Positions 1-64,000 of a DNA stretch of 64,000 nt are shown piece after piece. The stretch comes from an uncultured Alphaproteobacteria bacterium (GTDB lineage Bacteria; Pseudomonadota; Alphaproteobacteria; UBA6615): the NCBI GenBank assembly GCA_964276015.1, contig CAXYDO010000014.1, positions 27,199 through 91,198 on the forward strand, given 5' to 3'. Every line of letters starts with the position of its first letter. Positions within the stretch are counted from its first letter, which is position 1. The position numbers were made by a program, and so were the translations under genes. A model generated the notes under the pieces. It made no database searches. It saw only the letters and a program-made list of their open reading frames with translations, and was not told the origin of the DNA.

Positions 1-753
1 GAAGCACCCTGGGGTATGGCTCAGGTGGTGTTCATGCACGACACCGCCCATGTGAGCGCGCCACCGAAAAGCATCGCCGCGCTGCTCGAATGGGCCAAGG
101 CCAATCCCGGGCGTTACACCTATCCGCAGCCGCCTAATTTCCACGGCACCACTTTTCTCAAACAGGCTCTGATCGAGCTTGCCCCCGACCCGGCGGTGCT
201 CCTGAACCCGGCGGCAGATGTGGCCAAGCACACCGCTGCTCTCTGGGCCTATCTGGATGCGTTGCACCCGGTGATGTGGCGGCGGGGCGAAGTGTTTCCC
301 CAGAACGGCCCCGCGGTGCTTCGTTTGCTTGATGACGGCGAGGTGGCGATCGCCCTCTCGTTTCAGCCGGCAGAGGCGTCGGGTTTGATCGCGTCGGGAA
401 AATTGCCCGAGACCGTGCGCACTTTCGTGCTGGAGAACGGTACCATCGGCAACACCAATTTCGTCGCCATACCCTTTAACGCCAAGGCCCGTGAGGGCGC
501 GCAGGTACTCGCCAATTTCCTGATGTCCCCGGAGGCCCAGGCCCATAAACAGGACCCCGACGTCTGGGGCAGCTTTACCGTGCTCGATCTGGATCGAGTG
601 CCGGCTAAGGATCAGGCCACTTTCGCGAAACTCGACCTCGGGGTCGCAACTTTGTCTCCCGGGGAGCTCGGGTCGACCCAGCTCGAACCCAACCCGAGTT
701 GGGTGAAGGCGTTGGAGAGCGAATGGGCCAAGCGATATGCGAGCGGGAAGTAG
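1..753 (+). CDS. ABC transporter periplasmic substrate-binding protein (YnjB-like), C-terminal ~245 aa; the 5' end lies outside the window
   Basis: ORF 16..753 is open to the window edge. The sequence resembles a family-1 SBP C-terminus. It is followed by a fused two-domain ABC permease gene. Confidence 0.6.
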   Translation, partial: EAPWGMAQVVFMHDTAHVSAPPKSIAALLEWAKANPGRYTYPQPPNFHGTTFLKQALIELAPDPAVLLNPAADVAKHTAALWAYLDALHPVMWRRGEVFPQNGPAVLRLLDDGEVAIALSFQPAEASGLIASGKLPETVRTFVLENGTIGNTNFVAIPFNAKAREGAQVLANFLMSPEAQAHKQDPDVWGSFTVLDLDRVPAKDQATFAKLDLGVATLSPGELGSTQLEPNPSWVKALESEWAKRYASGK

Positions 754-766
754 TTCCGCCAGAAAA

Positions 767-909
767 CCCTCTCCGCCCTTTAGGGGAGAGAGGGTAGCGC
801 GCAGTTGCGTGCCGGGTGAGGTGGGTCGTGGGGTCACGATACGGCCCCTACCTGACACCCGTTGGCGCCCGCGACCTCACCCCGGCCCTCTCCTCTCGGG
901 AGGAGAGGG
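767..909. repeat. GC-rich nested inverted repeats (REP-like structured intergenic element) between the SBP and permease genes
   Basis: Hairpin 1 pairs CCCTCTC (767-773) with GAGAGGG (788-794). A long-range inverted repeat pairs GGGTGAGGT (814-822) with ACCTCACCC (874-882). Hairpin 2 pairs CCCTCTCCTC (886-895), loop TCGG, with GAGGAGAGGG (900-909), abutting the GGAGG SD at 910-914 before the TTG start at 921. Confidence 0.4.
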
Positions 910-920
910 GGAGGTGCTGA

Positions 921-2624
921 TTGTCTAGACACAACCCTTCTCCCGTGCGCTGGGTTCCCGCGCTGACGTTGGTCCTGTTGCTTGTGCCCGTGGCGGCGGG
1001 ATTGATCGGCACGGTGTTGCCGGCCTTCGGATACCTCCCCGCGCTTGGCGGCCATTCGGCCAGTCTGGAGCCTTGGAGGGCCTTGTTCGCAGCACCCGGT
1101 ATTTGGGAATCGGTCCGCCTGTCTTTCGTGACGGGGCTCGGTGTGACCGTGGTGTCCTTTACCGTGGTGATGCTCTTTGTGGCGGGCTGGCACGGCACGC
1201 GGGGCTTTGCGCGGCTCCAGCGGTTTCTCTCGCCGCTGCTTTCTGTCCCCCATGTGACTGTCGCCTTCGGGTTGGCCTTCCTGCTGGCCCCCTCAGGCTG
1301 GATTTTTCGCCTGACCTCGCCCTGGCTGACAGGGTTCGACCGACCCCCGGATCTGATCATCGTCCAGGACCCGGATGGGCTGGCCTTCATCGCCGGGCTG
1401 GCGGTCAAGGAAATCCCGTTTCTATTCCTGATGACCCTCGCGGCCATTGGTCAGGTCGATGCGGCGCGGACCCGAACCATGGCGCGCATAATGGGTTACG
1501 GCGCCACGACAGCCTGGCTGAAAGCGGTGTTCCCGCTGGTCTATTACCAGATCCGCCTGCCGGTATTTGCGGTGCTGGCCTATGCGGCCTCTGTGGTGGA
1601 TGTGGCGATTGTGCTGGCGCCCTCGACGCCGCCGCCGCTTGCCGTCCAGCTGCTGCGCTGGTTCAACGATCCTGAGCTGGCGACAAGGTTCCTTGCCTCG
1701 GCCGGGGCGGTGTTGCAGCTGGGCCTCGTGTTGGTGGTGTTCGCGGTCTGGTGGCTCGGGGAGCGGGGGGTGGCCTATCTGGGCCGTATGTGGATCCGCC
1801 GGGGCAGCCGGGGGCAGGCGGATGGACCGTTGCGTTACGGCGCGGCAGGCGCCCTGATTTTAAGTTTTCTGGTCGCCTTTTTGGGACTGGCGAGCATGGC
1901 GGTCTGGTCGATCACCGGGAGCTGGCGATTTCCTGATGCATTGCCGACGCGATTTTCCCTCGATCCGTGGATCAGCAATGCGCCGCGTCTGGGTGAGGCG
2001 AGTTTGAACACCGTAACGGTTGGTCTGGCAGCAGCTCTGGTCGGGTTGGTCCTCACTGTCGCGTGCCTGGAAAACGAAACCCGGTTTGGCAAGCGGGTGA
2101 CCAACCGCGCCCTGCTGCTGCTTTATATTCCTCTGCTGGTGCCCCAGATCGCGTTTCTGTTTGGGGGCCAGATCCTGCTGGTGATGAGCGGACTCGATGG
2201 CGCGTGGATCGCGGTCGCCTGGGCGCATCTGGTTTTCGTGCTGCCCTATGTTTTTCTGTCCCTGGCCGATCCTTATCGAGCCTGGGATGACCGCTACGCT
2301 CGTGCGGCGCGTTGCCTTGGGGCCTCACCGATGCGGGTCTTCTGCCGGGTAAAATTGCCGATGCTGCTACGCCCTATTCTGGTCGCAAGCGCCGTGGGCT
2401 TTGCCGTCTCGGTCGGGCTTTACCTGCCGACGCTTTTCGCCGGGGCCGGGCGGGTCGATACGCTGACCACCGAAGCCGTCGCGCTGGCCTCGGGGGCTGA
2501 TCGCCGCGCCATCGGGGTTTACGCTCTGGCGCAAATGACCCTGCCGTTTCTCGCCTTTGCCCTGGCCGCGATTATCCCGGCTTCGCTTTACCGAAACCGC
2601 AAGGGGCTGCGGGTGACGGCTTGA
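921..2624 (+). CDS. ABC transporter permease, fused duplicated transmembrane domains (YnjC-like)
   Basis: 567-aa ORF that is highly hydrophobic with two repeated permease modules. The TTG start is preceded by GGAGG. It is operonic with the upstream SBP gene. Confidence 0.7.
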   Translation: MSRHNPSPVRWVPALTLVLLLVPVAAGLIGTVLPAFGYLPALGGHSASLEPWRALFAAPGIWESVRLSFVTGLGVTVVSFTVVMLFVAGWHGTRGFARLQRFLSPLLSVPHVTVAFGLAFLLAPSGWIFRLTSPWLTGFDRPPDLIIVQDPDGLAFIAGLAVKEIPFLFLMTLAAIGQVDAARTRTMARIMGYGATTAWLKAVFPLVYYQIRLPVFAVLAYAASVVDVAIVLAPSTPPPLAVQLLRWFNDPELATRFLASAGAVLQLGLVLVVFAVWWLGERGVAYLGRMWIRRGSRGQADGPLRYGAAGALILSFLVAFLGLASMAVWSITGSWRFPDALPTRFSLDPWISNAPRLGEASLNTVTVGLAAALVGLVLTVACLENETRFGKRVTNRALLLLYIPLLVPQIAFLFGGQILLVMSGLDGAWIAVAWAHLVFVLPYVFLSLADPYRAWDDRYARAARCLGASPMRVFCRVKLPMLLRPILVASAVGFAVSVGLYLPTLFAGAGRVDTLTTEAVALASGADRRAIGVYALAQMTLPFLAFALAAIIPASLYRNRKGLRVTA

Positions 2625-2689
2625 CAGAACGGGCGGCAAAGCGGCCCACTGCGCGCAACAAATTCGACCAAACTCTTCAGGGGAATATA

Positions 2690-3343
2690 ATGCAACTCTT
2701 CAGCTATTGGCGCTCGCTCGCCGCCTTCCGGGTGCGTATCGCGCTTAATCTCAAGGGCCAGGCCTTTGACGTGGTGTCCACGGATCTGATCAAGGGTGAG
2801 CAGTTCGACCCCGCCTATCTGAAGATCAATCCCCAGGGTGTGGTTCCGGCGCTGGTCACCGATGACGGCGGCACGCTGACCCAGTCCATGGCGATCCTCG
2901 AATATCTCGACGAAGTCTATCCAGAGCCTGCGCTGATGCCGTCCGACCTGATGGCACGTGCCCGGGTGCGTGCCTTGTGCATGATCACCGTGGCCGACAC
3001 CCATCCGCTGGTGGTGCCGCGTATCCGCAAATACATCACCCAGGATATGGGCCACAGCGAGGACGAGCTGAACGCCTGGATCGGCAACTGGCAGATGGCC
3101 GGACTGGCCGCCCTGGAAGCCCATCTGGCCGATGACGGGACCTCGGGCAAGTTCTGCGAGGGCGATCAAATCACGCTGGCCGATCTCTGCCTGGTGCCCC
3201 AGGTTGGCGCGGCGATGCTGTTCAAGGTCGACATCTCGCCCTACCCGAACTGCAAGCGCGTCTTCGATGAGTGCATGACCCAGAGTGCTTTCTTCGATGC
3301 ACGCCCGCAAGCCCAGCCGGACTTCCCCGAAGAGATGAAGTAA
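2690..3343 (+). CDS. maiA: maleylacetoacetate isomerase (glutathione S-transferase zeta class)
   Basis: N-terminus MQLFSYWRSLAAFRVRIALNLKG with SxxxR and the GVVPAL motif typical of GST zeta/MaiA. The start was moved to the internal ATG at 2690, where similarity begins. Confidence 0.7.
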   Translation: MQLFSYWRSLAAFRVRIALNLKGQAFDVVSTDLIKGEQFDPAYLKINPQGVVPALVTDDGGTLTQSMAILEYLDEVYPEPALMPSDLMARARVRALCMITVADTHPLVVPRIRKYITQDMGHSEDELNAWIGNWQMAGLAALEAHLADDGTSGKFCEGDQITLADLCLVPQVGAAMLFKVDISPYPNCKRVFDECMTQSAFFDARPQAQPDFPEEMK

Positions 3344-3352
3344 GGGCGACCC

Positions 3353-3796
3353 ATGTCTGAATTCACCTCACCGTCCCGCAAGCTTACCCATAACGGAATC
3401 CGCGCGTTGATCGACGCCGCGGTCGACAAGGCCGACGAGATGGGGGTGCCCATGGGCATCGCTGTCGCCAATGACGGGGCCCGGGTCGTGGGCTATCTGT
3501 TGATGGATGGGGCCCGGGTGCTGGCCATGGAATCAGCCAGCGCCAAAGCGATGACAGCGGCCAGCCACCGGATGCCGACCCACGCGATCAAATACGACAT
3601 TGGTATGGGTCTGGCGGTGTCGACCCAGGGCAAGGTGTTGCCGCTCAAGGGCGGTGTCCCCATCGTCATCGACGGTTTTTGCGTTGGTGGGATCGGCTGC
3701 GGGTCAGGTACCGGTGAGCAGGATCTGGTCGTGGCCAAGGCCGCCCTCGCCGCGGTCGGGGCAGAAATCCCCGACGACGACGTGAGTGAAGGCTAG
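3353..3796 (+). CDS. GlcG/HbpS-like heme-binding protein (DUF336)
   Basis: 147 aa with the GIAVANDGARVVGYLLMDGA and GGVPIVIDGFCVGGIGCGSGTGEQD motifs characteristic of the DUF336/GlcG family. Confidence 0.6.
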   Translation: MSEFTSPSRKLTHNGIRALIDAAVDKADEMGVPMGIAVANDGARVVGYLLMDGARVLAMESASAKAMTAASHRMPTHAIKYDIGMGLAVSTQGKVLPLKGGVPIVIDGFCVGGIGCGSGTGEQDLVVAKAALAAVGAEIPDDDVSEG

Positions 3797-4413
3797 CCCG
3801 CTTTCGCGGCTCCCACTGAGTCCATGAACTGCACCAGCACTTCGTAAGGCTGTGCCCCGACGACACCCTGTCCTTCGGCGACATAGGTGGGAACCCCGGT
3901 GACGCCGTAGCCCCGTGACTTCTCCCAGTCAGCGTCGATCGTGGCCTCGAAGGTGCGGTTTTCGACCACGTCGCGGGCCGCGGCACCATCCAGTCCAACG
4001 CCCTCGGCAATCCTGACCAGCAGGTCGATATCGGCGATGTTTTTCTGGTCCACAAAATAGGCCTGATAAAGCTTCATGTGGATCGCATCGCCGCCGGGCT
4101 GGGTGTCGGCCCACTTCCCGAGCTCCTGTGCGAGGCGGCTGTTATAGGTGTGGGTGCGCTTGGCGTAAGGCAGGCCCTCTTCGTCCATCATGCCCTTCAT
4201 GCGCGTGTACATGGCATCCATGTCCATGTCGCGGCCAGCGAACAGCTCTTCGAGCGACAGGCCTTCCATGGGCGTGTCGGCGTGGAGCGGGAAATGCACT
4301 GTCTGCACGTCGACGTCGTAGGCTTCCTTGAGTTTTTCAATACGCACGGTACTGAGATAACACCAGGGTCAAACGTAGTCGGAGAAGACCTCGAGAACTT
4401 TGGGTTCGGACAT
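3793..4413 (-). CDS. DsbA/FrnE-family thiol:disulfide oxidoreductase with an in-frame TGA (4369..4371) at the first Cys of the CxxC motif; either a candidate selenoprotein (UxxC) or a nonsense pseudogene
   Basis: The track ORF 3793..4347 starts at GTG. Extending upstream in frame gives MSEPKVLEVFSDYV-TGA-PWCYLSTVRIEKL..., which is the FrnE N-terminus FSDxxCPWCY with TGA in place of the first Cys codon. The ATG is at 4411..4413. Confidence 0.5.
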
Positions 4414-4448
4414 GGAAGCGTCGCTTTCGATGGGGTTGCGTGTGGATA

Positions 4449-5663
4449 TTATAGCAGAGGTTCACGCTCTTTCGGGGCGACCAGTACGATAAAAAACAGC
4501 CAGGACAGGGTGGTACACGCGAACATCACAAGAGCCAGCTGCAGGAAAGAGGTGTGGATCAGAGCCACCACAACAAGGGTACTGATGAAACCGCTGCCCA
4601 TCTGAATGAAGCCACCCAGCGCAGCCGCAGAGCCGGCGGTGGCGGGTTTGACCGCCGTCAGTGCCCCGGCCAGGCAGTTGGGGGCCAAAAACCCCGACCC
4701 GATGGAATAGATCGCCAGGGGCAAGATCAGGGGAATCGGGGTGTCAAGGCCGATGAGGGACTGGGCGACCATGATGCCCGTCCCGGTGATGGCCAGCGCG
4801 CCGCCGATCCAGATCATGCGTCCCCGGCTGGTGCGGCGGGCCATCCGGCTAGAGATGAAATTACCGGCGATGTAGCCCATCGAGCCCGAAATGATGAAAT
4901 AGCCGAACACTTGCGGGCTCACCCCCATCAGCACGATCAGGGCAAAGGGCGAGCCGGCCAGAAACGCCTGAAAGGTTGAGCCCATCGCGCCGACGCTCAG
5001 GCTGTAGCCCATGAATTTTCGCATCCCGAACAGGCGCACATAGGTGCGGGCCAGAGCCGGGGCGGTCGTGAACTTGCGCGCTTCTGGCGGGAGGGTCTCG
5101 GCGAGGGTCAGATATGTGGCGAGCAGGGCTGTCGCGCCCATGGCGGCGGTTAACAGGAAATTGGCCTGCCAGCCAAAGAAACTCTCGAGCTGTCCCCCGA
5201 GCAGGGGCGCGAGGGTCGGGGCCACGGCCAGCGACATGCCGAGATAAGCCATGGCCCTTGTGGCGGCCGCGCCGTCACTGGTGTCGCGGACGATGGCCCG
5301 GCTGATGGCGATACAGACGCAGCCCCCGAAGGCCTGGATAATCCGCCCGGCTATCAGGAGCTCGATGCTCGTGGCGGCCGCGCAGGCCAGGCTCGCCAGG
5401 GTAAACAGGACAAGCCCGATCAGCATGGGCTTGCGCCGTCCGATAGCGTCTGAAATCGGCCCCACCACCAGTTGGGCAACGGCAAACGCCCCCAGATACG
5501 CCGACACGGTCAGCTGGACCAGCGACTGGGTGGTCCCCAGATCTTCGGCCATGCTGGGCATGGAGGGCAGAAAAATCGTGATCGCCACCTGACTGGTCAC
5601 CATCAGGGTGACCAATAGCGCCAGGGGTGCGCGGGGCTGCGCTATGGTTTCGCTCTGGGACAT
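4449..5663 (-). CDS. MFS transporter, Bcr/CflA drug-resistance family
   Basis: 404 aa with 12 predicted TM helices and a Bcr/CflA-like N-terminus (ITIFLPSMPSMAEDLG...GPISDAIGRRKP). Confidence 0.75.
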   Translation of the reverse strand: MSQSETIAQPRAPLALLVTLMVTSQVAITIFLPSMPSMAEDLGTTQSLVQLTVSAYLGAFAVAQLVVGPISDAIGRRKPMLIGLVLFTLASLACAAATSIELLIAGRIIQAFGGCVCIAISRAIVRDTSDGAAATRAMAYLGMSLAVAPTLAPLLGGQLESFFGWQANFLLTAAMGATALLATYLTLAETLPPEARKFTTAPALARTYVRLFGMRKFMGYSLSVGAMGSTFQAFLAGSPFALIVLMGVSPQVFGYFIISGSMGYIAGNFISSRMARRTSRGRMIWIGGALAITGTGIMVAQSLIGLDTPIPLILPLAIYSIGSGFLAPNCLAGALTAVKPATAGSAAALGGFIQMGSGFISTLVVVALIHTSFLQLALVMFACTTLSWLFFIVLVAPKEREPLL

Positions 5664-5692
5664 CGGGGGTTCTTGATCAGGCTGTACGTGTT

Positions 5693-5850
5693 AACGCGAC
5701 GAAGGCGTCTCGAAGTCGAGTGGCACACTTCCGAGCAGGCGCACAAGCTCAATCTGATTGCGGGTGCCGGTCTTCCCCAAGGCTTTGCCTGGCCAGCAAG
5801 GCTTTGGCAACCCGACACTCTGCGGGGGTCAGGCCGTAAACGGTCCGCCG
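5693..5850 (-). pseudogene. Remnant of a LuxR-type HTH regulator with an internal deletion
   Basis: The minus-strand frame reads GLTPAECRVAKALLAGKA-LGKTGTRNQIELVRLLGSVP. This keeps the LTPAE and KTGTRxQAELVRLL ends of the HTH but lacks the ~20 aa between them. No complete ORF exists. Confidence 0.25.
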
Positions 5851-6057
5851 CAAATCGTCGGATAGGCTTTTCCCGGTTGGGGTCACAGAACAGCAGCGCC
5901 ACAGCAGGTTGGCTGGTCAGGGTAGCCAAAGGGTTGGGCTCGGGAGCCGCGCGGGTCAGCGGCTCTGGGATGATTCCGTTGTGGTCCAACATCTTGACCG
6001 TTGCCCCGTCCGGCCTTACCCCAGAGGGGAAGATAGTCATTCCGTAGGGGAGACAGC

Positions 6058-7233
6058 ATGTTGAATTCATCTGAAACACGAAGCGGGCCGCTGGTGGGTC
6101 TGAAAGTCGTGGAGCTGGCCGGGATCGGGCCGGGGCCGTTTGCGGCCATGCTGCTCGCCGATCTGGGAGCCGAGATCGTGCGGGTCGACCGCCCGGCCGA
6201 TGCGGGGCTTGGCGTGCCGCGCGGCTATGAGTTCGATCTGGCCAGCCGCTCGCGTCCCTCCATAGCTGTGGATCTTAAAAACCCTGAGGGGGTAGAGACC
6301 GTGCTCAAGCTGTTGGAGAGTGCTGACGTCCTGATCGAGCCGTTCCGCCCCGGCGTCACCGAGAAGCTCGGCCTGGGCCCGGCAGATTGTATGGCCCGGA
6401 ACCCGAAGCTGGTTTATGCGCGGATGACCGGGTTTGGTGGTTCCGGCCCCCTGGCCAAGACCGCGGGTCACGACATCAATTACATCTCCCTGACCGGGGC
6501 GCTCCACGCCATCGGCCCGGCGGAGAAGCCGACCCCGCCCCTCAACCTGATCGGTGATTACGGCGGCGGTGCGCTTTATCTCGCTTTTGGCGTGATGGCG
6601 GCGATCTATGAGACCCAGCGCAGCGGGGAAGGTCAGGTGGTCGATGCAGGCATGGTCGATGGGGCGGCCAGTCTTATGATCCCGATTTATGGTCTGCACG
6701 CCTCGGGCTATTTCTCCGATGAGCGCGCGAGCAACATCCTCGATGGGGGTGCGCCTTTCTATGACGCGTTTGAGTGCGCCGACGGCAAGTTCGTCTCCAT
6801 TGGTTCGATCGAGAAGAAGTTTTATGCGTTGTTGCTCGAAAAACTTGGCCTGGAAAACGAAGACCTGCCCGACCAGATGGACCGGGACCGCTGGCCCGAA
6901 CTGCGGGCGCGTTTTGCGGAAGTGATCAAGGGCAAGAGCCGGGATGAATGGGTCGCGATCATGGGGGACAGCGATGTGTGTTTCGCCCCGGTCATGTCCA
7001 TGAGCGAAGCCCATACCCATCCCCACAACTTGGCGCGGGAGAACTTCGTGGAAGTCGCCGGTGTGACCCAGCCGGCCCCGGCACCAAAATTCTCGCGTAC
7101 CCCGGGGCGAATTCATTCGCCCCCCTCAAAGCCCGGGGAAAATACGGAAAGTACGCTCGAAGCCTGGGGGTTCGCGCCCGAGGACATTGCCGCCCTGAAA
7201 GCCAGCGGCGCGGTGGGGCGGAAAGACGGATGA
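6058..7233 (+). CDS. CoA-transferase family III protein (CaiB/BaiF; alpha-methylacyl-CoA racemase-like)
   Basis: 391 aa with N-terminus GPLVGLKVVELAGIGPGPFAAMLLADLGAEIVRVDRP, typical of family III CoA transferases. Confidence 0.75.
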   Translation: MLNSSETRSGPLVGLKVVELAGIGPGPFAAMLLADLGAEIVRVDRPADAGLGVPRGYEFDLASRSRPSIAVDLKNPEGVETVLKLLESADVLIEPFRPGVTEKLGLGPADCMARNPKLVYARMTGFGGSGPLAKTAGHDINYISLTGALHAIGPAEKPTPPLNLIGDYGGGALYLAFGVMAAIYETQRSGEGQVVDAGMVDGAASLMIPIYGLHASGYFSDERASNILDGGAPFYDAFECADGKFVSIGSIEKKFYALLLEKLGLENEDLPDQMDRDRWPELRARFAEVIKGKSRDEWVAIMGDSDVCFAPVMSMSEAHTHPHNLARENFVEVAGVTQPAPAPKFSRTPGRIHSPPSKPGENTESTLEAWGFAPEDIAALKASGAVGRKDG

Positions 7234-7370
7234 TGCATATTTCCGGTTCGTCGTGGCTCTCTTGTCATTGCGAGGAGCAACGCGACGAAGCAATCCAGTA
7301 TTGGGCCGGGTTAGCTCTGGATTGCTTCACCTTCGGTTCGGAATGACGCGGTAAAGCAGGAACTCCCATC

Positions 7371-8258
7371 ATGGCCACCGAAATCCCCTATAACCGCGAG
7401 CTCGAATTCGAGTACGGCAAGGCCGACCAGGTCACGCCTCTGATCCGCCGGGTGATCGCCCGCAACCCGAGCGCGTTTACCTTTCACGGCACCGGCACTT
7501 ACATCATCGGCACGGGCCAGGTGGCGATTGTCGATCCGGGCCCCGATCTGGCTGAACATGTGGATGCGCTGCTCAACGCCCTGCGCGGCGAGACCGTCAG
7601 CCATATACTGGTTACCCACACCCATACCGATCATTCGCCAGCGGTGAAGGCGGTCCAGGCCGCCACCGGCGCGCCGAGCTACGCCTATGGCCCCCACGGG
7701 ACAGCTCCCGCAGACGGTGCCAGCGAAGGCGGCGGCGATTATGATTTCATGCCCGACCACCGGGTGGGGGACGGCGACGTGGTCACGGGCAAAGGCTGGT
7801 CCGTGGAAGCGCTCCATACGCCCGGGCATTGCTCGAACCATCTTTGCTTCGCCCTGCGCGAGGAAGACACGCTGCTGTGCGGCGACCACGTGATGGGCTG
7901 GTCAACGAGCATCGTCTCACCGCCGGATGGCGACATGGCCGACTATATGGCCTCGCTGGAGAAGGTCGGAAAGTTCGGCGCTGGACGCTACATCCCGACC
8001 CACGGCGCCCCCATCGAGGACCCGGCCCCCTATGTAAAGGCGCTACTGTCCCACCGCCACGAACGCGAAGACCAGATCATGGCCGAGCTTGCCGCGGGCC
8101 CTGTGACCATCGCCGAAATGGTCCCGCGCATGTACGCCGCCGTTGATCCTAAGCTCTACCCAGCTGCGGCACGTTCGGTGCTGGCGCACCTGATTCACAT
8201 GGCGGAAACCGGGCGGGTAAAGGTGGATGGGGATGTGTATCGGTTGGCGGGGGGCTAA
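7371..8258 (+). CDS. MBL-fold metallo-hydrolase
   Basis: HTHTDH zinc-binding motif (VTHTHTDHSPA) plus downstream His/Asp ligands. 295 aa. Confidence 0.7.
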   Translation: MATEIPYNRELEFEYGKADQVTPLIRRVIARNPSAFTFHGTGTYIIGTGQVAIVDPGPDLAEHVDALLNALRGETVSHILVTHTHTDHSPAVKAVQAATGAPSYAYGPHGTAPADGASEGGGDYDFMPDHRVGDGDVVTGKGWSVEALHTPGHCSNHLCFALREEDTLLCGDHVMGWSTSIVSPPDGDMADYMASLEKVGKFGAGRYIPTHGAPIEDPAPYVKALLSHRHEREDQIMAELAAGPVTIAEMVPRMYAAVDPKLYPAAARSVLAHLIHMAETGRVKVDGDVYRLAGG

Positions 8259-8389
8259 CGCGACTAACAGTGGGATAGCCTCTTCGTTCTGCCCATCTGG
8301 ATACGTCTCGACCCGTTGACGTGGATGGCCGGAACAAGTCCTGCCGTCCACGTGGTCGAACAAGTGAGTGCCTGGTCAGGAGAGTCGCC

Positions 8390-9046
8390 TTACTCCGGTG
8401 CGATGGAGTACCGCCCGCGCAGGAACTTCGAGAGCGGGACGAGGCGTTCCGGGTTCGGCGCCTGGGGCACCGCAATCCAGCGTTCGAATTCGGCGAGTGC
8501 GATCCTTGTGATCCCTGCAATATCCAGCGCGCGGGTGTCGTCGATGGAGCGGAATTCTACATCGAGTAGTTCGCCGTCGCCGTCGCCTATCTCTCCCGCT
8601 AAATCCTCAGCCTCAGCCACCAGAAAACGCGCATCGAAGCGGCGAGACCGGCCCGGTGGGGTAATCGCTCGGAAGAAATAGTCGAGGCTGGCCAGAGCCG
8701 GGTGAAACCCGCCCGGAGCGTCATCGGCGATGTCTCCCAGCAATAAGCCGGCTTCTTCGAAGGTCTCGCGCACGGCCGCTGCGGCAATGGCCCGGGCGCG
8801 GGTGGGGTTGGCGGCGCGTTCGAGGCGAGCCTGTACGTCAGCGGCCAGCGGACTGGCGGGCTGCAATGCGGCATCGACAGGGTCCACGCGGCCGCCTGGG
8901 AACACATAGGCGTGGGGCATGAAGACGTGGTTGCGGTGTCGCCGCCCCATCAGGACCTCGAGGGTCCCGTTCCGGCGGCGGCGCCACAGCACCATGGTCG
9001 CGGCATCGACGGGACGCAGCGATTTCTTTTTGGGTTTCTCAGCCAC
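8390..9046 (-). CDS. NUDIX hydrolase
   Basis: Nudix-box-like GGRVDP...RETFEEAGL. 218 aa. Confidence 0.6.
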   Translation of the reverse strand: MAEKPKKKSLRPVDAATMVLWRRRRNGTLEVLMGRRHRNHVFMPHAYVFPGGRVDPVDAALQPASPLAADVQARLERAANPTRARAIAAAAVRETFEEAGLLLGDIADDAPGGFHPALASLDYFFRAITPPGRSRRFDARFLVAEAEDLAGEIGDGDGELLDVEFRSIDDTRALDIAGITRIALAEFERWIAVPQAPNPERLVPLSKFLRGRYSIAPE

Positions 9047-9699
9047 TATTTGATGGGCGAGAACTTTGTCGGCACCAGGTACCGGTTCTTCTGGTCGATC
9101 ACCCGGTGGCCGTTGCCGGCCTGGTAGACCGCCCAGCCCGGATCGGCGACGGCCTTGGCCTGACCAGCCTCGCGCTGGGCCTGATCATCCCAGTACCAGA
9201 GATGGACGACCTGATTGATCTGGCCGGTGATCGAGCTGAAATAGCCGATCAGTTGCCAGCCGGCCCGGTCGATCACCGGTTTGGCGAGCGCCTTGGTGAT
9301 CGCCACATAGTTCGGCACCTGGCCGTATTGGATCGTGTAGGTGCGCTCGTCGACGAAGCCTTTTGGGCTACCGTTGCCCATAAAAGCGAAGGGTTCGACC
9401 ACATCGGTGGCCTGCAGTAGGCGGTTTTCCTGGGAGACCAGCTTGTCGGAGCTGCCGTTGCGATAGTCGGTCCATTCCGGGTCGTTATAGAGAGAGGCCC
9501 GGCAGTCCTGGCGAGCTTGTGCGCTCTCCCATTTCCAGTAATGGACGACGGAGTTGATGGCCCCGGTCTCGACCGTGTAGTAGCCCGCCGGCTCGAAGCC
9601 ATGCTTGCGCTGCAGCGGTTGGCCGACCTCTTCGACATTTTTCAGAAATGTGGGCATCTGGCCCGGTTGGATGGCGTAGGTGCGCGCGTCGACGATCAT
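9046..9699 (-). CDS. NIPSNAP family protein (tandem NIPSNAP domains)
   Basis: Two repeats of the ...RTYxIQxGQ...VVHxWxW pattern. The start was set to the internal ATG (MIVDARTY), where the domain begins. Confidence 0.6.
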   Translation of the reverse strand: MIVDARTYAIQPGQMPTFLKNVEEVGQPLQRKHGFEPAGYYTVETGAINSVVHYWKWESAQARQDCRASLYNDPEWTDYRNGSSDKLVSQENRLLQATDVVEPFAFMGNGSPKGFVDERTYTIQYGQVPNYVAITKALAKPVIDRAGWQLIGYFSSITGQINQVVHLWYWDDQAQREAGQAKAVADPGWAVYQAGNGHRVIDQKNRYLVPTKFSPIK

Positions 9700-9803
9700 G
9701 GCGCTGTCTCCCGGTTTTCGTGTTTTCTCGAGCCGCGTGATCTTGCCGCCCGGTTGTGTCGGTGTATCGTGACACGGCTTGAGGTCATGGGAAAGACAGG
9801 CGA

Positions 9804-10727
9804 ATGCCGCAAATCGAAGACGCAAAGATTTTGAAGGTGATTGAGACTGGCGCGATTTTGGGGGAAAGCCCGGTCTGGTCGGTTGCCGAAGACGTGCTGT
9901 GGTGGCTCGATATCAAGGCACCGGCTTTGCACCGCCATAACCCGGGGACGGGAGCGAACAGCAGCTGGGCGTTGCCCCAGGAGACCGGCTCGATTGTGTT
10001 GCGCACGGGCGGCGGTCTTGTGGCGGGCCTGCGGGATGGGTTTGCGTATCTGACGCCCGGTGAAGACAGCGTGGCGGTGGAGTGGATCGTTAATCCAGAA
10101 CTCGACCGGCCCGAGAGCCGCCTGAACGATGGCCGCATTGATCGACAGGGGCGCTACTGGGCGGGCTCCATGCATGATCCTGAAGGACCCCCAGCGAGCT
10201 ATTTCGAGCGGGATCCGGTGGGGGTTTTCTATCGCCTCGACGGCGATGGCACGGTCCACCGGATGATCGACGGAACTCTGGTGTCCAACGGGCTGTGCTG
10301 GTCCCCGGATGGAACCACCATGTACGCGGCGGATTCCCCGACCCGCACGATACGGGCCTGGGACTACGACACCACGAGCGGTGATATCTCGGGCGAGCGG
10401 GTGTTTGCCGTGATCCCCGATGATCTCGGGCGCGGCACGCCGGATGGGGCCATTGTCGACGCCGAAGGGGGCGTGTGGACGGCGGAATTTCGCGGGTCGC
10501 GTATTACCCGGTTTGCGCCGGATGGCACCACGGATCGAATGATTTCCCTGCCCGTCAGTCGTCCCACCTGTCCGATGTTTGGCGGCCCGGATCTGCGTAC
10601 GCTGTACGTGACCTCGGCCAAAATCATGCTCAGCCCCGAAGAACTGGCCGGTGAACCTCTCGCCGGAGCGCTGTTTGCGCTGGATGTGGGGATGGCGGGC
10701 CTGCCGGAGGCCGAATTTCCGGGCTAA
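9804..10727 (+). CDS. SMP-30/gluconolactonase/LRE-family protein
   Basis: 307 aa with ESPVW...LWWLDI, NDGRIDRQGRYWAGSM and DGxxVD motifs of regucalcin/gluconolactonase beta-propellers. Confidence 0.75.
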   Translation: MPQIEDAKILKVIETGAILGESPVWSVAEDVLWWLDIKAPALHRHNPGTGANSSWALPQETGSIVLRTGGGLVAGLRDGFAYLTPGEDSVAVEWIVNPELDRPESRLNDGRIDRQGRYWAGSMHDPEGPPASYFERDPVGVFYRLDGDGTVHRMIDGTLVSNGLCWSPDGTTMYAADSPTRTIRAWDYDTTSGDISGERVFAVIPDDLGRGTPDGAIVDAEGGVWTAEFRGSRITRFAPDGTTDRMISLPVSRPTCPMFGGPDLRTLYVTSAKIMLSPEELAGEPLAGALFALDVGMAGLPEAEFPG

Positions 10728-10816
10728 GGGTTTTCCCGAAATTGCCTTAATCCGGCCCCGTCATGGCCGTGTTGCCGCAGCACCGTAGCTTCAGCTCTGT
10801 TTGGGAGGAGAAGACG

Positions 10817-11212
10817 ATGCGCGGACTTGCAGTAGTAGCCATGCTTATGGGCGGATTGCCCCTCGCGGTTTTTATCGCGACTCTCGTCCTGAGCGATGGC
10901 GCGCCGCTGCAGTCACCATTCCGCGGGTCGTCGACAGGGTCAGGGATGTCGGCGACGGTGCACGTGACGCCGGACATCAAGCCAGGGCAACCGGCGCCGT
11001 TTACGTCAGCCAACATCCCCACTCTTGTTGCTGTGTCACAGGCCCAGGGTTGGCAGCCGCCAAGGCGACAGAAACTCGCGCGCGACCGAACGGATGCAGC
11101 CTGGAATTGCCTGCATCGGATGGCCGCAGAGGGGAATCACGATGCGCTGATGTTTCGGACCTTGATGCAGGCCGCGGATTTCACGCGACCGCCCGGTCGA
11201 CTGAATCCTTGA
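10817..11212 (+). CDS. hypothetical secreted protein
   Basis: ORF with a signal-peptide-like N-terminus (MRGLAVVAMLMGGLPLAVFIATLVLS). No recognisable family. Confidence 0.3.
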   Translation: MRGLAVVAMLMGGLPLAVFIATLVLSDGAPLQSPFRGSSTGSGMSATVHVTPDIKPGQPAPFTSANIPTLVAVSQAQGWQPPRRQKLARDRTDAAWNCLHRMAAEGNHDALMFRTLMQAADFTRPPGRLNP

Positions 11213-11375
11213 AATTTTCCATTCCGGAACCAAATAGAGAGCAGGGTTAGAGGCTAAGATGAGCTCCGGCTCTAGGAACATAGGGCGCCGAATTCGGGCC
11301 CGCATGGTCTGCGCATTGTCAGACCCCGTGTCGCATGCGCAGCCCGGATCTCGCTCGCCAAGGAGGAGGGACGGC

Positions 11376-11834
11376 ATGAACAGATTATCTCCATTGCGAA
11401 ACCCGCTCTTGCTCGGATTCGACGAATTCGAGCGCACCCTCGAACGCATCACCAAGGCGTCTTCGGACGGCTATCCGCCCTACAATATCGAACGTACGGG
11501 GGAAACCCGTCTGCGGATCACTCTGGCTGTGGCCGGGTTTATCCGGGCGGATCTTGATATCGAGCTTGAAGACAACCAGCTCACAGTTTCCGGCCGACAG
11601 GCGGCTGAGGATGATCGCGAATATCTGCACCGCGGGATTGCCACGCGGATGTTTAAGCGCAGCTTTGTCTTGGCTGACGGTGTCGAAGTGACCTCCGCGA
11701 CGTTGGATAACGGGCTGCTCAACATCGACGTGGCCCTGCCGTTGCCCGAGCGCAATATCCGCAAAATTAAAATCGATGAAACCCCGTCTGAATCTCCCGA
11801 GATCGACGTTGAGAGCCGAGGAAGCACGTTATGA
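11376..11834 (+). CDS. Hsp20/alpha-crystallin family small heat-shock protein
   Basis: IbpA-like sequence (PPYNIERTGETRLRITLAVAGF...LDNGLLNIDV). A strong SD AGGAGGAGG lies 6 nt upstream of the ATG at 11376. A possible RpoH-type -35 CTTGAAA is at 11208-11214. Confidence 0.8.
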   Translation: MNRLSPLRNPLLLGFDEFERTLERITKASSDGYPPYNIERTGETRLRITLAVAGFIRADLDIELEDNQLTVSGRQAAEDDREYLHRGIATRMFKRSFVLADGVEVTSATLDNGLLNIDVALPLPERNIRKIKIDETPSESPEIDVESRGSTL

Positions 11835-12055
11835 CCCAAGATACGACGATCCAATTGCTGGAAGAGTTCTCCCCCGAGCAGTTCGCTGCTCTTGGGGTGG
11901 ATAAGGTGGCCTATGTTCGTCCGGCCGTCGTCGAGGGACAGAAGGTCTATGCGATCCACAGTGCTGATGGCAGCGAGATCGGCATGATGGCCGGTCGCGA
12001 TGTCGCCTTCGCGGCGGTCAAACAGCACGATATGGAACCGGTCAGCGTTCACTGA
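11831..12055 (+). CDS. DUF1150 family protein (the usual Hsp20 partner in alphaproteobacteria)
   Basis: 74 aa. A 4-nt ATGA overlap with the hsp20 stop indicates translational coupling. The sequence is typical of DUF1150. Confidence 0.6.
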   Translation: MTQDTTIQLLEEFSPEQFAALGVDKVAYVRPAVVEGQKVYAIHSADGSEIGMMAGRDVAFAAVKQHDMEPVSVH

Positions 12056-12092
12056 CACGGATGACGCCCAAAATAATTAATTGGTGGGTGGT

Positions 12093-12575
12093 TTAGCTCG
12101 CCACGCGGAGATGGTCGGTGGCCGACATGCCGGCTTCGACCAGCAATGCGTATAGCGCATCTGGGTTGTCGGTGCCGCGTAATTTCTCGCAGAAGGCCTT
12201 GTTGCGCAGGATGCGTGACACCCGGGCCAGGGCTTTCAGGTGATCCGCGCCGGCGCCTTCAGGGGCCAGCAGCAGGAACACCAGATCGACGGGTTGGTCG
12301 TCGATTGCATCGAACTCAACCGGTTTTTCGAGACGTGCAAATAAGCCGTGCAGGCCATCGACTCCGGGCAGCTTTCCGTGCGGGATCGCCAGACCCGAAC
12401 CCACGCCGGTCGACCCCAGACGTTCACGCTCGAGCAGAATATCGAAGACGTGACGGGCTTCGACGCCGAACGCAGTGCCGGCAGCCTTCGATAGTTCCTG
12501 CAGCAACTGCTTCTTGCTTGTGGCGTGCAGGTTCGCAATCACAGCGTTACGTGGAAGGATGTCTTCGATTTCCAT
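12093..12575 (-). CDS. ptsN: PTS IIA-like nitrogen regulatory protein (EIIA-Ntr)
   Basis: 160 aa with the active-site region GVGSGLAIPHGK. It lies downstream of hpf, the canonical rpoN-hpf-ptsN order. Confidence 0.8.
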   Translation of the reverse strand: MEIEDILPRNAVIANLHATSKKQLLQELSKAAGTAFGVEARHVFDILLERERLGSTGVGSGLAIPHGKLPGVDGLHGLFARLEKPVEFDAIDDQPVDLVFLLLAPEGAGADHLKALARVSRILRNKAFCEKLRGTDNPDALYALLVEAGMSATDHLRVAS

Positions 12576-12583
12576 GGATTAGG

Positions 12584-13165
12584 TTAGCTCGCGTCCGCCG
12601 GGGTATCGATCCAGCCGATGTTTCGATTGTCGCGGCGGCAGACCACGCCCAGGCCGCCATGCTTGGAATTGCGAAACACGAAGGCTGGCGCATCCGCCAG
12701 ATCGAGGTGCATGACCGCCTCGGATACCGTCAGGTTTTCGATCACGGTGTGGTTTTCGGCGATGATGACCGGATTGTCGTCATTGGGCTGGGTGTCTGCG
12801 TCATCCTCGGTCTGTGGCGCGAGAATGTATTCCGGCGCATTGGCCGATGCGGCGATGGTCTCGCGATCGCGATGGTGGTCCCGCAGGCGGCGTTTGTTAC
12901 GGCGCAGGCGTTTGGCAAAATGCGCCAGCGCGACATCGAATGCCGCATAGGCGTCATCGGCCTCTTCATGGGCGCGAACATGGATGCCACGTCCGACATG
13001 CACGCTGATCGTGGCCCGAATCCGGAAGCTTTCGCGCGAGAGAACGACGGTGGCCTCGATCGCGTCGGCGAAATACTTCTCGGTGGTGTCCGCGATCGTA
13101 TCCTCGATATGGGTGCGCAAGGCGTCGCCCACGTCAATCTGCTGTCCGGTCATGGTTATCTGCAT
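12584..13165 (-). CDS. hpf: ribosome hibernation promoting factor (long form)
   Basis: N-terminus MQITMTGQQIDVGDALRTHIE plus a long C-terminal extension. It sits between rpoN and ptsN. Confidence 0.85.
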   Translation of the reverse strand: MQITMTGQQIDVGDALRTHIEDTIADTTEKYFADAIEATVVLSRESFRIRATISVHVGRGIHVRAHEEADDAYAAFDVALAHFAKRLRRNKRRLRDHHRDRETIAASANAPEYILAPQTEDDADTQPNDDNPVIIAENHTVIENLTVSEAVMHLDLADAPAFVFRNSKHGGLGVVCRRDNRNIGWIDTPADAS

Positions 13166-13443
13166 GGTAGGAACACGGGTTGGTTATTGAAATTATAAGT
13201 GCCGGATCAATGGAACCCGGTCGCGACGCTTGATTTCGCTATTCCGTCTTGCCTCTTGCCCGGCGTTATCCAGGCCCGCCCGATACTGTTTTCGCGGTCA
13301 TGGGTGACCGTGCCGGAGCGGTGTTGTTGTGCGGCGCGGAACTTAGTCAGGGGCCCATAGAGTGTCAATACCGGGAAAGCCTTACCCCCTACATGGATAA
13401 AGGCCTTGGAAGTTCAATCAAATCATTGAAGTGGAGCAAAAAA

Positions 13444-14916
13444 TCAGTGTCCGGCGCGTTTCATGCGTCGACGCTCGACTGATGACGGAATCTTCAGCGA
13501 ATCCCGATACTTGGCAACAGTTCGGCGGGCGATTTCCACACCATCCTCGCGAAGGATTTTCACGATTTTGTCGTCGGAGAGGATCGCCTTCTCAGATTCG
13601 TTGTCGATCATCAGCTTGATCTTGTGCCGCACCGATTCCGAGGAATGCATTTCCCCGCCCTCACTGCTGCCGATTGCGGTGGTGAAGAAATATTTGAGTT
13701 CGAACAGGCCGCGCGGGGTCGCCATGTATTTGTTGGTGGTAACGCGGCTGATGGTGCTTTCGTGCAGTTTCACCTCAGCAGCGATATCGGCCAGCACCAA
13801 AGGTCGTAAGTGGGAGACCCCCCGGCGGAAAAAGGCGTCCTGCTGGCGAATGATTTCCGCGGACACTTTGAGAATCGTGCGCGCGCGCTGGTCGAGGGCC
13901 CGGACCAGCCAATTTGCGGATTGGTATTTCTCCTGGACGAAAGCCTTGTCTTCCTTTCCCTGGGCCTGATCGCTGATTTCCGCGAAATAGGCCCGGTTGA
14001 CCAAAACCCTTGGCAGGTTGTCGTTGTTGAGTTCGATTTCCCAGCCGCCGCCCTGTTTGGTCCGCATCATCACGTCTGCGGTGATGTATTCGACCGACCC
14101 CGTATCAAAACCGGAGGCTGGCTTGGGGTCGAGGGCCCGCAATTCGTTCAGCATATCTGCCAGATCTTCGTCGTCGACCCCGCAGGAATCGCGCAAGCCG
14201 GGCATATCGTGCATGGTCAGGTATTCGAGATTGGTGAGCAAAGCCTGCATCGCGGGATCGAAGCGGTCACGCTCAATAAGCTGCAGGGCAAAACATTCAA
14301 TCAGGTCCCGGGCGAAGACGCCTGTCGGCTCGAAATTTTGCACAATCTTTAGCACCGCCTCGACGTCGAGCGGATCACAGCCCAGCTGTTCGCCGAGTTC
14401 GTCCATTGAGGTGGTCAGGTATCCGCGGTCATCGAGGGAATCGATCAGGGCACGCCCGATCAGGCGTTGGGTCGGATCACCGATCGACAGATCAAGTTGC
14501 TCGGTCATATGTTCGCGAAGGGTGACTTCACTTGCGGCGGTCTGATCAATTCCCGGCAGAGAATCACTGTCGCCGCGGGCTGCAGGTGCAGAGCCACCGG
14601 CCGGTCGGAACGGGTCGTCGGGATAGACATTGGTGTAGTCGCTGTCGAGGGGCGCCTCGGTCGAGGAAAGCTCTTCCTTATCGCCCAGAGAGGCGGCGTC
14701 GCCATCATCACTGGTGGGTTGGGCCTCGGATTCGGGTGGGCCCGCATCGGCAATAGACTCTTCCCGCTCAAGCAGCGGGTTTTCTTCGAGTTCGCTTTCG
14801 ACGAAGGCAGCCAGTTCAAGATTCGACAGTTGCAGCAACTTGATTGCTTGCTGCAACTGCGGCGTCATGACCAGTGACTGCGTCTGACGGAAGTCTAGAC
14901 GTGGTGTCAGAGCCAT
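13444..14916 (-). CDS. rpoN: RNA polymerase sigma-54 factor
   Basis: 490 aa with the LQQAIKLLQLSNLEL region I and the C-terminal RpoN box ARRTVAKYR. Confidence 0.9.
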   Translation of the reverse strand: MALTPRLDFRQTQSLVMTPQLQQAIKLLQLSNLELAAFVESELEENPLLEREESIADAGPPESEAQPTSDDGDAASLGDKEELSSTEAPLDSDYTNVYPDDPFRPAGGSAPAARGDSDSLPGIDQTAASEVTLREHMTEQLDLSIGDPTQRLIGRALIDSLDDRGYLTTSMDELGEQLGCDPLDVEAVLKIVQNFEPTGVFARDLIECFALQLIERDRFDPAMQALLTNLEYLTMHDMPGLRDSCGVDDEDLADMLNELRALDPKPASGFDTGSVEYITADVMMRTKQGGGWEIELNNDNLPRVLVNRAYFAEISDQAQGKEDKAFVQEKYQSANWLVRALDQRARTILKVSAEIIRQQDAFFRRGVSHLRPLVLADIAAEVKLHESTISRVTTNKYMATPRGLFELKYFFTTAIGSSEGGEMHSSESVRHKIKLMIDNESEKAILSDDKIVKILREDGVEIARRTVAKYRDSLKIPSSVERRRMKRAGH

Positions 14917-14928
14917 GGTTAAGGACTT

Positions 14929-15714
14929 CTACAGACTGAATCTTTCGCCCAAGTAAACACGCCGAACGTCCGAATGAGAAACGATTTCCGACGGGTCACC
15001 ACTCATTAGCACCGAACCTTCATGCAAGATATAGGCCCGATCCACAATATCGAGTGTTTCCCGGACGTTGTGGTCCGTAATCAGGACCCCAATTCCCCGG
15101 TCTTTCAGGTGTTTGACGAGGTCGCGTATGTCCGAAACAGCGATCGGGTCGATACCGGCAAGGGGTTCGTCGAGCAGCATGAAATGGGGCTGACTGGCCA
15201 ACGCCCGGGCAATTTCCACCCGCCGACGCTCGCCGCCTGACAAGGCCAATGCCGGTGTGCGGCGCAAATGAGAGATCGAGAACTCGGCCAGCAGGTCGTC
15301 CAGCATGGCTTCGCGGCGATCGCGCTCCGACTCGATAACCTCGAGTACCGCGCGAATATTCTGTTCGACCGACAGACCCCGAAAGATCGAGGCTTCCTGG
15401 GGCAGATATCCCACACCCAGCCGCGCCCGGCGGTACATCGGCAATTCGGTAATGTCGTGACCATCGAGAGAGATGCTGCCAGCATCCGGTGTCAGCAATC
15501 CGGTGATGATGTAGAAGCAGGTTGTCTTGCCTGCCCCGTTCGGCCCGAGCAGCCCGACGGCCTCCCCCTGGCGAACCTGCAGCGAGACACCCCGGATCAC
15601 CGGGCGCTTGCGAAAACGCTTGCCCAGGTTTGTCGCGACGAGGCCCGGATTGTCGGCCACGAGACGTGGGGCGCCGTCGTCATCAAATATTCCTGTCATT
15701 CGCGGGTCGCTCAT
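14929..15714 (-). CDS. lptB: LPS export ABC transporter ATP-binding protein
   Basis: Walker A GPNGAGKTT, signature LSGGERRRVEIARAL and Walker B. It lies immediately upstream of rpoN. Confidence 0.9.
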   Translation of the reverse strand: MSDPRMTGIFDDDGAPRLVADNPGLVATNLGKRFRKRPVIRGVSLQVRQGEAVGLLGPNGAGKTTCFYIITGLLTPDAGSISLDGHDITELPMYRRARLGVGYLPQEASIFRGLSVEQNIRAVLEVIESERDRREAMLDDLLAEFSISHLRRTPALALSGGERRRVEIARALASQPHFMLLDEPLAGIDPIAVSDIRDLVKHLKDRGIGVLITDHNVRETLDIVDRAYILHEGSVLMSGDPSEIVSHSDVRRVYLGERFSL

Positions 15715-16574
15715 CGGGTTCCGGTTGCGCCTGGATTGGCGGGTTGAAGTGTAGGTTGTTGACCGGGGCCACCGCCAGTCTTGGCCTTGGGTAGGAATAT
15801 GCCGCGCACCCGCTCGCCCGAGCGCGAAGAGAGTATACGACTCTCGCCTGTGGTCAGGTTAACCTCTACACGTTCGCCGTTCAATTGTGTCTCGCCCCGG
15901 GTGATTTTGACATTTCCCGTTAACGTGGCCAGGCCACTATCCGGGTTGTAGTCGCCCTTTTCGGACCGAATGATATCTGTCGGCGTTGAAACCAGAACGT
16001 TTCCCGCGGCTTCGATCTGATCCATTGAGGCGCGGCGGCCGCCCTCGCCAAAATGCGCGGTCAGCGTATCGGCCCGCAACCGTCGGTCACCGCGAATGGC
16101 AAGAGCGTCGCCGCGGGCGATGGCGATCTGTCGTTGCTCGTAATAGTACAAGCTTTCACGGGCGATGATCGTGTCTTCGGCAGTGTCGAGACGCACGGTC
16201 TGTCCGGTCAGAAAAAGCACCCCGTCGTCGATGTCGTAGACGGCCTTGTCGGAGGTCGCGACTTCGGTGGCGGATGTGATGCGTACATTGCCGGTGGCGT
16301 CGATGCGATAGATTTCGTTCTCGCCGGCCGTGTTGGGGCGATAATGGGCAACCAGTTCATCGCCCTCGACGACGACACCACCCTGGGTGGCTTTGGCGTT
16401 GCCACGCGCGCGATAGAGCTGATTGGCGCGCTGCCACTCGATCCCTTCATCGGCCTCGATCTGAATCGGACCGTCACCGCCCTGGGAAAACCCCAGAGAT
16501 TGCGCAAATCCGGGAACCGGAACTGATGCGATCAGGGCCGCGCTGACGGCCAGGATTGTCCAGAGGCGGATCAT
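15711..16574 (-). CDS. lptA: LPS transport periplasmic protein LptA (OstA-like)
   Basis: Signal peptide followed by an OstA-like beta-jellyroll sequence. It overlaps lptB by 4 nt. The C-terminal Pro/Gly-rich tail is atypical. Confidence 0.7.
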   Translation of the reverse strand: MIRLWTILAVSAALIASVPVPGFAQSLGFSQGGDGPIQIEADEGIEWQRANQLYRARGNAKATQGGVVVEGDELVAHYRPNTAGENEIYRIDATGNVRITSATEVATSDKAVYDIDDGVLFLTGQTVRLDTAEDTIIARESLYYYEQRQIAIARGDALAIRGDRRLRADTLTAHFGEGGRRASMDQIEAAGNVLVSTPTDIIRSEKGDYNPDSGLATLTGNVKITRGETQLNGERVEVNLTTGESRILSSRSGERVRGIFLPKAKTGGGPGQQPTLQPANPGATGTR

Positions 16575-17272
16575 TGTGGCGGCGCTCCTTCAAATACGGT
16601 CAGCGTTGCAGGGCCAACAAAGAAAATGCGTTCACCGGATTCGAGAACCCGGAAGCCTTGAGCCTTCAGAATACCGAACGGCCCCTGCCCATCGATGGGT
16701 TCATCTCCCGAGGCGGTACTGTTTTCCAGGTCGACCCGTGCGGTCGCAGTCTGGAACTCGTAGCCTTGATCGTGGAACATGTTCACGTCGCCGCTCAGAT
16801 GCAGGGTATTCGAAAACGAATCGAAGCGTCCGTCATTGGCGTTCAGGGCAATCCACGATCCATCATTAAGAACGATATCGGCCTTCGGATTGGTCAGGGC
16901 GTAAACCTCTTCACCGGCATCGTTTTGCACCCGCGAACCCAGACCGGCGACGATTTGGAAAGGGCGTTTTTCGGCATCTATTCCCTGCAGGCGCGGGTTG
17001 AGAACTTGTGGCTTGCTGCCCCCGGTGGGTCCAATAGCGGCGAGATCAACCCGGAACCGGTCCTGATCGGGGAGCAGGCGTGGCCAGATCGCGACCAGCA
17101 CGAGCAGGGCAAAGGCCGCGCCCGGGAGCAAATACTTCATCGTGGAAACGATGCGTGACCGGGCAAAACTGCTGCGGCGACGGCGGGGCGCATTGCTCAT
17201 GCGCGTTTGCCGAGTGCGCCGGGATTCTTTGACGGGAACGTCTGTTGCGGCCGTGATGCCAGGGTCGCTCAT
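16571..17272 (-). CDS. lptC: LPS export system protein LptC
   Basis: Single N-terminal TM anchor followed by a periplasmic LptC-like domain. It overlaps lptA by 4 nt. The exact start codon is uncertain. Confidence 0.6.
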   Translation of the reverse strand: MSDPGITAATDVPVKESRRTRQTRMSNAPRRRRSSFARSRIVSTMKYLLPGAAFALLVLVAIWPRLLPDQDRFRVDLAAIGPTGGSKPQVLNPRLQGIDAEKRPFQIVAGLGSRVQNDAGEEVYALTNPKADIVLNDGSWIALNANDGRFDSFSNTLHLSGDVNMFHDQGYEFQTATARVDLENSTASGDEPIDGQGPFGILKAQGFRVLESGERIFFVGPATLTVFEGAPPQ

Positions 17273-17278
17273 ATCGGC

Positions 17279-18343
17279 TCAGACAAGTCCTGCTCGCAGA
17301 CAATCATGTATGTGCAGAATGCCGACCGGTTGACGGTCGTGAGCGACGAACAAGCTGGTGATCTGGGTGGCGTTCATCTGCCCGAGGGCCTCCGAAGCCA
17401 GCGCCTGTACCCGGATGGTTTTCGGATCCGCAGTCATGATTTCGCCGCAGCGCAAGCTGATCAGCGTGTCTGACATGTGACGGCGCAAATCGCCATCGGT
17501 AATGATTCCGACCAGCGCGCCGGCGTCATCCGTGACCCCGGCGCAGCCAAAGCCCTTATTGGTCATGACAAACAGCGCTTCGGAAACCGGGTCGGCCGGT
17601 CGCACGAGGGGCAGGTCCTGTCCGTCATGCATCAGGTCGCCGACGCGCAACAGGTTTTGACCGAGCTTTCCACCTGGGTGGAGAACCTGGAAATCCTCGG
17701 CGGTGAAGCCGCGTCGATCGAGCAGTGCGATTGCCAGAGCGTCTCCCATGGCCAACATCGCCGTGGTGGAGGTGGTCGGCGCGAGCCCCATCGGGCACGC
17801 TTCCGCCACCGCGGGCAGAAGCAGGGTGCAATCGCTGTTCTCGGCTAGCGTGCTGCCGGTGCGCCCGGTGATTGAAATCAGCGGCACTTCGAACCGCCGA
17901 CAGTAGTTGATCACGTCACCCAGCTCGGTGGTCTCACCGGAATTGGACAGTGCCAGTACGACATCTTCGCGTGTGATCATGCCGAGGTCGCCGTGACTAG
18001 CCTCGCCGGGATGGACGTAGAAAGAAGGGGTGCCGGTGCTCGACAGGGTCGAGGAAATCTTGTGTGCGATATGGCCACTTTTGCCCATGCCCGTGACCAC
18101 CGCACGGCCTTTGGCGCGGTGGATCAGGTCGACCGCATGAACGAACGTATCGTCCAGGGCTTCACCCATTGCGCGCAAGGCATCGCCTTCAAGGCGAAAG
18201 ACACGTTGTGCCGCCGCGATATCGCGGGCGGACGCTTGTGCGTCTCTCAGTTTCGGATTGGACTTTGCTGATCCGGTCACGCGCGTATCGATCGTTTCGT
18301 TGCGGCCTTGAATTGATGCGCTGGAATGGCAAGAAATCCACAC
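17279..18343 (-). CDS. kpsF: KpsF/GutQ-family arabinose-5-phosphate isomerase (SIS plus tandem CBS domains)
   Basis: SIS domain (VVTGMGKSGHIAHKISSTLSSTGTP), C-terminal CBS pair, and a position upstream of lptC. The start is possibly an internal codon. Confidence 0.8.
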   Translation of the reverse strand: MWISCHSSASIQGRNETIDTRVTGSAKSNPKLRDAQASARDIAAAQRVFRLEGDALRAMGEALDDTFVHAVDLIHRAKGRAVVTGMGKSGHIAHKISSTLSSTGTPSFYVHPGEASHGDLGMITREDVVLALSNSGETTELGDVINYCRRFEVPLISITGRTGSTLAENSDCTLLLPAVAEACPMGLAPTTSTTAMLAMGDALAIALLDRRGFTAEDFQVLHPGGKLGQNLLRVGDLMHDGQDLPLVRPADPVSEALFVMTNKGFGCAGVTDDAGALVGIITDGDLRRHMSDTLISLRCGEIMTADPKTIRVQALASEALGQMNATQITSLFVAHDRQPVGILHIHDCLRAGLV

Positions 18344-18424
18344 GAATCAATCGGTTTTAGTATGAGGTGAATGCCGAGTTTCGTCAAACTTCACCCTCTT
18401 GCCCGCATGCCTCGGCCCGATGGA

Positions 18425-19078
18425 TCAGCTGTGCGCGAGCAGGTCGATATCCGGCCAGCCTGCCAGATCAAGAGCGGCGCGCGCGGGCAGGAAGTCGAAA
18501 CAGGCCTGGGCCAGACCGACCCGGTCGTGGCGTTCCAGCATCACATCAAGCCGTGCCTTCAATTCATGCAGGAATAATACGTCATTGGCAGCATATTCCT
18601 GTTGCTCCCGGCTGAGCACGTCGGCGCCCCAGTCTGAGCTTTGCTGCTGCTTGGAAATTTCGACCCCCAGCAAGTCGCGACAAAGGTCTTTGAGACCATG
18701 CCGGTCTGTGAATGTACGAACCAGTCGGGAGGCGGTCCGGGTGCAGTAGCAGGGTCCGGCATCGACTTCGAGATAGCGCTGGATGGCAGCCAGATCGAAC
18801 CGGGCGAAGTGATACAGTTTGAGCGTGCTCGGGTTGCCCAAAAGCGCTTTCAGATTGGGCGCGTCATATGCATCGCCCTCGCTGGCCGGGAATTGCACGA
18901 GATGTGCGGTCCCGTCGCCCGCCGATAGCTGCACCAGGCAAAGCCGGTCCCGTAACAGGTTGAGGCCCATGGTTTCGGTGTCGACCGCGACGGTACCGCC
19001 AAGATCAAGGCCGTCTGGGAGGTCGTTATGGTGAAGTTCGATATCCAAAGCGCTGATCCGGTCTGTTGCGGCGCACAA
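18425..19078 (-). CDS. 3'-5' exonuclease domain protein (RNase D-like, short)
   Basis: DEDDy exonuclease motifs: VAVDTETMGL, YHFARFDLA and YAANDVLFL. Confidence 0.6.
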   Translation of the reverse strand: MCAATDRISALDIELHHNDLPDGLDLGGTVAVDTETMGLNLLRDRLCLVQLSAGDGTAHLVQFPASEGDAYDAPNLKALLGNPSTLKLYHFARFDLAAIQRYLEVDAGPCYCTRTASRLVRTFTDRHGLKDLCRDLLGVEISKQQQSSDWGADVLSREQQEYAANDVLFLHELKARLDVMLERHDRVGLAQACFDFLPARAALDLAGWPDIDLLAHS

Positions 19079-19200
19079 ACTGCACCCAGTCGTCGGTTGC
19101 TAACGTCTCCTGTTGGTTTGTGTCAACCGCTGTGCTTGGCAGGAGGTGTAACCCGGGGCTATACAGCGTTTCGGCCTATAACAGCAGGTGGCTTGGGAAC

Positions 19201-20157
19201 ATGGTGATGAATTTGCGGCGGGTGACAGTATTTGGCGGATCGGGCTTCCTCGGCCGCTATGTGGTGGAACGGCTGGCGGACCGTGATGTGGTGGTGAAAG
19301 CCGCCATGCGCGACCCTGAGGCTGCAAAACACCTCAAGACGCTGGGGCAGGTCAGCCAGGTTAATCTGATTGCCTGCGATGTGACCGACCCGGAAGCCGT
19401 CCGGCGTGCCGTTGCGGGCGCCGATGCGGTGATTAACCTGGTCGGTATTCGAGCCCCGCGAAAGCGTCAGACGTTCAAGGCTGTGCATGTGGATGCTGCG
19501 GCCACGATTGCCAGCGCGGCCCATGAACAGGGTTGCAAGGCTTTGGTCCATGTCTCGGCCATTGGTGCCTCAAGGACTTCGTTGTCGGAATACGGGCGTT
19601 CCAAGGCTGCCGGGGAGACCGCCATCCGCGATGCTTTCCCGGCCGCCTCGATTATCCGTCCGTCGGTGATTTTTGGCCGCGAAGATGGGTTTTTCAATCT
19701 GTTCGGTGGTTTGGCCCGGATGCTTCCGGCCCTGCCTCTATTTGGCGGCGGCAAAACCAGTTTTCAGCCGGTCTATGTTGCCGATGTTGCCGATGCGGTC
19801 ATCGCAGCGCTGTACGACCCGGCGGCCAACGGGAACGATTATGAGTTGGGAGGTCCTAAAGTTTACAGCTTTGCCGAGCTTATGGAGCTGCTGTTACACG
19901 AAATTCAACGCGATCGTTTTTTGGTGCCGGTGCCATTTTTCATCGGTGATATTCAGGCGACCTTCGCTGGGTTGTTGCCCAATCCGCCGTTCACACGTGA
20001 CGATATGAAGTCTCTGCGCGAGGATAATGTGGTGGCCGATGGTTCTTTGACGCTATCGGATCTTGGTGTGTCGGCAACGGCGGCGGAGGCCATTCTTCCG
20101 ACGTACGTCCATCGCTATCGCAAGGGTGGCCGGCTGGGCCGGAACTCGATTTCCTGA
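19201..20157 (+). CDS. NAD(P)H-binding protein, complex I NDUFA9-like / NAD-dependent epimerase family
   Basis: Rossmann motif VTVFGGSGFLGRYVV. The start was set to the ATG at 19201 (MVMNLRRV). Confidence 0.65.
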   Translation: MVMNLRRVTVFGGSGFLGRYVVERLADRDVVVKAAMRDPEAAKHLKTLGQVSQVNLIACDVTDPEAVRRAVAGADAVINLVGIRAPRKRQTFKAVHVDAAATIASAAHEQGCKALVHVSAIGASRTSLSEYGRSKAAGETAIRDAFPAASIIRPSVIFGREDGFFNLFGGLARMLPALPLFGGGKTSFQPVYVADVADAVIAALYDPAANGNDYELGGPKVYSFAELMELLLHEIQRDRFLVPVPFFIGDIQATFAGLLPNPPFTRDDMKSLREDNVVADGSLTLSDLGVSATAAEAILPTYVHRYRKGGRLGRNSIS

Positions 20158-20961
20158 TCAGAAGGCGCCGTAAGCCCAGGCGAGCAGAACCGCGCCAACA
20201 ACAATTCGATACACGACAAACACGCCGAAACCGGCGACACGCAGCCAGCGCATGAAGAGCGCGATCGCGGCGAAGGCCGTGATGAATGACAGGCCGGCGG
20301 CCAGCAGGGCGCCTCGGGTGAGTAGCGCGTTACCGGTTTCGAGGACCTGCATTCCGATCAGCAAACCAGCGCCCGCAATCGCGGGAACCGACAACAGCAT
20401 AGAAAAGCGCGCGGCATCGGCCCGTTCGTAGCCGAGGAACCGTGCCGCGGTAATCGTGATCCCGGATCGGCTTGTGCCCGGGATGAGGGCGAGGGCCTGG
20501 GCCAGACCAATGATCATTACATTGGGCAGGTTCAGATGCTCAAGGCGCAGGATTTTCATGCCGGTCCGGTCAGCGGCGAACAGCAGCAAGGCAAATCCGA
20601 TCGTGGTCCACCCAACGATCTCGATGGTGCGCAATGTGTTTTCGATCAGTGCCTGACCAAAAAATCCCGCCGCGGCGACAGGAATTGTAGCAATCACCAG
20701 ATAGCCCAGAATCTTACCGCCGTCATGGCGTCGGCCGCGCGCGGCCGACGCCAGCCCGCTGATCATGAAAAACAGGTCGCGCCAGAAATACAGCATGACA
20801 GCAAATAGGGTGCCGACATGGACCGCGACATCCATCACCAGGGTGTTTTCGGTCAGGCCCAGAATGTCGGACGCAATGCGCAAATGTCCCGACGAGCTCA
20901 CGGGGAGAAATTCCGTGATGCCCTGGATGGCGGAGAGAACAAATATTTCAAAGAACGTCAT
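20158..20961 (-). CDS. uppP: undecaprenyl-diphosphate phosphatase
   Basis: N-terminus MTFFEIFVLSAIQGITEFLPVSSSGHL and C-terminus PGTSRSGITI are BacA/UppP signatures. Confidence 0.85.
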   Translation of the reverse strand: MTFFEIFVLSAIQGITEFLPVSSSGHLRIASDILGLTENTLVMDVAVHVGTLFAVMLYFWRDLFFMISGLASAARGRRHDGGKILGYLVIATIPVAAAGFFGQALIENTLRTIEIVGWTTIGFALLLFAADRTGMKILRLEHLNLPNVMIIGLAQALALIPGTSRSGITITAARFLGYERADAARFSMLLSVPAIAGAGLLIGMQVLETGNALLTRGALLAAGLSFITAFAAIALFMRWLRVAGFGVFVVYRIVVGAVLLAWAYGAF

Positions 20962-21163
20962 AGCGTTTGGCCCGAAGACAACACGAACCGGCCTTATAGC
21001 ACCGGGTTATGTGGTCATTTAAGAGCTTCACGGACAAAATTGTGCCTGTTGTTCGCCTATCCTGATCGGGCTGGAAATGTTGTACAAACTTGACCCTATG
21101 GTGCGGGTTGAAGATCAATCTTCGGCCTCCGGTGCCGACGCACAACTTTTTTAGGAGCTCGAG

Positions 21164-22138
21164 ATGCCGAGTGATACCCAGTCCGACCCGACCACGCGGA
21201 TCAGCCCGCAACAAGCCGATGCATTGAAACGTAATGCGGAGATTGTCGCCGACCTTGGGGGGCCGGGTGAAGGCGTGGAACAGATTCGCGAGCGCGCAGA
21301 AGCAACCCGCTCGATTTGGAACGCGGGCGGGCCGGATTTGCCGACCAATGAAGCCCGAACCATCCCGGGGCCGTTCCGGGACGTGCCGGTCCAGCTTTAT
21401 AAACCATCTGAAGCAGGCGGGTTGCCGGTGTTTGTCTATCTGCATGGCGGCGGGTTCCGGATTGGCGGTCCACGGACCAATGATCGTCAGATGCGCGAAC
21501 TGGCGGCGAGCTGGGGCGGGGCGGTGATCAGTGCCGACTACCTCCATGTGCCCGAACACACCTTCCCGGATCCGGTTGATGAGATCGTCTCGGTCCTCGA
21601 ATGGATTGCCGAGAATGGTGAAAGCTGGGGCTTGGATTCAAACCGAATTGCTGTTGGCGGTGCCTCGGCCGGTGCGAGCATTGCACACGGCGCGGCGTTC
21701 ACATTGCGCGACAAGGGCCGCGGCGACCTGCTCAGCGCATTGGCCTCGCTTTACGGGGTGCTGGACTACAATCTGGAATCAGATTCGATGCGCGAACTTG
21801 GCGGCGGCGACTTCATGCTCACCAACGCCTATGTGCAGATGGTCTATGACGGGTATCTCCCGGAGGAAGCAGACCGGAGCGATCCGCGGGCCTTTGCCGA
21901 AAAGGGTGACCCGGCCGGGCTGCCGCCGGTGTTTATCGCAGCCGCGGAACTCGATCCGATCCGCGATGATTCTCTTACCTATGCCGAGAAACTGAAGTCG
22001 GTTGGACACCCCCATGAATTGGAAGTCTATGCCGGCGTGTTGCACGCCTATTTTGGCTACACCGGTGTGGTCGATGAGGCCCGGCGCTGTGTGGAAGACC
22101 TGGGTGTCTTCCTCGGCAAACATCTCGGGGAGGGCTGA
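21164..22138 (+). CDS. alpha/beta hydrolase (HSL-type esterase/lipase)
   Basis: Oxyanion-hole HGGGF (FVYLHGGGFRIGG) and nucleophile elbow GGASAGASIA. Confidence 0.75.
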   Translation: MPSDTQSDPTTRISPQQADALKRNAEIVADLGGPGEGVEQIRERAEATRSIWNAGGPDLPTNEARTIPGPFRDVPVQLYKPSEAGGLPVFVYLHGGGFRIGGPRTNDRQMRELAASWGGAVISADYLHVPEHTFPDPVDEIVSVLEWIAENGESWGLDSNRIAVGGASAGASIAHGAAFTLRDKGRGDLLSALASLYGVLDYNLESDSMRELGGGDFMLTNAYVQMVYDGYLPEEADRSDPRAFAEKGDPAGLPPVFIAAAELDPIRDDSLTYAEKLKSVGHPHELEVYAGVLHAYFGYTGVVDEARRCVEDLGVFLGKHLGEG

Positions 22139-22141
22139 TTC

Positions 22142-22306
22142 ATGGGCGTCGCGCTGGCCGCATTTTTCGTTTCGATCGTATTGATCTTTGTCGCGTTCCC
22201 GATCGGGATCGTCGTAACTCCCCTGACAGCCATTTGGGTCATCATTGCGTTTTGCGTGAAGGTCCTGGGCTGGAGCTTTGGCAGCAAGTCCAAATCCGAC
22301 GATTAA
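22142..22306 (+). CDS. small hydrophobic membrane protein (54 aa, two predicted TM helices); absent from the 60-aa ORF track
   Basis: The ATG at 22142 is 3 nt after the esterase stop. The protein is MGVALAAFFVSIVLIFVAFPIGIVVTPLTAIWVIIAFCVKVLGWSFGSKSKSDD. The call rests on hydrophobicity and gene context only. Confidence 0.35.
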   Translation: MGVALAAFFVSIVLIFVAFPIGIVVTPLTAIWVIIAFCVKVLGWSFGSKSKSDD

Positions 22307-22974
22307 TCCTCCAGGGCGCGGAGCAGCATGAACGCTTCGGCTGCCTGACACCCCGCTTCACTACCCCGTAAGGTCGCCAGGGCGCGCACGCTGTCCTCAC
22401 TGCGCGGAAACGGGTGGGGTGCGGATTCCTCGGCGTAGTGGGCAAGGGCGGCAACTTTCCCCGCGAGATGGTCGGGAATATCAATGTAGTGGTTCGGGCG
22501 GAAAGCGGTCATGGTCGGATCGATTCCGAACCCGGTTTCCGACAATGTTTCATAGGCGAAGACCTGCCGCTGCGAGCCGTAGCGGAACCATTTTGTGCAA
22601 GCGGCTGCAGCTTCGAGGGTAATTCGGTGGTCGCTGTGGGCATCGGCCGGATGCGGCAGAAACAGACGTTCCGGCGCGAGCGTTGAGATTACCTCCGAGA
22701 ATCCGCCGACCAGATCCGCGCGAGGTACCTGGTCGAGCTCGGCGGCCGCAAATCCCAACTGATGCACGCCGACAAAGCCGAAATGTTCGGCCACACTTGC
22801 GATGGTTTTGTCCCGCGCCTCAATCCGCTCGGTCGTAAACCCGGCGGCTTCGTGCATGGCGGTGACGATGCACCAATAGACGTCATCACCATTGGCGATA
22901 TGGCGCAGAATGGTGCCCCCAACGCCTAATGTTTCATCGTCGGGATGGGGGACGACAACAAGTACAACGCTCAT
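22303..22974 (-). CDS. PIG-L family deacetylase (LmbE-like)
   Basis: N-terminus VVLVVVPHPDDETLGVGGTI and a downstream HxDH motif. The start was set to the ATG at 22974. Confidence 0.7.
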   Translation of the reverse strand: MSVVLVVVPHPDDETLGVGGTILRHIANGDDVYWCIVTAMHEAAGFTTERIEARDKTIASVAEHFGFVGVHQLGFAAAELDQVPRADLVGGFSEVISTLAPERLFLPHPADAHSDHRITLEAAAACTKWFRYGSQRQVFAYETLSETGFGIDPTMTAFRPNHYIDIPDHLAGKVAALAHYAEESAPHPFPRSEDSVRALATLRGSEAGCQAAEAFMLLRALED

Positions 22975-23854
22975 AGATAGCTTCCTGTTTCGGGCAAGGG
23001 GTCGAAGGTGTGTTCGATGATTCGGAGCGCACCGAGGCCGCATTTGATGACAATTCCCGTCGGACTGGCTTCTAGAATTTTTCCGGGCTCCAAATCCTCA
23101 GCGGCCCCCGCCACGGTTTCGACCTGCCACACGATGCTTTCTGCGGTGCCGTTTCGGCAGGTCGCGCCGGGATAGGGCGGGCGGAGGGCCCGGACCAGGT
23201 TGCGGATGTTTTCGGCCGGCATTCGCCAGTCGATGCGCCCGTCATCGGGGGTGCGCTTGCGCCAGGAATTGCCGCTTGCTGGATCCTGTGCTTGAGGGTT
23301 GAGCGTGCCGTCAGTGAGCTGTGGCACGAAGCGGTGGAGCTGCCGGGGGGCGAGTTTCTGCAATCGGGCATAGAGCGTGCCGGCGTCGTCGTCATCATCC
23401 ATCGGGACGGGTTCCTGATCGATGATGGGGCCGGTATAGGCGCCGGTATCCATTCGGAAAACGTGGATGCGGTTTCGCTAAGACCGAGGAGAAGCGCCCA
23501 GATGATGGGGTGATGTCCGCGATTCGCGGGCAGGGCAGCCGGGTGGTATCCGATCACCCCGCGTGGCGGAATCGTCAAAACATCCGATCCGAGGAGCCGG
23601 TTTTAGCCAATGCAGAATATGGTGTCGGGTTCGTGTGCACCAATCCACGATGTCAGCGCCGCGGCGTCGACATCGTCGACTTCGAGGCAAGGAACGGCGA
23701 GGGCATCGGCGTCGCTTCGCAGGGACACGAAATCGCTGCCTTGGGGTGAATCACGGCGCGTGACGATACCCGCGATTGTGACGTCGGGCATGGATGAAAG
23801 TGTGTCGAGTACCGTACGGCTGAACATGACCGATCCGATAAAGACGATACGCAT
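22971..23854 (-). pseudogene. formyltransferase (Fmt-like) gene disrupted by an in-frame TAA (23603..23605) and a frameshift near 23465-23470
   Basis: Three collinear pieces align to methionyl-tRNA formyltransferase: the N-terminus MRIVFIGS...FCIG-TAA-NRLL..GVIGYHPAALPANRGHHPIIWAL, then a frame switch, then IHVFRMDTGAYTGPII...GTLYARLQKL. It overlaps the PIG-L start by ATGA. Confidence 0.5.
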
Positions 23855-24022
23855 GGTGTTGCATTCCCTGAGGGCAGGTATTGCCTGCGCCGGTCCTGTC
23901 GCTACTGTCTGGGCACATTCTCACGATCATTCGTGATTCGGCTCATGAGCATTAGCGGCATTCTCGGCCGGCGCGTCAGGGTCTTCCCTTGAATCGGGCC
24001 CCTCCGCTAGGGTCGCTGCGCT

Positions 24023-24706
24023 ATGCGGACCCTCTATCATCTCTGGCTTTGCCCTTTCGCACGCAAGGTTCGAATCGTGCTGGCCGAGAAGAAGCTCCCC
24101 TTCGAGTTGGAAATCGAAAAAGTCTGGGAACGTCGCGAGGGTTTTTTGGCCCTCAACCCGGCCGGCGAAGTGCCGGTGCTGATCGAAGCCAACGAGGCAG
24201 CTTGTGAGCCACAGGTGATCGTCGATTCCACCGCGATTTGTGAGTATCTTGAGGAGATCGAGCCCCAGCCCCCATTGCTCGGGGAAGGCGCCATCGAACG
24301 GGCCGAGATTCGCCGCTTGGTGGCCTGGTTTGATCTGAAATTCCAGCGCGAAGTGACGGTCAATCTCGTTGACGAGAAGGTTAACAAGCGCTTCTTGGGA
24401 TTGGGCGCACCATCTTCTTCTGCGATCCGGGCGGGACACACGAACATTGCCGTCCATCTCGCCTATATCGAGTATTTAATCGAACGACGGAACTGGCTCG
24501 CGGGTGAGAATTTCTCTCTCGCCGATGTGGCTGCCGCGGCGCAAATATCCGGCGTGGACTATGTCGGTGACGTTCCCTGGGAGGGCTTCCCAGAGGCCAA
24601 AACCTGGTATGCGCGGGTCAAGTCCCGGCCCAGTATGCGGCCGATTTTGGCTGACCATATTCCCGGAATTCCACCGCCCAAGCACTACGCCAACCCGGAT
24701 TTCTAA
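24023..24706 (+). CDS. glutathione S-transferase
   Basis: N-terminal thioredoxin-like fold (MRTLYHLWLCPFARKVRIVLAEKKLPFE...GEVPVL) plus a GST C-terminal domain. Confidence 0.8.
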   Translation: MRTLYHLWLCPFARKVRIVLAEKKLPFELEIEKVWERREGFLALNPAGEVPVLIEANEAACEPQVIVDSTAICEYLEEIEPQPPLLGEGAIERAEIRRLVAWFDLKFQREVTVNLVDEKVNKRFLGLGAPSSSAIRAGHTNIAVHLAYIEYLIERRNWLAGENFSLADVAAAAQISGVDYVGDVPWEGFPEAKTWYARVKSRPSMRPILADHIPGIPPPKHYANPDF

Positions 24707-24728
24707 ACCCGGGTCGCGTGGTTGGGCA

Positions 24729-25514
24729 CTAACGTTTCACATCCATCTGTTCGATGCCGGATTGGGCTGCTTTGGCCGCGGGTGAACCTGGGACATTATC
24801 GATCACCTGCAACCAAACAGCGCGTGCGTCGTCGAGCGCACCGGATTTTCGGTATAGCGCGCCGAGTTCGACCAGGGCGTCTGGTTGTTCAGGGGCGACG
24901 TCGAGAACCCGGTCGATGTCGTCGCGGGCGAGGTCATTGATGTCGAGCAGACGATAGGCCGCAGCACGAAAGATCAGCGCATCGAGATGGCCTGGTACAC
25001 GGTCGAGCGCGGACGAAAAATCGTCGATCGCCTCCCAGTATTTCCCCCCTCGTGCCAGAACCTCGCCCCGATCGATCCAGAGTTCGGGGTCACCTCCGTC
25101 CAGCTCTATCGACTTGCTCAAAAGCTCATGGGCCCGGCCGAGCTTGCGCAGGCGCAGCCAGACGCTCCCGGCCTGACCAAGAATTGAGGCGCGTTCGGCA
25201 TTCGAGGCGTCGGGAATTTCAGTGGCGAGTTCCTCGAGCCGGTCTGCAGCCTCCTCCATCTGTCCGAGACCGAACAGCGCGAGCGCCACACAATGCAGGG
25301 CCGGGGGGCCACCGCCTTCGTCGCGCCAGGCAATCGCCGCCTCGAACCCGGCTTCCGAGTTCTCCTGCGTCTGAATGATGCAGGCGCGGTAGGCGTCGGT
25401 GGAGGGTAAATCCGCAAGCCGTGTCGGGGTTTGGGCGTGTGCCGAACCCGCCAGCATAGATGTCGCGATGACGGTGGTAATTAAGGCGACGAGGATTAAT
25501 GGACGGCGCAACAC
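24729..25514 (-). CDS. tetratricopeptide-repeat protein, secreted
   Basis: Signal peptide followed by repeated TPR-like A/L/Y-rich 34-mers. Confidence 0.6.
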   Translation of the reverse strand: MLRRPLILVALITTVIATSMLAGSAHAQTPTRLADLPSTDAYRACIIQTQENSEAGFEAAIAWRDEGGGPPALHCVALALFGLGQMEEAADRLEELATEIPDASNAERASILGQAGSVWLRLRKLGRAHELLSKSIELDGGDPELWIDRGEVLARGGKYWEAIDDFSSALDRVPGHLDALIFRAAAYRLLDINDLARDDIDRVLDVAPEQPDALVELGALYRKSGALDDARAVWLQVIDNVPGSPAAKAAQSGIEQMDVKR

Positions 25515-25593
25515 GCAGGCTCCTATTGTGCGGGGAACGGTCTAGCAGCCGCGCGGAGTCTGCGCAAAATTCTGTCTGGCCCCGGAGGATCAA

Positions 25594-26469
25594 ATGTCTG
25601 GCAACGTGTTGTTCGTGTTCGGTCTCGGCTTTAGCGCGCGCGCGCTGGCCGCACGGTTGACGTGTGAAGGCTGGGAGGTGCGCGGCACGAGACGGGGAGC
25701 GAAATCCTCCCTTACGCTCACGGATGTCGGCCACACGACATATGCGTTCGACGGTGTGACACCGCTGGCTAATTTTTCTGAGGCGCTGGAGGGGGTGACC
25801 CATCTCCTCGTATCCGTGCCCCCGGGTGCCGACGGTGATCCGGTGCTCCGCCATCACAGCACTGAGATTGCCGCGTGCGCCGAAAAGATCAAATGGGTGG
25901 GTTATCTCTCAACAACAGGGGTCTACGGCGATCGCGCGGGAGATTGGGTGGATGAAAAATCGCCCCTCGACCCGGCGACCGAGCGTGGCGCGCGACGGGT
26001 TGCCGCCGAATCAGGATGGTGTGATCTCTGGCGCGATCATGAGCTGCCGGTTCATTTGTTTCGTCTCGCGGGCATCTACGGTCCCGGGCGCAACGTGCTC
26101 GACACGGTGCGGCAAGGCAAGGCACGCCGGATTGTGAAACCGGACCAGGTCTTCAGCCGCATCCATGTGGATGATATTGCTGCGGTCCTGACGGCCTCAA
26201 TCGCGCGACCCAATCCCGGCGCGGCTTATAATGTTTGTGATGATGACCCGACTTCGCCTCAGGACGTGGTGGTCCATGCCTGTGAATTGCTGGGTGTCGC
26301 ACTACCGCCCGAGATCGCCTTTGAAGATGCAGAACTTTCAGAGATGGCGCGCAGTTTTTACGCGGAATCCAAACGTGTTTCGAACACCCGGATCAAGGAA
26401 GAGCTCGGCGTCGAACTGATCTATCCGGATTATCGGGTCGGGCTGGCCGCTTTGCTGGCGGCCAGCTGA
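25594..26469 (+). CDS. NAD-dependent epimerase/dehydratase (SDR superfamily) protein
   Basis: N-terminal Rossmann region VLFVFGLGFSARALAARL. 291 aa. Confidence 0.6.
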   Translation: MSGNVLFVFGLGFSARALAARLTCEGWEVRGTRRGAKSSLTLTDVGHTTYAFDGVTPLANFSEALEGVTHLLVSVPPGADGDPVLRHHSTEIAACAEKIKWVGYLSTTGVYGDRAGDWVDEKSPLDPATERGARRVAAESGWCDLWRDHELPVHLFRLAGIYGPGRNVLDTVRQGKARRIVKPDQVFSRIHVDDIAAVLTASIARPNPGAAYNVCDDDPTSPQDVVVHACELLGVALPPEIAFEDAELSEMARSFYAESKRVSNTRIKEELGVELIYPDYRVGLAALLAAS

Positions 26470-27269
26470 TCGCACAGTTGCGCGATGATAGTGGTCATGC
26501 GGGTCAGATTGACCGGTTCGGAAAGTCGATGGTCGCCGTCTTTCACGAGGATCAGTTCCACATCGTCAGACGTGAGCGCGTGCATCAGTTTTTGCGACTG
26601 GGTCCAGGGTACGTCCGGGTCGGCGGTGCCGTGGATCAGCCGAACCGGAAGATCCAGAATGAGAGGCTCGCGCAGGACAAGATGGTCGCGTCCGTCTTCG
26701 AGCAGCGCGCGGGTGATGACATAGGGGTTCTCGGAATATTCCGAGGGGGCCTCGAAGAACCCGTCGGCTGCGATCTGCGCCAGTACGTCGGTACCCAGTC
26801 GGGCAGGCATCAAATCTTCGGTGAAGTCGGCCGCCGCTGCGATGGTGACCAGGCCAGCAACCCGAGGTCCGTTTTCGGAATTCTGCAGTTCCCGTGCTAC
26901 CAGGGTCGCGATCCAGCCGCCCATGGAGGAGCCGACCAATACAAGGTCTCCACTCAATCCAGGCATTGTTGCGCCGACGTGCCGGATGACCGTGAGCGCA
27001 TCGGTAAACCAGCGTCCGATCGTGCCATCACGGAACGCGCCGCCCGACTGGCCGTGGCCGGAATAGTCCAGGCGCAGAAAGCCGCGTCCGGTTTCTTGCG
27101 CCCGAGTCTCCAAAACGGTTGCCTTCTGGCCCGTCATGTCAGACATAAAGCCACCAAGGAACACGACGCCGGGTCCGGGGTCCGGATGCGTCGCCGGGGT
27201 TGCAAAGAATGCGAGCCGCGTGCCGTCTTCGGCCTCGATAAATTCGGGTGAGCTGTTGGTGGAAACCAT
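26430..27269 (-). CDS. alpha/beta hydrolase
   Basis: Only the C-terminal 279 aa of the 650-aa track ORF look real: nucleophile elbow GSSMGGWIA with a downstream Asp/His. The start was set to the ATG at 27269 (MVSTNSS). The rest of the ORF is antisense to the GT4 gene. Confidence 0.6.
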   Translation of the reverse strand: MVSTNSSPEFIEAEDGTRLAFFATPATHPDPGPGVVFLGGFMSDMTGQKATVLETRAQETGRGFLRLDYSGHGQSGGAFRDGTIGRWFTDALTVIRHVGATMPGLSGDLVLVGSSMGGWIATLVARELQNSENGPRVAGLVTIAAAADFTEDLMPARLGTDVLAQIAADGFFEAPSEYSENPYVITRALLEDGRDHLVLREPLILDLPVRLIHGTADPDVPWTQSQKLMHALTSDDVELILVKDGDHRLSEPVNLTRMTTIIAQLCDQLAASKAASPTR

Positions 27270-27290
27270 CGATATAGGAACGCTAACTGA

Positions 27291-28544
27291 ATGAACGACA
27301 GTCCCGAGCCTAGCACCGTCCCCGATCCCGGGCGAACAGCGGCGCACGCGGCGTTGGACACGGCTGCGCGTCTGCCGGTCGTGCTGCAGGTCCTGCCGTC
27401 TCTCGATGTTGGTGGGGGCGGGGTGGAGCGCAGCGCTATCGATGTTGCTGAAGCCCTCGTCCTGGCCGGAAAACGCGCCATTGTGGTCTCCGAAGGCGGT
27501 CGTCAGGTGGTCGAATTGGAACGCCGTGGCGGGATCCATATCGAATTGCCCCTGGCCTCCAAGAACCCACTGGTGATCCGTCGCAATATCCGTCGGCTGG
27601 CTGAGGTGATCGAACGCGAAAATATTGAGCTCGTCCACGCCCGCTCGCGGGCCCCAGCCTGGAGCGCCCGCGCGGCTGCCCGTCAGGAAGAATTGCCCTT
27701 TGTGACCACGTTTCACGGCACCTACAATTTTGGCACCGGCCTGAAGGGTGATCTGAAGAAACGTTATAACGCCGTGATGACCGATGCGGATGCGGTGATC
27801 GCCAACTCGCAGTTCATCGCCAACCATATTGACGAAAACTACGCCGTCTCCAGCAAGAAGGTGCACGTGGTGCCACGCGGCGTCGACACCGCACGGTTTG
27901 ATGCCGATGGCTTCAACCCGAACCGAATGGTCGAGATCGCGACCCAATGGCGTATGTCTGACGAGAATATGGTCATCATGCTGCCCGGACGTCTGACCCG
28001 CTGGAAAGGTCAGCTGCTGTTTATCGAAGCTTTGGCACGGCTCCGCGCGCAACGCGGCCCCGACAATTTCCGGGTAACCGGATTGCTTGTCGGCTCCGAT
28101 CAGGGGCGCGAAGCTTATCGTCGTGAACTCGAACAACAGGTGTCCGATAAGGGGCTGGGGGGCAGCGTGCAGATTGTCGGGCATTGCGACGACATGCCGG
28201 CAGCCTACATGCTCTCGGACGTGGTCGTGTCCGCCTCTACGGACCCTGAGGCGTTTGGCCGGGTTATTGCCGAAGCCCAGGCCATGGGGCGCCCGGTCGT
28301 CGTGGCTGATCATGGAGGGGCTGCCGAACAGGTCATTGATGGGGTCACCGGCTGGCGGTTCGCGCCGGGTGATCCGCAGCAATTTGCCGACGCGCTGGAA
28401 ACGGCCCTGTCACTCGACACCGGCGCGCGCGCTGCCCTGGCGGAGAAAGCGTCTGCGCATGCCCGCTCTCAGTACGCCAAGACCGGGATGTGCGCCGCGA
28501 CTTTGCGCATCTACGCCGCGGTCTTCGAAAAATCGAAATTGTGA
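27291..28544 (+). CDS. glycosyltransferase family 4
   Basis: GT4 C-terminal E-x7-E region (FGRVIAEAQAMGRPVVVADHGGAAEQVIDGVTGW). 417 aa. Confidence 0.8.
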   Translation: MNDSPEPSTVPDPGRTAAHAALDTAARLPVVLQVLPSLDVGGGGVERSAIDVAEALVLAGKRAIVVSEGGRQVVELERRGGIHIELPLASKNPLVIRRNIRRLAEVIERENIELVHARSRAPAWSARAAARQEELPFVTTFHGTYNFGTGLKGDLKKRYNAVMTDADAVIANSQFIANHIDENYAVSSKKVHVVPRGVDTARFDADGFNPNRMVEIATQWRMSDENMVIMLPGRLTRWKGQLLFIEALARLRAQRGPDNFRVTGLLVGSDQGREAYRRELEQQVSDKGLGGSVQIVGHCDDMPAAYMLSDVVVSASTDPEAFGRVIAEAQAMGRPVVVADHGGAAEQVIDGVTGWRFAPGDPQQFADALETALSLDTGARAALAEKASAHARSQYAKTGMCAATLRIYAAVFEKSKL

Positions 28545-28552
28545 GCGAACCG

Positions 28553-29473
28553 ATGAAACGTATTCTGGTGATTAAGCTCGGCGCGTTGGGCGACGTGGTG
28601 CAGGCGACGGGGCCCTTCTCGGCGATCCGCGCCCACCATCCCGACGCCCATATCACCTTGATGACCGGTCCGGCCTTCGCCGCATTTCTGGAGACGTCGA
28701 ATTGGTTCGACGATGTTTGGGTTGATGAACGACCGGGCTGGCGAAACTGGCGCCGCTGGTTTTATCTGCGCCACCGGATTCGGCGCGCTCGGTTCGACCG
28801 GGTCTACGACCTCCAGACCTCGGGCCGGTCGAGTAGCTATTTTCATATTCTGTTGCCCGGGCGGCGTCCGGAATGGTCCGGCATTGCGCGGCTGGCGTCG
28901 CATCCCCATGCCAACAAAAATCGCGACAAAATGCACACGATCGAACGTCAGGCCGAGCAGCTTGCCATGGCCGGAATTCCAGAGACCCCAGCACCGTCCC
29001 TGGATTGGGTCGAGGCCGATATCTCGCGCTTTGGAATCGAGAAGCCTTATGTGTTGCTAGTACCGGGCGGATCGGTCCACCGGCCCGAAAAGCGCTGGCC
29101 CGTGGGAGCCTATACCGAGCTGGCGCGCCGGCTTGCGGCTAAAGGGGTTACCCCGGTGCTGATTGGGGCGGGGGCGGATGCCCATGCGACAGGCACGGTG
29201 GATTCGTTTTGTGAGGCCGCGCGCGACCTCACCGCCGAAACCAGCTTTGCCGATATTGTCGCCCTGGCCCTCGGCGCGGCAGGTGCGGTCGGCAACGATA
29301 CCGGCCCCCTACACATCATCGCGACGGCAGGTTGTCCGACCGTCGCGCTCTATTCCTTTGCTTCGGATCCGGCGCTATGCGCACAAAAGGGTACCGATGT
29401 AACGATCCTGCGGCGTGACCTGTTAACGGAACTTTCCGTCGAAGAGGTTGAAGCGGCACTCAAGCTGGATTAA
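28553..29473 (+). CDS. glycosyltransferase family 9 (LPS heptosyltransferase-like)
   Basis: N-terminus MKRILVIKLGALGDVVQATGPFSAIR and C-terminus GNDTGPLHIIATAGCPTVALY are typical of GT9. The start was set to the ATG at 28553. Confidence 0.75.
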   Translation: MKRILVIKLGALGDVVQATGPFSAIRAHHPDAHITLMTGPAFAAFLETSNWFDDVWVDERPGWRNWRRWFYLRHRIRRARFDRVYDLQTSGRSSSYFHILLPGRRPEWSGIARLASHPHANKNRDKMHTIERQAEQLAMAGIPETPAPSLDWVEADISRFGIEKPYVLLVPGGSVHRPEKRWPVGAYTELARRLAAKGVTPVLIGAGADAHATGTVDSFCEAARDLTAETSFADIVALALGAAGAVGNDTGPLHIIATAGCPTVALYSFASDPALCAQKGTDVTILRRDLLTELSVEEVEAALKLD

Positions 29474-29512
29474 GTCCAGCCTTTACCTTTTATCTTTTAG
29501 TATGGGGACGAT

Positions 29513-31468
29513 ATGTCCGACCTAGCTTCCGCCGACCAAATCACGATCACGCTGCCCGATGGCAGCACGCGCACTCATGCGCGTGGCGTGACCGGCGCGG
29601 AGGTCGCAGCCGATATCGGCCCCGGCCTGGCCAAGGCTGCGTTGGCGGTGAAGGTCGATGGGGAGATGCGCGATCTCAACCGGGCGATCGAAGCGGACGC
29701 CCAGCTCGCGATTGTCACCATCAAGGATGACGACGCCCTGGAGTTGATCCGTCACGATGCGGCCCATGTGCTGGCGGAAGCAGTTCAGGAATTATTCTCG
29801 GGTACCCAGATCACTTTCGGCCCGTCGACCGAGGATGGTTTTTATTACGACTTCCACCGGGAGGAACAATTCTCGACCGAGGACTTCGAGGCCATCGAGA
29901 AGAAGATGGAAGAAATCGTCGGGCGCGACGAAGCGATCGAACGAGAAGTCTGGATCCATGAAGAGGTGCGCGAATTTTTTACCAAGCAAGGTGAGACGTT
30001 CAAGGCCGAATGGGTGACCGAGCTTCCCGCTGACGAAGCCATTACCATGTATCGCCAGGGTGACTGGGTCGATCTGTGCCGCGGGCCTCATCTGCCTTCC
30101 ACTGGCAAATTGCCGAAGGCCTTCAAGCTGATGAAGCTGGCGGGTGCCTATTGGCGCGGTGACTCGGGCAACCCGCAGCTGCAGCGTATCTACGGCACGG
30201 CGTGGCGGAATGAGAAGGAGCTCATGGCCCATCTCACCATGATTGAGGAGGCCGAGAAGCGCGACCATCGCCGCATCGGTCGCGAGATGAACCTGTTCCA
30301 CATCCAGGAAGAGGCTGTCGGTTCTGTGTTCTGGCACGCTAATGGCTGGACCCTCTATCGGATCGCTGAGGACTATATGCGCTCGCGTCTTGATGACGCC
30401 GGCTATATCGAAGTGAAGACACCGCAGCTGGTCGATCGGGCATTGTGGGAACGTTCGGGCCATTGGGAGAAATTCCGTGAGCACATGTTCACCATCGATG
30501 CTGAGGACGACCGGGTGCTCGCCGTTAAGCCGATGAACTGTCCGTGCCATGTGCAGATCTACAGCCATTCGGGCATGACCAGCTATCGTGACCTGCCGAT
30601 CCGAATGGCCGAGTTCGGCTCGTGCCATCGCTACGAACCCTCAGGTGCGCTGCATGGCATCATGCGGGTGCGGGCCTTCACCCAGGACGACGCCCATATT
30701 TTCTGTCGCGAAGATCAAATCGTGGCCGAGACCAAGGCCTTCTGCGAGCTGCTCCAGTCGGTCTACAAGGATTTCGGATTTACCGAAGTGGCGGTCAAAT
30801 TCTCCGATCGACCCGAAGTACGGGCCGGTGATGACGCGACCTGGGACCGCGCCGAAAAGGCGCTGATGGAGGCTACACGGGAAGCCGGTCTCGACTTCAT
30901 GCTCAATCCGGGTGAGGGCGCGTTCTACGGACCGAAGCTGGAATTTGTGCTGCGCGATGCGATCGGCCGCGACTGGCAATGCGGAACCCTGCAGGTGGAT
31001 TTCGTTCTGCCCGAGCGACTCGACGCAACTTATATCGCCGAAGATGGCGAGAAAGCCCGTCCGGTGATGTTGCATCGGGCGATTTTAGGCTCGTTCGAAC
31101 GGTTCCTGGGAATTCTGATCGAAAATTATGCCGGGCGTTTCCCGCTCTGGCTGGCGCCTGTGCAGGCGGTGGTTACGACGATCACCAGCGATGCAGATGA
31201 CTACGCCCGTGAAGTTGTTGCTGCCTGCCGGGCCGCGGGTTTGCGGGTCGAAATCGATACCCGCAACGAGAAAATCAATTATAAAATTCGCGAGCACAGC
31301 CATTTGCACGTGCCGGCGATCCTGGTTGTCGGGCGCCGCGAGGCCGAAGAGGGCACGGTTGCCATGCGTCGGCTGGGGACAAAGGATCAGGAAGTACTTG
31401 CGTTGGCGGACGTGGTCGGCAAACTTAGCGCCGAAGCGCAAAGCCCGGCGGCCCAAGACGCCGCCTGA
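29513..31468 (+). CDS. thrS: threonine--tRNA ligase
   Basis: 651 aa with a TGS domain, class II aaRS motifs and an anticodon-binding domain. The sequence is highly conserved. Confidence 0.95.
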
Positions 31469-31556
31469 CACACAACAGGTTAAACCTAAAAGACTGTACG
31501 AATAAGTCAGAACGAACCACACAAGGAGAACGGTAATCGCTAGACGCCCAGTAGAT

Positions 31557-32075
31557 GTGAGTCCCCCGAAAAGAGAGGGGCCACGGATTAACGAGGAAAT
31601 TGAGGCAACCGAAGTTCGCCTCGTTGATGAAAATGGAGAGCAGGCTGGCGTGGTGTCCTTCGAGGATGCGATGCAGCGCGCAACCGTAGCCCAGATGGAT
31701 CTGGTCGAGGTTTCGCCCAACGCCGCTCCCCCAGTTTGCAAAATCATCGATTACGGCAAGCTCAAATATCAGGAACAGAAGAAGAAGAACGAGGCGCGCA
31801 AGAAGCAGAAGACGATCGACGTCAAGGAGATCAAGCTTCGCCCCAACATCGACACGCATGATTACGACGTGAAGATGCGCAATGCGCGCCGGTTCATCGA
31901 TGATGGTGACAAGGTCAAAGTCACCCTTCGGTTCCGCGGTCGCGAGATGGCCCATCAGGATCTGGGCGCCCAGGTGCTCGAAAGAGTCCGTGGTGAACTC
32001 GACGAGGTCGCCAAGGTCGAGCAGATGCCGAAGATGGAAGGCCGTCAAATGGTGATGGTGATGTCACCGAGATAG
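31557..32075 (+). CDS. infC: translation initiation factor IF-3; the true start is probably the non-AUG codon AUC at 31536
   Basis: Conserved IF-3 sequence (PRINEEI...[10 protein letters not shown]). The track start GTG at 31557 is 27 nt from the only SD (AAGGAG at 31523-31528). An in-frame ATC at 31536 is 7 nt from that SD. Confidence 0.9.
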
Positions 32076-32102
32076 TCGGTTTCGTCTAAGGACAAAATGC
32101 AG

Positions 32103-32134
32103 AAGCCCCGCGCGGTCCCCGCCTGGGGCTTTTT
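32103..32134. terminator. rho-independent terminator between the convergent infC and methylesterase genes
   Basis: Stem AAGCCCC (32103-32109) pairs with GGGGCTT (32125-32131), followed by TTTT. The complement strand is followed by TTTTGT. Confidence 0.45.
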
Positions 32135-32176
32135 CGTGCCTGTTTTTGTCAAGCCCGGGGGTGACGAAATTTCAGA

Positions 32177-32914
32177 TTAGGTCTGCGTCCCTGCGATCTC
32201 GAGCAGAATTTTCGCCAACGCGCCCGGGGCCGAAAGTTGCGGCGCGTGGTCGGTGTCGAGGGAGTACAGATTAGCGCAGGGGGTTTCGGTGTACATGCGC
32301 TTCTGCAGCGCATTGAAGACGGACTGGTCGCGCAGGGTCTCGATATAGACGCGCGGCACGGCCCCAAATTTTTCTGCACTGAGCTGCATCTTCGAACGCC
32401 GCCCGCCTTCGGGTTGCGGGGTGAGCTGGGCGGCGGCGGCAATGGCATCGGCCGGGTCGGCGGTGTTGTAGAACACGTCGACAGCGGACTTCGGATCGAT
32501 CATCGAGGCGTAACCGTCCTCGCTATAGCTGACCCGCGCATGGGCGCCGGTCATCCAGTCCTCCCAGGCACGGCCGTAGAAATCGACGATTGATTCTCCG
32601 TCGGGAAGCAGGAAGGCACAGAGATAGACCGCGATAGCGATTTGGCCCGGGCAGAGCTCGGACACTTGGGAGGCGACCGTGCCCCCCATTGAATGGCCCA
32701 CCACAATGACGGGAGGCTCGGACGCCTCGATCAGTTCCGCGACCCGTTCGGCGTAAAGCATCGTGGTGACGTTTTCGGGGGTCGTGTCGTCGCTCCCGTC
32801 ACCAGGCAGGTCGACGGCGACGGCGGTGTGGCCAGCGGCTTCGAGAAGCGGTGCCAGCCGTTGCCAGGCCCAGGCACCCTGCCAAGCGCCGTGAATGAGG
32901 AGGAAGGTGGCCAC
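32177..32914 (-). CDS. alpha/beta hydrolase of the plant SABP2/MES methylesterase type
   Basis: N-terminus [37 protein letters not shown] and nucleophile elbow VGHSMGG parallel SABP2 ([33 protein letters not shown]...). Confidence 0.7.
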   Translation of the reverse strand: [245 protein letters not shown]

Positions 32915-32922
32915 AAACTGCC

Positions 32923-33915
32923 TCAGTCGTCCGCAGTCTCGAGCCGCGTCGAAGTGTATTTCGACACCCGGTAAGGACCCGAGAAGACCGGTGTGTATTT
33001 CGCCGGGTTGGCCGCGTCCGTGCAGGTCGGGAGGCAGGTGATTTCCGCGTCGTAATTTGGGTGATGAAAAAACACCACGGACAGGCGATCGGCGGCATCC
33101 CCGGCATCGGCCGGCGGAATGGCAACCCGATGGGGGTTGGAGATGAACCGGTCATTGGTCCAGCGCATCATCAGATCACCGATGTTGATCACGAAGGCAT
33201 TCTCGGGGGTCGAGACGTCGACCCAGCTGCCGTCACGTGTGTGCACCTGCAAGCCACCGGGGCGGTTCTCGCTGAGCAGCATGGTGAAGGTGCCGTAATC
33301 GGTGTGCGCCCCGGCGCGCCACTGGCCGGGCAGGGGCGTGGTCTCGGTCGGAGGGTAGCGAATGATGCGCAACGCCCCGATCTGGCGGTCGGTAAATTCA
33401 CGGAAAAACCCCGGTGGCAGGTCGAGGGCCAGCGCAAAGATTTCCTCGATGGTCTGGCTGAGGGTTTCAAGGCGTTTGTAGTAAGCCGTTGCGGCGTTGC
33501 GAAACGCTTTGGGTTCGCTCGGAAACACGTTCTCGATGAAGTGGCCAGCGGCTTCTGGGGCCATGTGATAGGCGTCGTCGGGGAAATCTGGCGGGCCCAT
33601 ATGGAAGACTTCCTTCAGGTCCGGGGGCGTTTCTTCGCCGGTACCAAGAGCCAGGCCTTCATCGCCGATCGCCCGGTAGCCGCGGGGCAGGGACGGGTCG
33701 GCATGGTGGATGGTGATTTTTTCATCCTTGAGTCGTGCGAAGAACGCGCGGGAATTGTGGCGCAGATTATCGATGATCTCCGGCTCGACCCCGTGTCCGA
33801 CAATGGTGAAAAAACCAACCCCCTCGCAGGCGGCACGCACCTCAGCGATGACGCGATCACGGTCGCCGTTGAGATACGGCGCGATGTCTATAACCGGGAC
33901 AGCTTGATTTACCAT
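32923..33915 (-). CDS. 2-oxoglutarate/Fe(II)-dependent dioxygenase (IPNS-like; DIOX_N plus 2OG-FeII_Oxy domains)
   Basis: N-terminus VPVIDIAPYL...VRAACEGVGFFTIVGHGV, an HxD...H triad (AHTDYGTFTML...NPHRV) and RxS. Confidence 0.75.
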   Translation of the reverse strand: MVNQAVPVIDIAPYLNGDRDRVIAEVRAACEGVGFFTIVGHGVEPEIIDNLRHNSRAFFARLKDEKITIHHADPSLPRGYRAIGDEGLALGTGEETPPDLKEVFHMGPPDFPDDAYHMAPEAAGHFIENVFPSEPKAFRNAATAYYKRLETLSQTIEEIFALALDLPPGFFREFTDRQIGALRIIRYPPTETTPLPGQWRAGAHTDYGTFTMLLSENRPGGLQVHTRDGSWVDVSTPENAFVINIGDLMMRWTNDRFISNPHRVAIPPADAGDAADRLSVVFFHHPNYDAEITCLPTCTDAANPAKYTPVFSGPYRVSKYTSTRLETADD

Positions 33916-33946
33916 GTGCGGATGTTAGCGAGTCTCGCGAGTCCCG

Positions 33947-34729
33947 TCAGGCCCGTACCGAACGGGAGTGCTGACCGCCATCGGCCATGATGATTGTGCC
34001 GGACACCCAGGACGCCCTGTCGCTGGCTAGATAGGCAGCGAGCCAGCCCATTTCTTCGGGCCGACCGGCGCGTCCGCCCGGTAGAGCCTTATGAGTTTCG
34101 CGCCAGCGTTTTTCATCGCCGAATTCCATATCCGCGTTGATCTTGGCCTGGCTGATCAGCCGATCCGTTTCGACCGGGCCGGGGTTGATGCCGACCACGC
34201 GAACCCCGTGATCATAGGATTCTGCCCCGAGGGCCCGGGTCAGCTGCATCAGGGCGGCGTTGCCCATGGAGCCGGCGATATAGGCCGCGCGCGGGCGTTC
34301 CCCGGCCATGCCGATGACGTTGACGATCACACCGGATCCGCGCTCGCACATCTTCGGATAAACCTCCCGAATCAGGCCGACAAACCCAAAGACCTTTAGG
34401 TCCCAGGCGCTCTTGATCGTGGCGTTGTCGAGCCGGGTGATATCGCCAGCCGGGATCGACCCGGCATTGTTGACCAGAATGTCGCAATCGCCTGCTGCTG
34501 CGGCCAATGTGCCGACGTCTTCCTCTTTGGAAAGGTCGAGGGCATGGACGGTGACCTGCGCTCCGAAGCGCTGGTTCAGATCGTCACGTACCTTGTTCAG
34601 GTCGGCTTCCGTGCGGGAGACAAGGTGGAGCGAACAGCCTTCCTCGGCCAAAACCTCGGCGACGGCACGGCCGATCCCCTTGCTGGCGCCCGTGACGAAT
34701 GCGGTCTTGCCGGACAGTTCCAGATCCAT
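33947..34729 (-). CDS. SDR family oxidoreductase, paralog 1
   Basis: TGASKGIGRAVA Rossmann motif, NNAG, and a YxxxK-type catalytic region (AYIAGSMGNAALMQ). About 70% identical to the adjacent SDR. Confidence 0.8.
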   Translation of the reverse strand: MDLELSGKTAFVTGASKGIGRAVAEVLAEEGCSLHLVSRTEADLNKVRDDLNQRFGAQVTVHALDLSKEEDVGTLAAAAGDCDILVNNAGSIPAGDITRLDNATIKSAWDLKVFGFVGLIREVYPKMCERGSGVIVNVIGMAGERPRAAYIAGSMGNAALMQLTRALGAESYDHGVRVVGINPGPVETDRLISQAKINADMEFGDEKRWRETHKALPGGRAGRPEEMGWLAAYLASDRASWVSGTIIMADGGQHSRSVRA

Positions 34730-34817
34730 AATTTCCCCCTCGGATGATGTTGCGTGTTTTGCGGCAGGCTAATCGCCGGACCGCGCGCAGGCAATGTCAC
34801 CAAAGGGAGTTTTAAGT

Positions 34818-35597
34818 CTATGCCGGGGGGCGTGAGTGCTGGCCGCCGTCGACCATGATGACCGTTCCTGAGACCCAGGATGCCCGCGGGCTCGCCATGA
34901 AGGCGGTCACGGCAGCCAGTTCTTCTGACAGGCCGCCACGGCCACCGGGCAGACCACCCATGGTTTCGCGCCAGCGTTCGGCATCCCCGAACTGCTTTTC
35001 CGCATTGGCCTTTGCCAGCAGCGTGAAGCGCTCGGTTTGGGTTGGCCCCGGATTGACGCCCAGTACACGAACCCCATGGTTCATGCTTTCCGCGCCGATG
35101 GTGCGGGACATCTGCATCAGGGCGGCATTGCCCATGGAGCCGGCGATATAGGCGGAACGGCCGCGCTCACCCGCCATGCCGATGACGTTAATGATCACCC
35201 CGTTGCCCCGTTCGCACATGCGCGGATAGAAATGCCGGACCAGGCCAACGGTGCCGAACACCTTGAGCTGCCAGCCTTCCTTGATGTCGTCATCGCTCAG
35301 CTTTGCCAGATCACCGCCCGGGATGGCCCCGGCATTGTTGATCAGGATATCCGCGTCACCCGCGGCGTCAGAAAGCGCCTGCACAGCTTCCGGCTTGGCC
35401 AGATCCAACGCCTGGACGGTCGCTTCGGCGCCGAAACGCTGGCTCAGATCGTCACGCACCGCGTTCAGATCGGCTTCCGTGCGGGAGACAAGATGAAGGT
35501 CACAACCTTCCTCGGCGAGCACTTCGGCGATGGCCTTGCCGATGCCCTTGCTGGCGCCGGTGATGATGGCGGTTTTTCCCTGCAGACCGAGATCCAT
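34818..35597 (-). CDS. SDR family oxidoreductase, paralog 2
   Basis: Same architecture as 33947..34729. The start was set to the ATG (MDLGLQGKTAIITGASKGIGKA). Confidence 0.8.
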   Translation of the reverse strand: MDLGLQGKTAIITGASKGIGKAIAEVLAEEGCDLHLVSRTEADLNAVRDDLSQRFGAEATVQALDLAKPEAVQALSDAAGDADILINNAGAIPGGDLAKLSDDDIKEGWQLKVFGTVGLVRHFYPRMCERGNGVIINVIGMAGERGRSAYIAGSMGNAALMQMSRTIGAESMNHGVRVLGVNPGPTQTERFTLLAKANAEKQFGDAERWRETMGGLPGGRGGLSEELAAVTAFMASPRASWVSGTVIMVDGGQHSRPPA

Positions 35598-35822
35598 GAC
35601 GTTCCCCTGATTATGTGTGTAATTGTTGTCGGGGAAGCTAGGGGCGCACTGCCGGAAAGGCAACGAAAACCGGGGGATATCCCTTGCCAGCCCCGTGTAG
35701 CGGGTCTATAACCCCGCGAATTCGAAATACCAACGGTCCGGCCGGGCGATTTGTAACGCCCAGGGCAGCCTACCCGTTGAACCATACGCGCAAGCGTTAA
35801 CCCGCAATAAGCGAGGTCCAAA

Positions 35823-36029
35823 ATGCCCAAGATGAAGACAAAGTCGTCTGCCAAGAAGCGATTCAGCTTTACGGCATCCGGCAAAATCAAAATGAAACCA
35901 GCCGGCATGCGTCACGGCTTACGCAAGCGCTCTCAGTCGATGAAGCGCAAGGCGCGTAAGATTGGCCTCATCGCGAAATCCGATGAGAAGATCCTGAAGC
36001 CGATGATGCCCTACCAGAGAAAGGGCTAG
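35823..36029 (+). CDS. rpmI: 50S ribosomal protein L35
   Basis: [14 protein letters not shown]... 68 aa. Conserved. Confidence 0.9.
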
Positions 36030-36033
36030 CTCC

Positions 36034-36399
36034 ATGTCACGCGCAAAAAGCACAGTTCAGCGCCACGCACGGCGTAAAAAAGTCCTGAAAGCTGCCAAGG
36101 GTTATCGGGGCCGGAATTCCAAGGTTTATCGCGTCGCGAAAGAACGCGTCGAGAAAGGCCTGCAATACGCCTATCGCGATCGGCGGGTGAAGAAGCGCAA
36201 TTTCCGCGCGCTCTGGATCCAGCGCATCAACGCGGGTGTTCGCGAGCACGGGCTGACCTATTCTCTGTTCATGCACGGAATGAAGCAGGCTGGTATCGAG
36301 CTCGACCGTAAGGTTCTCTCTGATCTCGCCATTCGCGAGCCGGAAGCCTTCAAGGAAATTGTCGACCAGGCGCAGAACGCCCTCAACGCATCCGCCTGA
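36034..36399 (+). CDS. rplT: 50S ribosomal protein L20
   Basis: 121 aa. [13 protein letters not shown]...[12 protein letters not shown] is a conserved L20 sequence. Confidence 0.9.
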
Positions 36400-36442
36400 A
36401 ACGGGACCCAACAGGGTCTTCAGGAAGAGCTATCGGTGAATC

Positions 36443-37531
36443 ATGACCGCGCCTGACACGTCCGAGTTGCAGGAGTCTCTGCTCGCCGATGTGGCCTCGG
36501 CGCACAGCCTCGATACGCTCGAGGCTGTGCGTGTGTCAGCGCTCGGCAAGAAGGGTGCGATCACGGCTCAAATGAAGGGCCTTGGCCAGCTCGACGGGGA
36601 CGCCCGCAAGGAAGCTGGCCAGGCGCTCAACCGGGTCAAGGATGCGGTCCAGGAAGCGATCACCGCCCGTCAGGCGGCGCTCGATTCCGTCGCGCTGGAA
36701 AATCGGCTCGCCCATGAGACGGTGGATATCACCCTGCCGCCGCGCCAGCGCTACGAAGGTCATCTGCACCCGGTCAGCCAGGTCACCGAAGAGTGCATCG
36801 CGATCTTCGGTGAGATGGGCTTTACCGTCGCTGAAGGTCCGGATATCGAGGATGATTTCCATAACTTCACCGCGCTGAACATTCCGCCCGAACACCCCGC
36901 GCGGCAGATGCACGACACTTTTTATCTGAACGCCGAAGAGGGCCGTCCGGCCCCGGTGTTGCGGACCCATACGTCGCCGGTTCAGATCCGTACGATGGAA
37001 ACCTCAAAGCCGCCGATCCGGATCATCGCGCCAGGGCGCACCTATCGAAGTGATTCCGACGCGACCCACACGCCGATGTTCCATCAGATTGAAGCGCTGG
37101 TCGTCGACGAGACGACCCATATGGGCCACCTCAAGGGCTGCATTATTGATTTCTGCCGGGCGTTCTTCGATATCCCCGATTTGCCCGTGCGTTTCCGCCC
37201 GAGCCATTTCCCGTTCACCGAACCTTCCATGGAGGTCGATATCGGTTGTTCCCGTGAAGGCGGCGAATTGCGGATCGGTAATTTCGGCGAAGGTGCGGAT
37301 AACTGGCTGGAAATTATGGGTTCGGGGATGGTGCACCCTAAGGTGCTCGAATATGGCGGGATCGACCCGACCCGGTATCAGGGTTTTGCCTTCGGCATGG
37401 GGATCGACCGGATCGCGATGCTGAAATACGGCATTCCTGATCTGCGCACGTTCTTTGACGCTGACATCCGATGGCTCAAGCATTACGGCTTCGTGCCGCT
37501 GGCTGTGCCGTCGATGGTTCGCGGTTTGTAG
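36443..37531 (+). CDS. pheS: phenylalanine--tRNA ligase alpha subunit
   Basis: 362 aa with class II motifs ([22 protein letters not shown]). Confidence 0.95.
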
Positions 37532-37540
37532 GGGGCGAGC

Positions 37541-39934
37541 ATGAAGTTCACCCTCGGTTGGCTGAAAGACCATCTCGACACCGAAGCCTCGGTGGGCGAG
37601 ATCGTTGAAACCCTGATTCAAATTGGTCTGGAGGTCGACTCGGTCGACGACCCGGCCGCCGAATTGTCGGCATTCCGGGTCGCCCATGTGATCGCCGCTG
37701 AGCCCCATCCTGACGCCGACCGCTTGCAGGTCTGCACTGTCGACACCGGCGAGGGCACCGTCCAGGTCGTATGTGGGGCTCCCAATGCGCGCGCCGGCAT
37801 GAATGGCGTGTTCGCTCCGGTAGGCACCTGGGTGCCGGGCATCGAGGTTGAGCTAAAAGCAGCAAAAATCCGCGGCGTTGAATCCAGCGGCATGCTCGTT
37901 TCCGAACACGAAATGGGCCTGTCCGACGAACATGATGGCATTATCGAGCTGCCCGAAGATGCGCCGCTCGGGGTACCGTTCGCCGAAATTCTCGGCATCG
38001 ATGACCCGGTCATCGATATTGAACTAACCCCGAACCGGCCTGATTGTACCGGCGTGCGCGGCATTGCCCGCGACCTGGCAGCGGCTGGTCTGGGACAGTT
38101 TAAACCGTTTGAGGCAGCCCCGGTCGGGGGCGGCTATGCCAGCCCGGTGAACTGGGCGATCGCCGGGGACGGCAATGCTTGTTCTTACGTGGTGGGACGT
38201 CATTTCCGCGGCGTGACCAACGGCCCGTCGCCGAAATGGCTGCAGGACCGCCTGCGCGCGGTTGGGCTGCGGCCGATCTCTGCGCTGGTCGATGTGACCA
38301 ATTATGTCTCGCTTGATCTGGGGCGCCCGCTCCATGTTTTCGATACGGCCAAGCTGAAGAACGACACCCTAACCATGCGTCGCGCGAAAGACGGCGAGGA
38401 TTTCATGGCGCTGGTCGAGCGGGCGTGTACCCTCGACAGTGAAATGACGGTGATCGGTGACGGCGATACGGTCGAAGCTCTGGCCGGTGTCATGGGTGGT
38501 CTCGAATCCAGCTGCACCGAGGAAACAACTGACGTGTTCCTCGAAGTCGCACTGTTCGATCCGGTCTCGGTGGCCACCACCGGGCGCAAGCTGCAAATGG
38601 AATCGGACGCCCGTTATCGTTTCGAACGCGGCGTCGATCCGGAATCTGCTGAATGGGGCGCCGAAGTTGCCGCCCGTCTGATCATCGAGTTCTGCGGCGG
38701 CGAGACCAGCGAACCGGTGCGCGCCGGCGAGATGCCCAATTGGCAGCGCAGCGTCGAGTTGCGCGCCGACCGGGTCGCGACCCTGGGTGGGGTTGAAGTT
38801 CCCCATGCGCGCCAGGCCAAGATTCTCGAAGGTCTCGGGTTTGGGGTTTCGCCAAGTGATGCCGGCGTGTCCGCCGACGTGCCATCCTGGCGGCCTGATA
38901 TTGGTGGCGAAGCTGACCTGGTGGAAGAAATTACCCGCATTCACGGCTTTGACCGGATTGCACCGGTATCCCTGGATCGGGATTCTGCGCTTCCCGCTGT
39001 GGCGATCACTCCGGAACAACGGCGTGCGGGCAATGTCCGTCGCGCCCTGGCCGCCGAGGGTCTCGACGAGGCGGTCACCTGGTCCTTCATGGGGCGGGCC
39101 CAGGCCGAGCTGTTCGGTGAGGTCCCCGAAACCATGATGCTGGCTAACCCGATTTCAAGCGAGCTCGACGCCATGCGGCCCTCGATCCTGGGCAATCTTC
39201 TGCTCGCGGCCGGTCGTAACGCCGATCGTGGTTTTGGCGACCTCGGTCTGTTCGAACTCGGACCAGCCTATCGCGACACCAGCCTCGACGGACAGCAGCT
39301 CGTGGCAGCCGGCGTGCGCCGGGGAAATGTGGATCTGGCCCATTGGTCGGGCCAGGCACGCAGTGCCGATGCGCTTGATGCAAAATCAGACGCGCTCGCT
39401 GCGATCGAAGCCGCCGGTGCGCCGGCGGGGAATGTTCAGGTCAGCCGCGACGCGCCAGACTGGTATCACCCGGGTCGCTCGGGGGCGCTGCGCCTCGGCA
39501 AGAACGTGCTCGGCTATTTCGGCGAAATCCATCCCGCCGTGTTGCGCGGTCACGATGTGCGCGGCCAGGCGGTGGGCTTTGAGGTCTTCCTCGATAATTT
39601 GCCGCCACGCAAGAATAAGGGCTCGGCCCGTCCGGCGCTGCATCTGGAAAGCCTACAGCCGGTGCGCCGTGACTTTGCGTTCCTGGTGAACACGGATGTT
39701 CAGGCCGGTGATTTGCTGCGCGCCGCCCGCGGAGCCGAACGAGAAGCCATCACGGATGTCACGTTGTTTGATGTCTATGAAGGCAATAATGTTGAAGACG
39801 GCAAGAAGTCCCTGGCCATCCAGGTGACCCTGCAGCCGACCGAAGCCACATTCACCGATGCCGAGATCGAGGATATCTCTGCAAAGATCGTCGCAGCTGT
39901 CGAAAAAGTGACCGGCGGGACACTTCGGGGTTAA
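37541..39934 (+). CDS. pheT: phenylalanine--tRNA ligase beta subunit
   Basis: 797 aa with tRNA-binding, B3/B4, B5 and FDX-ACB domains. It immediately follows pheS. Confidence 0.95.
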   Translation: MKFTLGWLKDHLDTEASVGEIVETLIQIGLEVDSVDDPAAELSAFRVAHVIAAEPHPDADRLQVCTVDTGEGTVQVVCGAPNARAGMNGVFAPVGTWVPGIEVELKAAKIRGVESSGMLVSEHEMGLSDEHDGIIELPEDAPLGVPFAEILGIDDPVIDIELTPNRPDCTGVRGIARDLAAAGLGQFKPFEAAPVGGGYASPVNWAIAGDGNACSYVVGRHFRGVTNGPSPKWLQDRLRAVGLRPISALVDVTNYVSLDLGRPLHVFDTAKLKNDTLTMRRAKDGEDFMALVERACTLDSEMTVIGDGDTVEALAGVMGGLESSCTEETTDVFLEVALFDPVSVATTGRKLQMESDARYRFERGVDPESAEWGAEVAARLIIEFCGGETSEPVRAGEMPNWQRSVELRADRVATLGGVEVPHARQAKILEGLGFGVSPSDAGVSADVPSWRPDIGGEADLVEEITRIHGFDRIAPVSLDRDSALPAVAITPEQRRAGNVRRALAAEGLDEAVTWSFMGRAQAELFGEVPETMMLANPISSELDAMRPSILGNLLLAAGRNADRGFGDLGLFELGPAYRDTSLDGQQLVAAGVRRGNVDLAHWSGQARSADALDAKSDALAAIEAAGAPAGNVQVSRDAPDWYHPGRSGALRLGKNVLGYFGEIHPAVLRGHDVRGQAVGFEVFLDNLPPRKNKGSARPALHLESLQPVRRDFAFLVNTDVQAGDLLRAARGAEREAITDVTLFDVYEGNNVEDGKKSLAIQVTLQPTEATFTDAEIEDISAKIVAAVEKVTGGTLRG

Positions 39935-40198
39935 TGTCGGAGTTGATGTTGCCCACTATACGTTGTGGACAACGTGGTGACCGGGAGGATGGATCGTGCG
40001 CGGTCTTGTTACAGTCGGATCGAAAACGACTAAACAGTTGAATTATAAAACTAAAACAAGATTATGCGTGTGTCATAATTCGGGAGTAAGATGCTTTTCA
40101 GAAACCTCGATAATCCGAATATGACAGTTATCCCCATATCTCACAGACTGTATGTCAGTGGCTATGTCCCCCAACGTTCGAGCTTTGTTCCCCTCTAG

Positions 40199-42001
40199 AT
40201 GACCGATCTTTCCCATATCCGAAATTTCTCCATCGTGGCCCATATCGACCACGGGAAATCGACGCTGGCCGACCGCCTGATCCAGGAGTGCGGCGGGCTG
40301 ACCGAGCGCGAGATGTCCGAGCAGGTGCTCGACAGTATGGAGCTCGAGCGCGAGCGCGGGATTACGATCAAGGCCCAGACCGTGCGGCTGACCTACAAGG
40401 CCAAGGACGGCAAGACCTATCATTTGAACCTGATGGACACGCCCGGGCATGTGGACTTCTCCTACGAAGTCTCCCGCTCGCTGGCGGCCTGTGAAGGTGC
40501 GCTGCTGGTGGTTGATGCCAGCCAGGGGGTCGAGGCCCAGACGTTGGCGAATGCCTATCTGGCCATCGACGCCGGTCTGGAGATGGTGCCGGTCCTTAAC
40601 AAAATTGATCTGCCCGCCGCCGAGCCGGAACGCATCCGTCAGCAGATCGAGGATGTGATCGGGATCGATGCCTCGGAAGCTCTGATGATTTCGGCCAAGA
40701 CCGGCATCGGCATCCCCGACGTTCTCGAAGCACTGGTGACAGAACTGCCCGCGCCTGAAGGCGATGCGGATGGCGAATTACAGGCCCTGCTCGTGGATAG
40801 CTGGTACGATCCCTATCTGGGTGTGGTGGCGCTGATTCGGGTGAAGCATGGCGTCATGAAGAAGGGCCAGAAGATCCGCATGATGTCGTCGGGCCACTCA
40901 TATTCCGTGGATCGGGTCGGTGTGTTTACCCCGGCGCGGACCGAGACGGGTATTCTGGGCCCGGGGGAAATCGGGTTTATCACGGCGTCGATCAAGACCG
41001 TGTCTGATTGCAATGTGGGCGATACCGTCACCGATGATCGCCTGCCGTCGGCTGAGCCGCTGCCGGGGTTCAAGCCTTCTGTGCCGGTGGTGTTTTCTTC
41101 CCTGTATCCGGCAGACACCTCGGAATACGAAGATTTGCGCGCCGCGCTCGAACGCCTGCATCTCAATGATGCGAGTTTCGAATTTGAAGCGGAAAGCTCG
41201 GCGGCGCTCGGGATGGGTTTTCGCTGTGGGTTCCTTGGCCTGCTGCATATGGAAATCATCCAGCAGCGGCTCGAACGGGAATTCGACCTTGAGATCATCG
41301 CGACGGCACCTTCGGTCGTCTATCATATCTCCCTGACCGACGGGTCCGAGATCGAGCTCCATAACCCGACCGACTATCCCGACGTGACCCGGATCGCGGA
41401 GATCGAAGAGCCTTGGATCAAGGCGTCGATCATGGTGCCGGATGAATACCTCGGCTCGGTCCTGCAGCTTTGCACGGAGCGGCGCGGTGAGCAGCTCGAC
41501 CTGACTTATGTGGGCGGGCGTGCGATGGCGGTGTATCGCCTGCCGCTCAACGAGGTCGTGTTCGATTTCTATGACCGGCTGAAATCAATCAGCCGGGGCT
41601 ATGCGAGCTTTGATTACGAGCTCGATGAGTACCGTATTGGCAATCTGGTCAAAGTCGACATCATGGTGAACAGCGAGGTGGTCGAGGCCCTCTCCATGGT
41701 GGTGCATCGCGACCAGGCCGAGGCCCGTGGCCGCCATCTGTGTGAGCGGCTCAAGGATCTCGTCCCCCGCCAGCTCTTCAAGGTGGCGCTCCAGGCCGCG
41801 ATCGGCGGCAAAGTGATCGCCCGGGAGACCGTTGGCGCCATGCGCAAGGACGTGACGTCGAAATGCTACGGCGGTGACATTTCCCGCAAGCGCAAGCTGC
41901 TGGATAAGCAGAAGGCGGGCAAAAAGAAGATGCGCGCCTACGGCAATGTGGAAATTCCGCAATCGGCCTTTATTCAGGCCCTGCGGATGGGTGACGAATA
42001 G
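40199..42001 (+). CDS. lepA: elongation factor 4
   Basis: 600 aa. The G domain ([29 protein letters not shown]) and the LepA C-terminal domain are conserved. Confidence 0.95.
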
Positions 42002-42025
42002 GGCGTTTCCCGCGTCGCGACTGTC

Positions 42026-42337
42026 TTACTTGAACATGCCTTCTCGACGGACCCGCTTGCGGGTCAGGCGGACCAGCAGAATGCCCGGGATGCCGAGCAC
42101 CATGGTGGCCGGCCAGAGCAAGATCGTCACGACCACCGGATCCCAGAGCGCGGGCAGGACGTAACGTTGGGTGACCGCCTGCATCAGGTTCAGGCTGCCA
42201 TTGTCGAGGCGGAACCAGAGTTCCCCGGCTGAGATCAGGATGAGCGTGCCCGCGTCAATCGATGTCAGAATATCGCGCGCAAAAAGTACGACCGATGCGA
42301 TCACGAGAATCCAGCCTATGACACGCAAGATAATCAT
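42026..42337 (-). CDS. small integral membrane protein, hypothetical (103 aa)
   Basis: Only the C-terminal part of the track ORF 42026..42730 is plausible. The ATG is at 42337 (MIILRVIGWILVIASVV...) with 3 TM helices. The upstream part of that ORF is the antisense of the tRNA. Confidence 0.4.
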   Translation of the reverse strand: MIILRVIGWILVIASVVLFARDILTSIDAGTLILISAGELWFRLDNGSLNLMQAVTQRYVLPALWDPVVVTILLWPATMVLGIPGILLVRLTRKRVRREGMFK

Positions 42338-42497
42338 CGACTTATAAGCCCCATGTTCTGGTTTAGCGGTTTTGGTACGTAGGTATACTAAACCGCAGAC
42401 CGGGTGTCGGACACAAGGCTTACCCTGATGGGAATTGGTTAAAACACCAGCAGTTGCCAGTACAGGCCTTGTTCGGCTATGCACTCTTCGACGTGCC

Positions 42498-42587
42498 GGA
42501 GGGGTGGCCGAGTGGCTGAAGGCGCACGCTTGGAAAGCGTGTATGCGGGTGACCGTATCGAGGGTTCGAATCCCTCTCCCTCCGCCA
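42498..42587 (+). tRNA. tRNA-Ser (anticodon GGA)
   Basis: GGAGGGGTGGCCGAGTGGCTGAAGGCGCACGCTTGGAAAGCGTG-[long variable arm]-GAGGGTTCGAATCCCTCTCCCTCCGCCA. The 7-bp acceptor stem, anticodon loop TTGGAAA, long extra arm, T-loop TTCGAAT and encoded CCA all fit. Confidence 0.9.
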
Positions 42588-42633
42588 ACATTATCATGCA
42601 TTGTGAGATTCATCGCTTCGGCCAACTGGCCAT
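42576..42633. repeat. Left 58-bp direct repeat (attL core) covering the last 12 nt of tRNA-Ser plus 46 nt downstream
   Basis: CTCCCTCCGCCAA[C]ATTATCATGCATTGTGAGATTCATCGC[T]TCGGCCAACTGGCCAT recurs at 49437..49494 with 56/58 identity. Confidence 0.8.
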
Positions 42634-42775
42634 GTAGTTCGAGTTCGAACTGCCCGCGCTGTTGCGCTGGATGGGCTATGATACGGTCGACCAGTCCACG
42701 CAGCGCTGCGGAAGCTTCATCGCGTACCATTGGATCTGCATGAAGGGCTTCTGACAGGTTTGCGATCTTTTGCTT

Positions 42776-43114
42776 TTAGAGGTCGGCCGCATTGGGGTGC
42801 CACTCGATCGTTGTCGGTTCCTCGTCGTTGAACACCACAAGGTCCGAGAGCCTTGCCTCGAGTTTCCGTAATTTCTCGCCGATAGCTCCGAGCTCGTTGA
42901 CGGTACCTTCGGCGATGGCGTCGACGAGACGCGCAATCTGTCGTTCAAGGTTTGCCCTTTCCTTGGCGTGCGTGTTGCGTCGGCGACGTGCGTCCTTTTG
43001 CAGTCTTTGCAGTTCCGCGTGGTACTCGTCCACAAACGTTTGAACGAGTTCGGGCTCCATCAGCTTGTCTTTCAGCCCACCCAGCACACGGTCCTCTATG
43101 TCTTTGGCAGGCAT
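42776..43114 (-). pseudogene. Fragment of a large serine recombinase (coiled-coil region only)
   Basis: FVDEYHAELQRLQKDA...ERQIARLVDAIAEG...WHPNAADL matches the central coiled-coil segment of recombinase-family proteins. The catalytic N-terminus and C-terminus are missing. Confidence 0.4.
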
Positions 43115-43136
43115 GGTTCGGTTGTTGGTGCAGGTG

Positions 43137-43595
43137 CCCTTCTGGCGCGCGGTCGATTACGGAGGCGAGGTGCTCGAAATTTTCGCGACGAAACGCGGGG
43201 ATCGTAGGGCTGCCCTTCAGTTTCTGAAGCGCGCGATGAAGCGGTATGGACATCCGAAAGTGGTTGTCACCGACCGGCTTCGGTCATACCGGGCAGCGAT
43301 GAATGTGATCGGGAATGCCGCCGATCAGGAATACGGCCGCTGGCTGAACAACCGGGCGGAAAACTCACATCAGCCGTTTCGAAGACGGGAAGGGGCGATG
43401 TCGAAATTCAGGGGTGTAAAAACCCTGCAGAAATTCGCCGCCGTTCATGGTTCAACCTTCAACCATTTTAATCTCGACCGCCACCTCAACAGCCGCTCCG
43501 TCTTCAAACAGAACCGCTCCTCCGCGCTGGCCGAGTGGCGTCAACTCCTGGCGCTCGCTAATTCGAGTCTTTTATGGCTTTTAAAAAAAACATGA
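43137..43595 (+). mobile_element. IS6-family (IS26-like) transposase, 5'-truncated remnant (C-terminal ~150 aa)
   Basis: WRAVDYGGEVLEIFATKRGDRRAALQFLKRAMKRYGHPKVVVTDRLRSYRAAMNVIG...GRWLNNRAENSHQPFRRREGAMSKFRGVKTLQKFAAVHGSTFNHFNLDRHL is collinear with IS26 Tnp from about residue 95 onward. Confidence 0.6.
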
Positions 43596-43738
43596 GGTGA
43601 GGGAACAATTTGCTCCCTCACGTCTCAAAACTACGATAAATTTTTATTTGATAGTCGTTCTCAAAACCAAAGATTATCTTTATACGTATAGATCCACATG
43701 TAAATTTGGGTGCTATTTAACAACAAACAGGGAATATC

Positions 43739-44455
43739 ATGGATAAGTTAATTATGCTTAACCCCGCCGATTATGTTGGGGTAAGTTTTTGGATCATTTC
43801 AGCTGCAATGGTCGCCGCTACGTTTTTCTTCTGGGTTGAGCGTGATAGAGCGGTTGGCAAATGGAAAACGTCCCTTACGGTCGCCGCGATGGTAACTGGT
43901 ATTGCGGCCATTCATTATATGTATATGCGCCAAGGTTGGGTCTACACCGGTGAAAGTCCAACGGTCCTTCGGTACGTAGACTGGTTGCTAACTGTCCCGC
44001 TACAGATTGTTGAGTTCTACCTCATCCTGGCTGCAATGACGGCCGTTGCGACCGGATTGTTTTGGCGGCTACTCGTCGCCTCTTTGGTGATGCTGATTGC
44101 TGGTTATCTCGGTGAGGTAAATAGCGCCAATCCAACGGCACTGTGGGGATTCTTCATCGTTGGTATGGCTGGCTGGATTTACATCCTGTACGAAATCTTC
44201 GCAGGCGAAGCGAGCCGCATTAATGCAAGTGAAGGCACTGTCGCTGGCCAGAAGGCTTTCGGGGCACTGCGTTTGATAGTCACCGTCGGGTGGGCTATTT
44301 ACCCGCTCGGCTACATCTACGGATATGTCGGTGGCGGCGATGTCGCTGGGCTTAATCTGATCTACAACTTGGCTGATTTTGTGAACAAAATCGCCTTTGG
44401 AGTAGTGATCTGGGCTGCTGCAACGTCTGATAGCGCCAGCAAACCGGCTTCTTAA
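43739..44455 (+). CDS. proteorhodopsin (light-driven proton pump, DTE motif, predicted blue-tuned)
   Basis: 238 aa with 7 TM helices. RYVDWLLTVPLQIVEF carries the D97/T101/E108 equivalents with Gln at the position-105 equivalent. The Schiff-base Lys is in NLADFVNKIAFG. The protein is collinear with SAR86 GPR/BPR. No signal peptide is present. Confidence 0.9.
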   Translation: MDKLIMLNPADYVGVSFWIISAAMVAATFFFWVERDRAVGKWKTSLTVAAMVTGIAAIHYMYMRQGWVYTGESPTVLRYVDWLLTVPLQIVEFYLILAAMTAVATGLFWRLLVASLVMLIAGYLGEVNSANPTALWGFFIVGMAGWIYILYEIFAGEASRINASEGTVAGQKAFGALRLIVTVGWAIYPLGYIYGYVGGGDVAGLNLIYNLADFVNKIAFGVVIWAAATSDSASKPAS

Positions 44456-44471
44456 TAGTCTGGTAAATGTC

Positions 44472-44512
44472 AAGGTATGTCCGACAGCTGTCGGACATAC
44501 CTTACTTTTTTT
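44472..44512 (+). terminator. rho-independent terminator after the rhodopsin gene
   Basis: Perfect palindrome AAGGTATGTCCGACAG/CTGTCGGACATACCTT (44472..44503) followed by ACTTTTTTT. Confidence 0.7.
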
Positions 44513-44525
44513 AAGGGGGACCGTC

Positions 44526-44930
44526 TTGCACAGGCAATTTGCCAAGAGCTTTCGCGGGGCTACGGAGCAAGCCGTGCCGCGAGTTGGTACAACACAGAGA
44601 TCCGAAGAAGCGTTGGAAGAAGCGATAATAGCGCTCTTGCCCACGAAGAAAAGTTCGCTCTTTAAGGTAGCGCATTCTCATTTTAGCCAATTTGGTAAAT
44701 TACTACGTGGTCGTACCGCATGGGCGGTAAGTGAAGCCGTAACGCTAAGCCCGGCCTGCGCGCAAAATTGGGCCGCGCGGTTACAGGAACAATTGAACAT
44801 CTGCCGCCAAGAATGCGATGTTCTTCCGGTTCAGATTCAATCCGCATTGGCACCATTAGTAAACTATCTCGAGCACGCTACAACGTCCGTTCGAGCACGC
44901 GCGATGGATACTGCGCGTATTTGCGTTTGA
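44526..44930 (+). CDS. hypothetical protein (134 aa) in the slot normally occupied by crtE
   Basis: TTG-start ORF whose TGA overlaps the crtI ATG (TGATG). It shares the island's low GC. No recognisable family. Confidence 0.3.
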   Translation: MHRQFAKSFRGATEQAVPRVGTTQRSEEALEEAIIALLPTKKSSLFKVAHSHFSQFGKLLRGRTAWAVSEAVTLSPACAQNWAARLQEQLNICRQECDVLPVQIQSALAPLVNYLEHATTSVRARAMDTARICV

Positions 44931-46471
44931 TGGAGGCAACCAGAATTTCCGATATTACGCTCGACGCAGAAAACAGCGCGGGACGGGTCATCGTCATTGG
45001 TGGCGGTTTTGGGGGCATGGCTGCAGCTTTGCGTGCACGAGCGATGGGGTTCTCGGTAACTCTTGTTGAGCGGCTCGATCATTTAGGTGGTCGCGCTCAA
45101 GTTTTTGAGCGCGACGGCTTTAAACATGACGCCGGTCCGACTGTTATCACAGCGCCATTTTTGTTTGAAGAATTGTACCAATTATTCGGCGAGAACCTGA
45201 AAGATCACCTCACCTTCACACCACTAGAGCCTTGGTATCGTTACTATTTCCAAGACGGTCGAAGCTTAGACTATAGCGGTGATCAAGACCGAATGGCGGC
45301 CGAAATTAGCAAATTTTGTCCCGCAGACGTGGCCGGTTACGCCGCTCTAGTGGCCGCATCCCGAAAGATTTTTGACGTTGGCTTCACCCAATTAGCCCAT
45401 CGCCCATTCATCAATTTTGGCTCGATGGTTAGACAAATACCGGCGTTGCTTCGTCTCCGCGCAGACCGCTCGGTGAGCGGCCTAGTCGCCAAGCATATCC
45501 GTCACCCTTTATTGCGGCGCGCCTTCTCGATTCAGCCACTTTTGGTTGGTGGCAACCCTTTTACAACAACCTCTATTTATTCTCTAATCCATTACCTTGA
45601 GAGAAAATGGGGGGTGTCTTTTTGCATGGGGGGAACCGGTGCTCTGGTTTCGTCACTTGTGGATTTAATGGCTCGACAAGGTATCGAAATTTTCACTGGC
45701 GTCGACGTTGAGCGCATCGCTATATCAGGGAATAGTGCTAGCGGAGTCATTCTTGCGGATGGCCGCAATTTTCCTGCAGATCACGTCATTTGTAACGCAG
45801 ATCCACCAAACGTCTACCGCACACTATTGTCTGATGGGGGGCGCGTTGCGCGGCGTCGCAAACGCTTGCTTCCCGAGTCGATGACGAAATATTCTATGGG
45901 GCTTTATGTGCTTTTTTTTGGTACCCGTCGGAAATACCCGGAGGTAGCGCATCATACTGTCTGGCTGGGTCAAAGATTTAAGGAATTACTTGCTGACATA
46001 TTTGACCGCGGTCAGTTGTCAGAAGACTTTTCTCTCTACATCCACCGGCCAACTGCGACCGACCCTAGTTTCGCCCCGGAGGGATGTGACAGTTTTTATG
46101 TACTTTGCCCCGTGCCTAATTTGCAGACCGACCTAAATTGGCCGGTAGTCGGTGAAGACCTTCGCAACCGCATCGTTGAAGCTCTTTCGGATACTATATT
46201 ACCCGATTTAAAAAGTCATATCACAAGCGAATTCTGGATGGATCCCAATGATTTTCGAAATGATTACCGCTCTCATCACGGCGCAGGATTCTCAATCGCT
46301 CCAATTTTGCGCCAATCAGCATGGTTCCGTTATCATAACCGCGATCCACATATCGGAAATCTCTACTTCGTTGGAGCCGGCACCCACCCAGGCGCTGGCC
46401 TGCCCGGGGTTGTAAGCTCCGCCAAGGTGGTCGAAACACTGCTCCGCGAAAAATCTATCGCTACCGTCTGA
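44930..46471 (+). CDS. crtI: phytoene desaturase
   Basis: FAD fold RVIVIGGGFGGMAAALR and the CrtI-typical GGNPFTTTSIYSLIHYLE and YFVGAGTHPGAGLPGV motifs. The start was set to the ATG at 44930 (MEATRISD). Confidence 0.9.
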   Translation: MEATRISDITLDAENSAGRVIVIGGGFGGMAAALRARAMGFSVTLVERLDHLGGRAQVFERDGFKHDAGPTVITAPFLFEELYQLFGENLKDHLTFTPLEPWYRYYFQDGRSLDYSGDQDRMAAEISKFCPADVAGYAALVAASRKIFDVGFTQLAHRPFINFGSMVRQIPALLRLRADRSVSGLVAKHIRHPLLRRAFSIQPLLVGGNPFTTTSIYSLIHYLERKWGVSFCMGGTGALVSSLVDLMARQGIEIFTGVDVERIAISGNSASGVILADGRNFPADHVICNADPPNVYRTLLSDGGRVARRRKRLLPESMTKYSMGLYVLFFGTRRKYPEVAHHTVWLGQRFKELLADIFDRGQLSEDFSLYIHRPTATDPSFAPEGCDSFYVLCPVPNLQTDLNWPVVGEDLRNRIVEALSDTILPDLKSHITSEFWMDPNDFRNDYRSHHGAGFSIAPILRQSAWFRYHNRDPHIGNLYFVGAGTHPGAGLPGVVSSAKVVETLLREKSIATV

Positions 46472-46485
46472 GGAGAAATTCGATC

Positions 46486-47421
46486 ATGGGCTGCACCTTC
46501 GGTTCGAAATCAGCTGAAACGGCGGCGAATGAGATTCTCGCAGCGCATGGTAAGTCTTTCTACTGGGCGCGGCGCTTTTTAGGGCCCGTAGCGGCAAGAC
46601 AAGCGACCTTACTCTACGCCTTTTGCCGACGACTTGACGATATCGCGGATGCCGATAGTCCTGGCGGACTAGAACGTTTAAAAGCGATTGATGCGGCCCT
46701 CGCCGTGGGCGTAGCTGACGGCGATGATCACGTCGCCACATTTCTTTCTCTCAGCAGCGAAATCAATCTTCCCGTGAACGCGGCTCGCGATTTAATCGCC
46801 GGGTTAATTTTTGACCAGGGCGAAGTGCTTTTGGCTGATGAAGATGCTCTGATCGTTTACGCGTACCAGGTAGCAGGGACCGTTGGGCTAATGATGTCGC
46901 CAATCCTGGGGCGTCACGACCCCGTAGCCGACGCTTTCGCTATCGACTTGGGGATAGCAATGCAGCTCACTAATATAGCCCGTGATGTCGCCGAAGACGC
47001 TGACTTAGGTCGACGCTATTTACCAGCATCTTGGTGTGGCCCGATCAGCCCGTCAGAGATTCGCCTGGCGAGCGCTTCCCCTCTATCTCCTGGCAGAGAT
47101 GAAGTCGCGGTGGCCGTAGCCAAGGTTCTGGTTCAAGCTGAAACTTTCTACACCTCTGGTCTTGCAGGGTTGGCCTATTTGCCGATCCGCAATGATCTTG
47201 CGATTGGCATTGCGGCAACCGTTTACCAAGCCATTGGCCACCGTTTACGCCGACGCCGCTATGCCTGGTGGAAAAAGCGACAGGTAGTTGGTGTTAGCGG
47301 AAAAATTCTGGCTACTGGGGCAAGCCTGCCGCGGCTCTTTAGCCGCCGTGCGCCAGGCCCTCATGATGAACGGCTTCACCGAGCCTTGAAGGGAATCGCG
47401 AGTGTCGATGCCTTGCACTGA
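46486..47421 (+). CDS. crtB: phytoene synthase
   Basis: Squalene/phytoene synthase motifs: YAFCRRLDDIAD, YQVAGTVGLMM and DLGIAMQLTNIARDV. Confidence 0.85.
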   Translation: MGCTFGSKSAETAANEILAAHGKSFYWARRFLGPVAARQATLLYAFCRRLDDIADADSPGGLERLKAIDAALAVGVADGDDHVATFLSLSSEINLPVNAARDLIAGLIFDQGEVLLADEDALIVYAYQVAGTVGLMMSPILGRHDPVADAFAIDLGIAMQLTNIARDVAEDADLGRRYLPASWCGPISPSEIRLASASPLSPGRDEVAVAVAKVLVQAETFYTSGLAGLAYLPIRNDLAIGIAATVYQAIGHRLRRRRYAWWKKRQVVGVSGKILATGASLPRLFSRRAPGPHDERLHRALKGIASVDALH

Positions 47422-48541
47422 ACAGGCAGCCTATAGAACTGCCGTGATCGGTGGCGGTTGCGCGGGGCTGACACTAGCCCGCCACTTAACCGCTGCTGGA
47501 GTTTCGCCGCTGGCAGTAATTGATCCCGGCGCCAGCCGGCCGGATCATATCTGGGGTTACTGGGATGACGGCGGAGCTAATTTAAGTCTTCCGCGGCCGC
47601 TTTCTTCCGCCTCCTGGCGGCGCTGGGCGGTAATCACGGAACGTCAGAAAGTTGTGTTGAACGGCGATCGCTTCTGCTACAGGGCTCTCTCATCACAGCA
47701 TTATGAAGAGAGTTTGCGCTCGGATATATCGGGCAGTTCGGGAACGTTTGTTAACGCAACTGCCAAGAGTTGCACGCCAACGAAAGACGGTTTTCGACTT
47801 ACCTTGGACAATGATTTTGAACTGTCTGCCGAAGCGGTTTTTGATAGCCGTCCACCAAAACCACCAGTCGGCGCCTTATTACAGCATTTTGGCGGCTGGC
47901 ATGTGCGGATGGAGCGACCAGTTTTTGATACAAAAACTGCGATTTTGATGGATTTTAGAGTTTCCCAGGATGAGGGAATACACTTTATCTACCTGTTACC
48001 CTTTAATGCCGAACATGCCTTGGTTGAATCTACAGTGTTCTCTCCGACGCCCAAGTCGTCGGAGTGGTATGATAGTCAAATCAAAGCCTACTTGTCCGAG
48101 CATTACTCAGGTGTACAAGCCACCATCGAGGGTCGCGAGGCCGGCGTCATCCCGCTTGCGCCGCTAGTTTCTCCGAATTCTTTTGGCACCGCCATTGGGC
48201 TCCGCGCCGCAACGCATAGAGCCTCCAGCGGCTACGCTTTCTCACAAATTCAGATACAGGCGGCAGACTTAGCGTTAGACCTGATAGCGGATCGGCCTGC
48301 GTGTCCACGGCCCGGCTGTGACAGCTTCGAAGCTTGGATGGACAACGTCTTCCTCTCGGTCCTCCGCCGGTCCCCCGACCGCGCCCCGGAAATTTTTCTC
48401 CGCGCGGCGCGTGCCCTTACCGGGGACCAATTCGCTACTTTCATGCGTGGTCAAAGCGGCTGGCCCACTCGCCTCCGGCTAATGTCTGGCCTCCCCCTCG
48501 TATTATTCCTCAGCGCAGCTTTGGACAGAGGGTCGCGATGA
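47402..48541 (+). CDS. crtY: lycopene beta-cyclase
   Basis: N-terminal FAD motif VIGGGCAGLTLA and the CrtY-like FIYLLPF region. It overlaps crtB by 20 nt. Its stop overlaps the blh ATG (ATGA). Confidence 0.8.
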   Translation: MSMPCTEQAAYRTAVIGGGCAGLTLARHLTAAGVSPLAVIDPGASRPDHIWGYWDDGGANLSLPRPLSSASWRRWAVITERQKVVLNGDRFCYRALSSQHYEESLRSDISGSSGTFVNATAKSCTPTKDGFRLTLDNDFELSAEAVFDSRPPKPPVGALLQHFGGWHVRMERPVFDTKTAILMDFRVSQDEGIHFIYLLPFNAEHALVESTVFSPTPKSSEWYDSQIKAYLSEHYSGVQATIEGREAGVIPLAPLVSPNSFGTAIGLRAATHRASSGYAFSQIQIQAADLALDLIADRPACPRPGCDSFEAWMDNVFLSVLRRSPDRAPEIFLRAARALTGDQFATFMRGQSGWPTRLRLMSGLPLVLFLSAALDRGSR

Positions 48542-49342
48542 GCTGGGAGGTATTAATTCCAATGTTGATGGTTTTGTTAGTCGGGTTTCCCCATGGCGCT
48601 GCTGACGGAGTGTTAGCAGTCAATCTAGCACGTCGAGGGACCATCGGGCTCGGCGCATTTTTTGCACTTTACGGAGTAATCACTCTGTCCGCGGCGGCCT
48701 TTTGGTTGTGGCTGCCTGTGCTGAGTTTAATCAGTTTTCTGCTGCTGTCGGTGGTTCATTTTGGGACCCTCGATAGCAGGCACGACCGCCTTGTGGGCCG
48801 GCGCACATTACGTACCCTCGTCCATGGAAGCACCCTTATTTGTATAATTCCGTGGGCGCATGAGAGGGAAGTGACTGAAATCTTCGGGCTTTTAATCAGG
48901 TTCGGAGGTCGTGTGGCTGGTCCAAATCTTGGCTGCCGCCGCTCTGGCATGGGCTATCGGGGTAGTGTGGCTCGGCCTGGCCTTTGGCCCGGCCGGTCAA
49001 CGTGCTGCCGGAGAATTGATTGTAGTAGCAGCCGTTTTAATAATTTTGCCGCCACTCTGGGGGTTCGCTTTATATTTCTGCACCGTTCACTCTTGGCGCC
49101 ATATGAACGCAATTGTGGCCACGCTGGCCCCCTTCGGCCCAGCAGCATTTCGTTTGGTGGCTTTGCTCACACTGGTCAGTTTTCTGCTAGTCATTGCCGG
49201 GGCGCTCGTCTTGCCGGCAGTAGATATCGACAGCGGGGTTATCCGGGCGACCTTTATTTCGCTGGCAGCCTTAACTGTGCCTCATTTTCTCCTGATTGAT
49301 GTTTACCGCGTTTTGTCACGTCTTAGAGCTACTAGTCGATAA
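48538..49342 (+). pseudogene. blh: beta-carotene 15,15'-dioxygenase (Brp/Blh family), split by a +1 frameshift near 48880-48915
   Basis: The N-terminal half (MSWEVLIPMLMVLLVGFPHGAADG...SVVHFGTLD) is in frame 1 from 48538. The C-terminal half (WLVQILAAAALAWAIG...FCTVHSWRHM...LTVPHFLL) is in frame 2 (track ORF 48911..49342). Conserved His motifs are split across the two frames. Confidence 0.55.
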
Positions 49343-49436
49343 GAGCCGTAATGGACCGCCACCATCCCCTCGCCGGGCAGCCGGTTCTGCGACTACGCGA
49401 TTGTCTGATGTATCCACTGGCGTTGCCGACAGCACC

Positions 49437-49494
49437 CTCCCTCCGCCAAGATTATCATGCATTGTGAGATTCATCGCCTCGGCCAACTGGCCAT
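49437..49494. repeat. Right 58-bp direct repeat (attR core)
   Basis: Copy of the tRNA-Ser 3' end plus downstream sequence. See 42576..42633. Confidence 0.8.
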
Positions 49495-49624
49495 TTCGGT
49501 GCCCTGCGGCATGGTCGACGGTCTCCCCGTCGGGCTGATGATCGTCGGCAAACGCTACGAAGAAGCCACCGTTTTGCGGGTTGCAGAGGCGTTCGAACAA
49601 TCGGGCGATTGGCACAGCATGTAA
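49481..49624 (+). pseudogene. 3'-terminal remnant of an amidase-signature gene (~45 codons)
   Basis: The frame reads ...GQLAISVPCGMVDGLPVGLMIVGKRYEEATVLRVAEAFEQSGDWHSM*, a typical amidase C-terminus (compare the intact amidase at 60716..62119). It starts inside the attR repeat. Confidence 0.35.
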
Positions 49625-49669
49625 CGATTTAGGCCTTTTTGAGTGTCGCGTATTACCGTGTGCGAAACT

Positions 49670-51541
49670 TTATTCCGTGAATTGATCTTCCGGTACATCG
49701 TCGAACGAAGCGTAGTTGAGGCCGTATAGGCGCGCGTAGAGCCCGCCTTGGGCGACCAGCGCTGCGTGGGCCCCGGTTTCGACGATGTGGCCGTTCTGCA
49801 GGACGATAATTCGATCGGCGCCGCGTACGGTAGCCAGCCGGTGGGCGATGACGATGCCGGTGCGGCCCTCAAGCAAGCGTTTGAGGGCCGTTTGAATTTG
49901 GCGCTCGGTCTGGCTGTCGATATTAGCTGTCGCTTCGTCGAGTATCAGAATCTTGGCGTCCGCCACCAAGGCGCGAGCAAAACTAAGCAACTGACGCTGG
50001 CCGAGGGACAGGTTGCGGGCCTGCTCTTCGAGAATTGTGTCGTAGCCGTTGGCGAGCAGGGTGATGAAATCATGAGCACCAACCACGCGCGCAGCACGTT
50101 CGACATCCTCTCGGGTCGCCCAGACGGTCCGGTAGCGGATGTTCTCGAATATGGTTCCGGTGAACAGGAAAGGGTCCTGCAAGACCATGGCGATATGCTT
50201 GCCCAGTGATGCCTTGGCGTAGTCGCGCACGTCGTGACCGTCGATCAGCACCGCGCCTTCATTGACCTCGTAAAACCGATGCAGCAGTGACGTAATACTG
50301 GTTTTCCCCGAGCCGGTTGGGCCGACTAGGGCCACAGTTTCGCCCGGCGCCACCACAAAATTTATATTCTGCAACACAGGCTGGTTCTCGACATAACGGA
50401 ACGTGACGTCGCGAAACTCGACCGATCCCTCAATGCTGTCGGGGTCGATGGCGTCGGGACCGTCGTCGATAGCCAGGGGGACGTCGAGAACTTCGAAGAT
50501 TCGTTTGCCTGACGCCATGGCCCGTTGCATCACGGAGTACTGGATGGTGAGCGAGCGGATCGGATCGAAAAACCGTTGCACGTAGAACAGGAAGGCGACC
50601 ATGACGCCGACATCAAGCGTACTATCGAGGACCTGGAGACCTCCGACCATGATCACGATCCCCATCGCGGCACCGGTAAGGGTGTCGACGATCGGCACCA
50701 TTACCTGGGCCATTTGAGCTGACTTCAGGTGAGCGCCGAGATTGTCCTGAACTTTCTCGTCGTAGAGATCGAAATTGACCGCCTCGCGTCGCATGCTCTG
50801 CACGGTCCGCACGGCACGAATCCCTTCGGCCAGGGCGCCATTGGCGCTGGAGTTGGTTTCGCGCGCGCGGCGGAATGCCACCCGCGCGCGTGGCAACCAG
50901 ATCATGCGGACAATGAACAAGGTCGGCACCACCGACAGGGTGAGGATGCCAAGTCCAAAATCCATCGTCAGCATGATGGCAACGATGCCAAACAGCAGTA
51001 CCAGATCGCCGAACGCGGTGATCGAGTTTTCGAGAAACTCCTGCAGTGAGTTCACGTCACCGGTGAGCCGCGACATCATGCGGCCGGTCTCGGTTTTGTC
51101 CATGAACGAAAGCGATACATTCTGCAGATGAGCGTACATGGCCTGGCGAAGATCGAAGATGACATGCTCGCCGGTTATCCCGATCAGACGGTCTTGCAGC
51201 CAGTTGGCGCCATAATTGACCGTAATGACGGCCGCGAACACCAAGACCACCAGAAATAGACCGGCAGCATCGCCATCGTTGGCCAAAATGACATTGTCGA
51301 TGCCGAACCGAATAATCAACGGTATGGCCAATTGGGCCGCGGTGACGACCAGGACGGCGGCGACCGCGAGCCAAACCTGTTTACGGTAGGGCTGCACATA
51401 GGTCATGAACCGGCGTACCACGCCCCCATCAAACAGCGCCCCGAACATCTCTTCGTCGAGACTGCTCTGCGAACCAACATAGGCCCGCGGCGGTCGTTCG
51501 CGCCCTGGCGGGTGCTTGGTGCCCTCAGTTTTCGTGGTCAT
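49670..51541 (-). CDS. ABC transporter ATP-binding/permease protein (type I exporter half-transporter)
   Basis: N-terminal 6-TM domain plus NBD (GPTGSGKTS, LSLGQRQLLSFARAL, ILILDEATA). Confidence 0.8.
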   Translation of the reverse strand: MTTKTEGTKHPPGRERPPRAYVGSQSSLDEEMFGALFDGGVVRRFMTYVQPYRKQVWLAVAAVLVVTAAQLAIPLIIRFGIDNVILANDGDAAGLFLVVLVFAAVITVNYGANWLQDRLIGITGEHVIFDLRQAMYAHLQNVSLSFMDKTETGRMMSRLTGDVNSLQEFLENSITAFGDLVLLFGIVAIMLTMDFGLGILTLSVVPTLFIVRMIWLPRARVAFRRARETNSSANGALAEGIRAVRTVQSMRREAVNFDLYDEKVQDNLGAHLKSAQMAQVMVPIVDTLTGAAMGIVIMVGGLQVLDSTLDVGVMVAFLFYVQRFFDPIRSLTIQYSVMQRAMASGKRIFEVLDVPLAIDDGPDAIDPDSIEGSVEFRDVTFRYVENQPVLQNINFVVAPGETVALVGPTGSGKTSITSLLHRFYEVNEGAVLIDGHDVRDYAKASLGKHIAMVLQDPFLFTGTIFENIRYRTVWATREDVERAARVVGAHDFITLLANGYDTILEEQARNLSLGQRQLLSFARALVADAKILILDEATANIDSQTERQIQTALKRLLEGRTGIVIAHRLATVRGADRIIVLQNGHIVETGAHAALVAQGGLYARLYGLNYASFDDVPEDQFTE

Positions 51542-53427
51542 TGCGCTGCCCCCTGAATGCTGGAGGGGTCGTCATCCAGTTCGTCGTCGAGACGGTTTTG
51601 TAAGGCATGGAGCTCGGCGTAGCGTCCGCCTTGAGCCACGAGGCTCTCATGTGTGCCCCGCTCAATGATTCGTCCGCCTTCGAGAAATATGATCTCGTCG
51701 GCATGGAGTAGGGTTCTCAGGCGGTGGGAAATAAAGATCGTTGCGCAGGATTGCATCGGCGCTTTCAGGAGCTCGCGGATCTGCTGCTCGGTACCAGCGT
51801 CGATCGCCGCAGTTGAATCATCGAGGATCAGCACCGCCGGATCGAGCATGGTGGTGCGGGCGATGGCGATGCGCTGCTTCTGCCCTCCCGACAGGGACAC
51901 GCCGCGTTCGCCGACCAGGGTGCTGTAGCCTCCCGGCAGGCTGCCGATGAACGTATCGATCTGCGCCAAAGAGGCCGCATTGGCGATGGACTCGTCTTCG
52001 GCCCATGGATCGCCATAGGCGATGTTGTTTTCTAGCGACGTCGTAAACAGGAACGGGTCCTGGGGGACCGTCAACACCTGGCGGCGGAGCGATTCCAAGG
52101 TGACATCGCGTACATCCTGACCATCCAGCGTAATGCGACCGTCCGTGCAATCGTAAAAGCGGGTTAGCAGATGGGCGATTGTCGATTTACCGCTGCCCGG
52201 CGGCCCAACAATCCCGAGCGACCGGCCACGGCGGACCTCGAACGAGACTCCATGCAGTGTTGGGAGGGCGTCATCGCCGTCATAGCCGAACGAGACATTT
52301 TCATAACGAACCAGGGAGTCCTTGATCTCCAACGGCTTTGCGCCGGGCCGGTCGGCGATCGTGGGCTCCAGATCGAGGACCGCAAACAGCCGGCGCCCGG
52401 TGGTCGAGGCCCGGGCGAACGAGTTCACCAATAACCCCAGTTGGCGGACTGGCGCTTGCAGGATCGTCATGAAGGTGAGGAATTCGGTTAAGTCGCCCAC
52501 GGTCAGACGCCCTTCGAGCACACGCAATCCGCCAACCCACAGAACAAGACCCATGGCGATGAAATAGGCGAAGGTCATGACCGTGGTCGACGCCACCCTG
52601 GTCTTGATGCGTCGGTCTGCAAGCGCCATCGCAGCGTCTGCCGCCTTCCCATACTTGGCGAGCTCATAGTTTTCGGCACCGAAAGCCCGTACCACCCGGA
52701 TACCTGTGAGGTTCTCATCCATGATCCGGCCGATGATCCCCATGCGCTCCTGCAAGGCCAGCCACAGAGACCGCAGTTTGAGTCGAGCCACGGCCGATTG
52801 CCAGGCGACGAACGGCACGAAGCTAAGACTCATGGCTCCGAGGAGCAGGTCGGCCGAGAGCAGTAGATAAGCGCCGGCACCGATCAGAATACTCAACAGG
52901 ACGAGGCGCACCAGGCCACTACTGACAAACATCCGTACGCCTTCCAGGTCGAGCATGCCGCGGGTGATCAGCTCTCCGGTATGAACCCGGTCGTGGAACG
53001 AAAAACTCAAACTTTGCAGCTTGTTGTAGAAGGCGAGCCGAAGATCGTAGGCCATCATATGGCCGACGGCTTCGCCCATATAATTGTGTATGAGGGTGAA
53101 CAAGCCGCGCATAATTGAGACGCCGAGTAGCAGCGCGGCAGTCTGGAACAATGCGGTGCGGGCTGCCGCTGCTGTGGCGTTCCCGGTGTCGAGTAGGCCC
53201 AGCGCGCCATCAACTGCACTGCCGAGAAGCGGTGGCACCGTGAGTTGGAACAGCGCTGCGATCACGGTTGCACCGACGGCGATGGCAACGCGTCCGCGAT
53301 AGCGTAGGCACAGTCGGATGATGCGCCACAATATCTGCGCGTCGTTACCTAACTGGCGATCGATATCGGAAGGCGAAGTCGTCAAGGGTTCATCCAGTTT
53401 AGAGTTCGGAAGCGACCTTAGTGGCAC
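51538..53427 (-). CDS. ABC transporter ATP-binding/permease protein (type I exporter half-transporter; partner of 49670..51541)
   Basis: TMD plus NBD (GPPGSGKST, LSGGQKQRIAIART, LILDDSTAA). It overlaps the downstream gene by 4 nt, suggesting a heterodimeric pair. Confidence 0.8.
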   Translation of the reverse strand: MPLRSLPNSKLDEPLTTSPSDIDRQLGNDAQILWRIIRLCLRYRGRVAIAVGATVIAALFQLTVPPLLGSAVDGALGLLDTGNATAAAARTALFQTAALLLGVSIMRGLFTLIHNYMGEAVGHMMAYDLRLAFYNKLQSLSFSFHDRVHTGELITRGMLDLEGVRMFVSSGLVRLVLLSILIGAGAYLLLSADLLLGAMSLSFVPFVAWQSAVARLKLRSLWLALQERMGIIGRIMDENLTGIRVVRAFGAENYELAKYGKAADAAMALADRRIKTRVASTTVMTFAYFIAMGLVLWVGGLRVLEGRLTVGDLTEFLTFMTILQAPVRQLGLLVNSFARASTTGRRLFAVLDLEPTIADRPGAKPLEIKDSLVRYENVSFGYDGDDALPTLHGVSFEVRRGRSLGIVGPPGSGKSTIAHLLTRFYDCTDGRITLDGQDVRDVTLESLRRQVLTVPQDPFLFTTSLENNIAYGDPWAEDESIANAASLAQIDTFIGSLPGGYSTLVGERGVSLSGGQKQRIAIARTTMLDPAVLILDDSTAAIDAGTEQQIRELLKAPMQSCATIFISHRLRTLLHADEIIFLEGGRIIERGTHESLVAQGGRYAELHALQNRLDDELDDDPSSIQGAAQ

Positions 53428-53783
53428 GCCACCGGCACCCGAAACGGCTGCTGTTGGAGCTTTGAATTTCGCCGCAGCGCTTAGCCCTATTCGCGATTAT
53501 ACAACTCTCGGGAGATTATGACTAAATCTTACATTGTTTGATATTCTCATCGGCCAACGATTAGTGGACAGTATGAAAACCCCTGTTCCAACCTGACGTG
53601 TCAGCCTCGACCAATGCAGGACCGGCTGCGCGAGAGGGTGCGGCCCTGCCGCAAGTTTTGCCAGAGGAAGAGGCCAATGTTTAAGGGTTCTGGCGCGTGC
53701 GAAGTCACGTTGAGTTCCTCTTCATTGATATGCGGGTGCATTTTTTGTTGGGCCGTGCCGCATTCATCCCGTAGAGGAACAGG

Positions 53784-54401
53784 ATGTCCCGCAAAGATAA
53801 AACATCAGGAACCAATGGACTGATCTGTGATTTCACAGGCGGCGCAGTTGCACACCGTTTTCGTTTTGGCGGGGGGCGCGGTCAGGCTTTGCCCAAGGCT
53901 GTCGGGATGAAGGGTGGGAAAACCCCAGGCGTGGTGGATGCGACGGCCGGTCTCGGCCGGGACGCCTTTTTGCTGGCTTCGCTGGGCGCCGAAGTGACCC
54001 TGATCGAACGGTCCCGCGAAATGCATGGTCTCTTGGCCGAAGGGCTGGAACGGGCCCTCAACGCTGGTGGTGATGTGGCAGAGGTCATCAGCCGCATGAC
54101 CCTGCTTTATGGTGATGCCAAGGATTTGTTGCCGAGCCTTTCGCCGGACGTGGTGCTGGTCGATCCGATGCACCCCGCGCGCAAAAAATCGGCCCTTGTG
54201 AAGAATGAAATGCGCCTGGTCCGCGAGATAGTCGGCACGGATGAGGATTCTGTAGAAGTTATGAAGGTCGCACTGGCCAACGCGCGCAAGCGGGTGGTCT
54301 TAAAGCGGCCCCTGCGGGCCGATCCGATGGAGGGTATCGGTGCTGCATCCCATCAGATCATAGGTAAATCCACGGCCTATGATGTGTTTATGGTGGGTTA
54401 G
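53784..54401 (+). CDS. class I SAM-dependent methyltransferase, RsmJ-like (16S rRNA m2G1516 family), short form
   Basis: DFTGGAVAHRFRFGGGRGQALPKAVG...VVDATAGLGRDAFLLASLG...VLVDPMHPARKKSALVKNEMR is collinear with RsmJ. The N-terminal ~60 aa found in E. coli RsmJ are not present in frame. Confidence 0.55.
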   Translation: MSRKDKTSGTNGLICDFTGGAVAHRFRFGGGRGQALPKAVGMKGGKTPGVVDATAGLGRDAFLLASLGAEVTLIERSREMHGLLAEGLERALNAGGDVAEVISRMTLLYGDAKDLLPSLSPDVVLVDPMHPARKKSALVKNEMRLVREIVGTDEDSVEVMKVALANARKRVVLKRPLRADPMEGIGAASHQIIGKSTAYDVFMVG

Positions 54402-54421
54402 CCCGCGTAAAAGCGCACTTT

Positions 54422-54862
54422 TCAACGCTCGACGCCTTCCCCTTCATGGGATGATATTTTGGCAACGAGCTCTTCCTGCAAGGGGACAGCGTTGCTCGTC
54501 GCCGCATCGACGTTGACCCAAACAACTTCGCCCGCGGTGCGGATGTCGTCAGCACCCTTGGGATGGATTTCAAGCAGAAAGGTCAGCGAGGATCTTCCGA
54601 TCCGTGAGGTTCGCACATGGACCTCAATGTCCTCGTCGAAGAGGATCGAACGCTTAAATTCGACGAGCGCACGAACGGTGTGGAAATCTTCACCGGTGCG
54701 GTTGACCTGCCCCATGTAGTCATAGGGCAGCGCGCGGAAATATTCCGTCACCGCGGTGTCGAAATACGTCAGGTAGTGCGCATTGAAAACGATTTTTTGC
54801 CCGTCCACTTCCGAGTAACGGACGCGGAACGGCCAGGCAAAACTGAAGTCGGACTTTGCCAA
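54422..54862 (-). CDS. acyl-CoA thioesterase (hotdog fold, YbgC/4HBT-like)
   Basis: 146 aa with the N-terminus FRVRYSEVDGQKIVFNAHYLTYF typical of the 4HBT family. Confidence 0.65.
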   Translation of the reverse strand: MAKSDFSFAWPFRVRYSEVDGQKIVFNAHYLTYFDTAVTEYFRALPYDYMGQVNRTGEDFHTVRALVEFKRSILFDEDIEVHVRTSRIGRSSLTFLLEIHPKGADDIRTAGEVVWVNVDAATSNAVPLQEELVAKISSHEGEGVER

Positions 54863-54865
54863 TGC

Positions 54866-55885
54866 TCAGCTCTTCTTGCGCGCGTGGATGACCCGGGTCA
54901 TACCGGGAACGACCTCATCCTCTTTGATACCCTTAAAGCCCGAAGCTGACATCCGGTCTTTCAGCCAGCCCGGGGTTACCGAGCGTGCTTCCGGCGTGAA
55001 GGCCATATGCTGCAACTGCCAGAGCGCGGCCAAATGTGGACCGGACCGGTCATCTTCGACCATAAAGTCGTGCAAAATGAGATGGCCATCGTCGGCGAGG
55101 CATTCAAAAGCGTATTCGATGACCCGTGTAATTTCGTCTTCGGGAATGCCGCTCAGGAGATAAGACATGAGTATGGCCCCTTGCTGCTTGGGCCATTCCG
55201 TCTTTAGGGCGTTCCCGGGAATGAAGCGGATACGGTCCGTCATGCCGGCTTCGCTGACAAACCGCCAACCAATTTCTGAAACATTTGGAAAGTCGATGAT
55301 CGTCGAAACGAGGTCGGGGTTGGCTTCCAATAGCCGGATGCTCATGGCGCCAGTGCCGCCGCCAACATCGAGAAGTTGACGCGCATCGGACAGGTCAACG
55401 ATGCGTGAGAGTGTTCGCCCCGGTCCGAGGGAGCCGGCATGCTGCGCATTACTGTAAATGCTCGCTTGTTCCGGATCTGACATCCAGTGCTGATAAGAAT
55501 CGACAGCCGCGGGGTCGAGCGTGCCGTCGATGACCTCATTCAGCTGGGTCATAAAGGGATACATCTGCTTGTCGATTTGATACCGCAGGTAGTCGCCAAA
55601 CTCGTGTTTCGACTCCCGCGATAGAAACGTGCTTGCGGCGGGCGCGTTTGTATAGGCTTCGTCGTTCAAGTCGATCAGGCCGATGCTGCTGAGGGCGGTA
55701 AGCACGGTCATAATGCGATTCTCAGGGACCCCGGTTTCAGCCGCGATCTCGGCAGCGGTTCCCGGCTTCCGGTCCAATAAGGTGAAGATGTCTATGTGGA
55801 GGCCAGCAAAAAGCGCTTTCGAGGCCATGAAGCCGAATGCGATTTGTGAAACTTCTTCAGCTGTATTGGCTAACTCTACCGACAT
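54866..55885 (-). CDS. class I SAM-dependent O-methyltransferase (family 2, with N-terminal dimerisation domain)
   Basis: SAM motif LLDVGGGTGAMSI and DFPNV... collinear with bacterial OMTs. The start was set to the internal ATG (MSVELANTAEEV) because upstream ORF sequence overlaps the neighbouring pseudogene. Confidence 0.6.
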   Translation of the reverse strand: MSVELANTAEEVSQIAFGFMASKALFAGLHIDIFTLLDRKPGTAAEIAAETGVPENRIMTVLTALSSIGLIDLNDEAYTNAPAASTFLSRESKHEFGDYLRYQIDKQMYPFMTQLNEVIDGTLDPAAVDSYQHWMSDPEQASIYSNAQHAGSLGPGRTLSRIVDLSDARQLLDVGGGTGAMSIRLLEANPDLVSTIIDFPNVSEIGWRFVSEAGMTDRIRFIPGNALKTEWPKQQGAILMSYLLSGIPEDEITRVIEYAFECLADDGHLILHDFMVEDDRSGPHLAALWQLQHMAFTPEARSVTPGWLKDRMSASGFKGIKEDEVVPGMTRVIHARKKS

Positions 55886-55955
55886 CGAAAATAAAACCCC
55901 CTGCGTGATAGGAATGCCCGCTTGGCGACTTGGTGCGGGTTCTAGTGGGGTATAC

Positions 55956-56908
55956 TTATCGGGTTGGACCCCTCCAATCAAATGCACCCAAGCTGTCATT
56001 TCCCGTCGGGGAGTACCACGCGTCGGGGTTTGCCCCGTCGATCCCACTGCCAAGCGTGTCGTTGTGTTTCAAGGCGATCGTAGTCCGGGAACCAGCGGCG
56101 ACGGCCATGACTTCTTTCAATATTGGCATCGGTGCGGTGTCGTAGCCGCGACCCCAGGCAACCAATGTACCGGTGGGGCGGATCGCCAAAGAATGAGATG
56201 AACCGGCCGCAATGGCCTTGGCACCGGACATGATCACGCTCCACCGGATCGCCTTGTCCCCCAAACCATGTATGCCAACCGGGCCGTTGATGTTGCCGCC
56301 GGTGTCCAAAACGTCTCCGTTTTGCAGGAGCATAATGGAGTGTCCGTTATGGGCTGTGATGTGGGCAGCGTTGGAGGCTGTTTGTACAAACCGATCTGTC
56401 GATTTCAGCTGGCCATCACCGTATTGCCCGCGATGAGCGCGGCCTTTGACGAACAGGTCGCCCGAAGATGTGACCTAGTAGTTTGCCCCATCCCCAACGG
56501 CGGCAACCGCGACGTCGGTGGCCACATGTTGCCTGGTTTCGTCCGATAGCCACCAAAGCGCGGAATCATTGGTAATCGCCAGCACGCCGCTGTCGCCAGC
56601 ACGCCGCTGTCGCCAGCCGAAAACCTCACTATACCCGCCATCAATAGGGTTTTCTGGTTCGTATTCCCACTGAAGACCATGAGATCATCGTTGTTTGTTA
56701 GCGCGTAATATTTGTCGCGCCCGACGCCGACCCGACGCGCTGTCACCGGCAGTATCATGGGTGAGTTTTGTCCCTTCCACGCATAAACCTGCCCGGCCAC
56801 AATCGCCATTTGCCGATCATAAAAAGCCGCAAGCTTTGGCGACGAGCTATCAGCCAAAGCCGTGCCGGACGTCAGCAGGATAATTAGAAATACTTGAACA
56901 CTACGCAT
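55956..56908 (-). pseudogene. secreted RCC1-repeat protein gene inactivated by a 17-bp tandem duplication (56581..56614) and an in-frame TAG
   Basis: Signal peptide MRSVQVFLIILLTSGTALA plus RCC1-like repeats (GSSHSLAI, GTLVAWG, GQYGDGQL). The reading frame is only continuous if one 17-bp copy is removed. Even then one TAG remains (approximately 56478..56480). Confidence 0.45.
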
Positions 56909-57045
56909 TCTCACGTCGCCACCTTGTTCGGTTGTGCGCTTGCGCATATAGGCCTGCGATAACAACACCTCGATCCGTGTCGCGTGTGACCCTGACAGGT
57001 GATCTGCTAAGGTTTGGCAAATTTTCGCAGCGTAGAAGGCCCCAT

Positions 57046-57672
57046 ATGGACCCCTTGAGCACAGACGTTCTGACATTTTGGTTTGGCGACACTGATCTCA
57101 CCCAGGAAATGGAACGGCGCGACGTTTGGTTTCGCTCCACGCCCGCCTTCGATACCGAGCTCACCGCGCGTTTTATTGAGATTCAGGAGCGGGCGGGCGG
57201 CGGCGCGTTTGACCATTTCGTCGACGACCCGGGGGATTGCCTCGCGCTGATCCTGATGCTCGATCAGTTTCCGCGCAATATGTATAGGGGGTCGCCGCGC
57301 GCGTTCGGCACCGATGCCAAGGCCCGCGAGATTGCCCGGATTGCCCTCGACCGGGGGTATGACCAGGGCATGGCCAGCTGGCGCCGGATTTTTCTCTATC
57401 TTCCGTTTGAGCACAGCGAGGATCTGGCCGACCAGGACCGGGCCTGCGCGCTTTACGAAAACCTCGGGCAGGAACGCTCGTACCAATCGGCGCTGGACCA
57501 TCGTGAGGCAATCCGGCGTTTCGGGCACTTCCCCCATCGGAACGACGTCCTCGGGCGGGTGAGCACTCTCGAAGAAGTGGCATATCTTGAAGACCCGCCG
57601 CTGTGGGGCAAAACCGAGGCTGAGGTTGCTGAGATAGAGCGAAGTAAGGCCGAAAAGGGCGCCTCCGGGTAG
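57046..57672 (+). CDS. DUF924 family protein
   Basis: LTFWFGD...DQFPRNMYRG... is the DUF924 signature. The start was set to the ATG at 57046. Confidence 0.65.
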   Translation: MDPLSTDVLTFWFGDTDLTQEMERRDVWFRSTPAFDTELTARFIEIQERAGGGAFDHFVDDPGDCLALILMLDQFPRNMYRGSPRAFGTDAKAREIARIALDRGYDQGMASWRRIFLYLPFEHSEDLADQDRACALYENLGQERSYQSALDHREAIRRFGHFPHRNDVLGRVSTLEEVAYLEDPPLWGKTEAEVAEIERSKAEKGASG

Positions 57673-57714
57673 GCGCTACCCGGGCGGAAGCCCCCTCCAA
57701 GTCAGCCCGAATAC

Positions 57715-58315
57715 TTAGTCGATAATTACGGATATCTGCGCCAACTGCCCAAATCCCGCCAGCGGATCGGTGATGCCGTGTCGGCGCAGGGCATACCAAT
57801 AGGTGGCGATATTGGTCGAAACGATAGAGCGTGCCAGTTCCTGTTCAAGCTCAGCAACCATGTCGACAATCCCCAATGCGGCGCCGACAAGCAGGAAGGT
57901 GTCGACATCCAAGCAGGAAGGTGTCGACATCATCGTGGTCGAGCGCGCGAAATCCAGCCACCGCATCTTCGATGGAAACCTTGATGATATCTTCGGTTTT
58001 TTTGACTTGCAGCCCGGAGTGGTAGGGCACTTCGAAAACCATCACCGTGTAGTATTTCTGCACGCTTTGGGAATAGACATCCGACATGGGTCACAGGGCG
58101 GCAATGCGCGTGGCCCCCACGAGTTTCAGCGCGGCAACTGCGGTATCTGTGGCCGTGACCAGGGGTATGTCACCGATCCCCTCCTGCAGCCTTCCTCGAT
58201 ATTCCGCGTGCTGATCGGGGGTCCAGTTTCGCATCTCGATATTGTTTCCGATGATGACCTGGTCAGGCCAGCAGCCGAGCCCGTCCTCGACGACACGTAC
58301 AATCGCGTCGGGCAT
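57715..58315 (-). pseudogene. Asp/Glu/hydantoin racemase superfamily gene (maleate isomerase / arylmalonate decarboxylase-like) inactivated by an in-frame TGA (58091..58093) and a 22-bp tandem duplication (57889..57932)
   Basis: The pieces ...VTATDTAVAALKLVGATRIAAL-TGA-PMSDVY...DVDTFLLGC[dup]...LGIVDMVAELEQELARSIVSTNIATYWYALRRHGI are collinear with the maleate isomerase C-terminal half. The duplicated codons DVDTFLL occur twice. Confidence 0.45.
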
Positions 58316-58686
58316 TGGGTTGGGTTCCCTCGAGTGGCGTTCGCGAATGCCGGTTTTGCCTCAGTATATTACGGCTGGGCAAGCATGGTCTGCGCCTGCT
58401 CTATCGGCAACTCGCTGGCGCCTGAAGCTCGCTTTGGGCGCCCCTGTATATGGCGCGCGTTTATGCAGCACCAAGAGAACCCGCATCCGGAGTAGCGTGT
58501 TGTGCAAGTCGGTCAGCACACCGGGCCTGGATGCTTCGCGGAACCGGCGTAAACGTTCGGTGAGAATGGACGCGGTGCCCCATCCGATTAACAGGGCCGC
58601 GCGCCCAATTTCTGCCTGGGCTGAATTCATCAGATCGGCAAGGTGCCCGATGACGCGTTGTCCAAGCGTCTCAAGCCGTTCGCAAT

Positions 58687-59865
58687 TTACCGGGTGTTAC
58701 GGAACGTCACGCCACGTTGACCATAGGCGTCGATCACATCCTGGCCAAAGCGGGATCGAATCAACTCCGTGACCTGCGGCGGCATCGAGATGTCGTTGTA
58801 GTCGTCGCGTGATGATCCGGTGATGACAACCAGCAGCCGCGCATCGGTATCGGAAATATTCTCGAACTGACGGTCGACCCCGGGCGGGACTGAAATCATG
58901 TCGAACGGCTTGAGGTCGATATGCTCGTGGCCGCCTTCACCCCATCGGATACGAAACTCACCGGTCAGGCACATAAAGTTCTCCACCGTGTGATGATGGG
59001 TGTGCAGCAGAGGTTTGTCGCCGGGGGGGCATTCGGCCACCAGGACGCTGATGTTTTCCGGTCCCGTGATCGCGGGCTTGTGCGCCATCGTGCCGCCCTG
59101 GTTTTCCGGGGCCATCAATAAGAAAAGGTTCTTTGCGGCGACCAACTCGCGGGCTTCGCGCGGGACGCTGATGGAATCTCCCGAGGAGGCCGAAAGGGGC
59201 TCAAGATCGGCAATTCGGGCGATCCGGGAGGCCATTTCGGATTGGGTGATTTCAATTGGCGCGGGCACGGGCGGACCGTCGATGGTGCTGTCCGGGTTGC
59301 GGAACGCCACGCCGACCTTGTTGTAGGCGTCGATCACCGACTGGCCGAAGCGCTCACGAATCATCGAAGTTTCATCGGGTGGCATGGAAATGTCGGCGAA
59401 CTCTTCATCTCCGGCGCCCGTGATGATCACCAGAAGTAGGGCTTCTTCGTCGCTGATATTTTCGAACTGGCGATCGACGCCCGGGGGCATGGCTATCATG
59501 TCGTGGGGATCGAGATCGATATGATGATCGGCCTGGCTGCCCCAGCGAATGCGAAACCGGCCAGTCAGGCACATGAAGGTTTCGATTGTGTAGTGATGGG
59601 CGTGCAGGAGTGGTTTGTCGCCGGGCGGGCAGCGCGCAATGATCACGCTCGCGCCGGGATCGCCGGGGATCGAGGGTTTTTGGGCCATAGGGCCGCCCTG
59701 TGATTCGGGCGCCATCATCAGATAGAGGGTCTTCGCGGCCATGATTTCGTAGGCTTCGCGGGGAATGCCGATCGTGTCGGCATAGTGGGCTGATTGAGAT
59801 TCCTGATCGGCAAAGCGAGCGATGCGCGGGGCCATCTCCTCCTGGGAAATTTCGATCGTGTCCAT
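58687..59865 (-). CDS. bicupin protein (two tandem ~195-aa cupin modules)
   Basis: The two halves are ~70% identical (....APRIARFAD...CPPGDKPLLHAHHYTIETFMCLTGRFRIRWG... versus ...ASRIARIAD...CPPGDKPLLHTHHHTVENFMCLTGEFRIRWG...). A cupin His cluster is present. Confidence 0.65.
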   Translation of the reverse strand: MDTIEISQEEMAPRIARFADQESQSAHYADTIGIPREAYEIMAAKTLYLMMAPESQGGPMAQKPSIPGDPGASVIIARCPPGDKPLLHAHHYTIETFMCLTGRFRIRWGSQADHHIDLDPHDMIAMPPGVDRQFENISDEEALLLVIITGAGDEEFADISMPPDETSMIRERFGQSVIDAYNKVGVAFRNPDSTIDGPPVPAPIEITQSEMASRIARIADLEPLSASSGDSISVPREARELVAAKNLFLLMAPENQGGTMAHKPAITGPENISVLVAECPPGDKPLLHTHHHTVENFMCLTGEFRIRWGEGGHEHIDLKPFDMISVPPGVDRQFENISDTDARLLVVITGSSRDDYNDISMPPQVTELIRSRFGQDVIDAYGQRGVTFRNTR

Positions 59866-60002
59866 GGGGCTCTCCTTTTAGCCAGTGAGCATAGTGTTGA
59901 ACCTTGTTCGAGGCCAAGAGGGGGGAAACTCTCACCTCGATTTCCCGAAAGGAAAAATGCTAGCGTTCGAACAGCAATATTGCCGTTAAGAGGAGAATTC
60001 AC

Positions 60003-60704
60003 ATGGTGCGCCGCATCATCGATCTAAGTCTCGACATCGAAGACAACATGCCGTCCCACAAGCTTTTTCAGAGCCCGGTTTATCTGAAAGCCATGACGCA
60101 CGAGAACACCAAGGCTCTCAATCTTGGCACGCCGGATGATCCGATCACGTTTCAGACCAATTTCATCAGCACGCTGGATCATGTGGGAACCCATGTGGAT
60201 GCGCTGCGCCATTTTGATCCAAACGGCGCGTCGATCGACGAGATGCCGATCGATCGGTTTTTCGGCAAGGCGGTGTGTTTCGATATGCAGCATATTCCCG
60301 ACCTCGGGGATATCGACGTTGCTGACATGGAGAAGGCCGAGGCGGAGTCCGGCGTGAAGCTCGATGGTCATATTGTTCTGCTCTGTTCGGGCCTGCACAA
60401 GCGTCATTATCCCGACCGTGAAGTGGTGCTGACCAATCCCGGTATCACGGTGGCTGCGACGCAGTGGATGTACGATCGCGGTTCGCGCCTGCACGGGGTC
60501 GAGGGGCCGTCGACCGACAAGCCGTCTGACAGCTTGTTCGCCCAGCATCGGATCTGTCGTGAGCTCGGTATCAGCCATATGGAATGGTTGGTAAACTTGG
60601 AAGAGCTGCTCGGTTTGGGTGAGTTCGAATTCTTCGGGGTTCCGTTGCGCTTCAAGGGCGGTTCCGGGTCGCCGATCCGCGCCTTTGCTATTGTCGACGA
60701 TTGA
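60003..60704 (+). CDS. cyclase family protein (kynurenine formamidase-like, PF04199)
   Basis: Motifs HVGTHVDALRHF and DxxxxxxxxH typical of putative cyclases. 233 aa. Confidence 0.7.
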   Translation: MVRRIIDLSLDIEDNMPSHKLFQSPVYLKAMTHENTKALNLGTPDDPITFQTNFISTLDHVGTHVDALRHFDPNGASIDEMPIDRFFGKAVCFDMQHIPDLGDIDVADMEKAEAESGVKLDGHIVLLCSGLHKRHYPDREVVLTNPGITVAATQWMYDRGSRLHGVEGPSTDKPSDSLFAQHRICRELGISHMEWLVNLEELLGLGEFEFFGVPLRFKGGSGSPIRAFAIVDD

Positions 60705-60715
60705 TTGGCACGTCG

Positions 60716-62119
60716 ATGGCTCACGATTTTGACTATATGAGCGCCACGGAAATGCGCCTGCGCGTCGCGCGCAAGGACATTTCTCCGGTGGCGTTGACCG
60801 AACGGGCTTTGGCACGTGCAGATGAGGTTGAACCCAGACTCAACGCGTTTTTCGAGCTGTTGCCCGAAGAGGCGATGAAGGCTGCCCGCGCGGCTGAAGA
60901 TGCGGTCATGAAGGGCGACACGCTGGGGGCGCTGCACGGCATTCCGCTTTCGGTGAAGGATCTGATCGCAGTCGGAGGAGCGCCGTTTTCTCTAGGATCC
61001 AAAACCATGGAGGGCAATATCGCCGCGGAAGATGCGCCGGCGGTTGAGCGTGTGCGAACTGCCGGCGGTGTCGTGATCGGTAAAACGACCACAAGCGAGT
61101 TCGGGTGCAAGCCGGTGGGGGATTCGCCCCTGACCGGGATCACCCGAAACCCTTGGGATACGGACAAGACGCCGGGCGGCTCCAGCGCCGGAGCTGCGGC
61201 CTCGGTGGCCGCCGGGGTGACACCGTTTGCGCTTGGCACCGATGGCGGCGGCTCGGTGCGTATTCCCAGTGCCTTTACGGGCTTGGCCGGGATCAAGGGG
61301 AGCTTTGCCCGGGTGCCGGTCTGGCCAACATCGGCGACACCGACGCTGGCGCATGTGGGTCCGTTGGCGCGAAATGTGCGTGACGCGGCGTTGCTGTTCT
61401 CCGCGATTGCTGGTTACGACGCCCGGGATCCGTTCAGCATCGCCAGCGATGTCCCCGATGTGATCGGCGCCTGTGATCAATCCGTCGAAGGTATGCGCGT
61501 GGCGTGGAGCCCGACACTTGGTTACGCTCGTCCCAACGCGGATGTGGTTGCCGTGGTCGAGGCAGCAGTCCGCAAATTCGAGGATGCCGGTGCCATCGTT
61601 GAGCAGGTTGATGATGTGTTCGAAGCCGACCCGGCAGATCTCTGGACGGCGGAATTTTACGCCGGGGTCGGCATCAAGTTGCGTGATTTTCTCGAGAACA
61701 AGCGCGACATGCTCGATCCGGCAGTCGCCGATATTCTTGAACCGGCTCTCGATCAGGAAATGCAGGATTATTACACCAAGGTCTTCACCCGCTACGCGTT
61801 GCGTGACCGGATGACGGCATTGTTCAGCAAATACGACGTGCTGCTCTCGCCGGTCTTGCCGGTGTCCTCGCTCGAGGTTGGGAAGAACATTCCCGACAGT
61901 CATGCAGACCGGAACCTGGTGTCCTGGGTCTATTATACTTACCCGTTCAACCTCACCGGCCAGCCGGCTGGCGCGGTCTGCGCCGGTCTGTCGCCTGACG
62001 GCATGCCGGTCGGGTTGCAGGCCGTCGGTCGCTATCTCGACGAGGCCTCGGTCGTGCGCGCCATGGCCTTTGTCGAGCGGATGCAGCCCACCGGCTACAA
62101 CATTTGTAATTTCGAGTGA
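60716..62119 (+). CDS. amidase (amidase-signature family)
   Basis: AS signature GGSSAGAAASVAAGVTPFALGTDGGGSVRIPSAFTGLAGIKGS with the Ser-cisSer-Lys triad context. The start was set to the ATG at 60716 (MAHDFDY). Confidence 0.8.
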   Translation: MAHDFDYMSATEMRLRVARKDISPVALTERALARADEVEPRLNAFFELLPEEAMKAARAAEDAVMKGDTLGALHGIPLSVKDLIAVGGAPFSLGSKTMEGNIAAEDAPAVERVRTAGGVVIGKTTTSEFGCKPVGDSPLTGITRNPWDTDKTPGGSSAGAAASVAAGVTPFALGTDGGGSVRIPSAFTGLAGIKGSFARVPVWPTSATPTLAHVGPLARNVRDAALLFSAIAGYDARDPFSIASDVPDVIGACDQSVEGMRVAWSPTLGYARPNADVVAVVEAAVRKFEDAGAIVEQVDDVFEADPADLWTAEFYAGVGIKLRDFLENKRDMLDPAVADILEPALDQEMQDYYTKVFTRYALRDRMTALFSKYDVLLSPVLPVSSLEVGKNIPDSHADRNLVSWVYYTYPFNLTGQPAGAVCAGLSPDGMPVGLQAVGRYLDEASVVRAMAFVERMQPTGYNICNFE

Positions 62120-62203
62120 GCCGCGGTCACGTGCTGCCGGAAAGAGCCTTGATTTCCGCTGCGGTTTAGCGGGGCGTGATGTATTTGGGCAATTCCATTC
62201 TAG

Positions 62204-62943
62204 CGCCGCCATGTCGATCACGAACCCGCGCATTATCGGGGGCGCGTCACCGGGGGGCGCCAACCGGTCTGTGAGACCGAGGTCCTGTCGGGCACGCTGA
62301 CCCTGTCGGCCTCGATGACGTTTGGCCGCTATGTGCTGGCCCCGGTCGTGGCTGGGTTTCTGGATGCGCATGCGCAGATCGGCGTGGCGATGCTGCAGGT
62401 AGAACGGATGGTCGACCTGATCGATGAAGGTGCAGGTCTCGCTGTGCGCATCGGGCCGTTACCGGATTCCACGCTGATGGCGCGGCGGGTCGGTTTTGTT
62501 CGACGCATGCTCGTGGCCAGCCCGGATTATGTTGCGTCACATAGTGCGCCAGGCACACCGTCAGGGTTGGCAGACCATCAGGTGATACGTTTACCGGTGT
62601 GATTCAAAAAGGTCTCTGGCGGTACCGGGACGGGGCGCGGGAGAAGACCCAGCTGGTAACGCCGCGTCTGGAAACCAATGATGCTGCGACCGCAATTCGG
62701 GCCGCTGAGGCCGGGCACGGGATCACCGGGGTGTATTCCTACACGGTGGCAAAATCGATCCAAGCCGGGCGGCTGGTGCCAGTGCTCGACACGGTGATCC
62801 CGCCGTCGGTTCCGGTTCATCTCGTTTATCCGCAAGGGCGTTTTGTGGACCCGAAAGTGCGCGCTTTCATGGCATTCGCCGCGCCGCTTCTAACGCAGGC
62901 ACTCGAAGGGCTGACGCCCGCGGGCGCGGGTCAGTCGTCGTAA
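62204..62943 (+). pseudogene. LysR-family regulator remnant: N-terminal HTH domain missing, and the substrate-binding domain frameshifted near 62590
   Basis: Frame A reads ...LSGTLTLSASMTFGRYVLAPVVAGFLDAHAQI...RIGPLPDSTLMARRVGF...LVASPDYVASH. Frame B reads ...WRYRDGARE...VTPRLETNDAATAIRAAEAGHGI...GRLVPVLD...PVHLVYPQGRFVDPKVRAFMAF. Both match the LysR C-terminal domain. A stop lies immediately upstream at 62201. Confidence 0.45.
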
Positions 62944-63770
62944 AAAGCGATCGTGCGGGTTTCGATGCTCTGGCGTCGCGCAGCGTTGGCGGGACTGGTC
63001 GGGTCTTCGAAGGCGGTATGCGCCGTCCAGCGGGCACGGCCGTCCAGCTCGGTGTCGTAGCATTTCAGCAGGATGAGTTCGTCGGGCTGCATCTGCGGGA
63101 AATAGACCCAGCGATGGTCCGGGCTGTAGCGGGTGCGGTGGATTTCGCCGACCCGGTCCTTGTATTTCAGGTCCATGAGAATCATGTCGTCGTCGACCAG
63201 AGACTGGGCGTCGCAGATGCCGAGCGGAATTTCTTCGACTGTGCCTTTGATCGAGCGCCAGACATTCACATAGACATAGCGTTTCTTCAGCGCCGCCGCG
63301 GCCTCGTCGGCGGGCAACAGATCTCGGATGCGCTGCGGCGCGGACAGGTCGGTGTAGTCGTTGTGGACCACATGTACCGGCTCGCGCAGCTTGTGGCTGG
63401 TGCGGGTGTCTTCGTCAGCCACCCGAAGCGTGTGGTCAAAGACGAGTACCCGCGACGCGCCGGTGGCCGCCGCCACGATCTTCTCGACTTCGGGGTTGTA
63501 AATGCTCTCGATCTGGCTTGAATCGAGGAAGTCCGTGACCGCAGTTTCCTGCCGTTGGAAGGCAAAGCCATTGCTGTCGAGGGTCAGCTGATCGGCGACA
63601 GGGCGAGCGTCATAGATCGGGACCGTGCGGTGGTCAGGCACCTCGTCGCGCCGGTTGGATTCACCCATCTCGGCGATATAGGTCACGGGCCGAATGCCGT
63701 TATCGACCACATAATTCACGGTGGCCTCGACGAACGGCAGGGTTTGGTTGTCGTAGGCGGACATGGTCAT
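62931..63770 (-). CDS. hypothetical protein (possibly a CmcJ/NvfI-like oxidoreductase)
   Basis: 279-aa ORF with coding-like composition and a conserved-looking core (VLVFDHTLRVADEDT...HVVHNDYTD). The family assignment is tentative. Confidence 0.35.
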   Translation of the reverse strand: MTMSAYDNQTLPFVEATVNYVVDNGIRPVTYIAEMGESNRRDEVPDHRTVPIYDARPVADQLTLDSNGFAFQRQETAVTDFLDSSQIESIYNPEVEKIVAAATGASRVLVFDHTLRVADEDTRTSHKLREPVHVVHNDYTDLSAPQRIRDLLPADEAAAALKKRYVYVNVWRSIKGTVEEIPLGICDAQSLVDDDMILMDLKYKDRVGEIHRTRYSPDHRWVYFPQMQPDELILLKCYDTELDGRARWTAHTAFEDPTSPANAARRQSIETRTIAFYDD

Positions 63771-63886
63771 CGGACGGCTTCCTTCTGCGGGTCTGTCCCT
63801 ATCAAATAGAGCAGATCGTCTGCTTGTCGAGCCTGAAATCATCAGGTCGGGACATTGCGAGGGTGAAACGGGCGCTTAGAGGCGCT

Positions 63887-64000
63887 TTAGACCGCCGCGC
63901 TGGGGCGTGCCTTGACCGCGTCGTACCAGCGCCGGGCATGGGTGGCGTCCTCGGACAGGCCCAGCTTGAGCCAGCCAGCGAATTCAACCGTGACGAAAGC
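63887..64000 (-). CDS. glutathione S-transferase, C-terminal end only (gene continues beyond the window)
   Basis: The minus frame reads ...AFVTVEFAGWLKLGLSEDATHARRWYDAVKARPSAAV*, a typical GST C-terminal helix ending in RPA. Confidence 0.35.
   Translation of the reverse strand, partial: AFVTVEFAGWLKLGLSEDATHARRWYDAVKARPSAAV

Follow-up and report, generated by a model that had tools for sequence, protein, structure and literature searches.

The open reading frame between the proteorhodopsin (PR) gene and crtI in the 64-kb stretch of DNA analysed here (the window), which we refer to as orfX (positions 44526–44930, + strand; 134 codons plus TGA), is almost certainly crtE, the gene for GGPP synthase, carrying an in-frame internal deletion (ΔcrtE). 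The best explanation as a whole, to which we assign a probability of about 85%, is a decayed crtE that possibly still acts as a passive leader for crtI. orfX is an ordinary gene-decay allele, a pseudogene and not a new protein, and the case is one of routine gene decay in a horizontally moved island.

What speaks against this identity is that orfX by itself has no Pfam match (no family at E ≤ 0.1, and no match of its own to the PF00348 profile), and the assignment comes from comparison with relatives. Only two proteins were retrieved in a first protein search with the 134-aa product, both nearly identical to it (95% and 81%) and both from a PR-orfX-crtI context on short metagenome contigs. AlphaFold2, run on a 25-sequence alignment, yielded a model of loosely packed helices with residues 1–24 disordered (pLDDT 71, pTM 0.43), but this did not reveal the origin of orfX, as no PDB entry matched the model at E < 1 in a Foldseek search. 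The origin was found through the region upstream of crtI in related genomes, and then by a metagenome scan with alignment A1. Three relatives (L019, L003 and L026), whose crtI is 79%, 73% and 70% identical to that of the window, respectively, contain a gene of 341–355 aa between PR and crtI that encodes a PF00348 polyprenyl synthase (114–126 bits, the range in which the intact crtE alleles score). In BLASTP comparisons with the 355-aa CrtE-like protein of L019, residues 1–83 of orfX match residues 11–93 (52% identity, E = 5e-17) and residues 78–116 match residues 305–339 (62%, E = 1e-12), with about 210 residues missing between the two matches. A sequence-only reading of this DNA had recognised the 134-aa, TTG-initiated frame on the + strand and its lack of a DDxxD motif, both of which are confirmed by the translation. 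Its further statement that no frame of the slot resembles CrtE is wrong, since both ends of orfX align to the CrtE proteins of L019 and L029. It had also raised the question of where homologues of orfX occur: they were found in the PR-orfX-crtI setting, and only as the same deletion alleles, with at least 81% identity.

The correspondence extends to the DNA level in three further contigs (L029, L053 and L028) that are 93–97% identical to the window and whose slot holds a polyprenyl synthase of 346–350 aa (PF00348, 115 bits). By blastn, positions 1–509 of L029 match positions 44255–44775 of the window at 95% and positions 1134–2330 match positions 44755–45948 at 96%; L053 likewise aligns in two blocks with a gap, and L028 carries the same intact crtE sequence as far as its contig end. 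Over the 134 codons of orfX, protein identity to the intact L029 allele is 79–94%, compared with 93–97% for the surrounding DNA. The complete 350-aa crtE allele of L053 is a member of the P0083 cluster (32 sequences), named GGPP synthase by JGI, and among solved structures the intact allele is closest to the GGPP synthase of Pyrococcus horikoshii (1WY0, E = 7e-26). The intact allele aligns to 1WY0 over residues 26–252 and has the pattern LVHDDI.D.DE..RR in common with it, whereas the remnant in the window holds only the parts that flank this aligned catalytic core. Locus and flanking genes are the same for orfX as for the alphaproteobacterial PR-island CrtE proteins, both those of L053, L029 and P0083 and the more distant ones of L019, L003 and L026, and orfX thus descends from a trans-polyprenyl diphosphate synthase gene (PF00348) at the same locus. 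The gene order PR-crtE-crtI-crtB-crtY-blh is known from Roseobacter RCA and SAR116-related PR operons (PMC10675870) and is also found in related alphaproteobacterial PR islands (PMC9239080).

Compared with the 350-aa CrtE, the window retains codons 1–83 and 300–350 and has lost 648 nt (216 codons); in terms of L029, positions 509–1156 are gone, which correspond to codons 80–295 of 346. The N-terminal remnant (44526–44774, + strand; alignments A1 and A2) includes the conserved motif FGKLLRGR and is matched by L029 CrtE in tblastn at E = 7e-44, while the C-terminal remnant (44775–44927, + strand) is 94% identical to L029 residues 296–346 in the same search (E = 7e-26). The deleted stretch includes DDICD (L029 residues 93–97) and NDMLD (224–228), the two metal-binding motifs of the polyprenyl synthase class, together with nearly all of the Pfam domain. 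Neither the first Asp-rich motif (DDxxD or DDxxxxD) nor the second (DDxxD; NDxxD in this clade) is present in orfX. In their absence no GGPP synthase activity is expected of the 134-aa product, as it has lost the residues involved in Mg2+-mediated binding of the substrate diphosphate. One suggestion of the sequence-only reading was that the slot might be a scrambled remnant serving as the leader of the crt operon; it is a remnant, but not a scrambled one, as the first 83 and the last 51 codons of crtE are cleanly joined in it. The second metal-binding motif of the intact CrtE proteins of L029, L053, L019 and L026 reads NDxxD (NDMLD or NDILD), unlike the usual DDxxD, and that of L003 CrtE reads NDIRN.

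The deletion junction in the window (junction 1) is located at 44774|44775 (GGGCC|GCGCGG), with a 3-nt microhomology, CCG, common to both parental sides. It coincides with the right end of an imperfect direct repeat of about 20 nt that is present in two copies in the intact gene (L029 490–509 and 1135–1157; positions 231 and 876 of the L053 gene), 645 nt apart (CTGCGCGC-AAAATTGGGCCG and CAGCGCGC-TTGAAATTTGCACCG). The N copy (CTGCGCGCAAAATTGGGCCG; 44756–44775, + strand) is retained, and the whole first copy is likewise kept in L001, L041 and P0047–P0052. A second junction type (junction 2) is found in L002 and P0053, which keep the whole second copy (…TGCGCGC|TTCAAATTTGTACCGCGCGG); here the deletion is 645 nt long, the crossover lies within GCGCGC, at the left end of this repeat pair, and the diagnostic sequence is TGCGCGC|TTCAAATTTG. 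From this arrangement we infer that slipped-strand or illegitimate recombination involving the two copies of the repeat gave rise to the deletions. Both junction types are in frame, in part because of the geometry of the repeat pair (645/648 nt spacing).

Collapse of a full-length crtE during assembly of the window, as an artefactual source of the deletion, can be dismissed for practical purposes. Cassette-bearing contigs do often break here, suggesting strain heterogeneity, but junction 1 recurs in independent JGI, ENA and Fram Strait assemblies (L001, L041 and P0047–P0052), the second junction type is present in two ENA contigs, and the repeat, at about 20 nt and imperfect, is not long enough for an assembly to collapse on it. 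Among related contigs in public metagenome assemblies, intact crtE alleles are found alongside deleted ones.

Junctions 1 and 2 are not interconvertible by a few substitutions. They could represent two separate deletions, a case that is made by the junction sequences alone, or they could stem from one event, in which a heteroduplex with mismatches in the repeat was left unrepaired and gave two alleles on segregation. In a distance and informative-site analysis that took in the window, L001, L002 and L029, the window differs by 3.9% from intact L029 and by 6.2% from L002, in an unrooted tree with mosaic signals across PR, orfX and crtI and a long L002 branch. Since crtE holds 99 other exact 6-mer repeat pairs of comparable spacing, the location of both junctions in one pair suggests that this site is a hotspot, that the two have a common origin or that only certain deletions survive. 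The junction-1 deletion (P0047–P0052) was also observed on both N-terminal haplotypes, one reading …EEALEEAITALLP… and the other, shorter by four codons, …EEAITELLP…, and intact crtE is likewise found on each of the two (L028/L053 and L029), which suggests that alleles have recombined or that the deletion has happened more than once.

The block from PR to blh (43625–49343) has a G+C content of 53%, as against 60% in the rest of the window, and is 93–98% identical on contigs whose flanks are unlike those of the window: L001 differs on the left, L044–L049 and L052 on the right, and L053 has a third left flank. The flanks of the window itself are also present on L041, L050 and L051. The cassette therefore looks as if it has recently been exchanged horizontally among lineages, with the deletion allele present in at least two genome backgrounds.

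Substitution patterns differ between orfX and its neighbours. Comparing the window with L001, which has the same junction, orfX shows six nonsynonymous to two synonymous changes (omega 0.94), whereas crtI shows 0 to 16 over 484 codons (omega 0), a contrast with a Fisher p-value of 2e-4 that is based on small substitution counts for orfX. The comparison of orfX with L002 gave 24 to 13 (omega 0.56). Between the intact alleles of L028 and L029, the N-terminal part of crtE has four to eight (omega 0.14) and the central part two to three (omega 0.21); between the window and L044, crtY has 10 to 15 (omega 0.21) and blh five to five and four to four (omega 0.33–0.37). On these counts orfX appears to drift with little or no constraint at the protein level and its neighbours are constrained, with the proviso that junction 1 sits on several haplotypes also seen with intact crtE, so that recombination or recurrence may blur the changes that followed the deletion. 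The PR gene differs between the window and L001 by five nonsynonymous (I5V, A10T, G137V, V141I and P236Q) and two synonymous changes, a high proportion beside the 0 to 16 of crtI, in small numbers.

Instead of routine decay, the crtE deletions might be recurrent loss-of-function alleles favoured by selection at a repeat-mediated hotspot. If so, they would shut down GGPP and carotenoid flux within the cell without ending the delivery of ribosomes to crtI. The population would then include retinal producers with intact crtE and, in a 'Black Queen' type of division of labour, cells with deleted crtE that take up retinal or its precursors made by others. Two junction types in one repeat pair despite the 99 others, the recurrence of the same junction on several haplotypes, the presence of the deletion in at least two different flanking genome contexts and the strong constraint on crtI between two deletion carriers are all consistent with this idea, which we nevertheless consider unlikely, and we retain ordinary gene decay as the explanation of the deletions.

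Whether the decayed gene has kept a role depends on how crtI is translated. The TGA of orfX (44928–44930) and the ATG of crtI (44930–44932) overlap by one base, 44930, as the sequence-only reading had noted, and the resulting TGATG (44928–44932, + strand) is identical in the intact allele of L029. No Shine-Dalgarno-like purine run was detected within 25 nt upstream of the crtI ATG; such a motif is present before PR, crtB, crtY and blh, leaving crtI as the only cassette gene without one. orfX itself is preceded by a Shine-Dalgarno-like stretch (AAGGGGGA; 44513–44520, + strand) 5 nt ahead of the TTG, as read from the sequence, which is reduced to GGGGA in L002. The true start codon is uncertain, since an alternative GTG at codon 17 (44574–44576, + strand) has GGAG 6 nt upstream and was chosen by gene callers for several alleles, comprising an intact 334-aa call and deletion alleles of 114 and 118 aa. 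Directly 3' of PR there is an intrinsic-terminator-like hairpin with a 14-bp stem and a 4-nt loop followed by seven T (44472–44512, + strand; hairpin proper 44472–44503, RNA fold −32.5 kcal/mol, z −4.9), which is unchanged in L001, L002 and L029 despite varying flanks and leaves no space for a promoter ahead of orfX. An Rfam search of positions 43500–45100 revealed no RNA family in the orfX slot.

The start region of orfX is the same as in intact L029 crtE, and this region and the TGATG overlap have evidently been inherited from the intact gene. With its overlapping stop and start codons and a crtI start that lacks a Shine-Dalgarno sequence, orfX has sequence features of a translationally coupled upstream cistron. 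Because the native ribosome-binding region and the TGATG are kept and the crtI start has no Shine-Dalgarno-like sequence, orfX is most likely still translated, passively, and translation of crtI would rely on ribosomes finishing the upstream cistron by termination-reinitiation. The in-frame deletion would preserve this delivery of ribosomes, which an out-of-frame deletion would not, and the sole remaining effect of orfX would be to supply ribosomes to crtI without polarity on crtI-crtB-crtY-blh. In its TGATG overlap and its downstream start without a Shine-Dalgarno-like sequence the orfX-crtI pair resembles operon genes translated by termination-reinitiation, but it differs from other coupled genes in that the upstream cistron would be a dead gene, for which no role other than bringing in ribosomes is plausible. 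We regard the chances that orfX retains this role of a passive translated leader as evenly balanced. The earlier suggestion of an operon leader is therefore roughly right, although the basis given for it, the lack of a CrtE-like frame, was wrong.

The remnant may instead be inert, without any residual role, its frame being open only because the deletions are recent and multiples of three and crtI being translated independently; we consider this possible but the less probable of the two. The omega of about 0.9 within the deletion lineage and an in-frame outcome that is set by the 645/648 nt repeat spacing are both in line with an inert sequence, but the crtI ATG that overlaps the orfX stop and has no Shine-Dalgarno-like sequence of its own is not, and about ten distinct deletion alleles, which diverge by up to about 6–7% in DNA across the region, are all open to the same stop, with the difference at the L002 junction also in frame. 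All deletion alleles recovered as proteins share this stop, and as they came from gene calls they are biased towards open frames. The Fram Strait contig L041, which is 99.3% identical to the window and has the same host flanks, contains four 1-nt indels at positions matching 44474, 44764, 44836 and 45107 of the window. Two of these would break orfX (44764 and 44836) and one crtI (45107), which would agree with an inert pseudogene, but all lie in the last 800 nt of the contig, where there are no substitutions, and they may be either real decay or long-read assembly errors. A final point on the side of inertness is that blh is already broken in this genome (see below), so that coupling to crtI may be irrelevant here. 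On balance we prefer a decayed crtE that may still pass ribosomes to crtI.

The other suggestion of the sequence-only reading, a novel accessory or regulatory protein, is very improbable. On this view the 134-aa product would have gained a function of its own, such as that of a non-catalytic subunit pairing with a different prenyltransferase. The frame has been kept open and its product is predicted to be all-helical, and there is a general precedent in the heteromeric plant GPP synthases, which contain non-catalytic prenyltransferase subunits without Asp-rich motifs. Yet only the two ends of the fold are left, the model has a pTM of 0.43 with residues 1–24 disordered and no fold match at E < 1, omega is 0.56–0.94, and the homologues are near-identical deletion alleles from one crtE lineage. 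An in-frame crtE deletion whose homologues are deletion alleles and whose evolution is near neutral offers no support for a new protein, and orfX should be annotated as a crtE pseudogene with an internal in-frame deletion and not as a hypothetical protein.

The remainder of the cassette, in the order PR, orfX, crtI, crtB, crtY and blh, is largely intact. The PR gene (43739–44455, + strand; 238 aa, Pfam Bac_rhodopsin 1.8e-46) encodes an intact rhodopsin with the retinal-binding (Schiff-base) lysine and the carboxylate residues in place (DWLLTVPLQIVEF and NKIAFG), and glutamine at the spectral-tuning position (VPLQIVEF) suggests blue absorption. Phytoene desaturase (crtI, 44930–46471, 513 aa), phytoene synthase (crtB, 46486–47421, 311 aa) and lycopene cyclase (crtY, 47402–48541, 379 aa), all on the + strand, are full length as judged by Pfam and by full-length alignment to relatives. 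The beta-carotene dioxygenase gene blh (48538–49342, + strand) is broken by a 1-nt insertion, a C at 48897 that is not in a homopolymer (TTTTAAT[C]AGGTTCGG). Alignment to homologues places Blh residues 1–126 in one frame and residues 121–261 in the next, and the final two conserved histidines (FCTVHSWRH) are thereby shifted out of the reading frame. An uninterrupted blh of 267 aa is present in nine related contigs (L044–L052), including L050 with the host flanks of the window, and the deposited annotation of the source contig lists a truncated Blh product of 253 aa. The insertion may be genuine, or it may reflect an error of sequencing in the source assembly. Exact-protein look-ups found no record for the crtB product of the window, the frameshifted Blh or P0004.

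The island thus lacks an intact crtE and an intact blh beside its intact crtI, crtB and crtY. The earlier statement that crtE is missing from the cassette holds in so far as no intact gene is present, but its slot is occupied by a crtE remnant and not by an unrelated frame. tblastn searches of the 64-kb window with E. coli IspA, Pantoea CrtE and L029 CrtE detected no other polyprenyl synthase; with the first two queries, which were entered by hand, not even orfX was matched. As judged from its gene content, the cassette would no longer supply its own GGPP. The proposal that GGPP is provided from elsewhere is partly overtaken in this genome by the frameshift in blh, and since crtE is deleted and blh frameshifted, the island as sequenced is unable to produce retinal, and its de novo synthesis has probably been lost. 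If the blh insertion is real, the first and last steps of the pathway are both broken, and the intact PR would depend on an external supply of retinal or else be on its way to being lost as well. An intact rhodopsin gene accompanied by a retinal pathway that is short of a step recalls the acI Actinobacteria, in which crtEBIY are present and blh is widely absent, a situation reported to impair pumping (PMC5301498). In contrast to acI, the gaps in the window are visible as fresh lesions (the crtE deletion and the blh frameshift) in a cassette that is complete in other respects, and contigs closely related to the window carry intact alleles. With both crtE and blh damaged, this genome should not be scored as retinal-producing, and a tally of PR genes, or of crt genes adjacent to PR, gives too high an estimate of the capacity for light-driven proton pumping that is independent of external retinal. 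The polymorphism of crtE alleles, which is measurable by read mapping, is relevant to the question of whether cells with PR produce retinal themselves.

Further observations concern the edges of the island. A fragment of an IS6/IS240-family transposase (DDE_Tnp_IS240, 176 aa, 43065–43595) is located just upstream of PR. In the comparison with L041 the host DNA at 35238–42775 is 100% identical, and all 61 substitutions fall in 42776–44437, which covers the IS and PR; this sharp change in divergence suggests recombination or different IS copies. The transposase fragment and the whole PR-crt-blh cassette are bracketed by a 58-nt direct repeat (42576–42633 and 49437–49494; 97% identical, 6861 nt apart), which may be a trace of the insertion or rearrangement of the block. 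An open reading frame of 234 aa without a Pfam match (42026–42730, − strand) adjoins lepA; its counterpart in L041 was called as 353 aa, with a 5' part that enters the region beside the IS fragment, and the frame may be disrupted in the window. On the other side, 41 nt of the window (49439–49479), overlapping the right copy of the 58-nt repeat, stand in place of 432 nt in L050 (1516–1947) that encode the C-terminal end of an amidase (PF01425, 5e-20), so that the right-hand border of the island shows a second rearrangement.

Follow-up and report, generated by a model that had tools for sequence, protein, structure and literature searches.

Proteorhodopsin cassette and its genomic setting

A proteorhodopsin photosystem of five genes on one strand (rhodopsin, crtI, crtB, crtY, and blh) extends over positions 43739 to 49342 of the window, the whole 64,000-nucleotide stretch of DNA analyzed here. 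These genes occupy a genomic island that begins at a tRNA gene. We identified the following features in and around the island, with the exception of blh, which is described in the next section.

42498 to 42587, + strand: tRNA-Ser(GGA), which anchors the island on its left; the island begins at the tRNA 3′ end
42576 to 42633, + strand: left 58-nt direct repeat, of which 12 nt form the 3′ terminus of the tRNA and 46 nt lie beyond it
42776 to 43114, − strand: coiled-coil ORF of 112 aa, with no significant Pfam match
43065 to 43595, + strand: truncated IS6/IS240-family DDE transposase ORF (PF13610, profile positions 20 to 134 of 139), just upstream of the rhodopsin gene
43739 to 44455, + strand: proteorhodopsin-type rhodopsin (PF01036, E 2e-46), intact
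44768 to 46471, + strand: crtI, phytoene desaturase (Amino_oxidase and NAD_binding_8 matches from residue 73)
46486 to 47421, + strand: crtB, phytoene synthase (PF00494, E 2e-51), intact
47402 to 48541, + strand: crtY, lycopene cyclase (PF05834, E 3e-47), intact
49437 to 49494, + strand: right 58-nt direct repeat, 97% identical to the left copy and 95 nt past the blh stop
49457 to 49624: amidase C-terminal remnant of 55 aa, into which the right repeat runs

The rhodopsin, crtI, crtB, and crtY genes are intact and show no gaps against relatives; the true start of crtI is probably about 200 nt inside its ORF. The translation of the rhodopsin gene shows a D/T/E motif and, within DFVNKIAFG, the lysine of helix G; the tuning position is occupied by Gln (blue type). 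This gene has 100% nucleotide identity to its counterpart in L015, a related contig. The reading made from the sequence alone (here called the sequence-only reading) had advised searching the genome for a second blh or a carotenoid cleavage oxygenase. Within the window, the portion of the genome covered here, neither was found: a tblastn search with 48 family members found no second blh (all other matches had E values of >0.01), and no RPE65-type oxygenase or polyprenyl synthase was detected among the approximately 50 ORFs scanned.

The island is 6.86 kb long and has a lower GC content (0.53) than its flanks (0.59 to 0.60), and its GC3 values of 0.49 to 0.56 compare with 0.64 to 0.80 in host genes. 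A search for integrases or recombinases in the island returned only the 112-aa coiled-coil ORF and the truncated transposase ORF, the latter of which shares 92% identity with a transposase that another contig (L028) carries at this tRNA site. In a sister species (80% identity), synteny extends up to the end of the tRNA and resumes from 55983; between these points the sister species has ydjM only and no cassette. Several traits of tRNA-linked genomic islands are thus present at this locus, namely a tRNA border, direct repeats reaching into the 3′ end of the tRNA, atypical composition, and presence or absence among relatives.

Directly past the blh stop, the flank takes three different forms, one in each of three strain groups. 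Farther along, an RCC1-like pseudogene (about 55998 to 56914, − strand) has a premature stop that is shared with an independent contig (L007) and also carries a 17-nt tandem duplication found only in the window. Together with the amidase remnant and the truncated transposase, this pseudogene represents real decay in the neighborhood of the cassette.

A single extra base divides blh

The last gene of the cassette, blh, is interrupted as deposited. Its parts are as follows.

48538 to 48897, + strand: blh 5′ segment, frame 1, codons 1 to 120, with FPHGAADG (H19) and VVHFGT (H74); matches family profiles
48896 to 48897, + strand: lesion, with T48896 and C48897 adjacent; relatives have T (ATA, Ile120) or C (ACA, Thr120), leaving one base surplus
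48898 to 49299, + strand: out-of-frame continuation of the frame-1 product (residues 121 to 253 of P0002, the deposited protein), with no family match; the Pfam match stops at residue 121
48899 to 49342, + strand: blh 3′ segment, frame 2, codons 121 to 267 and stop, with HSWRH (H184 and H188) and TVPHFLL (H249)

The ORF translation starts at ATG 48538, which overlaps the crtY stop in an ATGA, and stays in register in frame 1 through codon 120. The frame-1 product reads MSWEV...FPHGAADG...VVHFGTLD...EIFGLLI and then turns into Arg/Gly/Cys-rich nonsense that ends at 49299. Frame 2 is closed by a TAA at 48893 to 48895 and is open from 48896; its product, (S)GSEVVWLVQIL...VHSWRHM...TVPHFLL, ends at the stop at 49340 to 49342.

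Alignment with the DNA encoding an intact relative, P0001 (98% identity, one gap), places the extra base at 48896/48897 (TTAAT[C]AGGTTCG). Codon 119 is TTA (48892 to 48894) and codon 120 is ATC (48895 to 48897); A48898 follows, and homologous reading resumes from GGT at 48899. The lesion site spells TTAATCAGG and has no homopolymer. We detected no further lesion in blh. With one base removed, the gene is 804 nt long and encodes 267 aa, of which only residues 90 and 120 differ from P0062, the protein of an intact relative.

Both pieces match profiles of the Brp/Blh family. In Pfam BCD (PF15461), the N-terminal piece covers profile positions 2 to 115 (E 1e-21) and the C-terminal piece covers positions 135 to 265 (E 2e-17); in TIGR03753 (blh_monoox), the corresponding ranges are 1 to 120 and 130 to 259. 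The repaired protein of 267/268 aa scores 152.7 bits against TIGR03753 (cutoff, 95.25) and 138.5 bits against Pfam (cutoff, 28). As separate halves, both pass the Pfam cutoff, and their TIGR03753 scores of 84.4 and 69.8 bits fall under that cutoff. The blh product thus belongs by profile to the Brp/Blh family and is predicted to cleave beta-carotene to retinal. A location beside rhodopsin and carotenoid genes, another trait of this family, is also seen here.

These results uphold much of the sequence-only reading, which had recognized a Brp/Blh dioxygenase (in agreement with the Pfam and TIGR03753 profiles) split by a shift into the +1 frame (in agreement with the profile pieces and the DNA alignment) at a junction without a homopolymer. 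Two of its positions need correction. The junction, which it put at about 48915, is at 48896/48897 in codon 120, some 18 nt upstream, and the homologous C-terminal reading begins at 48899 and not at the GTG at 48911.

In an alignment of 25 sequences, five histidines are invariant (H19, H74, H184, H188, and H249), and the repaired window protein has lost none of the invariant family residues. For the Blh enzyme of uncultured marine bacterium 66A03, His-21, His-78, His-188, His-192, and His-256 have been proposed as candidate iron ligands (bioRxiv 10.64898/2026.08.06.743266). Judged by their order and the surrounding motifs, the five window histidines appear to correspond to these residues. The split leaves H19 and H74 in the N-terminal piece and H184, H188, and H249 in the C-terminal piece. 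Because the invariant histidines are divided two and three, neither piece would be an enzyme by itself if the break is real. The conditional argument that a real frameshift would mean no retinal from this copy is therefore sound.

Relatives are intact and polymorphic at the site of the extra base

We compared the window with 15 related contigs (96.7 to 99% nucleotide identity) from JGI metagenomes, ENA, NCBI, Logan single-run assemblies, the MEHZ01 marine metagenome, and the MAG GCA_905181725.1. All 15 have an open blh of 267 aa. A single frame of about 260 to 310 aa, a trait of Brp/Blh proteins, is therefore absent from the deposited window gene and present in every relative. Over blh, each relative shows one gap against the window, and this gap is always the extra base. 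Resequencing to a single frame of about 270 aa had been named in the sequence-only reading as the result that would overturn the frameshift; such a frame is in effect supplied by these 15 independent assemblies, which come from the same population and not from the source sample.

Protein searches gave a similar picture. The intact relative P0001 (267 aa) aligns with the entire query (100%) at 95% identity. The deposited 253-aa frame-1 product, P0002, occurs on one contig only (151,445 bp, in NCBI and ENA) and forms a singleton cluster, and the 143-aa product of the C-terminal ORF is absent among approximately 15 billion proteins. The 90%-identity cluster has 30 members, and its listed uncut members are 267 aa long.

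The position of the extra base is a common T/C polymorphism in this population. The sequence TTAATAGG (ATA, Ile120) was found in 6 contigs at 7 loci (L001 to L006 and L010, the last on the same contig as L002), and TTAACAGG (ACA, Thr120) was found in 8 contigs at 9 loci (L007 to L009, L016 to L020, and L011, which is on the same contig as L007). The C allele is carried both by the closest relative of the window, L016, and by the most divergent clade, L017 to L020 (96.7%). L016 also continues downstream as the window does and is identical to it over 49127 to 50472. The window sequence at the site amounts to the T and C alleles in tandem. There are 42 to 53 other SNP sites among the relatives in the 804-nt gene, and the chance that a random single-base insertion would bring together the resident and alternative alleles of a SNP is about 0.03.

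Broader scans added little to this set. An exact-pattern scan for the junction alleles in a metagenome contig collection that is poor in this population gave no match, and a protein-guided scan of metagenome contigs returned three loci only, each of which either had no insertion or did not span the site. A scan of a genome contig collection, which does not hold the genome of the window itself, returned only the intact species representative. In the literature, we found no paper on a frameshifted blh accompanying a proteorhodopsin, and a search for “UBA830” matched only UBA8309, which is another taxon.

Origin of the extra base

On the strength of these sequence comparisons, we consider the split to be probably a consensus artifact of a strain mixture, and blh is most likely intact in the cells. 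We postulate that reads of two co-occurring strains, one with ATA (Ile120) and the other with ACA (Thr120), were collapsed into one contig. The T/C mismatch could have been aligned as “T-” for one set of reads and as “-C” for the other, and a consensus or polishing step that kept both bases (ATCA) would then have added one base and shifted the frame. We infer that such a step, either in long-read consensus building or in polishing, acted on mixed strains in the source assembly. We favor this explanation because all 15 relatives are intact, because the extra base falls on a common T/C SNP, and because both alleles stand in tandem; it is further favored because blh has no second lesion and keeps all invariant residues.

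Comparable errors occur in contigs related to the window. In L026 (contig_13200, 560 kb), a long-read-style contig, the essential gene pheT is split by a 1-nt deletion at the very position of a C/T SNP in another contig. In L029 (contig_14298), 2.7 kb contain 10 homopolymer insertions that are private to it. Both contigs have Flye-style names. Private indels are absent from the MEGAHIT-style contigs over the same 12.4-kb stretch. Short-read contigs of this microdiverse island are 1 to 8 kb long, and the source contig of the window is 151 kb, a length that would fit a long-read assembly in which strains were collapsed.

The assembly method matters here, since an ATCA k-mer cannot be created by a pure de Bruijn short-read assembler; had such a method been used, the base would be real. 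We also found no other broken conserved gene in the window, which is densely filled with long ORFs (thrS, pheS, pheT, lepA, rpoN, two ABC exporters, and others). Because no other conserved gene is split, the assembly does not appear to be error-prone in general, and this leaves room for a real mutation.

The main alternative hypothesis, which we regard as possible although doubtful, is that a single base was inserted very recently in one strain and that the allele is a true null for retinal synthesis. Such a strain would make opsin apoprotein and beta-carotene (with GGPP from elsewhere) and no retinal, and it would pump protons only with retinal from neighbors or from an enzyme encoded outside the window. 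The base does stand in the deposited sequence, where the 253-aa P0002 is on record, and the window is otherwise clean, with errors rare. The cassette also sits in an accessory island amid decayed genes, and the 17-nt duplication found only in the window is hard to blame on sequencing. Moreover, rhodopsin-bearing genomes that naturally lack blh do occur, for example, in acI Actinobacteria tribes A7 and C1 (PMC5301498).

Against a real null, coincidence with the T/C SNP has the probability of only about 0.03 given above if a real insertion fell at random, and the allele is found in no other assembly, P0002 being one member on one contig. Insertion outside a homopolymer is an uncommon kind of spontaneous mutation, and replication slippage does not explain it because the site has no homopolymer. 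Neither blh nor crtI, crtB, crtY, or rhodopsin shows further decay, so the event must have been very recent if it was real.

We rejected two specific histories for a real insertion. The first has ATA pass through ATCA to ACA by insertion and a compensating deletion, with the window as the intermediate; the T/C split is deep, the C allele being shared with the 96.7% clade, and a gene broken for so long should have decayed further, which blh has not. The second is an insertion templated by the 9-nt repeat TTTAATCAG, which also occurs at about 48725; approximately one such repeat per 800 nt is expected by chance, and we gave it no weight.

It is highly improbable that the insertion is real and that blh nevertheless works, either through a +1 ribosomal shift at AUC-AGG, with AGG as a “hungry” codon, or through separate halves that assemble in the membrane. 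Regarding a ribosomal shift, AGG is rare in host genes (1.4 per 1,000 codons; 10 of 494 Arg codons) and directly follows the last correct codon, but it also occurs in frame twice elsewhere in blh. The AUC in the P site cannot re-pair in the +1 frame (UCA), a slip at the nearby CUU-U is blocked by the frame-2 TAA at 48893 to 48895, and there is neither a stop in the A site nor a Shine-Dalgarno-like stimulator upstream. The site is not conserved: a shift would be needed in none of the 15 close relatives and in none of 46 other family matches. Programmed +1 frameshifts of the prfB or Ty1 type share with this site a slow A-site codon (AGG), but conservation and P-site re-pairing are lacking here.

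As for a split enzyme, a GGAGG at 48904 to 48908 lies just ahead of GTG 48911, the first codon of the C-terminal ORF. However, this motif belongs to normal coding sequence (G-S-E-V) and is found in all intact relatives, and at 2 nt from the GTG it is too close. The invariant histidines that match the 66A03 candidate ligands would be shared out between the halves, and the frame-1 product carries a nonsense tail of 133 aa. Transcriptional slippage finds no A/T run at the site. On these sequence grounds, we rejected programmed +1 frameshifting, transcriptional slippage, and internal reinitiation.

Implications for the photosystem

The sequence-only reading had concluded that, if the frameshift is real, the cassette makes beta-carotene and not retinal. 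As a description of these cells, loss of retinal synthesis is probably wrong: the relatives are all intact, the base lies on a T/C SNP, and the gene and the cassette are otherwise undamaged. If the extra base is a strain-mixture artifact, the cassette would be a proteorhodopsin photosystem in normal working order (rhodopsin, crtI, crtB, crtY, and blh), and absence of retinal synthesis should not be recorded for the MAG, a point that matters mainly for annotation. More generally, we suggest that frameshifts located on known SNPs in strain-collapsed contigs be treated as errors until reads show otherwise.

If ATCA is real, the window may instead come from a natural blh-null strain among retinal-making siblings, with opsin and the carotenoid pathway intact and retinal supplied by neighbors. 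We think this scenario unlikely. If true, it would amount to the sharing of a chromophore as a public good (a “Black Queen” arrangement). It would make a modest case of chromophore dependence on neighbors, with a genotype that is already known in other rhodopsin lineages.

Comparison with known systems

The 66A03 Blh (Q4PNI0) is a characterized Brp/Blh beta-carotene 15,15′-dioxygenase. By profile, the window protein belongs to the same family, and the five invariant histidines come in the same order; this likeness is drawn from profiles and histidine order. The window copy differs in being interrupted as deposited.

With a real frameshift, the genotype would match that of acI Actinobacteria tribes A7 and C1, in which opsin and crtEBIY-type genes occur without a working cleavage enzyme (PMC5301498). 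In those tribes, however, blh is missing clade-wide, whereas the window has the gene, flawless apart from the extra base, and all sibling strains have it intact.

The closest counterparts are the intact blh genes of the same population: P0062 (from the Logan contig L016), P0053 (from MEHZ011425867.1), and P0050 (from “Alphaproteobacteria bacterium UBA830” FRAM18_bin083, GCA_905181725.1). They share with the window 96.7 to 99% nucleotide identity, the gene order crtB-crtY-blh, and the ATGA overlap. In each of them, a single frame spans the 804 nt and codon 120 has T or C, whereas the window holds both bases.

The extra base itself can be compared with consensus indels at strain-variable sites in long-read metagenome assemblies, as exemplified by L026. 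In both cases, a 1-nt indel falls exactly at a C/T SNP; L026 drops the base, whereas the window keeps both alleles.

Genomic context of the proteorhodopsin cassette

The rhodopsin-crtI-crtB-crtY-blh cassette lies inside a 6.86-kb low-GC island (window 42498-49494), the left border of which is the 3' end of tRNA-Ser(GGA). The island is flanked by direct repeats and holds a truncated transposase ORF; an intact integrase was not found in it. Features of the island and its surroundings are as follows.

42576-42633 and 49437-49494: 58-nt direct repeats flanking the island, 97% identical to each other
42776-43114, minus strand: 112-aa coiled-coil ORF within the island
43065-43595: truncated IS6/IS240 transposase ORF within the island
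49457-49624: 55-aa ORF matching PF01425 at profile 413-445, left over from the C terminus of an amidase
55998-56914, minus strand: RCC1/WD40_RLD-like pseudogene
60701-62119: intact 472-aa amidase

The rhodopsin (43739-44455) has Asp in the proton-acceptor position, Thr at T101, and Glu in the donor position; its spectral tuning residue is Gln, which is the blue-absorbing type. Neither crtE (GGPP synthase) nor idi was found in the island or among the roughly 50 window ORFs scanned. Elsewhere in the window, ORFs at 10801-13482 have lower GC3 (0.53 to 0.58), and those at 10801-11250, 11480-12058 (minus strand), and 12146-13198 had no Pfam match; this stretch is possibly a second foreign segment.

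Variation within the population

Homology among strain groups ends immediately 3' of the blh stop codon (window 49343 onward, compared with related loci L002, L017 to L020, and L007/L016). Three distinct right flanks follow blh in the groups compared: DUF6476, a pseudouridine synthase, and a sigma-70-family factor; ydjM and a cupin; or the amidase remnant and ABC exporters. The context of the cassette therefore varies within one species-level population. A longer, 148-aa amidase remnant is retained in L007, an independent contig of this population; about 390 nt of it are missing from the window and from its closest relative, the Logan contig L016, in both of which the right-hand 58-nt repeat occupies the place of the missing stretch.

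The window and L016 do not differ over 49127-50472 (1.35 kb), and 34 sites differ in the 2 kb upstream of this identical stretch (comparison of 47065-50472). Over short distances, window alleles alternate between two haplotype groups. Natural recombination could have produced this pattern, and alternating haplotype alleles are present in a second locus, L003, too; a consensus of mixed strains could also be its source.

Gene-breaking indels were found in related contigs with Flye-style names. In the sister-species contig L026, pheT, an essential gene, lacks 1 nt (about 8049), and the deleted position coincides exactly with a C/T SNP; ten homopolymer insertions private to L029 fall within 2.7 kb (12563-15167), and a G insertion common to L023 and L026 (about 16649) truncates ilvD.

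Comparison with the sister species

The window and the sister species, which are about 80% identical in nucleotide sequence, share gene order up to the end of tRNA-Ser, and synteny resumes at the RCC1-like gene. That gene is intact (300 aa) in the sister species; an in-frame stop (GANY*VTSSG) is common to the window and L007, and a frame-shifting 17-nt tandem duplication (56576-56592) occurs in the window only. Between the syntenic blocks (window 42590-55982), the sister species has only ydjM, whereas the window has 13.4 kb comprising the island, the amidase remnant, two ABC exporters, SAM_MT, a thioesterase, and an O-methyltransferase. IS240 transposases occur at the same tRNA site in the sister-species contig L028 and are 92% identical to window 43143-43543. 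The tRNA-Ser site looks like an integration hotspot.
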